A DNA stretch of 64,000 nucleotides, taken from the NCBI GenBank assembly GCA_976226885.1, contig OZ320316.1, forward strand, positions 102,796,001 through 102,860,000, read 5' to 3'. The translations under genes were made by a program, and so were the position numbers. Source of the DNA: Iphione sp. A-MEVVRFRX5 (Eukaryota). Shown piece by piece: positions 1 to 64,000 of this stretch. The notes beneath the pieces were generated by a model that was not told the DNA's origin, ran no database searches, and worked only from the letters and a program-made list of their open reading frames with translations. Numbering within the stretch: the stretch's first letter is position 1; the number at the start of each line of letters is the position of its first letter.

Positions 1-1364
1 AGAAATATGTTTGAACAACACCGGTTAAAATGCCCCCGGTGTGTGTGTCTGCGTGTGTGTGTGTGTGTGTGTGTGTGTCTGCGGGTGAGATCGTTAATGA
101 GGTTCGCAGAATCTCCTTTTTTCTCCCCTATGACATGACCATCTTGTCTCCTGAGTCAGCACTTTTTCCGCATTGCTTAAGGCAGATTAATTATTCTTGG
201 TGTGCCAGATAGACATCGTTTTTTGACGGTGTTGCTCTTGGTGGCTGTTTGAATAAAGTAGTAACCTCACAACCGAACTGGCTCCCCTCATAGTTTTCTT
301 TAATTAATGAGGGCAAGTCGCTCCAGGTTCAAACAAGTAATGAGGGGAGGTTCTGCATTATTAGTGACGGTCTTTCTGTTTTAATCAGTTTTAATTTCTA
401 GAATAAACTAACGTAAAATATCCATAATTTTTCGTGCATGGCTCTTTCTCTTTACAGAATATACACAACTTTTTCTCATTCGACTTTCTTTTGTACTGGA
501 GAAATATGGTCTCTGTTGAGGTCTGGTCTTCTTTGTGATGTCTTTTCATTACGAAATAATACTTTTCGTTCTGCCAAAAGCTGGTCCCTCCCCCCAAATC
601 TGGTCTCCTCTGTGATTTGGTCTTCAAGTCGGAGTTGACTGTGCATTCGTGTGCCTGTGTTTGGCTCAAAGCTATTCTCTCCTACCTTTATCCTTACTCA
701 ACTTAAGACTCCGTAAGACGTGTTATGTGTAGTGGCCCAATATGTTTCACATTCATTTTCTTTTTACCGAAGCACAGATCTAAAGAGAGTAGAGTGAAGC
801 TTCCTGGTAGCGATAGATATGCCCTGGTTATTTTTTTGCACTCAGAACAGATTTCCCAGCAGATGTTACGTAATTATTTCCACATTCTACAACGATAACA
901 CTTTAGGATCTTACTAACCAAGACAAATGGTTTGGTTATTTAGTTGCAGTGTACAAGAGTTGACCCTTTCCTGAGCGGCCACAACCATCTGCGAATCTTA
1001 TGAATCATAGCAACTCGTTACATCAGAAAATTCATGAACCAATTAGAGTACAGTGGAGCCCCTCTACTAAGGACACCCTTCATAAAGGACCCCCCCATAA
1101 TGTACAGGCTGGAAACCGAACCAACTCTATATAATCATTTTTAAATACTCTTGCTATATAGGACACCCCTCTTGGTGGACAGTTTTTGGTCAGTCAGTAG
1201 AAAGGTTCCACATCATCACATTTTGGTTGTGGGAGTGCATGTTTTTTGTATCATGGCGTTCCTGGGCGATTCGTAAATTGCATATAATTGCATGCGTGAA
1301 ATGCTACACCTTATTTTGTCTTCATTTACGAGCACCAGATCATTGCTTATTTTTAGACTATTCA

Positions 1365-1990
1365 TGAGATGTTATACCTGCAGAATCCTCCTTCTAATCC
1401 AACTCAAGACACATTCTCTTCGTCACAAGTGGAACATGGTGCTTAGATTATAACTACTCCTAATATATTTATTACCCATGCGGAATCCTCCGTTTTATTC
1501 ACTTCATAAATAACATGATTTCTTCATTATAAGTGGAATATGTTATACCTGCAGAACCTTCATATTTGAACGTAACATATTCTCTTCATTACAAGTGGAG
1601 CACAGTGCTTACACTACTGCTGAGATGTTCCACCTAGAGAATTCTCTGTTTTATCAACTGTAGATATAATACACTCTCTTCCTTTTAAGTGAAACACATT
1701 GCTGAGGTTATCACTACTCCTGTGATATTACATCTGAATATTCCTCCTTTTTATTCGACTCCAGATATAACACATTCTCTCCATTGCAAGTGGAACACAG
1801 TGCTTATAACTGTGCAGGATATAACTAATTATGAGATGTTACTCCTGCATAATTCTCCTGCTTTTTTGTTGTACTCAAGATATAACACATTCTCTTAATT
1901 TCAGGTGAACCACATTGCTTATGTTATCACTACTTCTAAGATATTACACCTGCAAAATGCTCCGTTTTATCCAACTCAAGATATGACACA
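1365..1990. repeat. Diverged tandem repeat array
   Basis: Recurring ATGTTATACCTGCAGAAT / CATTCTCTT / CAAGTGGAAC / TGCTTA motifs several times in order. Confidence 0.6.
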
Positions 1991-2473
1991 TCAGAGTCCA
2001 ACTACTTGCGACAGCTCCTTCTAGGGATCCTCAATCACGCACAGGATGAATGATGAGGGGGGTCGTAGCAAACCACTTGCCCTGATAGATGCTATCAATA
2101 ACAGGTTGATTGACGGTAGAGGCTCCTCCGGTCGCCTGCCAGGGTGAACCGATGACCAAATAAGCTCCGTTCCCGTCGCTGTGGCACTCCGCCGACTACT
2201 AACATGGTCCATACGACAGGCTAATAACCTCTTCTCTGTCTCCCTGCTGCCTTGTCCTTCTCTCTTTGGTACTGTTACTTTCATTGGTCATTTTTTTCCA
2301 TCGCTCTGGCTCCATCTTATACTGCCTCTGTGTAGCTTTCTCTGTCTGCCTCAGGGTATCTCTGTCTAAACCTCGTTCTAGGTCTCCGCCTGCGATGCCT
2401 TTGCCTTTCCCCCTCGAACAAATCTTAACAAGCCTTGTTCCTGGTGTCTCATCCTTCCGTCCTGCCATCCTTA

Positions 2474-2506
2474 TTCTCTCTCTCTGTCTCTTTCTCTCTG
2501 TCTCTC

Positions 2507-2559
<53 letters not shown>

Positions 2560-2715
2560 CCTCTCTCTCCAGTTCCTTCGTTCCCCCACCCCATTCTCCC
2601 TTGGTTCCCCTCCACCTTTCTTCCTCTCCTTCCAACATTCACTTGTTTTGTCTCCCTCTGTGTGTAACTCTCTGTGCAGCTTCATCTTTCTCCCTTTCTT
2701 CTCACCTCTCCGCTG

Positions 2716-2783
<68 letters not shown>

Positions 2784-2800
2784 CCTCTCTCCCCCCCTCT
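2474..2800. repeat. (TC)n microsatellite/pyrimidine tract
   Basis: Long CT dinucleotide runs. Confidence 0.95.
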
Positions 2801-3639
2801 CTCTGGCTGTCCCGTCTCCTCCCCCTTCCCCCTGGAAACAATGTCCCTTATCATCTCTGCAGCCATGGCCCATCAGTGGGCATTGCCTCGCCTTTATTGA
2901 GAGTGTGACCCCATGTCAGTGGCCTTACCGCTGAGATCGAGGAGATTCGGGGGACGAATCCAGCTATGACAGCTCCATGTGAGCGATATTTGGCGCCTTA
3001 TCCCTTTCCCAGAGGCCTAAGTCGAGAGCAGTGTCTAGACTCCCCAAGTCCCTCCTCTCTACCTCCCCCCCCCTACCTCCGCAGTATGTAATTCTTTCGG
3101 AGCCCTGGGGGGAGGGGGGAGTCGGCGTCGGCGGTGTGAATAGGAAACGAATGCTGCCTTTACCTGATATATGGCGTTGTATAAAGCCGGATTATGTTCA
3201 ATTATTTAGAATGAATATACTTGTAGGCTATCCCAGGGCCCCGCTTCTCTCGAACCTTCTCCAACGGGCTCAATAATACATCGTGGCCGACGCGCCATGA
3301 AAACGGCGCGTTTCCGCATCCGCCGATTGCCTCTGATTTTTCACCGCAGGAAGGAGATAGACTTCTCCTTTGTAGCTTGGATCTCTCTGTCTCGAAGCTA
3401 TCATTTTCTGCTTCGTATTCCCTCACCGTCGTTTAGTCCTTTTCTTAGTACCACGGCCACATTCCTTTACACATCTCTGATAGTTAGAAATATTATCAAG
3501 TTGCCTTCACCTCTATCCTCCTAATAGCCCCCTTGCTGCCTTATCTTTCAATATTAGCATTCAGCTCTGAGGCTTTTAAGCGGCCGACCTGCACGTATAC
3601 CAGTTACGTTCTGTTGCAAGCGTAATGCTGTCAATTCAG

Positions 3640-4080
3640 ACCTTGCCTAGAGTTCTACGATCTACGATATGGTCGAGGGGTGCAAATAAATACTGGAATC
3701 AGATGCAGATATTATAGAACACGACCCTGAAAAGTGCTTGTAAATTAGACAGGAGATATACTCATATACTTCACTCAGACCTGAACATTATTGAAGTTGA
3801 TGGGAGAATCGAGTTCCACCTTTTAATTGCTGGATTTAAGGCATCAGTTGGTACTTATCAAAGATTTTTTTTCAAAGAGAAAAATACTGAGTATAACCTA
3901 AGAGGGGACAACTACAATCTATTTAAATTCCCAGAAAACAAACCTTGCAATAGACACATAAGGAATACCACCATGTTTGCTATTATCCATACTTGGAATA
4001 ATGAGAAGCTACTTTATAGGGATGAGGAATCCGTAAGTAACGGTTACTGAATACGTAGCTTCAAACCTGCCTAAGGCAAC
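3640..4080 (+). mobile_element. Degenerate 3' remnant of a CR1/L2-like LINE ORF2
   Basis: Conceptual translation contains YNLRGDNYNLFKFP...IIHTWN, the YNLR...WN pattern of CR1/L2-group ORF2 C-termini; the frame is broken. Confidence 0.5.
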
Positions 4081-6039
4081 AACAATCACAGTCATAGCCA
4101 GAAAGGGTAGAAAATGTACAATGTATCTTGGTTCCAAGAAAATCTGGCCCTATTCAGGGGGGCGCCCCTAGTCTTGAAGGTGGCCAGTACCGGGGTTTCA
4201 CTGTACGTCGTAAAGGGTATTGAAACTGCAGCGCGATTGGTCAATTGAAGATCAGCTGACCTTTACAAATGTTTCAGCTTGTCAAAATCCGGGGAGCTTC
4301 ATACCCACTGCCCCAAGACACGTGGTCTGTGACGTCATCGAAGGGACTGATCTAAAACTCATTCAAGCGGGAATGCGTCCGTCTGACCAGACGTCTACCG
4401 TAAAGAAGCCATATTTGTCCCTGTACACTACGCTATTCTCCATTTGCTTGTAGTTCTTACATCCGCAGCCTGGTGGCGCTGGCTACACTCTGTATAACCA
4501 GCCGAGATGTCTAAAAAGAGGCGGGGGTGGGGGAGGATGTTACGGGTAGAAAACGGCCCAGTGGAGATACCATTCGGCTTCCGGAACAAAACCATCAAAG
4601 CCCTCGTCGTCTTCCTGCAGGCCAGAACACATATACATACATAGCCCAGACACAGAGTGAGCAGGTTCCTTTCTGCTCGGAAATGTCCATTTGGTTGGTT
4701 TGTAAAGCAAAGAGCCAGCGCAACTCCCCATGTCGACCAAGTCCTGCAAATTAAACGTCTAGACAGTGTCTATTGCTTGGAGGGTTGGAAAGCTCTATTT
4801 GATAATGACACTCGGGCTCGCTTTAAAATGCGCGGCGGAGCCAAAGCTGGACCTCAAGCGAGTGTTGTTATAACCACATAGCCAAGGGAGAAAAATAAAA
4901 CCTGTACCGCTGAGATTGTATATGGGCGTTTCATAAACTTGTAACTTTATACTTAATATGCAGTGGCAGTCAGGGAAATTATTCATCTTATATGATGTGT
5001 TCTCGTGCGCAAATTATTATTACAACTGCAGGGTAGTAGAGCCGCCATTTTCTGCCTTCCATGAGCTCCGTCTGGTGGGAGGTACGTTAACGAGAGGGAC
5101 ACGTACATACGCTAGACTCTCACTTAGACATCAGCTCCTTTTAAAACCAGTCCGTGTTCGAAACCTGAAAAATGTCGCATTTCTGTCATAAAAAGAAGGT
5201 TATTTGAAGACATCCGTGGATATATCAAAATAAAAGAGAATGTGTTGTACTTGCGAATGTTACTCCGCACGTCTTGAATCAGTAGGAATATATAAACATA
5301 CATGGGCGTGTATTAGATATGATCTGTAATAATTTAGGATCGATCAGCAGTCAGTTGCACGAATTACATTTGTATTTTATTCACATCAGAACTCATCTAG
5401 TTTGCCCCCATGCAGTCTGCATTTAAACAGGAAACATTGGAAACTAAACCTAGCAGCAACTCAGATTTAAGTCAACCAGTGGGACCAGAAAATTCTGCTC
5501 TTAATGTTGCCCTACTACCTGAATTTGTCATATAATAGAAGATGAATCATTTGGACCGGCCTAACTGTGCCCTTACTTCTGAGCTGCCCGCCTAGTTTAG
5601 TTGCTCACTATGATACTAATGTATCTGTTTACTAATACCTACTTCAAGGTCTTCTGGCTGTAGAGTTCTTTGCAAAATACATGTATACATATCAGGAGTT
5701 CCACCTCTCTGACCACGAGTTCCACCTCTTTGACCAGGAGTTCCACCGCTCTAAGTACAGGCACCCCCCCCCTCCCACAAAACATTCTGACTACGGGCCT
5801 GGTGTATATATATATGTAATATATATTGTTGGAAAAGTCGCAGTTGTGTAGCTGATCGCTTCCTTGATAATAAGAAATACACAAGGAATATAAAGCACCC
5901 CGTTGGCTGAAATGAGGAACGCAGCAATAGCTATGGCTGACTTTTCCCGGAGAAATCAATGTACTTTATATATAGCACTTTCTTGGTAGGAAGCCGTATC
6001 GTCGAATAGTTTCGCCCACCACCGGCAGATAGCGCTTCG

Positions 6040-6260
6040 GCGTCTCCAGCGTTCCAGCCCCGACCAAGGTCAGACGGCAGGTGACCTTCCCAGAGTAAAT
6101 AGGAACTTCCGGCTGATGGACCTGTCACGTGGTCTGTGCCTCGGCCGCCGTCACCAATCAGAAGCGCGCTCTGAGTTGGCCACGACGAGCAAGGATGCTC
6201 GTATGCGTCGCTAATCTTCATTGGACCCACAGGCACGTGGCTTTGCTCGATGCTTCTCCA
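6040..6260. promoter_or_regulatory. CpG-rich promoter-like segment
   Basis: ETS-like ACTTCCGG (6105), E-box CACGTG (6126), CCAAT (6154) in locally CpG-rich DNA; no transcript evidence. Confidence 0.3.
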
Positions 6261-6987
6261 TCGAGATAGAAAAAAAACACGCTTTGTTATCGGAGTTTTC
6301 TCTTCAAGCGATTTATGAATGTTCCAATAAGTTTCTTTGTGCGATGTTATCTCTAGGAATGAGTCATGGCCAGGCTCGAAAATCTAGCATCAGTCCTCCA
6401 CGTATCTAAATTGCTCATACCTTTTAATCTTTCGCATGGATCAGTATCTTAACTTGCGATGGATGGGCGCTATTTTCTTCGGAGCACCTCCTAACCAGAC
6501 TAGCGCGTAGTAGTACTTTAACGCCTAGGTAAATATAGACGTAGTACTTCATCTCCGCAACGGCTTTTTTCCTTTTCTTACCGACAAAAGAAACCAATAA
6601 CGATGATTTAAATCTCATTTTCGCCAAGAAAGAGGAGAGTTTTCCTCTCAGAACGGCCCCTGTCCAAGGCTTACAATAAGGAATAGGTTTTTGAAGGGCG
6701 ACGAAGGTTGTTTTTTTATACTAAGCTGATGAGAACGCCACGTTGTCAGGCAGGCTTTACCTTGATGCAGTGCAGAATCATAGCCAGGATAAGTATGCTA
6801 GTCAGACTGGAGAGAGGTGTGCAAGTTTCAATACAAAAATACGACTCGGAGTGAAAATGAAAGCGGAAGAAGTTGAAAACTGATATGACTTGCCTGAAGT
6901 GGTTTACAAGATGTATTAATGTAAGGTGTTAGTGTTATTGCCTTTGTTCGTGAAAGGGCAGAGTTTCGTAAATTGCAAGAGAGAGAG

Positions 6988-7035
<48 letters not shown>

Positions 7036-8699
7036 CAGACAGACAGACAAGCAGATCTAGATGTTGAGGCATATTTGTATCTCTCTTTCTCTTAATCTAC
7101 CTACCTATATCTACACTGTTATTATAAATCAGGGTTGTCTCTGCCGGACATTACCCTGTGTGTATGCCATGGGTTATTTTCTATTTTGACGGGTACTTTA
7201 TATAACCTCATCTTTTCTTCTCATTTATCTGACTTTTCTCAGCGGTGGACCTCGCTGCCGATCGCTGACCCCTCTGACACTGGGGGCAGGCTACCTTTGT
7301 GAATAATCACCAAAAAGGTCTCTCACCGGGAGCACAGATTTCGGCTGTTTTCCACGTACGTTAATAGTATACGCAGTAACTTACCATCAAGACGGCTCAT
7401 GGGAGCAGAACAGGTTTCCTCTACCTGCGAGTTGCCCTGTCAGAATGGACGAATCTCCAGACACCATTACGACTATTTTACCATTTGTGATGCCATAATA
7501 TGGGGCCCACCAATCAGATTACGTACAATATTTCAAGACATTGTCTGAGGAAACAGTAAACATAAGTGTTGTAACGGGTAGTTTCCACTGCTGGTGATCC
7601 ATCCATTAAGGCCAATATGGGGGCAGAGTTGCCTGGGTAGGTTATTTCATAGAAAATGAACCGCTAGGCCAGCCGAACTATGCCCTTAATTCTGAGTTGC
7701 TCTCTTATGTTAGCCACACGTTGGATTGTAATTGTTTTAGCAGCAATGGTGGAATAATAGAGCCCTGCGGCATGCCCCGTTCGTAACAGACAGCGATCAG
7801 TACTAGCAGTGTTAGAGTTTTGAATCTTTTCATGACTAGTAGCTAAACTAGTCCACTTTCCAACGCCAACGACAAAAGGCGTGCTGTGAGATCCGAAACT
7901 CACATTTACATTTTGTGTATCATTTCACGAAAACATAGATTCTTTTAAAGTTTATGGTAAGGTAAATAGACATATTCCACTTCTGATTTCCCCTCTGCAT
8001 GTACATATTCATATTTTATTGACCAGATCAAATTCACTTAACAGCAGAGGCCGGAACCATGAGGATAGTTGATATATATACATATATATATATTTAATAT
8101 TCAAAAATGGAAGGGCTCAAAACGAAAGATAGTGACATTTTCTTCTAGGAGAAAATCCACTTATATGCACAGTATTTTCGAGTCACATCTGGTAAAATAC
8201 AATTCCCAGTTCCCTATCATCTCATGACAGCATGGAAGGTGGCGGGTGTGTGCATGGGTGGGTGGGTGGATGGGTGAGTGGGTGGGTGGGAGGTAGCATG
8301 GGCTTCTCCACCCGCCTAGCTCTGCAGGAAGGAAAAATCTAATCGCTGCCGTAACAGACCTCCCCCCCCCATTCCCCTCTCTACTTGGTAGAATGTCTGT
8401 CTGCCATTCTCGTAACATCTCTACTAAGAGAGACTTGTTCACCGTAGTCCACACGAGTCGGATAGGACGGCCGACGTCAGCTTTCCAGGGCTGGTTGACC
8501 GAATGGTGTGTAGTGCTTGGTTTATAACTGCTTTGCCAGCATTTATGGGTTTCTCGTGTGATTGTCTGGATTTGCCAGTCTTGCCTGCTTGTTTGGCTGT
8601 AAGTGGCTTATTTTCCCCCGCGAGCAGAACTCGAATTATATACATATATGTACAACGTATATATTTGTGTGTGATTGTGGAGAGGGTTGAGCAGAAAGG

Positions 8700-9060
8700 G
8701 GGGAGGCAGGCATGCAGGCAGAGAGAGAGAGAGATACACACAGACAGAGACAGACAGACATCAGATACAGATTGACGACGAGAGAGAAAACACACAAAGA
8801 CAGGACACAGACATCAGACTGATAGGGGAGACAGACAGGCAGACAGACTAGCAGGCAGGGAGACATACACAGAGACACACACGTAGAGAGAGATACACGC
8901 CAACAGGGACACACAGACACAGACAGATACAGAGATACAGATACAGAGACACAGGCAGCCGAAGACAGCTTGACGGGAGAGAGAGAGAGAGAGAACACAA
9001 AGAAAGAGAGACAGACATCAGACAGATAGGAGAGACAGACAGACAGAGACATCAAGCCAG
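8700..9060. repeat. Compound (AG)n/(AGAC)n microsatellite
   Basis: Purine-rich AGAC/AGAG runs. Confidence 0.9.
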
Positions 9061-9794
9061 GCATATAGACAGAGCAACCAATGTAGAGAGGAAGAGGACG
9101 AAGATGTCTGTCTTCTAGTCCATGTATATTAAAGGACTTACTATTGCCTTACAAGTGCTCTCAGTTGTCGCGCCTTAAATGGTTTTGAATCGCTGATCCG
9201 ACTAAGCCCATCTGAAGAAGTAAATACGGAGTTGCTCGTCTAGAACACTGAGGGCCTAATGCCCAGACATTAACAGGCTTGCGCTTCACTTAGTTTCAGC
9301 CCTTGTTGATATTCAGTTCACTGCCAAAATTACACGTTCGCTACATCTAAGTTAAGAAAAATGGCCTCCAGCCACAATTCGTCCTTCGAAACATTCGCCA
9401 GCTGAATTTAATCAGCGGAAATGGGATTGCTCACTTTGAAAGGGCCGAAGATACATATTTATATGTATGAATATACTTTTAACATTAGCTCCTGTAGAGG
9501 CATTGTTAATGTATTTCATAAGCAGAACTATAGAAAATCGTATGAACGACGTCAGACGTTTCAAGGGTTTCAAGATAACTTTTCCTCAGTGGAAAGATGC
9601 AAGCAAATCATGGTGAAAGTTCGCTCTGGTACGAGTTGTCCATGGTGCGAGTTGTCTATGGTACGAGTTGTCCCTGGTACGAGTTGCTCATTGTGTGAGT
9701 AGGTTTGTCGAGCCATTCATCTATTGCTTTTCTCTTATGAATCACGACGCACATGCCTGCCAGGCTAGATTTAGTTTATATCATGACTAAATGG

Positions 9795-11200
9795 TCAGGA
9801 CTATCTTGGCCTGAAAAGGTTGACCAGTGGGTGAATGTTAGTATACTACATTCACAGGCTTATATCTCTGTCGTCGACTGACTGCTGTGTTCATATTGAG
9901 CACCAACCATGGTTCATAACATCCCTCCTTGCAAGTATCCCATCCCCTGCTTTCCGCCTTAGATACATGGATTATGATGCTGCAGCAATGCACAGTGTGG
10001 GCAGTTTGGCTAGGGGTGGGTTGACCAATGGGTAAATGTGGGTGTACTACATTTACAGACCTATATCTCAGATGATGAGTGGCCTTCTGCGGTCCTATTG
10101 ACCACTAAGCATGGCGGATATGCTGCCTCCCTTCTAGTATCAAATCTCCAGCTCATATTGCTTACATATGAATCATGATATGTGTCCCTGCCAGCATAAA
10201 TCCAGTTCATGTCCCCACCAAGTGATCAGCACTATCTTGGCCTAACAAATTTGACCGATGGATAAATGTAGGTATACTTCATTTACAGACCTATATCTCA
10301 GTCAGTGACTAACCCCGCTGTGGTCCTATTGACCACCAACCATGGCGGATATGCTGTTCCCTGCTAGTATCAAATCCCCAGCTTGTATTGCTTACATATG
10401 AATCATGATGTGTGTGCCTGCCAGCAGAAATCCAGTTCATGTCCCCGCCAACTGGTCAGCACTATCTTGGCCTGACAAAGTTGACTGATGGGTAAATGTG
10501 GGTGTACTACATTTACAGACTTATATTTCAGTCTAGAGACTGATGTTCTGCAGCCCTATTGACCACCAATCAGAGCAGATATGCTGCCTCCCTGCTAGTA
10601 TCAAATCCCCAGCTTGTATCTCTTACATATGAATCATGATATGTGTCCCTGCTAGCGTAAATCCAGTTCATGTCCCCGCCAAATTGTCAGCACTATCTTG
10701 GCCTGACAAAGTTTACCGATGGGTAAATGTGGGTATACTTCATTTACAGACCTATATCTCAGTCAGTGACTGATGTTCTGTGGTTCTATTGACCACCAAC
10801 CATAGCAGATATGCTGCCTCCCTGCTAGTATCGAATCCCCAGCCAGTATTGCTTACATATGAATCATGATGTGTGTCCCTGCCAGCATAAATCCAGTTCA
10901 TGTCCCCGCCAAGTGTGGTTATATTGATCACCAACCATGGCAGATATGCTGCCTTCCTGCTAGTATAAAATCCCCAGCTTGTATCTCTTACATATAAATC
11001 ATAATATGTGTGCCTGCCAACATAAATCCAGTCCATGTCCCCGTCAAATGGTCAGCGCTATCTTGGCCTGACAAAGTTGACCGATGGGTAAATGTGGGCG
11101 TACTACATTTACAGACCTATATCTCAGTCGGTGGTGACTAACCCCACTGTGGTTCTATTGACCACCAGGCATGGCTGATAACGTCCTTCCTTGAAAGTAT
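9795..11200. repeat. ~230-bp tandem satellite, about 6 diverged units
   Basis: GGGTAAATGTGGGT..ACTACATTTACAGACCTATATCTCAG anchor at ~9831, 10031, 10261, 10491, 10721 and 11085. Confidence 0.9.
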
Positions 11201-11631
11201 CCCATCCCCTCCTTTCTGCCTGGGGGGGGTATATCACTCGCGGAGACGTGCCCAGTCCAGTAAATGACTTTGTATTGATTTCTGTTTTGCTTCCGTCACC
11301 GTGAGCGAGAGAGGGTCCCAGTTCCAAGGTACTACTTTGAAACGACCGGACTGCAAACGTTCAAAAGCGCACCACTGCCCCCCTCCCCCCACCCACCCAC
11401 CCCCTTTCCGCCCGTCACCTACACCTGTTATTCCAGCTCGCTAGGGGTCAGTACTGGGCGATGATATCAGTGTAAGTAAAGAGGTGGGGCTGATCGAATG
11501 GGGAGCGACAAGAAAAACCATATGGTACATGTATAGATTGACTCTGCATGGTGCTGCTGTACTGATCGGGATGTGTGTACTGATCCGCCGCCCCCCCCCC
11601 ACCTCAGAATGGCTTCTGTCAAGGTTAGACA

Positions 11632-11680
<49 letters not shown>

Positions 11681-12115
11681 TACAGCTATTGTATAGGTAA
11701 CACTGGGAGGCAGTGTCCTACCACTGGCTACAGGTTTTAGAACATAGTTGGGTGTTTGTAAGCCTATCAGTTTATTCCCTTTTTATGTTTCTTATGCTTA
11801 AAAAGGGCCCCACAGGCGAGCTACGTACTAAGGAGGCGTCCACCCAGAAGAGGCAATGCATCTCTGAACATGAAAACTGATTAGTGAAGGGGCGTAGGGG
11901 TGTAGCTTAGCTGTGGGGTTGTATTATTTAGTGTTCTGGAAGTACGTGTGTATGTGTGGGGGGGACGTGTTTGTATCCCCGAGTCTGCAGAAGATTGGTG
12001 TAACAGTCTGTGTGTGTGTGTGCGCGCGCGTGTACGTGTGTGTACGTGTGTGGGGTGGTGGTTGTATCCCGGAGTCTCGGAGAAGATTGGTGTAATGGTC
12101 CCTATGTATGAGTGC

Positions 12116-12146
<31 letters not shown>

Positions 12147-15100
12147 CGCCCGCTCCTTTCCTGGGCATATAATGAACTGTCGATACCGTTAAGTACCATG
12201 ACGGCCAATGTGATAAAGAACTAGATGTGTGCAGGGGGGATGGATTGGTTGGGCTGGGGGGTGGGGACCAGGACCTGGAGAAGGGTGGATGGGTGGATAG
12301 GTGGGTGGGGGTGGATGCAGAGATTGGGTAATTTTCGCGTGCGCCATGTGTCGCTTCCGTCAGCTCGTGCGTACACACCCAGGTGACAGCCTGGCTCTGA
12401 CTGTCGGAGTGGTCGGACTCCCGGACTGTCAGTTTGTTTTCCTTACTGATCTCCTCTGGGCTGTCAGTCGAGTGTCAGGGTGATTACCAGTCGTGATCGT
12501 CAGATTTCAGCGCGGCCGCCGTCGCGCCTTGTCAGCCCTGTCAGGATGATTATTTTCATAGATTTTTCCTGCTCTCCCTCCCTTCCTCCTCCACCACCTC
12601 CTCCTCCTTCTCCTCCGTCTCTCCCCACCTCTTTCAGCCTCAGCCCCTCCATATAGGTGCTCGGGAGTTGTCACTACGGCTGTCATATCAACTCTCCTGG
12701 CTGAACATAATCCCAGCAACTTCAAGCATATCAGCTCCGAACACTTCCACTTCCCACAACAGGAGGAGGAGGGAGAGCCCCCCCCCCTCCCCACCAACTC
12801 CTTCCCCTATCTCCTCTCGGTGTTTTTTTATATCATTTATTTTCATTTCCAGTGGGGAGCTAATCCTGCGGTTGTAGGAAAAGAATCGCTCAGGGATTAA
12901 AGCAGTCAACTGCTTTGCCACTGATCAGGGGATTAGAAGGGGATAATCTTTCACCGCCGACGTGTAAATCACAGCGACCTCTGCGGGACTGCTGGAGAAT
13001 TATTGACACGTAGTATATGGAGAGGGTGGGTGGGTGTGGTGGCTGGTGTTTGAGTAGGGAGGCAGAGGTATATAATTCGTGGAAGGAGGTGGAGAAGGAG
13101 ATGTTGATTGATGGTGGTAGAGGTGAGGGAGGGCTCGACGTTGTTGGCTTTAAGAGAGGGGGGGGGGAAGGCAGCTTTTCAGCTGGTGGGAAATTTAGCA
13201 TATGGGCAGATCTCCAGAGACATAGGCAAACATGTTAGCAAGGTAAGTGGCTTTAATGGGTTAAGGCATTAAGAAGTCATTTTCTCATGTGTATAGTTGT
13301 TTTTATTTCTTTTATTAGAAATCCCAATAGCCACCATAGCAGCCTCCAAGTGTGATCATGTTTCGTAGTGTAAAGGTCGATGTGATTATGAAATGTCATT
13401 AAGAAAGCTGGGAGGGAGGCGGACTGTATTTATACCAAACACAATAGAGGGATTGTAGGCTGGGATGGAACTATGCAGTGTAGGATACTGCATGTAATTA
13501 CATGTATACCAGACAGATTACAGTTTATCTCTCCATAACTGACCATCCTATATACGTATCTGACAATTCCTGTATAACTGGCATAATTTGGAACCAAAAG
13601 TGTTCCTTATTGACGGAGCATTGTACAGTCATTTGAGGTAGAAAAGGAACAATCTACCTGTAGATGAAATGGACCAATCACTGAATGTTGACAAAAGTGG
13701 TAGTGCAGATGTAATTTTTACATAATTGTGACATTGTTCCAAATTTAAAGCAATTTGATTGGTCAATTCCCATTATAACGTAACAAAAAGTAAAAATTAT
13801 TTTTGCACTACCCATTTCTTCAGCAGCTGGCGATTGGCCCATTACACGTGGTAATGAAGAGAAAGTTTGAATTATACGAAACAGGGTATAACGACTTGAG
13901 ACAGGAGTTGAACAATGTAACTGTATGTGTAAAACGTACATGTGGTAATAAAGATAAAGGTTTCAGTGTACAAGAGAGAATGCAGAGACTTGAGACTGGA
14001 GTAGACCAATGAAGCCATTGATGCAATTACAGTTGGTAACAAAGAACATTGGTGGAATTATACATTACAGAATATTGGGAGGCTGGAGTGGAATACTATT
14101 ATGAGGTACGGCTATGAGGAGGGAGTTCTTGTATTAAACAGAATATAGTGACTATAAGCTGGATTCGAACAAGGTTGGCATAAACATTTTAATTTCAGGC
14201 AGTATGGAAGGAGATGTAATTATAGAGGACAGAATAGAGGGGCCCGATACTGGAGTGGAACTGTACAGTATAGATGTCATTATAAACGATATTAAAAATA
14301 GAGATGTAATTATACGACACCAAATTTAGGGACTTAAGGCTGATGTGGAACTGTTAAAGTGGTAAATGATGGAGGTTTATAGCATCAAGAGATGTTGGAA
14401 GAAGACTGCCTCTAGAGAGTCAGAGTGGGAGGGTGAAGGGGGCGGGGTTTGATGGCTGGGCGGGTGGGTGCTGCCATGTCCAAGAGCTCTCCGTGGCAAT
14501 GCTAGACGGTATTGGACCACATATCAGAATTTAAAACATTAAATCTAACGACATGTTAACGACTTGAAAGATGAGGAGGTATTATGGCTCCACGAGGGGG
14601 GTGGTGGTGGACTGGGAATAACTTCAAGCTTTCAGTCCTTATGCATGAAGCTAGCCTTTTCACCCCATCTCTCTCTGCTTCTGTAACTTTATCCATCTGC
14701 CTGTGTTCTCTTTAAGATGCCATCCTCCCGTCCAGTGCAGGTTTTAGATGATTTACTTTGTCCGTCGTACAAGGAGCCATAATTTAAGTCAAGTTCTGTC
14801 AGTGTTTGTGTGTGTGTGTGTGTGTGTGCGGAGAGGACGGAGATGACGGATGGACACTTATAATTTAAGTCAAGTTATCCTGGATATTTTTTAAATAAGG
14901 AAAAAATAGTGATGCTGTCCGAAGGTCTCCGCCATCGGTGAGGGCTAGCGATAAAGGAAAACAATAACATGCACTCTGTCAACGTTGTACGAATGTGTAC
15001 TAAACCCTGTGAACGGGGCTTGTTCGAAGCGAATGAGGAGGGAGGAACGGTGGTGGGGATGGGGGGGTATGCTGCAGGGTGGATTACTATAAGTGCTCAA

Positions 15101-29565: not shown

Positions 29566-31199
29566 GTCGTTTATCAAGTACAAAAGGCACGGGCGGCGTT
29601 TTTCAAGCGCCGAAAACCACCGGCCGGTCCATACAGACTCTCCACCCCCTCCCCCCCACCCCACCCCCACCTCAACCCCTGCCATAGACTTCAAAGGGGC
29701 CCGCCGATGGTAACCACTGGAATCCTCGCCCCCTGAGTGACACGTGCCTCACGTATCCTCTGTTCTAAGTCCCCTGCCTCCTCCCCACGCAACCTTGGAT
29801 CTCTTGTGCGTTACCCTCGCAAGTCCTAGATGTGGATGTAGGTATTGATTGTGCAAACCTGTGTGTCGTGACTTTGTCTTCTACTCCATAACACCAGTCA
29901 ATTCTCAGCGACCTGATGTATATCCAGTCCCACCTGTGGTCTCCTATGCGGGAGTTCCAGTTGCAAACTATACTGTGCGATATTTACCATAATTTCATTC
30001 GCTCAAAAGATCGTGGATTACACTTGGCGTTGGTGGTACAAGGAGAAATGTCCGTGCACTCATTTGGACTCATTTGTTCCAGTCATAATGAGTCATGCCC
30101 ATTCACTGATCCATGCCGGAAATGTGTCCCTAAGTGTAAAACTTGTCTCACCTATCTTTCAAATGATTATACTTCATATAGAAGGTGTGGGAAGGTTGGT
30201 GTTACAGGGAGAAATGTTCACACACCTGTGGGTTACCACTTTGAGGTATTTGTACCGATTGTAATGAGTCATTCCTGTTCACTGATCCATGCAGGAAATG
30301 TGTCTCCTGAGTATAAATCTTGTCTCATCTATCTCTCAGAACATCATTCTTCATATACTGGTGGTGCAATAGTAAAAAACTGCACATCTGATCAGAGATG
30401 CGGAGCGCACATGTTCTTTTATCACATACAGTGGACTCTCACTTAAAGACCAGATCGTGGGGGAGACCAGATCACAGTGGAGACCACTATATTATAGTTC
30501 CAAACAGTAAATTTCATATACAGTAGCAACTCAGAATTAAGACCACTGATGGGATCAGACAAAACTGCCCTTAACTGCGAGTTGCCCTCCTACCCGAGTT
30601 GTTATATTGTAGGTAATGTACCCATGGGACCCAAAAAAATGCCCTTATTCCTGAGTTGCCCTCTTAGTTGAGACCAGATAGCAAGGGAGGCCATATTCCT
30701 TCAGTCCCAGAGGTGGTCTCCTAAGCGGGAGTTCACTGTACATGTATTCCGTTCGTAACTTGCATATTTACCTTACAGTCAGCTTCGATTTCATACTTGT
30801 CAGACTCTCCAAACGCAATGTGTAAATGAACACCAGATTACAACCAAACGGTGAGAATATTTTTATGATCCTTAATTGTAAGCATTGTAGTCAGTGATGA
30901 TGACGACGACTACGACTATGCCGATGATAATGCTGTCGTTGTATTCTAGATGAGCTATAGTCTCTCCTTACTTCTGTTATGTTCCTGCTCTATATACTTG
31001 AGGCCTCATCAAAAGTTTGACAAGTAACACGGGCCTGTCACAGGAGGACACGTTATTGCCCGTGTGAGATGGCATACAAAGCAATGAGCAAGCAATAAAG
31101 AGAAATGCAAGAAGCCATATAGATATGGCTTCTCCAGTTCTATCAGATGAACCGTAAGCAGACTTATAACGCCTTGTCAATTATTAGTAGAATTATTAC

Positions 31200-31620
31200 T
31201 TGATGTCACCTGTTAAAAGACTTATGACTCTTTGTCAGGTGCCAGGAGACATAACTCCCCGTCAACTGTTTGTAGGCTTATATGACTCAGTGTCAGCTGT
31301 GAGTATACATACCTCCCCCATCAACTCCTAGTAGACCTATATCTACCTTTCAGCCACAAGTAGACCAATTACTCCCTGTCAACTGTAAGTACATTTATAA
31401 CTGTCCACCATTAGTAGACTTATAACTCCCTGTCAACTGTAAAAAGACTTGTAATTCTGTCAACCATTAGTAGAATTATTACTCCCTGTCAACTGTAAAT
31501 GGACTCATAACTCTTTGACAGCTGGTATTAACTTATAACTTATTGTCAGCTGACAGTAGACATACCACCTTGTCAGCTAAATTGTTGACTTATAGACTTA
31601 TCAACTATTTGTAGACGTAT
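31200..31620. repeat. Diverged short tandem repeat (ACTCCCTGTCAACTGT core)
   Basis: Motif recurs at roughly 40-60-bp spacing. Confidence 0.65.
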
Positions 31621-34235
31621 TGCTAGCTCCCTGCTTGCCCTTCTCAAAGCACGATGATCCATCAGGGAAGTGGTGATAATTTGAGGAGGCTAGAGGGGGG
31701 AGACTACTTGTGTTTGATAACAATGTGACTTAAATGGCTTCATAGTGGCATGGATGCTACTGATACTATAGGCCAGTGGATGGGTTGGCCTTTTCAAAAC
31801 CTGACGCCAATAGTTTATTCTCCATTGCCTGCGGTCTCTAAATATTGCTGATTCTAGTAGATAAATGCCTAGTTTGCTCAGTATCAGAGGAGGAGGACAT
31901 TGCTTGCCACTCAGTGATATCAACGAGCGTATTAAAAGTCACAAACTTTGGAAAATGAGCAGCTCACCAATATTATCCTCATCTAACGCCTGGCCCAGCT
32001 GTACAGCACTGACTCTCTCAGTTGGGCTAGGTCTGCCATATTATTATACAATGTAATTGTGCGTTTCCGCAGATGGTGGTGGAACGGGAGTCCTGAAACA
32101 TGCTGGTGAACCGTTTCTAGTCGGGGCAGAACTAGAAGTGCACAAGGGTACACTGAGATCATTATCATATAATCATTAAATATTACTGTAAGCGTTCATT
32201 TTGTCTACTTAGAAAAATGCTAGACAAACACAATTCTGGTAAAACCATAGAGAGGAGAACATCTTTCTGTCCATGTGGAATGAATTATAATAAGTTGGGA
32301 GATCCTCTCTCCAAAGACGCCTCCTATGATACCACTTGTAATTAAGAACAAATATTTCGTCTTTGTATAAAGTTTCTGCTGCTGTGATAAAAATACAAGA
32401 AAGTTCGGAAGGTCGTGAGCGGCGAGTTCCTACCTGGGGATATTTACATGTACTACTTCCGCATCTTAAGAGGTTTCTCCATGTAGTCATATTGACTGCC
32501 CCCAAAACATCTGTTATGTCTGATAAGGATGATATCACAGTTGGTTGGTTTGCCTAAGTGTTGGTTGAGAAAATCAGTACATTTATGCATCCATGGAAGT
32601 CGGATCATCATCACGGACGTGCATCTGTATGCATTATGTTCAGACACCTGGGTAAGGACATAGTGTATGTCTTCGTCTGGTTTGTACTACACGTTGTGCT
32701 TACGTATCTGAATGTGTGAATACTTGTCCGTGGAAAAAACCGCCTGAGAGTTGATCCTTGGAAACCTGGGAGATATCACGCAGCAGTCAGGTAGTAATCT
32801 ACTCACTGAGCATCTCGTTAACGAGCATATGGGACTTCAACTGCAGTATGGGAGTACTGCCCCCCTATGGGTAGGTCTTGATGATGTGGAACAGTAAGTT
32901 CTAGGGTTATGAAATAGACAGAGAGGCGAGAGGAGTGGGTGTACTAGAAAAGTGGAGGAGATGGGGTTATGTCATAGAAAGAGGAGTGAGAAGAGTGGGT
33001 AAACTAGGGGAAATGGTGGAGGTGGAGAGGAGAATCGCACGTGGTATCCTTTCAACGGCCGTGGTGAAGATTTGTGTTACCAGGGCTGAGAAGAGGGGCA
33101 GAGATGGGGGCGTGGCGAGGTGGGAGGGGGCGGGAGGGGGCGTGGTTAAAGTGTCATTAGGTTAGGTGTGCCAGGTTAGGTAGGGCAATCATGTGGGCGT
33201 ACGGACGTGGTGTCCCGGATGGCACCTCCATCTCCAGACTCGTGTACAGAGTATCACTCTAAGCGCCGATAAGATTCGTTATCCGCAGCTCCTTATCTGT
33301 CCCGTTTAATTACCCTCACTGTTTCCCGACTCCTCCAATCTTCATCCATCTCCGCCGGCCGTTTGACACAGTAGGATGTCCGTGTTTCTGATTGCTACCG
33401 AAACTTCTCCTGGTTTTCCCCCCACCCGAACCCCACCTCCTACTTCATACGTAGACACACCTCCATCTACCTCGCAGACACCTCGTTCCATCATCGCTAC
33501 ACTCGCTACATCACTAACTTGCAACTTTTTGTCTGTGTGTGTGTGCTGGAACTCATGTCATCTGTAAATGTCAATAACTCATAGACCTTTTTGCAGAATC
33601 ACTTAAAGTTTGTGTAGACTTAAAGCTGACATATCGCTAAGTCGGTTTGGCAAATATGAGAAGATTGTGGCAGGGACAAGTGGAGATACGGGCGTTTATA
33701 TCAGCGGTGGTCCAAATTGGTTATCGTACGAATTTCTTTGCTCCCCTCCTCCATCTCCCCTTCCATGTCTTCCTCTCCATCTTAATGTTAAAAAGAACTG
33801 AAAGTTATATACCCATCAAAAAAACTGTTGTTGGGGGAAAAATCTTATTTGCCGTCAAGGAGGTCTAAAAATGCTTTGCTTTACTGGCAGGTGTCAAGTC
33901 GGTGTGGCATCTCTGTTTGAATGAGTGATGACGGTCGGTCAAAAACGTTGACAGCTGCGTAAAATGTCGGTCTTCAGTGAAACGGTTGACCCGTCATTTA
34001 TTGGTGATATTACTACAGAGAGGAATCCCAGACATCAGAAGTTCCTATTTCAGGCTGATGGAAAAGAGTACACGGTGTTTGCTATCGCTCTCATTCAATA
34101 TCTTCTCACTGCAGTCTACAGCGCCCTCTTCCTTTAAAAACATGCACCAAGCTCTGTGTAGTAGGGCCGCTTCCGACCTTTGTTGTTATCATTTCGATTT
34201 TTGTTTTAAATGTCCTCAGTGAACATAAAAGAATA

Positions 34236-34241
34236 CTTCTT
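34236..34241 (+). repeat. Left target-site duplication CTTCTT
   Basis: Identical hexamer immediately follows the right terminus (55320-55325); 6-bp TSDs are characteristic of Polinton integrases. Confidence 0.95.
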
Positions 34242-34306
34242 AGTAGTGTGAGGGGAGCAACCTTCAGCTCTCGTTTCGCAGGAAGTGACGTCACCACAGC
34301 AGAGAG
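34242..34306 (+). repeat. Left terminal inverted repeat (65 bp)
   Basis: Exact reverse complement of 55255-55319; similarity continues a few bases (AGAGGTCAA) past an AG-run length difference. Confidence 0.95.
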
Positions 34307-34844
34307 AGAGAGAGGTCAAGGGTCAAGGGTCAAGGGTCGTAGACAGGAAGTGGCGTCATACGTCAGTCACACTTCACACTTCAATAAATATGTCGGGCAA
34401 GTGGAGATAATGATGTAGGTGGAGATGAATAGATAAGAAGGGGGTTGTATCTAGAGTGGAATGTCATAGGCAGGGAATGAAGAGGTCAGATAAGAGTGAT
34501 GTACTCACAGTGTGGAGGATAGGATACTAGAGAGAGAGAGAGAAGTGGTGTTTATAATGAAGGAATACTTGAACGATATTGGTTTTTTTTTTTTGTCGTA
34601 CTGCTTCAGATAGTCAGGTCGTTGTGTAGCGATCCCACTTCACCTCGTTTAATGATTGGAACAGGAACAAATAATGGTGGTGAAAGAGCTACAGGTGTTT
34701 TTTGAACAAAGATGGATCAGACATCGTGGATGACTAATGAGTTAATAAGAACATAAGATAGTACGGCATGTATATATATAACCCTGTACGATGATTGAAT
34801 GGGTAGGATTCGATGTACAAAAACTGCAGCTATACGTACTTATA

Positions 34845-35090
34845 ATGGCTGAGAAGCAAATAGTGGAGGCAAGGAGGTGGTTACGGACTGAGAAGAGTCA
34901 GAAGGAAAGCCGTTGTCAGGACTATGAGGATGGTGAAAGCAGCAGCAAGGTTTCAGTGACAAGGAGGAGGATGAGGAAGAAGAAATTGGTGAAGAGACTG
35001 CGTAGGTGTATGAAAAAACTGAAGAAGATAAAAAAGTCGATCAGGAGGACGAAACAAATGGCAGAGAGGGCTAACTTGTCAAAAGAAGAG
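34845..35090 (+). CDS. Putative exon 1 of spliced pPolB gene (Arg/Lys-rich, MAEKQ...LSKEE)
   Basis: ATG at 34845, open frame to donor GAG|GTGAGT at 35091 (phase 0). Confidence 0.6.
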
Positions 35091-35189
35091 GTGAGTACGT
35101 GTACTGTAAGTTTAGCAAAGTCACACTTGTAGTAGTAAGAGAGCGAGTGAGTGGGTCAGGGAAGTATATATTTGGCATCTTAATTTCAG

Positions 35190-35402
35190 AGGAGTATACT
35201 TAGCGAGTTCATGATGGGATTCGAAGATGAAGCCGTAGGCAGCTGTATGGAGATGGACGAGCCTGAGGGGGTGCAGCAAGTTTGTGTTGAAGAAGAACCA
35301 GTTATTGATGATGGAGTTGTTGTGTTTGAAGAGGCGAGTTGTCCCAGTTACGACGACCTTTCTCAGTTGGATAAAGGAGATTGTTCGAACGTTTTGTCAG
35401 AG
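35190..35402 (+). CDS. Putative exon 2 of spliced pPolB gene (acidic)
   Basis: Acceptor TAATTTCAG| at 35189, in frame with ORF 35211, donor GAG|GTATGT at 35403; 213 nt, phase 0-0. Confidence 0.62.
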
Positions 35403-35625
35403 GTATGTATTGCTTGGTTACAGATCAGCTTGACTCAGAAAGTAAAGTTGAGGTTTTATTAATCAAGTGACACGTAGATAGTTGTAGGTTATGATTGAAA
35501 CTACACACATATATATAATTGATGATCCATGTTAGTAAGTAGCTAAATAGAGTTCATTCAGTATAATGACTTGATTTTCATAAGTGTAGTGCAACTGCGA
35601 GTAACCGCTATTAAATTCATTGTAG

Positions 35626-35826
35626 CAAACGGGTGACGGAGATCAGAACATCGTCAGTAGTTGCAGTCATAGTTCGTCAAAGGTGTCATCATGCAGTGAC
35701 GAGGTAGCTGCAGCAGTAGCATCAATAACACCGCAAAATGTTGTTCAAGGAACGGATGCAGCATCTGTTTTGACGTCAGCAACGGCAGCATCAGCTTGGC
35801 AGGGACAGCTCATATCTCCTGTTCAA
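35626..35826 (+). CDS. Putative exon 3 of spliced pPolB gene (Ser/Ala-rich)
   Basis: Acceptor TTCATTGTAG| at 35625, open and in frame with ORF 35683, donor CAA|GTAAAG at 35827; 201 nt, phase 0-0. Confidence 0.5.
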
Positions 35827-35934
35827 GTAAAGAAGTATTTTGTAGATGAAGTAGAAGTGCAATTGTGGCTACTCGTAAGGATGAAGACTGAAGTCTAACT
35901 GTGCAGTAATGAAAAACGTTTGCTATGTTCATAG

Positions 35935-36018
35935 ATGGCGCCAGAGGTTCTAACAGACATGCCTTCAACATCGGAGCTGTCAAATAGGATATATTCCTGC
36001 GTAGAGACTATTGCACCG
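35935..36018 (+). CDS. Putative exon 4 of spliced pPolB gene (MAPEVLTD...TIAP)
   Basis: Acceptor GTTCATAG| at 35934, 28 open codons, donor CCG|GTAGGT at 36019; phase 0-0. Confidence 0.5.
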
Positions 36019-36275
36019 GTAGGTAGGAACAATGAACAGCTAAACATGTTTGTTAATTGTGATGTACAGTTATAGGTTAAACATGATATAGAGCACGTTG
36101 GTTGGCGCAACATTGTTATTATTATTATTGTCTATTTACAGAGAGAGTAGTGCTCATATCGTAATTCAATAGGTTGATAAAATAAGTAGTGCTTATTAGC
36201 AGGCGTATCATTGTTAGTGCGTGACATGGTATCAGCAGGTTGCTTATAGATGGTATTATTGTTGTCGACTTACAG

Positions 36276-39200
36276 AGAATAGAGCATGAGTGCTCATATT
36301 GCAAGAGGAAATTTGTGTACAAAGCAAACGCAGTCAAGCACAGCGTGAAGTGTGTGGAAAAACAGAAACTGACTTGTGAAGTATGCAGGCGTCGGTTTCA
36401 GACACTGGAGCAGAAAGTAAATCATGTGTCAAGGTTCCATGGCAGAAAGAAGAAAGAAGACAAGGTTCGGTCGTATAAGTGCCGCACGTGCGACAGTTTG
36501 TTCAACTCACGAAGAGATTTGTACATTCATAATGGAGAGCAGCATGGTGGAGGTGATGAAGGTCTACAAAGTGTTCCTTGGCAGAGAGGTGAAGAGCCCT
36601 GGTTGGTGGATGTAGATGCTAACAATGCTGACGCGGGTCAGGTAATAGCACAGAATAAGAGAGAGGAGAGATCGATAGAGTTCAAGAGAGTGTACAATGC
36701 AAACAAGCGACATATCTTGGCACAGCATAGTGAAGGGAGCGTGGCAGCTACATACAACTTCCCTACAAATAACCTGGCCGATGGAGGAGTGGAACTCGCG
36801 AGACATATGGAGGAAGTGTACAACAATGAACAGAGGGCATTTAAAGTTAATGTAGGGTTTGGGGTGATTTTGAGACATGTAGAAACGGACAAGTACAGAT
36901 ACTTTGTGCCGTACAAAAACAGTACAGTTCTGTCAGAGCCTGCAATGGTGTCATCACGTAGAGATATGGATGATGTGATTGAGAGGTTGAAGGAGGTTGA
37001 TACAGACAACTACTTCACTGTTAACAGGCCAGACACGAAGTGGATTGCCGAAGGGGTAGTGAATGTGACATATTTTGTGTCGAGGCTATCGTATCCTTTA
37101 GGAAGTGGATTTTTGCCTCGTTTTCTGAAGTCAAGACCGTACATTGCACCTCTAGATCAGTTTGGTGATGGCAGACCTATAGCGGATGAGCTGTGCGCGT
37201 TCAGGTGCTTAGCCATGTTTGAAGGAAAGAGTACCACAATAGAGAATTGTGTTCTTCAGTACTACCAAAAATGGAGGCAGTTCATAGCCGGAAAGAAAGG
37301 TGTTGACATAGGGGATGATGCTACAAAGTATAGAGGTGTTTCGCTTGACGAATTGTCTGAGTTCGAAGAATGTTTTGAAGTCGGATTGTATGTGTTTGAA
37401 CTGACAAGAGAAAATTCAGTTGTTATGCACTATAGGCCATTTCACAGGTTCAACAGGACGATGTACGTAAATGTATACGAAGGTCACTTATCTTATGTGA
37501 GTGACTTTGCAAGGTATGCTCAAAAGTTTGAGTGTGTGCTGTGTAGGAGATGTTTTAAGACTCGTTTCAACATTGAGAGACACATGAAGTCGTGTCCACT
37601 AAGGACAAGATACGTGTATAAAGGAGGCTTCTACACAAGTCCGCAGACAGTGTTTGAAGAGTTGGATGCAGTAGGCATTGTAGTTCCCGAACAGGACAGG
37701 ACATACAATGATTTTGCAGTGTATGATTGTGAGTCCATGTTAAGGGGAATGCCAGAAGGAGAAAGCCCAAAGTTAAAGTGGGTTCACAGGCATGAGGTAA
37801 TATCTGTGGCAGTTTGCAGCAACGTACCAGGTTATGACAGGCCAGAGTGTTTTATTTCAGGAGACATGGAGGTGTTAGTAGGCAACATGGTGGATTATTT
37901 GGAGAAGATACAAGAGGAGGCAGCTAGGAGAGCAGAAATGAAATGGCATGACGTGTTTGAGCAGTTGGAGGTAATGAAGAAAAGGTTGAGCGAGAGACAG
38001 GCACATGTTACTCAAGCTGTTTCAACATCACCAACGATGCTGGCAAATGAGTGCGAGGCTGATGATAGCCAAGATGAAGGGGAAAGTGAGAATGGATGTG
38101 GAGACAAACAGATGACTACACTACTGACAAGGTTGGAAGAAAGGTTTACGACTTATGCGAATACGTTACCTGTGTTGGGATTTAATTCAGGTAAATATGA
38201 CTTCAATGTGATGAAGGCAGTTCTCCTCAGGCGGCTGAAAATGAGGTGCAGAGAATTATTTGTCATCAAGAGAGAGAACACGTACATAACAGTAGACAAT
38301 GGTACATTGAAATTCTTGGACATCTCACAATATCTCACACCAGGAGTGTCGTATGTGAAGTTCTTGAAGGCCTATGGGGTAGAGGAACAGAAGGGAGTGT
38401 TTTGCTATGAGTACTTGGACAGTCCCGAGAAATTAGCCGTCACTGGCATTCCACCACACGAGGCGTTCTACTCATCAGTGAAGAACAAAAACATTTCAGA
38501 AGAAGAGTATGAAGGCGTGAGAAGGACATGGATTAGTGAAGGGATGCAGACATTGCAAGATTTGCTTGAGTATTACAACAAGTTGGACGTTGGTCCATTT
38601 GTAGAAGCGGTAATACGTTTACAGAAGTTTTATTTTGAACGCGGCATGGACGTGTTCAAGGTTGCAATGTCTGCTCCTGGGGTGGCAAGGCGGTTGCTGT
38701 TCCAGTCTGCGCGGAAGGAAGGGGCGTCATTTCCGACGTTCAGTCACAGAGATGAGGATCTATATCAGGCGTTCAAGAAGAATATAGTCGGAGGTCCTGC
38801 GATTGTTTTTACATGTGCTCATGAGAAGGACGTTACGAATATTCGCGACTCGTTCAACAAGTGTAAAACGATATTGGGTCTGGATGCAAACTCGTTGTAT
38901 CTGGGATGCATTGGCATGGAGCATGCGACGACCACCTATGTGAGGAGACGAGCAAAGACAGGATTTGCCCCAGAGAAGATGTCAGCATCAGTTATGTGCA
39001 TTGTGTGGCTGGAATGGGAAGCCAAGGAGAGGAGGATGATGATTCACCATGCCCAAAACAGGTACGAGGGTGAAGTGAGGATAGGACCGTTCAAAGTTGA
39101 TGGTATTGCTTTTGATACTAACACAGTGTTCGAGTACAATGGCTGCTACTATCATGGGCATACGTGTATGAACGGGAAAATGAAAGAAGTGGAACGCAAG

Positions 39201-41087
39201 AAAAGAGAGAGTAGGACAGCCATGAGGAAGCAGTACATAGAGAGAAACGGTTACACAGTTGTGACGATGGAAGAGTGTAGGTTTGCCCATACGCTGAGGG
39301 ACAGTGCTGAACTAAGAGAGTTCACAGCAAAGTTTTCAACAGCATTTACGCAAAAGTACAGGGGTCGTGTGACAGAAGTCCAGATATTGAACGCTGTGCG
39401 AGAGGGACTATTCTTTGGAGCTCTGGAAGTGGATATTAAGGTGCCAGACACATGGGAGCCGGGGATGGAGAGGGCACTGCAGCCAGCAGATTATTTTGGG
39501 GAGATGTGCCCGCTGTTTGGCAATGCAACTGTGCGCATGGAGGATATAGGAGATCACATGAAGAGACACATGAAGGCAAGCAGGATGTCAGAGAGACCGA
39601 GGAGGTTGTTGGTGGGTGCGTTGAGTGCGAAGAAGACGTTGATACTCTCACATCTCTTGAAGTGGTACTTGAATCATGGTCTGGTTGTATCAAAGATTTA
39701 CCAAACAGTGGAGTTCGTTCCAAGAAAGTGTTTCAGGACATTTGTAGGAGATGTGACGGAAGCAAGGCGACAAGGAGACACAGATGTTAACAAGGCAATT
39801 ATAGCAGATACAATGAAGCTGATCGGAAATTCAGCATATGGCGGAATAATAATGCAGAAAGAAAAACAAAACTGCGTCAAGTACTTCACGAGTACTAGCC
39901 AGGCTGTGTCTGCTGTGAACTCGCCTCGGTTTAGGAGGATGGTGGAGATGAGGGGCTTGTATGAAGTCGAACTGGCAAAGACGAGAATCACACTAGATAT
40001 GCCTGTCTACGTCGGGTTTTCAATCTTACAGTATGCCAAATTGGTGATGTTGTCCTTCTATTACGATTGTGTTGATAGATGGATCAACAGGGAGAAGTAC
40101 GAGTATGTGACCATGGACACTGACAGTGCATACATTGCACTGGCGGAGCCGTCACTAGTAGATGCTATGACAGAGGAGGGAAAGAGAGCATATGAGGCCG
40201 ACACACTGGGGAAGTGTGATGACAAATTGACTCCAGCATGGTTTATGCGCGAGTGCTGTGAAGCTCACCGGAAGTTTGACAGACGCGTACCATGCCTGAT
40301 GAAGGAAGAAGCCAGGGGTGAAAAGATAGTTGCATTAACAAGCAAGACTTATGTGTTGGAGGACAGACGGACATTCCCACCATCAATAAAAATGAGCTGC
40401 AAAGGAGTGTCAAAGGCCCATGTGGACAATGCGTTACAGACATATGAGAGTGTACTCAAGACGCGTCAGAGCAGAGAAGGGAAGAACAAGGGGTTCAGAG
40501 TATGGTTGGGAACAATATGTACGTATGAATTGGTGAGAGACGGCTTCACATATTTCTATGCGAAGCGACGAGTTCATGAGGATGGCATACACACGTCACC
40601 CCTTCAGATAACGCTTTGTCCGTGGGAAGACGTCATGGACGGATACGTAATAATCAGCAGGCCTTGGCATGTTCTACATCCACAGTATATGTGGGGTATG
40701 ACTAATGGATTCATCTCAGCAGAGCACATGTACCTGTACAACATGGCTGTTCACCACGGAGAGCTGGACATAGCGAGGGCGATAGCCGGCTCGTCAGACA
40801 GAGCAGAGTTCAAGGCATATGGAGAAATGGTAGAACAGAACAGGGAGTGGAAGGAATTTGTGAGGTTGCAATCAATGATGGACATATCACGTGAGAAGGT
40901 CAGAATCTTGGGCGCACTTGTGATGAAAGAACTACGTGACGACAGGCGCATTGTTTTCGCCTCCCCCGATAGGTTCTGGGGAGTAGGTATGGACGAATCG
41001 GTGATAGAGCAGACTAGTCCGGAGGAGTTCAGGGGACGCAATAGGTTAGGCGAAGTGTGGGAGTGTGTCAGAGCTGAGTTGAGATAA
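36276..41087 (+). CDS. pPolB: Protein-primed family B DNA polymerase (main exon; zinc fingers, vOTU-like, exonuclease, VSR-like insert, polymerase, C-terminal NADAR-like domain)
   Basis: ORF 36240-41087. ExoI YDCES, ExoII GFNSGKYD, ExoIII YNKLD, motif A LDANSLY, motif B KLIGNSAYG, motif C MDTDS. Acceptor GACTTACAG| at 36275 is in frame; the ORF has no early ATG. Confidence 0.97.
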   Translation, partial: RIEHECSYCKRKFVYKANAVKHSVKCVEKQKLTCEVCRRRFQTLEQKVNHVSRFHGRKKKEDKVRSYKCRTCDSLFNSRRDLYIHNGEQHGGGDEGLQSVPWQRGEEPWLVDVDANNADAGQVIAQNKREERSIEFKRVYNANKRHILAQHSEGSVAATYNFPTNNLADGGVELARHMEEVYNNEQRAFKVNVGFGVILRHVETDKYRYFVPYKNSTVLSEPAMVSSRRDMDDVIERLKEVDTDNYFTVNRPDTKWIAEGVVNVTYFVSRLSYPLGSGFLPRFLKSRPYIAPLDQFGDGRPIADELCAFRCLAMFEGKSTTIENCVLQYYQKWRQFIAGKKGVDIGDDATKYRGVSLDELSEFEECFEVGLYVFELTRENSVVMHYRPFHRFNRTMYVNVYEGHLSYVSDFARYAQKFECVLCRRCFKTRFNIERHMKSCPLRTRYVYKGGFYTSPQTVFEELDAVGIVVPEQDRTYNDFAVYDCESMLRGMPEGESPKLKWVHRHEVISVAVCSNVPGYDRPECFISGDMEVLVGNMVDYLEKIQEEAARRAEMKWHDVFEQLEVMKKRLSERQAHVTQAVSTSPTMLANECEADDSQDEGESENGCGDKQMTTLLTRLEERFTTYANTLPVLGFNSGKYDFNVMKAVLLRRLKMRCRELFVIKRENTYITVDNGTLKFLDISQYLTPGVSYVKFLKAYGVEEQKGVFCYEYLDSPEKLAVTGIPPHEAFYSSVKNKNISEEEYEGVRRTWISEGMQTLQDLLEYYNKLDVGPFVEAVIRLQKFYFERGMDVFKVAMSAPGVARRLLFQSARKEGASFPTFSHRDEDLYQAFKKNIVGGPAIVFTCAHEKDVTNIRDSFNKCKTILGLDANSLYLGCIGMEHATTTYVRRRAKTGFAPEKMSASVMCIVWLEWEAKERRMMIHHAQNRYEGEVRIGPFKVDGIAFDTNTVFEYNGCYYHGHTCMNGKMKEVERKKRESRTAMRKQYIERNGYTVVTMEECRFAHTLRDSAELREFTAKFSTAFTQKYRGRVTEVQILNAVREGLFFGALEVDIKVPDTWEPGMERALQPADYFGEMCPLFGNATVRMEDIGDHMKRHMKASRMSERPRRLLVGALSAKKTLILSHLLKWYLNHGLVVSKIYQTVEFVPRKCFRTFVGDVTEARRQGDTDVNKAIIADTMKLIGNSAYGGIIMQKEKQNCVKYFTSTSQAVSAVNSPRFRRMVEMRGLYEVELAKTRITLDMPVYVGFSILQYAKLVMLSFYYDCVDRWINREKYEYVTMDTDSAYIALAEPSLVDAMTEEGKRAYEADTLGKCDDKLTPAWFMRECCEAHRKFDRRVPCLMKEEARGEKIVALTSKTYVLEDRRTFPPSIKMSCKGVSKAHVDNALQTYESVLKTRQSREGKNKGFRVWLGTICTYELVRDGFTYFYAKRRVHEDGIHTSPLQITLCPWEDVMDGYVIISRPWHVLHPQYMWGMTNGFISAEHMYLYNMAVHHGELDIARAIAGSSDRAEFKAYGEMVEQNREWKEFVRLQSMMDISREKVRILGALVMKELRDDRRIVFASPDRFWGVGMDESVIEQTSPEEFRGRNRLGEVWECVRAELR

Positions 41088-41168
41088 AAAGAGAAGTCAC
41101 TGCTACTACTACTGCAGTCACTGGATGAGCGACACAAATACCACAACGAACAATAACAACGTTGAGCA

Positions 41169-41801
41169 ATGGAGGAAGTACTGATGAGTGAATATAGGTT
41201 TGCAACACCGAGTACAATTATGGTGAGCGGGGCCACGTCATCAGGAAAAACCCGATTTGTAACAAGGTTGATCAGAGAGAGACGTAGGATGTTTGAGTCA
41301 CCTGTGCCGGAGAAGATAGTTTACTGTTATGGCGCATGGCAGGACGTGTTTGATGAGATGATTAGGGAGGGAGGGGTTGAGTTCCGTGAAGGGATCAATG
41401 TGGACGGTATAAAACACGTGATGGGGACATTGTTGATAATAGACGATTTGATGGACGACGCTGTACAGAGTGAGAAGATCAGAGATCTGTTCACTCGCGG
41501 CTCACACCACGACAGGATCACCGTGGTACTCTTGTTGCAAAACCCATTCTGCCAAGGGAAGTGTGCGAAGTCTATTGCACTGAACTCTCAGTACATGGTT
41601 CTGTTCCGTAATCCCCGTGACATACACCAAATAGGAAGACTTGGCAGTCAGCTGGGAATGCCAGAAGTGAAAGAGGCATACAGAGACGCTGTGAAGGAAT
41701 TGTACGGATATTTGGTGATCGATCTCCACCCTCGCAACTCGACAGACGTTAAGTTGACCAGCCACATATTTCCCGGAGAAGAGCTTGTGTGGTACAAATA
41801 G
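41169..41801 (+). CDS. A32/FtsK-like DNA packaging ATPase
   Basis: Walker A GATSSGKT, Walker B LLIIDD, and the LFTRGSHHDRITVVLLLQN motif typical of Polinton ATPases. Confidence 0.95.
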   Translation: MEEVLMSEYRFATPSTIMVSGATSSGKTRFVTRLIRERRRMFESPVPEKIVYCYGAWQDVFDEMIREGGVEFREGINVDGIKHVMGTLLIIDDLMDDAVQSEKIRDLFTRGSHHDRITVVLLLQNPFCQGKCAKSIALNSQYMVLFRNPRDIHQIGRLGSQLGMPEVKEAYRDAVKELYGYLVIDLHPRNSTDVKLTSHIFPGEELVWYK

Positions 41802-41815
41802 GTGTCGGAGAGACG

Positions 41816-42379
41816 ATGTCGCTGTCGCGGTTGAGGGACAGCTCAAGCTTTATTCGCCTGATACTATCAAGCTCGAGTCGGACACAGATCGAGGCTTTGT
41901 TCGATACGGCAACTGTAGGCCAGTTAGATACGATACGAGAAATTGCCCACAACTTGTTGGTGCTGCCAGCAGAAGAAGGCGTTCGAAGGGAAGTAGCGAA
42001 GAGGCGGTCACTCTTGACCAAGTTGGCCAACCGTAGGGTATCGTACCGTTCCAAGTCGGCACTTGTCAGCAAGTACTACCGTCAGCTGTTTCACTTGTTT
42101 CGTATTGTGAGGGACGAGCTGTGGTCATTAACATCGCCTTGTAGTGGTGACGGTTTTGGTGAGGCAGAGGTAGACGACGTACCACCACCACTGCCATCGC
42201 AGCATTGGCCGTTTCCACCACCGCCATCTCGACCTGACAGGCGGCGGCAACAGCCGCAGCAGCAGCAGCATCTCCCAATAGAAGACGCAGTAGTGGACCG
42301 TGCCGACGACAACGGCAACGACGAGGGTTACGACACGACTGACGGTTGCGACGATACTACACCTGCTCTTGCGGCATGA
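41816..42379 (+). CDS. Polinton-type small helical protein with low-complexity tail (187 aa)
   Basis: ATG at 41816 just after ATPase stop. The QLDTIREIAHNLL motif resembles a conserved Polinton protein usually found beside the ATPase; the stop overlaps the next ATG (ATGA). Confidence 0.7.
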   Translation: MSLSRLRDSSSFIRLILSSSSRTQIEALFDTATVGQLDTIREIAHNLLVLPAEEGVRREVAKRRSLLTKLANRRVSYRSKSALVSKYYRQLFHLFRIVRDELWSLTSPCSGDGFGEAEVDDVPPPLPSQHWPFPPPPSRPDRRRQQPQQQQHLPIEDAVVDRADDNGNDEGYDTTDGCDDTTPALAA

Positions 42380-42468
42380 GGAAATTGGTGTGTGTGCCTT
42401 ACGACCGTTATTTGTCCCTTGTGGAATGTCAGCAGCAGCAACAGCAACAGCAACAACACAATAACACC

Positions 42469-42504
<36 letters not shown>

Positions 42505-42783
42505 TCAATAGACCGGCCAGCAACAGTGGCACCATCCTCATTAGTGGTGGAGGAGGAGGAAAAGGAAAAGGAGGGCAGAGGAGGAGGAACGTCGATGCTG
42601 GAATCGGAATTAGAGGGTGACCCGACACCCGCAGCGGCAGCACAAGTGCATGTGCTACGGCCTCAAGTGAGACAGCGAGCGCCGCGACGGAGGGCGCCAC
42701 AAGCACCACCACCGCCGGGCCTTCCGTTGGTAGGTCGCAAAAAGAGGGCGCTTGACTGGACGGCGGGATGGATAAGTATCTGA
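42376..42783 (+). CDS. Polinton small low-complexity protein (MRKLVCVPYDRYLSL...GWISI, 135 aa)
   Basis: ATGA overlap with the upstream ORF and 16-nt overlap with the integrase; N-terminal K-LVP-Y-L-type motif and C-terminal Trp typical of such Polinton ORFs; polyQ/polyS/polyE runs. Confidence 0.65.
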
Positions 42784-43868
42784 GTGGGATCTACTTCGAT
42801 CCCCGTGAACCTGAATCTTTCGGTGGAGTCTTGGCCCTGCATAGGCGCAGTCGGGCAGACGGACGGGCGTATACGCGTCGCCAGATAGAGGAGTGGTTGC
42901 GTGCGCAGGAGGCCTATACTCTGTTCGCCCCATCGAGACTGAGCGGGGGTGTGAAACGTCCGCGGGTAGTCGTATCAGACAAGTTCGATCAGTTTGATGC
43001 AGACACGGCCAATATGTCGACATGGGAAGATTTTAACAGCGGCATTGGCTATTTCCTTGTTGTGATTGACATTTTCACTCGCTATGCGTGGACACGGCTC
43101 CTGCGCAGTCTGAGGGCGAAGGATACGCTTGCCGCACTCCGTTCAGTGATGGATGAGCGCAAATGTCGGGTCCTTCGCACAGATGGTGGGAGTGAGTTCA
43201 ACAACCGCTGGATGCGCCGTTACTTGCTCGACACAGGCGTGAAGCATGTCGTGACGCGCAACGAAGTTAAGGCAAACTATGCGGAACGTTTAATCAAGAC
43301 GCTGAAGACACGCCTTACACGTGACATGTATCACCGTCAGTCTCACATGTGGTCTGAGCGCCTGGCCGACATTACCGATGCTTACAACCGACACTTTCAC
43401 CGCTCCATCAGCACTAGCCCAGCCGTGGCCGCTTCTGATGCCATAGACAAAGTGGACTTATGGCATAGACAATATGGCGACGCTACAACCACCGCCGTGC
43501 GTCCTTTCCGGTTGGACAAGGGTGATGTTGTCCGACTAGCACGTTTCCGTCACCCCTTCACTCGGGCTTATGATGAGCATTGGACGCATGAGCTCTTTGT
43601 CATCACTGGACGGACACGAAGTCAAGGTGTGGCCCAGTACACCATAAAGACTTGGGATAATGAAGCTGTTGAAGGGCGTTTCTATGATGAAGAACTGATG
43701 AAGGTCAACGTTGATGAGCATGCGCGCTACAAAGTGGAGAAAGTTTTGCGAAACAAGAAGGTTGCGGGTGTCGACGGGTTTGTGGTACGCTGGTTGGGCT
43801 GGCCTAGCCGCTATGACTCATGGGTGAGCAAGGATGATTTGAGTGACTTACAGCAGCAGGAGCAATAG
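42768..43868 (+). CDS. INT: Retroviral-like (rve, DDE) integrase with C-terminal chromodomain
   Basis: QFDAD, LRTDGGSEF, NYAERLIKTLK catalytic motifs; chromodomain YKVEKVL...VVRWLGWPSRYDSWV. Confidence 0.97.
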   Translation: MDKYLSGIYFDPREPESFGGVLALHRRSRADGRAYTRRQIEEWLRAQEAYTLFAPSRLSGGVKRPRVVVSDKFDQFDADTANMSTWEDFNSGIGYFLVVIDIFTRYAWTRLLRSLRAKDTLAALRSVMDERKCRVLRTDGGSEFNNRWMRRYLLDTGVKHVVTRNEVKANYAERLIKTLKTRLTRDMYHRQSHMWSERLADITDAYNRHFHRSISTSPAVAASDAIDKVDLWHRQYGDATTTAVRPFRLDKGDVVRLARFRHPFTRAYDEHWTHELFVITGRTRSQGVAQYTIKTWDNEAVEGRFYDEELMKVNVDEHARYKVEKVLRNKKVAGVDGFVVRWLGWPSRYDSWVSKDDLSDLQQQEQ

Positions 43869-43901
43869 TGTCACCATTCTTGTTTCGTCCATTCATCCGA
43901 C

Positions 43902-44312
43902 ATGTACATACTCGCTACTCCCGATTTGAGTAAAAACGCTCACCCAGGCAACACCCGCTCAGACTTTGTCGTGGACCTACAACGCCCGATTGAGTTGATC
44001 GGCAAATGGGAGTGCGCCTTGATCAATGTCTACTTTGACACCCCTTCGTCTGCCGAGCGTGATCTCGATGTCATTATATGCTCTGACCTAGTAGCTAACA
44101 ACTATATGACAGGTACCTTGCGCCCTGCTGTCCGTGTTACAAGGCCGACTTCAGCAGAGTTCGCCACGCCGTGGTACTTGAGAGCTTCCTCGTGTCGTAT
44201 AGAGAGATTTAGAGTATACTGCTCTTCCTTGGACAACAAAAAGGCAGAAGTGCCCCATATCCACCGGGCTGTGTTTCATCTACGACCAAGTCGGTCATTG
44301 CCATCGTCGTGA
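43902..44312 (+). CDS. PX: Minor capsid protein (penton, PX-like), short form (136 aa)
   Basis: N-terminal HPGNTRSDFVVDLQRPIELIGKWECAL matches the Polinton penton N-x4-F-x3-L-x3-I-x-L-x-G-x-WE-x-AL pattern. Confidence 0.8.
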   Translation: MYILATPDLSKNAHPGNTRSDFVVDLQRPIELIGKWECALINVYFDTPSSAERDLDVIICSDLVANNYMTGTLRPAVRVTRPTSAEFATPWYLRASSCRIERFRVYCSSLDNKKAEVPHIHRAVFHLRPSRSLPSS

Positions 44313-44315
44313 GCC

Positions 44316-44621
44316 ATGAACTACGTTCCCTACGTCCCTCGTTCTGATGCCTTCAAGCACACAGTCCGGCGTCGGTCGCACTATGTTGGTAAGGGTCCAC
44401 CGTTGACACTGGTGTCGCCTGTTGAGCAGAGTGTTGAACGGGCTAAGGCCAGCCTTGTCAAGAATGTACCTCTGGTTAAAAACAAGCGAACATCATCTCC
44501 CTCATCACATTGTCCTGCGAAGCAAAAGAGACGACAGACAAAGCAACCGGCGAAGAAGAGGAAGGCACAATCACCCACAAACAAAAAGAAAACGACTACA
44601 CGTAAGTTCCGCAAGCACTAG
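44316..44621 (+). CDS. Basic putative virion core (DNA-condensing) protein (101 aa)
   Basis: YVPY start, YVGKG, LVSPVEQSVERAK motif, Lys/Arg-rich C-terminal half; lies between penton and MCP. Confidence 0.7.
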   Translation: MNYVPYVPRSDAFKHTVRRRSHYVGKGPPLTLVSPVEQSVERAKASLVKNVPLVKNKRTSSPSSHCPAKQKRRQTKQPAKKRKAQSPTNKKKTTTRKFRKH

Positions 44622-44626
44622 TGACC

Positions 44627-46009
44627 ATGACGCATGTGCTTCAGGACTCGGACGATGGCTTTGGGCTTGATCTCGACCTGTTTCATGTGCCACCTACCCA
44701 GACCGGCATTACGGAACAATATGTGAAGGAGTTCTTACCCATCGGAGACTTAAGCCATGGCAGCATAGTCGAGTTTAATGTACCGAACGACTCGCTTGAT
44801 TACATCATGTTACACAAAACTCGCCTCCGCATTGATGTGCAAATTCTGAAAGACGATGATACTCCAATTGGCACTGTAGACAAGGTCGGCTTTATCAACA
44901 TGGCAGCCTCCACCATCTTTCAGCGTATGGAACTTGCTCTGCAACAGACTGTCGTGAACACTGGTGTTGGAGGAGTGTACCCATACAAGGTCATGCTTGA
45001 TACACTCTTCCATGCCGGGTTGTCTGATGAGCTGGGCTGGCTGCGTGTTGCTGGGTATGCAAAGGACAATAACATATACATGGACGACATCAACCGTAAT
45101 ACCGGTCTTGGCACACGGGCAGACAAGACGGCCGGAGGCAAGGTTGCGCGTCTGATGACTCGCCTATTTTCTGGTGTAAGTGACCAGTCACGACCAATAA
45201 TTAACGGTGTGCCAATCAACCTCAAGCTCTATCCTGCATCTGACGCTTTTCGCCTGATCTATCCAGCCCTCACTGCTTATACAACCACAGACGGTGACGG
45301 TGACGGTGAGGGAGGAGGAGGAGGAGGAGGAGGAGGAGGAGGAGCTGTTCGAACATCTAAGACATATCGTCTGAAACTGGTCAGAGCTGTCTTGTTCATT
45401 ACATTTGCACGAGTTCATGAAGGCCTTATCGTTCAGCACCGAGCCCAGCTTGAGAAGTCCCCAGCACTGTACCCATTTCTACGCAGTGACTTACGGGCTT
45501 TCACCGTATCTCAGAACAGCCACGAGTTTGCTACAGAGAACATATTCCAAGACCGTGTACCACTGACAGTCGCCCTTGTTTTGGTTGATGCTGCTGCGTT
45601 TGCTGGCAACCACGAAAGGAACCCATTTGACTTCAAGAACTTCTCGGCCAACTACATATCATTTGAAGTGAACGGAGAGTCGCGCCCCGGCCGCCCCTAT
45701 CAGCCCGACTTTGATGCCGGCCACATTGCAACTCCCTACGCAGCACTGTTCGACTCCTTCTCTAGGTGGTATCGACGCCAACTCCCAGACATTACAGAGT
45801 CTGATTTCACCACTGGTTACACTATCTTCGTATTTGACCTAGATAAGGGACGTGAGAAGGACCTCCTGACTCCACTCCGACGAGGCAACACCCGCCTGAC
45901 TGTGAAGTTTGCAGCTGCTCTCCCTGTCACCATTACAGCATTAGTAGATGCCACGTTTCCTTCACTTATGAGCATTGACCTGGCTCGAAATGTCACTCTC
46001 ACCACCTAG
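44627..46009 (+). CDS. PY: Major capsid protein (double jelly-roll, PY) (460 aa)
   Basis: LDLFHVPPTQ, IVEFNVP, PINLKLYP, NPFDFKNF, GYTIFVFDL and C-terminal IDLARNV motifs of Polinton MCPs. Confidence 0.93.
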   Translation: MTHVLQDSDDGFGLDLDLFHVPPTQTGITEQYVKEFLPIGDLSHGSIVEFNVPNDSLDYIMLHKTRLRIDVQILKDDDTPIGTVDKVGFINMAASTIFQRMELALQQTVVNTGVGGVYPYKVMLDTLFHAGLSDELGWLRVAGYAKDNNIYMDDINRNTGLGTRADKTAGGKVARLMTRLFSGVSDQSRPIINGVPINLKLYPASDAFRLIYPALTAYTTTDGDGDGEGGGGGGGGGGGAVRTSKTYRLKLVRAVLFITFARVHEGLIVQHRAQLEKSPALYPFLRSDLRAFTVSQNSHEFATENIFQDRVPLTVALVLVDAAAFAGNHERNPFDFKNFSANYISFEVNGESRPGRPYQPDFDAGHIATPYAALFDSFSRWYRRQLPDITESDFTTGYTIFVFDLDKGREKDLLTPLRRGNTRLTVKFAAALPVTITALVDATFPSLMSIDLARNVTLTT

Positions 46010-46487
46010 TGCTCTTACAAGCAGTGATATAAGACTTTATCTTGAACCCTATAACGGTCCTACGTGGGTTGACTCATATGAATTGCTCCCCACCCATCCC
46101 TTACCCTGCGTTCCTGTGCCCTATGTGTTTGTCGTAAACACTGACCAGGTTGGCTGTCCTGGTCTTCACTGGGTTGCCATATTAATCTTGCCAACCGACA
46201 TTGAAACTGGTCAACGACAGGTTGGAGAGTTTTTTGACTCTCTTGGGATGCCTCCTCAGCACTACCATCCTCATATTCAACGTTTCCTGTCTACGAACTG
46301 TGCTTGTTACGTTTACTCACATGTACGTGTACAAGGAAATATGCCAGTGTGCGGTCACTTCTGTCTAGCGTATATATACTCACGCTTGCACGGTGAGAGT
46401 TATGAGTCATTCATCCTTTCATTTAGTAACAATTTAGCATGTAATGATCGTGCTGTTGTTGATCACTATTATACTCATCATATCTAA
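45990..46487 (+). CDS. PRO: Adenain-like (C5) cysteine maturation protease (165 aa)
   Basis: VVNTD...PGLHWVAI (His), EFFDSLG (Asp), RVQGNMPVCGHFC (Gln/Cys); overlaps the MCP end by 20 nt. Confidence 0.93.
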   Translation: MSLSPPSALTSSDIRLYLEPYNGPTWVDSYELLPTHPLPCVPVPYVFVVNTDQVGCPGLHWVAILILPTDIETGQRQVGEFFDSLGMPPQHYHPHIQRFLSTNCACYVYSHVRVQGNMPVCGHFCLAYIYSRLHGESYESFILSFSNNLACNDRAVVDHYYTHHI

Positions 46488-46731
46488 CTGGTGTACTCAC
46501 TTGCTCACTCACATGCACGTCGTCCATTTCAATCATCTGCAGTGTGTAATTGCGCCACGACACCATTCGACGTTATGTAATAAGAGACATAGAGCGGGAT
46601 ATAGGTCATATGACACGTATACAGTATTGGTGGATTGAGAAACATTGCTTACAGATGTATACGATGTATTAATGTAATAAAAGTTATGTATACTTTATCA
46701 CTGCTGTGTTGTTTCATGCTTTCGTACCATA

Positions 46732-58369: not shown

Positions 58370-58838
58370 CAGCAAAACCTCATTACTGGGACACCCATAT
58401 TTCCCACTGAAAATTGTCTCCATTTAGGAGGTGTCCCCAATCCTGGACAGTACTATGTATAGCCCAAAAAAAGAACCTTTTCCGTATGATAGTGTCTCCA
58501 GTCAAGAGGTGTCCCCTATCTTGAGTGTCGCCAGTTCTGAGGTTCTAAGGTAAATATATATGCATATGTGCGCGCAACTACCCTGTACTCAACTAAAATG
58601 ATAAACATTTACATACAGTCGTGCCTTGGTCTAGAGATCCCACCCATGTCTGTGGATTTTGTCATAATTCGGTAGAAGATCGGTATCTGGCTGCCCTAGA
58701 AGAAGGGCCACTTCTTTATTTGTTACAGATTTTGCAGCACCCAAGCCTTTTTATTTCTAGTTTGTTTATCACTCAGAACTTTGAGACTCCTCCTAAATGG
58801 GGCACATTTCACTGAGAACCCTAAATGAGGTTTTACTG
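58370..58838. mobile_element. Tc1/mariner (pogo/Tigger-like) MITE, ~470 bp
   Basis: TA|CAGCAAAACCTCATT ... AATGAGGTTTTACTG|TA; near-perfect 15-bp TIR with TA TSD. Confidence 0.75.
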
Positions 58839-59454
58839 TAAATGTGTAATGAATAATGGGTAAGCAACGTCATATCTAAACGATATATCCTAACTTACAG
58901 TTGGTTCCGTCGTATTTCCTCAGTATAATTCGCCATCACATTCATAAAGTCTCTATTATTAAGGATATTATTGCATGTTCTCGTAAAATTCACACATTAC
59001 CATCATATAAATACATGTACATTTACGCGCCAACTTCCTAGTGCGATCTGCTTCACGGACGCAAGACGCGTGCGGTAGTCACGTGGTGCTGCCACCACAG
59101 CGACCACTAGCTCCATCTATAGAGTAGCGGTCCAAACAATAAGGCACGTGACTGGGCATTAGGCCGGTAGGGGCGCTGATACCGGCGTGAGAGGTGAGAG
59201 GAACACGTACCTATTAAGGAGGCAGTGCTTTGCGTGGTGGCACTGCTTGGAAATATATGGGAAGCTTTCTCATATCGACCTCTTATTGATGTCCAATAGG
59301 CACTACCGTGCAAATATGACAAACAGTTTTATTTACCCATCTACGTACGTTTTCCATTATCTCATAGGGATCATCAGGTTCAGGATCTTTTCAATGTACA
59401 TTATGTACAGGTGTCGGTTTATTACGTGCTAGCAATGAGTATCATATGGAACAA

Positions 59455-60815
59455 TGCATGTAGACAGTCGACATTACCCGCTACCCACCAACATCCACCA
59501 TCAGCAATATCAGTCACCACTACCAGCCTACCTCCAACCACCACCGCAGTCAGTCATCCACCCACAATTACCACCTACCACTCACCAACACCACCACTGC
59601 CACCTACTTCCACCACTGCCATCAGTCATCCACCCACCCACCACCACCACCACCACTTACCACCTACCACTCATCAACACCACCACTACCTCCCACCTAC
59701 CACCCACTCACCACCGCCACCTGCCTACCTCCAACCACGACCGCCATCAGTCATCCACCCACCATTACCACCTACCACTCACCAACACCACCACTGCCAC
59801 CTACTTCCACATGTAGACAGTCGACATTACCCGCTACCCACCAACATCCACCATCAGCAATATCAGTCACCAGCACCAGCCTACCTCCAACCACCACTGC
59901 CAGCAGTCATCTACCCACCATTACCACCTACTATTCACCAACAACACCACTGCCACCTACTTCCACCACTGCCTTCAGTCATCCATCCACCCACCCACCA
60001 CCACCACCACCTCCCACCTACCACTCACCAACACCACCACTACCTACCACCTACCACCCACTCACCACCACCAGCCTACCTCCAACCACCACCACCGTCA
60101 GTCATCCACCCACAATTACCACCATTACCACCACCTACCTTTCACCAACACCACCATTGCCACCTACTTCCACTACCGTCACCAGCACCACCACCCTACC
60201 ACCACCATAACCACTGCCACCTACCTTCCACTGCCACCACTACCTACCACCTACCACCACCAGCCTACCTCCAACCACCACCACCGTCAGTCATCAACAC
60301 CACCATTACCTACCACCTACCACCCACTCACCACCAGCCTACCTCCAACCACAACTGCCGTCAGTCATCCACCCACCATTCCCACTATCACTACCACCTT
60401 CCACTCACCAACACCACCACTTCCACCTACTTCCACCACCGTCACCAGCACCACCACCCCACCACCACCATAACCACTGCCACCTACCTTCCACTGCCAC
60501 CACTACCTACCACCACCAGCCTACCTCCAACCACCACCACCGTCAGTCATTGACCCACCATTACCACCACCTACTATTCACCAACACCACCACTGCCACC
60601 TACTTTCACCACTCTCACCAGCACCACCACCCCACCACCACCATAACCACTGCCACCTACCTTCTGCCACCACTACCTACCACCTACCACCGACTCACCA
60701 CCACCACTGCCACCTACTGCCACCTTCCTCCTCCTCCTCCTCCTCTACCACCTACCACTTACCACCCACCTCCAGTCGCCTCCACCCACCACTAACCCAC
60801 AGAGTAAGTTAAACA
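59455..60815. repeat. (ACC)n-derived compound minisatellite with ~350-bp higher-order duplication
   Basis: ATGTAGACAGTCGACATTACCCGCTACCCACCAACATCC at ~59458 and ~59811; the rest is ACC/CCA variants. Confidence 0.9.
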
Positions 60816-61239
60816 CTTATCCCTCCGATGTTGGTGTGCTTGTCATCATACTTGCATGGTCTTCTCATTTTTCTGGATTACGCCTTGACAACGGAGTATT
60901 GGTGCTATTAATACAAACTAGAAGAGAGTACCTAACGCACAAACCTGTGCAGCTGCTCACAGATAATGTCTTCAGCAGGAGGTGGCCTGAGGACATGACC
61001 CAGAGCCCCGCTCTATCATTTCCGGTGTATTTGGGCGTCTGTCTTCGTTACGCTTTCCCCGACTCATCACAGTTAGATCAGCTAATTCCCGCTTCCTCTC
61101 GCGGATTCTCGTTATGAACGTTATTCATTGAGCCACGAGAATCTGCCACGGTAATGAAATCATTATCAGGGCTGCATAGATTCGGAGCGTTGCCGGGGAG
61201 ATAGTCTTTACTTTCGCAACCCCCTTCCCCCAAGTATTT

Positions 61240-61370
61240 NNNNNNNNNNNNNNNNNNNNNNNNNNNNNNNNNNNNNNNNNNNNNNNNNNNNNNNNNNNNN
61301 NNNNNNNNNNNNNNNNNNNNNNNNNNNNNNNNNNNNNNNNNNNNNNNNNNNNNNNNNNNNNNNNNNNNNN
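61240..61370. other. Assembly gap (N run)
   Basis: Run of N. Confidence 1.
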
Positions 61371-63019
61371 TTACGTTTAACCATCCTCTCTTTCTCATCA
61401 TTTCCCCTATCAGTGATTCACGTGGTATTTTTATTATCTTCTAACCTTACCTCCAGACACGTTTTACCGCTCTATATTCGGCCTAATCCTGAGTATAGAA
61501 ACTTTCCTATTTTTACTTACGTTACGTGATTTTTGGCGGTGGCCTCCTCACATGTCGTGGCTGGACCATTTTCTTGACTCCTCTCTCGATTTCTTCTTTC
61601 CTGGTCGCTCCTCCTCATATGACCCGATCTCCGTCTCGTCCATGTTCAGTTCTCTTTTTGTTGCCTTGCCTTTTTGTCTCGGAGCATCGAAATCCATTTC
61701 GTACAACTTCCCACAGCATTATTTAGAAGATGTCAAGTATAGAATTACAGGAGATATTCAGTATATTTCTGTGGGTGCAATGTGATTCCTGTGCTATTGC
61801 GAACTGGGGAAGGGTACTCTGTTAACTCGATTGAGTCCAATACAGGACAACTTAAAAAGGTCACTTAAAAAGGCGTTTCACATCCTGCTGCATTCACAGT
61901 CATCATGCTGTGTGTTCAGTATGACTGTGTTAAATGTAAAAGAATTAAAACCAAGTTAATGCGAAATGAATTTTGAAACCATCTAATTTGTACGAAAATG
62001 CTAATTGTTCATGTAAGTTATGAATATACATGTAGATGGGAATATAGATATTTTTCGTTTGAATCATATCATGTGGCATTGGAACTGTACTATGTGACAG
62101 ATCGTGTAATGTTTATACATGTATTACACCATATGATAGGACTTTATTGGATCCATTAAGCAGAATGTATAAGGAGTTTTGGGACTAACATCAGCCTTAC
62201 TTCTCGTGTGTACACTACTGCTACATGTATATCTCCGGTACAGGCTCTATCAATATCTTATGTGTTTATGTTGTTTTAATGAAGTTTACGACTAATTACT
62301 GCTCTTATCAGGTTGGCTGTGATGTTTACTCGTATTGCCATGATCCGGAAAGCTTCTAATTATTCTGTTATCAGCTTTATCTTCTGCTTTAGTGCGGCCT
62401 TCTACTTGTTATCTCTGGTGTCAGCTTTATCACAATGTGTACTCATCTTGTCAGGTCCAGTAATGATATTTACCCGTATCTGTGGTATAATTGACTGATC
62501 GCATAAAACCTTGTAATGCTTTTACAATGCCCTTTTACCATTTGCTCAAATGAGAGTGATTGTCATAGGCTCAATTTGAAAATATGTCATCGGTGATGGC
62601 TATTTTAGTGTTGCTATGCTCATAACGGAACATCACTAGGAAATATGCAATGGGCCAATCACATGTACTCAGGATCATCCAGGTGTAAGTCTTTTCCCAT
62701 TGTGCCAATCCAACATTTAGTCCGATGCCAGTCAATATGGCTGATGTACGAAATGGTCGTGTTTAAATGGCCAGGGTGATCAGTTAATATGTCCTGTAGT
62801 GGTTAGGGTTAGGGTTAAGGATAGGATTAGGGTTAGGGTTAGCCATATATACAGAAAAATACTAGCCATAAATGACTATGGACAGCCATACAGGTTGTCG
62901 GCCATTAAAACGGCCAGCCATTGTGACCGACATTCCATTTAGTCTACTCATTCAGAGTAGACTGAATAAGATATATATTACCGAAAATTCAGGCTAACTC
63001 AGGAGGAGGATGGAATAGG

Positions 63020-63225
63020 GATGTTTGATGAGCAACTCATTGGTGGGCAAACACACACCCGCACACCCATAGAAGCTCACATGCAAAACGATGATGAGCA
63101 ACTCAATATTGGGCAAATACGCTCACACTCACACCCATAGAAACTCACATGCACACACAGATGATGAACAGCACATTGCTGGGCAAATACACACGTACAT
63201 CCATAGAAACCCACATGCACACAGA
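63020..63225. repeat. Diverged short tandem repeat, about 3 units
   Basis: GATGA(G/A)CA...TGGGCAAA...CCATAGAA..CACATGCA recurs three times at roughly 65-70-bp spacing. Confidence 0.7.
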
Positions 63226-64000
63226 TGAGCGCCTGCCACCTTGTCTAATAGACTTGTAGCACATCAGTCGCCACGGAGATCATGGCGCCACGTTGGCGTG
63301 ACACTCCGTTAATCCCCGCCAGGTTTTGCCACTCGTTGATGGCCCAGTCTAAAACCATCCCTCAGCTCAACTTAGGGACCGCCAGTCGCAGCGCTTTCTC
63401 CACCCGATCTTGGAAATTGGATGGTAGACAGGAAAACGTAATGGGCTTGAAATGTTAATTTTACATTAGAGCATATTTATCTTGTATTGGGGAGGTGGGT
63501 GACGTTTATTTGATATTTGGGAAATGGGTAGAAAAATTACGGGTGCGGTTATTCAGGGAAGCATTTTGTAAATGTGTTCCACTTAACATGTTACGCTAAG
63601 AATATTGTTTGATATTTCAGGAAATGTACTACAGTTAAATTACGTAGTGGAGAAATCATCAGATAATATTTGAACCTACATGTATTATTTATGGAATAAG
63701 GCCAACATTTCTATGATAAACAGGAGGTGGGCATAAAGGACAGATTAGATTTACACGGAGAGGAATTTATGAATGAAAAACCGTTTACGAATGAGATCAG
63801 CCCCAAAATATTTATGACAGTCAGGAAACGTGGGAGAAGTATATGGAAGGAGTCCGAGAAATGTTGACAAAATAATGGCTGTTTTCGGATAAAGTTGTGA
63901 AGCGGCCTTTATATGGACATTTCATCATGGATACTCACAGATGTTTATTTGATAGTTGGCTAGCAGAAGTAAAAACACTTCGGAGGGGGGGGGTCAGGTT

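Follow-up and report, generated by a model that had tools for sequence, protein, structure and literature searches.

A predicted spliced multi-exon leader in the protein-primed polymerase gene of a Maverick/Polinton from Iphione sp.

Where does a polymerase gene begin when its long reading frame has no early start codon? This question is raised by a 64,000-nucleotide stretch from Iphione sp. A-MEVVRFRX5 (contig OZ320316.1, positions 102,796,001 to 102,860,000; hereafter, the window). The long frame of its protein-primed polymerase (pPolB) is open from position 36225, and the earliest in-frame Met, at 36807, lies behind three zinc fingers. An earlier note had pointed to the missing early ATG, which our examination bears out, and had proposed a gene of five exons joined by four phase-0 introns. 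The coordinates and lengths of these introns and exons (given below), their phase, the stop-free exons and the 1851-aa product all proved exact on recheck.

A complete Maverick/Polinton of about 21 kb (34242-55319) contains the polymerase locus as its left arm. The element is flanked by a 6-bp target-site duplication (TSD), CTTCTT, with the same hexamer on both sides (34236-34241 and 55320-55325), and is bounded by terminal inverted repeats (TIRs) of 65 nt. The left TIR (34242-34306, + strand) starts with AGTAGT and is 100% complementary to the right one (55255-55319, - strand). TIRs ending in (AGT)2, a Maverick trait as defined in the available text of PMC8097293, thus occur here together with a 6-bp TSD, a pPolB, an integrase and a packaging ATPase. 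The core genes lie downstream on the + strand (41166-46487) and include the packaging ATPase, unnamed ORFs, an rve integrase-chromodomain protein and presumed capsids and protease. In Pfam searches, the integrase ORF matched rve (E 3.6e-8) plus a chromodomain, and the ATPase ORF, with a visible Walker A motif, matched Pox_A32 at E 9.8e-4, under the curated cut-off. The presumed capsid and protease ORFs fit in size and order without a Pfam match; their names (minor capsid, major capsid, protease) are our assumption from gene order and general knowledge of the family. From the end of the polymerase through the core block (41087-46681), the + strand holds a single AATAAA, at 46676, behind the core genes, which suggests co-terminal transcripts. 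Further right, two accessory ORFs, 47106-48320 (- strand) and 48752-49774 (+ strand), resemble membrane glycoproteins, with signal-peptide-like starts, Thr/Ser-rich stalks and hydrophobic segments; a Pfam search with the former gave no match. A long Pro/Thr-rich ORF at 49985-51625 (+ strand) is N-masked in part; masked N are absent from the leader and the polymerase. The host flanks carry tandem and dispersed repeats (20351-21290, 9736-11221 and 59457-60812), among them an array of 64-nt units, units of ~230 nt and CCA-rich repeats.

The gene model lies on the + strand. Exon 1 (34845-35090, 246 nt, 82 aa) opens with the N-terminal helix motif M[AT]EKQ[VI], continues with a basic helical tract and ends in L[ST]xxE. 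Intron 1 (35091-35189, 99 nt, GAG/GTGAGT..TTTCAG) splits a conserved predicted helix, which resumes in exon 2 (35190-35402, 213 nt, 71 aa) with RxxL[AS]EF[LM]xGF, followed by an acidic tract. After intron 2 (35403-35625, 223 nt, GAG/GTATGT..TTGTAG), exon 3 (35626-35826, 201 nt, 67 aa) has a QxGxG-type start and is Ser/Ala-rich, with an alternative in-frame end at 35874. Intron 3 (35827-35934, 108 nt, CAA/GTAAAG..TCATAG), with an alternative donor at 35875, leads to exon 4 (35935-36018, 84 nt, 28 aa), which contains PSTS. Intron 4 (36019-36275, 257 nt, CCG/GTAGGT..TTACAG) contains an internal duplicated acceptor ending at 36141 and precedes exon 5 (36276-41087, 4812 nt, 1603 aa), which extends from the zinc fingers through a NADAR domain. 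All four introns are phase 0. Exons 1-4 are multiples of three and free of stops, while in every intron the frame of the preceding exon runs into stops; the predicted protein is a 248-aa leader plus 1603 aa, 1851 aa in total. The predicted introns have traits of the U2 type, namely GT-AG ends, pyrimidine-rich acceptors, conserved ends and a free interior, and the GC content, itself part of the model score, is 0.44 in exons versus 0.27 in introns. A TATA-like run (34771-34780, + strand) 65-74 nt before the ATG is a candidate promoter element; in 14 of 19 families, the 150 nt before the ATG include a TATA-like hexamer, its distance varying (raw count).

An exon-chaining search without phase preference, with the ATG anchored by hand and splice matrices that are approximations, recovered the window model with a score of 61.2. 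Among six block-shuffled controls of the window, four yielded no model and two scored 17-18. The search favoured the in-frame intron-3 donor at 35875 (CTC/GTAAGG, giving a 60-nt intron), while donor 35827 agrees with the longer third introns and the frequent Gln-ending exons of other families; on these sequence features, the donor may be either.

The window family has eight further copies in the 1.18-Gb genome, 89-100% identical over the matched pieces, one of them split in two loci. In all eight, the ATG is retained, as is each of the eight splice dinucleotides. From the ATG up to exon 5, the copies differ by ten distinct indels. Introns hold nine, of which seven break the frame and one is a 65-nt insertion, and the tenth adds 3 nt in frame to exon 2; taken alone, the family has too few indels for a significant contrast (Fisher p 0.3). 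One sister copy has a stop in exon 5. The pN/pS ratio is 0.46 in the leader exons (8 synonymous and 14 replacement changes) versus 0.18 at the start of exon 5; judged from these substitutions, constraint on the leader amino acids is weak. Five copies that are 99-100% alike carry the introns.

A polymerase protein search of the same genome gave at least 133 matches, from which 40, hand-picked across the score range, yielded 18 further families whose polymerases are ~55-63% identical to that of the window. The genome thus holds at least 133 polymerase matches and at least 19 families, with many frames open near 1600 aa, and its Maverick population is unusually diverse and recently active. In blastn, the DNA upstream in the other families did not match that of the window, yet the leader peptides are homologous across families. 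A phase-0 CAG or TAG precedes the first zinc-finger Cys by 15-27 nt in 18 of 19 families, at an identical position in 12. A Met between this last acceptor and the first Cys occurs in only 6 of 18 families, scattered on a poorly resolved tree. Since the window family and 11 others of the 18 have no Met before the first Cys, their polymerases need upstream coding exons. With patterns written after inspection of the data, 40 of 41 loci showed the exon-2 motif RxxL[AS]EF[LM] right behind YAG, 39 an M[AT]EKQ[VI]-like exon-1 start, and 37 the exon-3 start pattern behind AG; the end of exon 1 reads L[ST]xxE. In one family, L051 (G000:C15:27223889-27228243), the leader is shortened, lacks the basic tract and the exon-2 motif, and has a duplicated donor region.

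Applied to the 19 families, the anchored chaining search modelled four introns in 13, three in four and five in two, although several modelled exons, in L062, L067, L069 and L082, are clearly wrong; without the anchor, the search had placed spurious micro-exons upstream in many families, with mixed phases. Among the modelled introns, 72 of 74 are phase 0, against 48 of 115 in the shuffle null (phases 48/34/33; six block-shuffled controls per family), and across families no shuffled control matched the real score. Ten multi-copy families (2-6 copies each, 32 loci) served for an indel test. Exons had 25 in-frame indels and 3 that were not, many of them due to triplet-repeat slippage, whereas introns had 11 and 54, respectively (Fisher p 3.9e-11). 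Splice sites were kept in 94 of 94 acceptors and 90 of 94 donors, the four misses all concerning one modelled donor. The comparison across copies proposed in the earlier note therefore came out in favour of splicing, with the sites kept in 8/8 sister copies and frame-breaking indels numbering 54 in introns versus 3 in exons. In a tree with four outgroup proteins, the 19 families form one clade, so that the exon layout counts as one inherited trait and not as many independent events. Because five near-identical copies and diverged families have introns at the same positions, the introns travel with the transposing elements.

The window thus has splice sites, open exons and no Met before the zinc fingers, and the layout is conserved across 19 families. 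Splicing of the polymerase leader, at predicted junctions, is very probable on this comparative evidence. We give a probability of roughly 0.88 to the full reading in which the protein-primed polymerase gene starts at ATG 34845, the four phase-0 introns are spliced out and the 248-aa leader is fused to exon 5. Host Pol II would transcribe the gene from a promoter near the left TIR, and the host spliceosome would join the five exons constitutively into one mRNA, the leader supplying the start codon ahead of a zinc finger-terminal protein-vOTU-polymerase-NADAR chain. The proposal of a spliceosome-dependent five-exon gene missed by ORF-based annotation has gained strong comparative support, with its junctions still predicted.

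Exons 1-4 could instead be a separate small regulatory gene, similar to E1A or to the 'Oncoid' ORFs, that ends within intron 4, with the polymerase made from its own mRNA or from a minor splice form. Within intron 4 (36115-36165), the acceptor and opening codons of exon 5 recur in degenerate form, the acceptor being followed by Arg-Glu-stop. Use of this duplicate acceptor, at 36141, would switch between a leader-only product of ~250 aa and the fusion; this acceptor outscores that at 36275 (9.0 vs 7.0) and, by pattern match, is present in the window and in 7 of 8 sister copies. A separate gene would also suit the six families with a Met just behind the last acceptor, and adintoviruses have 'Oncoid' ORFs upstream of PolB, according to the part of PMC8502044 available. 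Against it stand the window family and the 11 others that have no Met ahead of the first Cys. Only two other families (L077 and L065) have an internal acceptor of similar strength with a stop behind it, the window's intron 4 has no AATAAA, and none of the 19 modelled leaders has LxCxE, which, with an adjacent CxxC, would mark an Rb-binding protein of the Oncoid/E1A type. We consider this reading possible but unlikely. As a general trait, the leader-only switch was ruled out, being mostly specific to the window family.

Equally unlikely, in our estimate, is that the all-phase-0 layout is kept for exon skipping, which would produce polymerase isoforms with different leaders. The 72 phase-0 introns among 74, the 4 of 19 families with only three modelled introns and the existence of alternative in-frame donors (35875 in the window) would fit such a role. 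Animal introns in general are most often phase 0. The phase here is inherited, moreover, and 19 families in one clade represent one historical pattern, while skipping exon 2 would break the conserved helix split by intron 1. The families with three modelled introns indicate that exon loss was tolerated over evolution, not that skipping is regulated. The earlier suggestion that symmetric exons allow skipping therefore holds by arithmetic only, the layout being inherited and the second spliced gene of the element having another phase. This second predicted gene (54577-53404, - strand) consists of an exon at 54577-54312, a phase-2 intron at 54311-54152 and an exon at 54151-53404. The GT-AG intron of 160 nt keeps both sites in 8/8 copies, and all indels from the ATG to the covered part of its exon 2 are intronic; neither exon matches Pfam. 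With a phase-2 intron in a second gene, splicing appears as a habit of the element and phase 0 as not universal.

It is very unlikely that the leader is a captured fragment of a host gene or that the introns were gained copy by copy after integration, as part of decay. Precedents for both exist in the available parts of two papers: host cargo genes with introns lie near the left TIR of nematode Mavericks (10.1101/2022.07.12.499685), and introners invade dinoflagellate polinton-like elements (PMC11957031). However, exon 1 matched only the nine copies of its own family in the genome and nothing convincing among 1.84 billion proteins, and no host gene was found whose exons are homologous and whose introns lie at matching positions. 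Gain after integration is contradicted by intron positions common to families ~55-63% identical and by the introns of the five copies that are 99-100% alike. Least probable of all is that nothing is spliced and that the polymerase is translated from Met 36807 or from a non-AUG codon, with the upstream sites arising by chance: the frame is indeed open from 36225, and the core genes of vertebrate Mavericks and one nematode Maverick are reported as intronless in the accessible text of PMC8097293 and 10.1101/2022.07.12.499685, but a start at 36807 would leave out the zinc fingers as well as a portion of the terminal-protein-like domain, and chance cannot account for the indel, phase and motif patterns. 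Splicing of a shared leader to the downstream core genes was considered separately and is unsupported, each of them having its own early Met and acceptors that are only middling.

Outside this genome, 196 pattern matches in metagenomes gave 10 loci, five of which were inspected upstream. One (L095) has a phase-0 exon of 72 nt and a GT-AG intron of 378 nt before the zinc fingers, and another (L093) a GT-AG intron of 120 nt with an uncertain upstream frame; L091 and L092 have their own Met, and the frame of L094 is disrupted. None of 64 pattern matches in viral contigs was confirmed. The named database homologues of the polymerase are molluscan, at 32-33% identity, and have their start annotated at a Met close to the zinc fingers, so that not every polymerase of this kind requires the leader.

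Exon 5 encodes, in order, three C2H2-type zinc fingers (aa 6-90), whose Cys and His are invariant in 23 aligned proteins, a terminal-protein-like region (~155-273), a vOTU region (~281-413), exonuclease and polymerase motifs, present in order, and NADAR. The polymerase gave no Pfam match to PF03175 at E<0.1, and its fold matches were to adintovirus, MELD and mavirus polymerases. An alignment-based structure model of residues 1-520 (pLDDT 84.5) resembled, after the zinc fingers, Y-family little-finger domains at ~155-273 (Z 5.4, rmsd 3.9, 97 aligned) and then OTU domains at ~281-413 (Z 8.8, rmsd 3.2, 119 aligned). A Y-family little-finger fold is compared with the terminal protein (TP) in the available part of PMC11161782. 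Single-sequence fold prediction was unusable (pLDDT 35.6), and a Foldseek search against the PDB returned no match at E<=0.001. The Z values are middling, and the order and folds agree with the description in that available text, which supports a modelled TP-vOTU arrangement ahead of the exonuclease. The C-terminal NADAR domain (aa 1478-1603, window 40707-41084, E 9e-13) is likewise present in homologues P0001, P0003 and P0007; a literature search by title for NADAR with polintons returned only unrelated-looking papers.

The leader itself comprises basic helices, the short conserved helix across intron 1, the acidic tract, a Ser/Gly-rich linker and a PSTS-type motif. Exons 1-4 have no Pfam match, and an exon 1 profile searched against 1.84 billion representative proteins retrieved one repetitive match and nothing convincing. 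If the gene model holds, the leader is a previously unseen protein module, with no database homologue. The PSTS-type motif, which has the A/PxxS form of USP7/MATH-domain ligands, is found in 16 of 19 modelled leaders, a raw count in Ser/Gly-rich sequence, and in two abalone homologues PSTS is present between the zinc fingers; in the available text of PMC6955280, it is a USP7-binding motif of MDM2 and vIRF-2. The basic region of exon 1 would provide nuclear or nucleic-acid targeting, and the exon 1/2 junction helix, with the acidic tract, would be a short conserved docking helix. The PSTS-type motif would bind a host MATH/TRAF-domain ubiquitin enzyme (USP7-like), tuning polymerase stability, and exon 3 might be cleaved at its QxGxG-type start. 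We tentatively propose, at somewhat less than even odds, that the leader is a mostly disordered arm contributing start codon, targeting, docking helix and putative USP7-like binding. Rather improbable is a broader scheme in which a whole lineage of invertebrate Mavericks would encode an unannotated multi-exon regulatory protein in frame with the polymerase, and in which host alternative splicing (skipped exons or the intron-4 acceptor with its stop) and deubiquitinase binding via PSTS would set the balance between a replication-competent polymerase and a stand-alone leader, in a small-t/large-T- or E1A-like manner. If such a module existed, transposition would be tied to the host splicing state, for instance, to the germline only.

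Should the five-exon model hold, a large family has polymerases with a wrongly annotated N-terminus, the lack of an early ATG need not mark a copy as defective, and the elements, like adenoviruses, rely on transcription by Pol II in the nucleus and on the spliceosome. The exact predicted junctions bear on when and where Mavericks are expressed. Among the titles and abstract openings searched, no description of a spliced pPolB leader was found. Printed introns in polinton-like elements are introner insertions (PMC11957031, text available in part) and group I introns (PMC12220804). The spliced multi-exon leader, as predicted here, is a new variant of Maverick polymerase gene structure.

Compared with animal Mavericks/Polintons (adintoviruses) as described in the available text of PMC8097293 and PMC8502044, the window element is alike in its AGTAGT-ended TIRs, 6-bp TSD, length of ~21 kb, pPolB, A32-like ATPase, rve integrase and many genome copies. 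In the parts of these sources available, Barreat & Katzourakis saw no introns in intact vertebrate Mavericks, in agreement with Kapitonov and Jurka 2006 (PMC8097293), Widen et al. describe intronless core genes and intron-bearing cargo (10.1101/2022.07.12.499685), and Starrett et al. annotated adintoviruses by ORFs (PMC8502044). The window element, with its predicted introns, departs from these intronless core ORFs. Exon 5 has the same TP-vOTU order as the TP-vOTU-EXO-PALM polymerase of Polintons in the accessible part of Krupovic et al. 2024 (PMC11161782), where introns and zinc fingers have no mention, and the window protein has three zinc fingers and a 248-aa spliced leader in addition, before the TP. 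The adintovirus 'Oncoid' ORFs, as far as the available text of PMC8502044 goes, occupy the same place between the left TIR and PolB and contain short linear motifs, as the leader does. An Oncoid, however, is a free ORF, whereas the window leader has neither LxCxE nor, in any of its exons, paired CxxC and is predicted to be spliced in frame to the polymerase. The closest working analogue, by analogy with the accessible description in PMC11304566, is the adenovirus E2B unit (pTP and Ad-pol), of the same lineage, in which several 5' exons are likewise spliced to a large terminal exon. In E2B, two genes share the 5' exons, which for the most part are untranslated, whereas the window has four predicted coding exons (248 aa) and carries TP and polymerase in one ORF.

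What the first reader, a model, noticed from the sequence alone, without database searches (positions are those of the whole stretch)
40640..41087. NADAR (YbiA/DUF1768)-like domain fused to the C-terminus of the viral protein-primed DNA polymerase
Seen: after the polymerase ends (about ...HEDGIHTSPL) the ORF continues ~150 aa with FISAEHMYLYNMA...IA...AYG...W...MMDISREKV...RIVFASPDRFWGVG...RGRNRLGEVWECVRAEL. This follows the NADAR pattern F-x-S-x-EH...K...W...M...KF...LVEASP-D-x-x-WG-x-G...G-x-N-x-LG...R-x-x-L. Established: NADAR proteins are N-glycosidases; those paired with DarT1 remove ADP-ribose from guanine in DNA, and guanine DNA ADP-ribosyltransferases exist in animals (pierisins, shellfish CARP-1). 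Inference: a polymerase-tethered NADAR could strip or sense ADP-ribose on the template ahead of replication, a counter-defence against a host DNA ADP-ribosylation defence. The usual Lys after EH is Met and the Glu of VEASP is Phe, so it may be a divergent or binding-only module. I do not know of this fusion as a standard Polinton feature.
Basis: partly seen in the sequence, partly recalled or inferred. Interest (0 to 1): 0.9.

Follow-up and report, generated by a model that had tools for sequence, protein, structure and literature searches.

The report
NADAR-fold domain on Polinton DNA polymerase
A virus-like transposon (Polinton/Maverick) in this window has a real NADAR-type "ADP-ribose remover" domain at the end of its DNA polymerase, as does a whole branch of related elements from marine invertebrates, but the residues such enzymes need are mostly replaced, so it is probably no longer a standard enzyme.

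Summary
ORF 36240..41087 (+) is one open 1615-codon frame. Its last ~150 residues (nt 40638-41084) match Pfam NADAR above threshold (54 bits) and fold with pLDDT 92.7. The only solved-structure matches with E below 1 are Phytophthora NADAR (8BAU, TM 0.72) and YbiA. The upstream part folds as a phi29-type protein-primed polymerase.

The gene lies in a 21,078-bp Polinton (34242..55319) with perfect 65-nt inverted ends, a 6-bp target duplication and an rve/chromo integrase.

The fusion is not an artefact. A 1628-aa relative is 44% identical end to end, and at least 73 protein clusters carry polymerase tail plus NADAR. Most family members stop where the NADAR begins. NADAR-bearing polymerases group together in a polymerase tree.

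The hydrolase reading is weakly supported. The Glu/Lys/Glu set shown by mutagenesis to matter is complete in 53 of 71 standalone relatives. It is complete in 4 of 74 fused ones and in none of 20 full-length proteins. This copy has Glu, Met, Phe, while fold-defining residues stay 81-91% conserved.

Best reading: an anciently captured ADP-ribose-processing module, now mostly a non-canonical, probably binding or structural appendage. One relative carries DUF4326, another ADP-ribose-linked domain, in the same place. I found no published report of the fusion.

The parts
34242..55319 (+). Whole Polinton/Maverick-type element, 21,078 bp
   Evidence: It is bounded by perfect 65-nt terminal inverted repeats and an identical 6-bp direct duplication. 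It contains the polymerase, a candidate packaging ATPase and an integrase on the + strand.
34236..34241 (.). Left target-site duplication (CTTCTT)
   Evidence: The same hexamer directly follows the right end.
34242..34306 (.). Left terminal inverted repeat
   Evidence: 65 nt, 100% complementary to 55255-55319. Identity is lost beyond 65 nt.
55255..55319 (.). Right terminal inverted repeat
55320..55325 (.). Right target-site duplication (CTTCTT)
36240..41087 (+). Single open frame for the multidomain polymerase (1615 codons plus stop). It holds zinc fingers, an N-terminal region, exonuclease/palm/thumb with an endonuclease-like insert, and NADAR. There are no stops or frameshifts inside the frame. 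The true 5' end (start codon or upstream exon) is not resolved.
   Evidence: It is 44% identical over the full length to P0002.
36285..36545 (+). N-terminal C2H2 zinc-finger cluster (ORF residues 16-102)
   Evidence: Weak Pfam zinc-finger hits and PDB zinc-finger matches. Conserved in relatives.
37677..40625 (+). [quoted passage not shown]
   Evidence: The model has pLDDT 89.6 and pTM 0.88. Its best PDB matches are phi29 DNA polymerase (E 1e-13, TM on target 0.64-0.68), well ahead of other family B polymerases at 0.36 or less. PF03175 is weak in the window (14.2 bits) but on record for relatives of 40-43% identity. Most relatives end at a position matching ORF residues about 1457-1469.
39033..39302 (+). 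Endonuclease-like (Vsr-type) insert inside the polymerase
   Evidence: phrog_13076 'endonuclease', E 0.0059. One relative is named a very-short-patch-repair endonuclease by its source. Weak evidence, not followed up.
40638..41084 (+). NADAR-fold domain (ORF residues about 1467-1615), followed by the stop at 41085-41087
41169..41801 (+). Candidate genome-packaging ATPase, starting 81 nt after the polymerase stop
   Evidence: Pfam Pox_A32, 19.1 bits, below the cut-off of 22.8
42768..43868 (+). Retroviral-type integrase with C-terminal chromodomain
   Evidence: PF00665 at 34.1 bits (cut-off 32.6) and PF00385 at 27.5 bits (cut-off 25.1)

Best explanation
The C-terminal ~150 residues are a genuine NADAR-fold domain. 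An ancestor of one branch of marine-invertebrate Polinton polymerases captured it once, or at most a few times, and it has been inherited with the polymerase ever since. The capture was most likely selected as an ADP-ribose-processing counter-measure tied to the replicase. Invertebrate RNA viruses embed NADAR in replicase polyproteins in a comparable way, and one sister polymerase carries a DUF4326 domain in the same slot.

In this copy, and in most of the branch, the canonical ADP-ribose-phosphate-binding and catalytic residues have been replaced while the fold is kept. The domain is therefore most likely no longer a canonical guanine-ADP-ribose N-glycosidase. It probably persists as a non-catalytic appendage of the polymerase thumb, with a structural role or a role in binding a ligand, DNA or a partner.

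Shown: domain identity, fusion, inheritance, residue loss. Inferred: the ancestral role and the present non-catalytic role.
For: Domain identity.

Fusion real and inherited:
- P0002 (1628 aa) is 44% identical from the zinc fingers to the NADAR end.
- 19 other proteins of 1350-1836 aa have the domain at their extreme C-terminus.
- 73 representatives of 50%-identity clusters carry polymerase tail plus NADAR.
- The four closest polymerase relatives (45-52% identity) all carry PF08719.
- In a neighbour-joining tree of 123 polymerase cores, 22 of 23 full-NADAR proteins and 12 proteins with a shortened extension sit in one contiguous part. Four to five state changes suffice.
- NADAR and polymerase divergence are correlated: r 0.74, mean pairwise identity 24% against 41%.

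Residue loss (residue names follow P. nicotianae NADAR in PMC11543638; share of standalone relatives against share of fused members):
- E43-equivalent Glu: 93% against 43%.
- K50-equivalent Lys: 82% against 45%.
- E125-equivalent Glu: 87% against 5%.
- K75-equivalent Lys: 90% against 14%.
- W133-equivalent Trp: 97% against 59%.
- All three of E43, K50 and E125: 53 of 71 against 4 of 74, and 0 of 20 full-length proteins.
- The window has Glu, Met, Phe, plus Glu at the R79-equivalent position. P0151 and P0152 have the same six-column pattern, so this is a lineage state and not a recent hit.
- Fold residues remain at 81-91% in the fused set.

Mutagenesis: alanine substitution at the K50-equivalent and alanine or asparagine substitution at the E125-equivalent abolish efficient guanine de-ADP-ribosylation in E. 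coli C7 NADAR (PMC11543638).

Context:
- P0155, 43% identical in the polymerase, has DUF4326 (70.6 bits) at residues 1489-1569 of 1576. That domain is proposed to process ADP-ribose phosphates and is often fused to NADAR, Macro or SLOG in DNA viruses (PMC9503650).
- NADAR sits in replicase polyproteins of invertebrate RNA viruses.
Against: - No activity or binding was measured. A different residue could reach the pocket in three dimensions, and I had no model coordinates to check.
- The window keeps the E43-, K75-, W89-, D130- and W133-equivalent residues, so part of the ADP-ribose pocket survives.
- Four fused fragments keep the full set, so some lineages may still be active.
- Many database members are integrated copies of unknown age. 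Some column variation could therefore be post-insertion decay, although the contrast with the well-kept fold residues argues against that.
- The tree has no support values, and 11 of the NADAR-bearing sequences entered through the NADAR search itself.
- The active-site mapping rests on one MAFFT alignment.
Confidence: 0.55

Rival explanations
1. One reading: the domain is an active, polymerase-tethered N-glycosidase. It removes ADP-ribose from guanine, or cytosine, in template DNA and so counters host DNA ADP-ribosyltransferases of the CARP-1/pierisin type.
For: - NADARs from four families reverse G- and C-ADP-ribosylation (PMC11543638, PMC12945103).
- CARP-1 homologues are mainly in Bivalvia, and named relatives of this polymerase family come from bivalves, gastropods, echinoderms and amphioxus.
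- The window keeps the E43-, D130-, W89- and W133-equivalent residues.
- 4 of 74 fused members keep the complete set.
- DUF4326 sits in the same slot in P0155.
- The fold has been retained over deep divergence.
Against: - The K50-equivalent is Met, the E125-equivalent is Phe and the R79-equivalent is Glu in this copy. Mutating the first two equivalents inactivates a tested NADAR.
- No conserved substitute appears in the family. The E125 column holds Tyr, Phe, Gln, Val, Glu, Ile and others.
- No ADP-ribosyltransferase was found in the element. The host genome could not be examined.
Confidence: 0.2
2. The domain is a relic without present function. It is kept only because it was fused long ago and deleting it is neutral or slightly harmful to polymerase folding, and it is on its way to loss.
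For: - It evolves faster than the polymerase core: 24% against 41% mean identity.
- A group of 12-14 relatives has a shortened extension of 121-129 aa that matches only the two ends of the family profile.
- A few nested relatives lack the domain.
- The catalytic columns are scattered.
Against: - Fold-defining residues are still 81-91% conserved across members whose polymerases are only about 40% identical. Neutral drift over that depth would have erased this.
- The domain model and the polymerase-plus-domain model are both high-confidence, with pTM 0.88 for the whole.
Confidence: 0.15
3. Artefact: the tail is a separate gene joined to the polymerase by misassembly, read-through or a missed intron or stop.
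For: None found. The only open point is that no transcript evidence was available.
Against: - There is one continuous frame with no stop or frameshift.
- The same junction occurs in 19 other long proteins from independent assemblies at 26-44% identity in the tail.
- The next gene starts 81 nt after the stop.
- The linker is short and modelled at pLDDT of about 72-77.
Confidence: 0.02
4. A YbiA-like metabolic N-glycosidase acting on riboflavin-pathway intermediates or other small ribosides.
For: Similarity to TIGR02464 and YbiA.
Against: - The score of 46.6 bits is below the equivalog cut-off of 73.7.
- The YbiA-family last-strand Glu is missing.
- Nothing in a replicase fusion or in the element suggests a riboflavin role.
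Confidence: 0.03

Closest known systems
NADAR superfamily, YbiA-type (Phytophthora nicotianae NADAR, PDB 8BAU; E. coli YbiA, PDB 2B3W)
   Same: Same fold and same Pfam family: TM 0.72 and 0.63, profile E 6e-37 and 9e-28. The E43-, W89-, D130- and W133-equivalent residues and the Gly-x-Asn-x-x-Gly motif near the C-terminus are kept.
   Different: The K50-equivalent is Met, the E125-equivalent is Phe and the R79-equivalent is Glu. It is the C-terminal domain of a 1615-residue viral-type polymerase rather than a standalone protein of about 160-190 residues.
DarT1-associated NADAR antitoxins (DarG1) and phage orphan NADARs that counter DarTG1
   Same: Same superfamily. The idea of a mobile element carrying NADAR to undo DNA ADP-ribosylation is the obvious model (PMC11543638, PMC11825919).
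   Different: There is no partner transferase in the element. The residues that define those enzymes (E88, K95, D171, K115 of E. coli C7) are not all present. The host is eukaryotic.
NADAR domains embedded in replicase polyproteins of invertebrate RNA viruses (nido-like, hepe-like, picorna-like)
   Same: A NADAR physically tied to the replicase of a virus of invertebrates. These polyproteins appear among the structural matches.
   Different: Those are RNA viruses with RNA-dependent polymerases. Here the partner is a protein-primed DNA polymerase of an integrating DNA element.
NADAR domains in retrotransposons (Ectocarpus Gypsy Pol, oyster Tx1 LINE ORF1; PMC12477816)
   Same: Independent captures of NADAR by eukaryotic mobile elements, one of them in a bivalve.
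   Different: A different element class and a different position in the protein. Those authors describe them as YbiA-family domains. No DNA polymerase is involved.
Described Polinton polymerase architecture: terminal-protein domain, vOTU protease, exonuclease, palm with TPR1/TPR2 (PMC11161782)
   Same: A long N-terminal region ahead of a phi29-like exonuclease/palm/thumb.
   Different: That description has no C-terminal domain after the thumb. This branch adds NADAR there, one relative adds DUF4326, and the family also has N-terminal C2H2 fingers and an endonuclease-like insert.

Membership tests
NADAR superfamily (Pfam PF08719) | Profile match above the curated gathering score | tested here: met
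   54.1 bits against 35.1. Profile against PDB NADAR: E 6.3e-37.
NADAR superfamily (Pfam PF08719) | [quoted passage not shown] | tested here: met
   Model pLDDT 92.7. The only PDB matches with E below 1 are 8BAU (TM 0.72) and 2B3W (TM 0.63). Viral-library matches are all NADAR proteins.
NADAR superfamily (Pfam PF08719) | Conserved Glu (E43-equivalent) and Lys seven residues later (K50-equivalent) | tested here: not met
   Glu is present (ORF residue 1495). The Lys position is Met (ORF residue 1502).
NADAR superfamily (Pfam PF08719) | Charged or His residue in the last strand: Glu in the YbiA family, Asp in BC4488, His in phage NADAR | tested here: not met
   Phe at ORF residue 1573. Only 5% of fused members have Glu there, against 87% of standalone relatives.
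NADAR superfamily (Pfam PF08719) | N-glycosidase or ADP-ribosyl hydrolase activity | not testable with these tools
   No biochemical data.
DarT1-NADAR type toxin-antitoxin or counter-defence pair | A cognate ADP-ribosyltransferase encoded next to the NADAR | tested here: not met
   No transferase or DarT match in any element ORF tested (Pfam; PADLOC).
[quoted passage not shown] | phi29-type fold of exonuclease, palm and thumb | tested here: met
   The top nine PDB matches are phi29 polymerase chains (E 1e-13 to 3e-11, TM on target 0.63-0.68). Other family B polymerases reach 0.36 or less.
[quoted passage not shown] | Pfam PF03175 match above threshold | tested here: inconclusive
   14.2 bits in the window against a cut-off of 25.8. 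It is above threshold in relative P0155 at 42.9 bits and on record for many others.
[quoted passage not shown] | TPR1 and TPR2 insertions | not tested
Polinton/Maverick element | Terminal inverted repeats and a 6-bp target-site duplication | tested here: met
   65-nt perfect repeats and the identical hexamer on both sides.
Polinton/Maverick element | Retroviral-type (rve) integrase | tested here: met
   PF00665 at 34.1 bits against 32.6, plus a chromodomain.
Polinton/Maverick element | A32/FtsK-type packaging ATPase | tested here: inconclusive
   Pox_A32 at 19.1 bits, below 22.8.
Polinton/Maverick element | Double jelly-roll capsid protein, penton protein and adenain-like protease | tested here: inconclusive
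   No Pfam match for the remaining ORFs. No structure-based test was run on them.

The most novel reading that the evidence does not exclude
The C-terminal slot of this polymerase family is a dedicated anti-ADP-ribosylation station. On this reading the ancestral NADAR, and the few members that keep the full residue set, are active polymerase-tethered de-ADP-ribosylases of DNA bases that counter CARP-1-type host enzymes. The altered versions, such as this copy, have become readers that recognise ADP-ribosylated template bases rather than cutting them. That would be the first DNA-ADP-ribosylation arms race described between an animal host and a DNA virus-like element.
Probability: 0.15. Interest if true: 0.85.

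Novelty: new variant of a known kind. Interest (0 to 1): 0.6.

Why it matters
Three reasons.

**A new domain on a well-described protein.** Polinton polymerases have been described as terminal-protein, vOTU, exonuclease and palm proteins (PMC11161782). A conserved extra domain after the thumb, drawn from the NAD/ADP-ribose conflict toolkit, adds a new layer to how these elements deal with their hosts. It does so in the animal groups where DNA-guanine ADP-ribosyltransferases (CARP-1) are concentrated.

**A caution for database surveys.** Surveys list 'metazoan NADARs' in molluscs, echinoderms and Branchiostoma (PMC11125620). Named relatives of this polymerase family come from those same groups. 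Part of that record may therefore be Polinton polymerase tails rather than host genes.

**A natural series of catalytic-residue loss.** The near-complete loss of catalytic residues with a well-kept fold could guide where to look for non-catalytic roles of NADAR folds.

Tried and rejected
- Word-indexed protein searches with the NADAR part, inside the long protein or alone, found nothing. The exhaustive HMMER search showed why: relatives are at most 44% identical there.
- A single-sequence search of PDB sequences with the tail found nothing. The profile search did.
- The profile of polymerase relatives against PDB sequences was swamped by zinc-finger hits and showed no polymerase in the 60 rows listed. 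The fold search replaced it.
- Cluster look-ups gave no organism or protein names for any NADAR-bearing relative or standalone neighbour. The hosts of the NADAR-bearing branch and the donor of the domain therefore stay unknown.
- Rfam found nothing in the window.
- PADLOC found nothing in the other element ORFs, and Pfam gave them no defence-related or transferase domain.
- Literature searches pairing NADAR or YbiA with Polinton or Maverick, and ADP-ribose with adintovirus, returned no relevant paper. The large survey of viral NAD/ADP-ribose systems does not mention Polintons or protein-primed polymerases.
- Rejected readings: assembly or read-through artefact, and a riboflavin-type YbiA role (see rivals).
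- One disclosure. One search printed the commonest residue and its share, for 46 scattered alignment columns, in each of the two groups. No sequence was built from it, and I used it only for the shares quoted.
Full report
**1. What is in the sequence**

Between 36240 and 41087 the + strand carries one open frame of 1615 codons with no stop or frameshift.

Pfam finds one domain above threshold. PF08719 (NADAR) matches residues 1490-1615 with 49.2 bits in the whole protein and 54.1 bits (E 2.8e-14) in the isolated last 181 residues. The gathering score is 35.1. PHROG 1017 matches at 58.9 bits. TIGR02464, the riboflavin-type YbiA equivalog domain, matches at 46.6 bits, below its cut-off of 73.7.

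A single-sequence search of PDB sequences was blank. A profile of the tail with 85 relatives hit 8bau_A (NADAR) at E 6.3e-37 and 2b3w_A (YbiA) at 9.2e-28.

The AlphaFold model of the tail has mean pLDDT 92.7. Its only PDB matches with E below 1 are 8BAU (TM 0.72/0.69, rmsd 2.8 Å) and 2B3W (TM 0.63/0.68). In the viral structure library the named matches are almost all NADAR proteins. They come from phages, giant viruses and the replicase polyproteins of invertebrate RNA viruses.

**2. The partner protein and the element**

Residues 480-1615 were modelled with 44 relatives and gave pLDDT 89.6 and pTM 0.88. The nine best PDB matches are phi29 DNA polymerase chains (E 1e-13 to 3e-11, TM on the target 0.63-0.68). 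Other family B polymerases reach 0.36 or less. PF03175 is only weak in the window (14.2 bits). It is above threshold or on record in relatives of 40-43% identity.

Further elements of the protein and its neighbourhood:
- The N-terminal part holds C2H2 zinc fingers.
- An endonuclease-like stretch sits inside the polymerase.
- Downstream on the same strand lie a weak A32-like ATPase and an rve integrase with a chromodomain.

Perfect 65-nt inverted repeats at 34242-34306 and 55255-55319 bound the unit. The same hexamer, CTTCTT, flanks both ends. This is a 21,078-bp Polinton/Maverick-type element.

Capsid and protease genes were not identified by Pfam. A masked N run at 51302-51479 lies inside one of the element's ORFs and was left as it is.

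**3. Is the fusion real?**

An exhaustive HMMER search of 1.84 billion cluster representatives with the 181-residue tail gave 248 hits at E of 1e-3 or better. Many are proteins of 1350-1836 residues whose match lies at their extreme C-terminus.
- P0002 (1628 aa) is 44% identical to the window protein across 1635 aligned columns, from the first zinc finger into the NADAR part.
- Six such long proteins were scanned with Pfam. Four carry NADAR above threshold (48.8-61.8 bits) and two have a sub-threshold match of 30-32 bits.
- In all, 73 representatives carry both the last ~30 residues of the polymerase and the NADAR domain.

The polymerase part alone finds 1074 relatives. The four closest (45-52% identity) all have PF08719 on record. 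Named relatives come from bivalves, a gastropod, echinoderms and amphioxus.

A family profile shows where the polymerase normally ends. Of 123 polymerases sampled:
- 77 stop within about 40 residues of a point that corresponds to ORF residues 1457-1469;
- 23 continue into a full NADAR;
- 14 carry a partial match, most of them an extension of 121-129 residues that matches only the two ends of the profile.

In a neighbour-joining tree of polymerase cores, 22 of the 23 full-NADAR proteins and 12 of the shortened ones occupy one contiguous part. Four to five changes of state suffice. The tree has no support values, and 11 NADAR-bearing sequences entered through the NADAR search, so this is indicative only.

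Pairwise identity of the NADAR part tracks that of the polymerase core (r 0.74) but is lower, 24% against 41% on average. Misassembly or read-through is therefore excluded in practice. The domain is an old, vertically inherited part of one branch of these polymerases.

**4. The active site**

Schuller et al. (PMC11543638) describe the P. nicotianae NADAR pocket as follows:
- E43 and E125 hold the distal ribose.
- K50, R79, W89, R93, D130 and W133 hold the pyrophosphate.
- K75 lies close by.

In E. coli C7 NADAR, mutating the K50- and E125-equivalents abolishes efficient guanine de-ADP-ribosylation. The last-strand residue defines the subfamilies: Glu in YbiA, Asp in BC4488, His in phage NADARs.

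I aligned 74 fused and 71 standalone domains from the searches and counted columns.

| Position (P. nicotianae numbering) | Standalone | Fused |
|---|---|---|
| E43-equivalent, Glu | 66/71 | 32/74 |
| K50-equivalent, Lys | 58/71 | 33/74 |
| E125-equivalent, Glu | 62/71 | 4/74 (Tyr 30, Phe 9, Gln 7) |
| K75-equivalent, Lys | 64/71 | 10/74 |
| W133-equivalent, Trp | 69/71 | 44/74 |
| All of E43, K50, E125 | 53/71 | 4/74 |

None of the 20 full-length fused proteins has all three. The four fused members that keep them are short fragments.

The window has Glu, Met and Phe at the three positions and Glu at the R79-equivalent. It keeps the K75-, W89-, D130- and W133-equivalent residues. Its two closest relatives, P0151 and P0152, share the same six-column pattern, so this is a lineage state.

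Fold-defining positions stay at 81-91% in the fused set. They are the Trp at tail position 103, Lys 119, Gly 149, Gly 165 and Asn 167. The loss is thus specific to the ligand and catalytic positions.

**5. Mechanism**

The best-supported reading has two parts.

First, the capture. A replicase-linked ADP-ribose-processing domain makes sense as a counter to NAD/ADP-ribose-based host responses. Three observations support this:
- NADAR is embedded next to the polymerase in replicase polyproteins of invertebrate RNA viruses.
- NADARs have been captured by retrotransposons, including one in an oyster.
- A sister polymerase, P0155 (43% identical), carries DUF4326 at exactly the same C-terminal slot, at 70.6 bits over residues 1489-1569 of 1576. 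DUF4326 is a rhodanese-phosphatase-type domain proposed to process ADP-ribose phosphates and is often fused to NADAR, Macro or SLOG in DNA viruses.

CARP-1-type guanine DNA transferases are concentrated in Bivalvia. That overlaps the named hosts of this polymerase family.

Second, the present state. With Met and Phe at two positions whose mutation inactivates a tested NADAR, and no conserved replacement across the family, a canonical guanine-ADP-ribose hydrolase is unlikely in this copy. The kept fold, the short and fairly confident linker, and the high pTM of the joint model point elsewhere. They suggest a domain retained for a structural or binding role on the thumb.

These last steps are inference. 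I put 0.55 on this reading, 0.2 on a still-active hydrolase, 0.15 on a functionless relic and 0.05 together on artefact or a metabolic YbiA role. That leaves about 0.05 for readings not listed here.

**6. Comparison and novelty**

The domain is a member of the NADAR superfamily by profile and by fold. It fails two residue-level features of the active families. It is not a DarT1-type pair, because no transferase lies in the element.

The published architecture of Polinton polymerases has no domain after the thumb. The survey of viral NAD/ADP-ribose systems does not mention Polintons. Targeted literature searches found no report of the fusion.

I rate it a new variant of a known kind.

Noticed in passing
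P0155 residues 1489-1569 (relative of the window polymerase): A polymerase 43% identical to the window's carries DUF4326 (PF14216, 70.6 bits) instead of NADAR at the same C-terminal slot. DUF4326 is a domain linked in the literature to ADP-ribose phosphate processing. This suggests the slot repeatedly takes up NAD/ADP-ribose-related modules.
   Followed up: partly
window 39033-39302 (+): An endonuclease-like (Vsr-type) stretch is inserted inside the polymerase (phrog_13076, E 0.0059). One relative is named a very-short-patch-repair endonuclease by its source.
   Followed up: no
window 36285-36545 and about 37527-37592 (+): C2H2 zinc fingers lie at the N-terminus and again before the exonuclease part of the polymerase, and are conserved in relatives. 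They are not part of the published terminal-protein/vOTU/exonuclease/palm scheme.
   Followed up: no
window 34242-34306 / 55255-55319 and flanking hexamers: The inverted ends are 100% identical over 65 nt and the 6-bp target duplication is intact. Together with a 1615-codon open frame this points to a recent insertion.
   Followed up: yes
window 36240 region (+): The long frame opens at a non-ATG codon by the bacterial table, and homology to relatives starts almost at once. The real start (an upstream exon or another start codon) is unresolved.
   Followed up: partly
window 51302-51479: A masked or gap N run of 178 nt lies inside the element's ORF 50027..51625. It was left as it is. Two more N runs lie at 25444-25673 and 61240-61370.
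   Followed up: no
window 44621-46009, 47106-48314 (-), 48752-49774, 50027-51625, 53404-54135 (-): Large element ORFs with no Pfam or PADLOC match. Capsid, penton and protease genes are presumably among them but were not identified.
   Followed up: partly
relatives P0207, P0203, P0258, P0187, P0227, P0255, P0235, P0205, P0228, P0224, P0219: A group of polymerases has a C-terminal extension of 121-129 residues that matches only the first ~55 and last ~40 positions of the family NADAR profile. This looks like a further-degenerated or internally shortened NADAR.
   Followed up: partly
literature (PMC11125620): Published lists of metazoan NADARs (molluscs, echinoderms, Branchiostoma) name the same groups as the named relatives of this polymerase family. 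Some 'animal NADARs' in databases may be Polinton polymerase tails.
   Followed up: no
window 34301-34340: Just inside the left inverted repeat there is a short AG run, followed by about three tandem copies of a 7-nt unit. The right end lacks them.
   Followed up: no
window 2474-2820, 6977-7042, 17589-17686, 18373-18469: Long CT/AG dinucleotide microsatellites in the flanking host DNA account for most of the 'inverted repeats' reported in the window.
   Followed up: no
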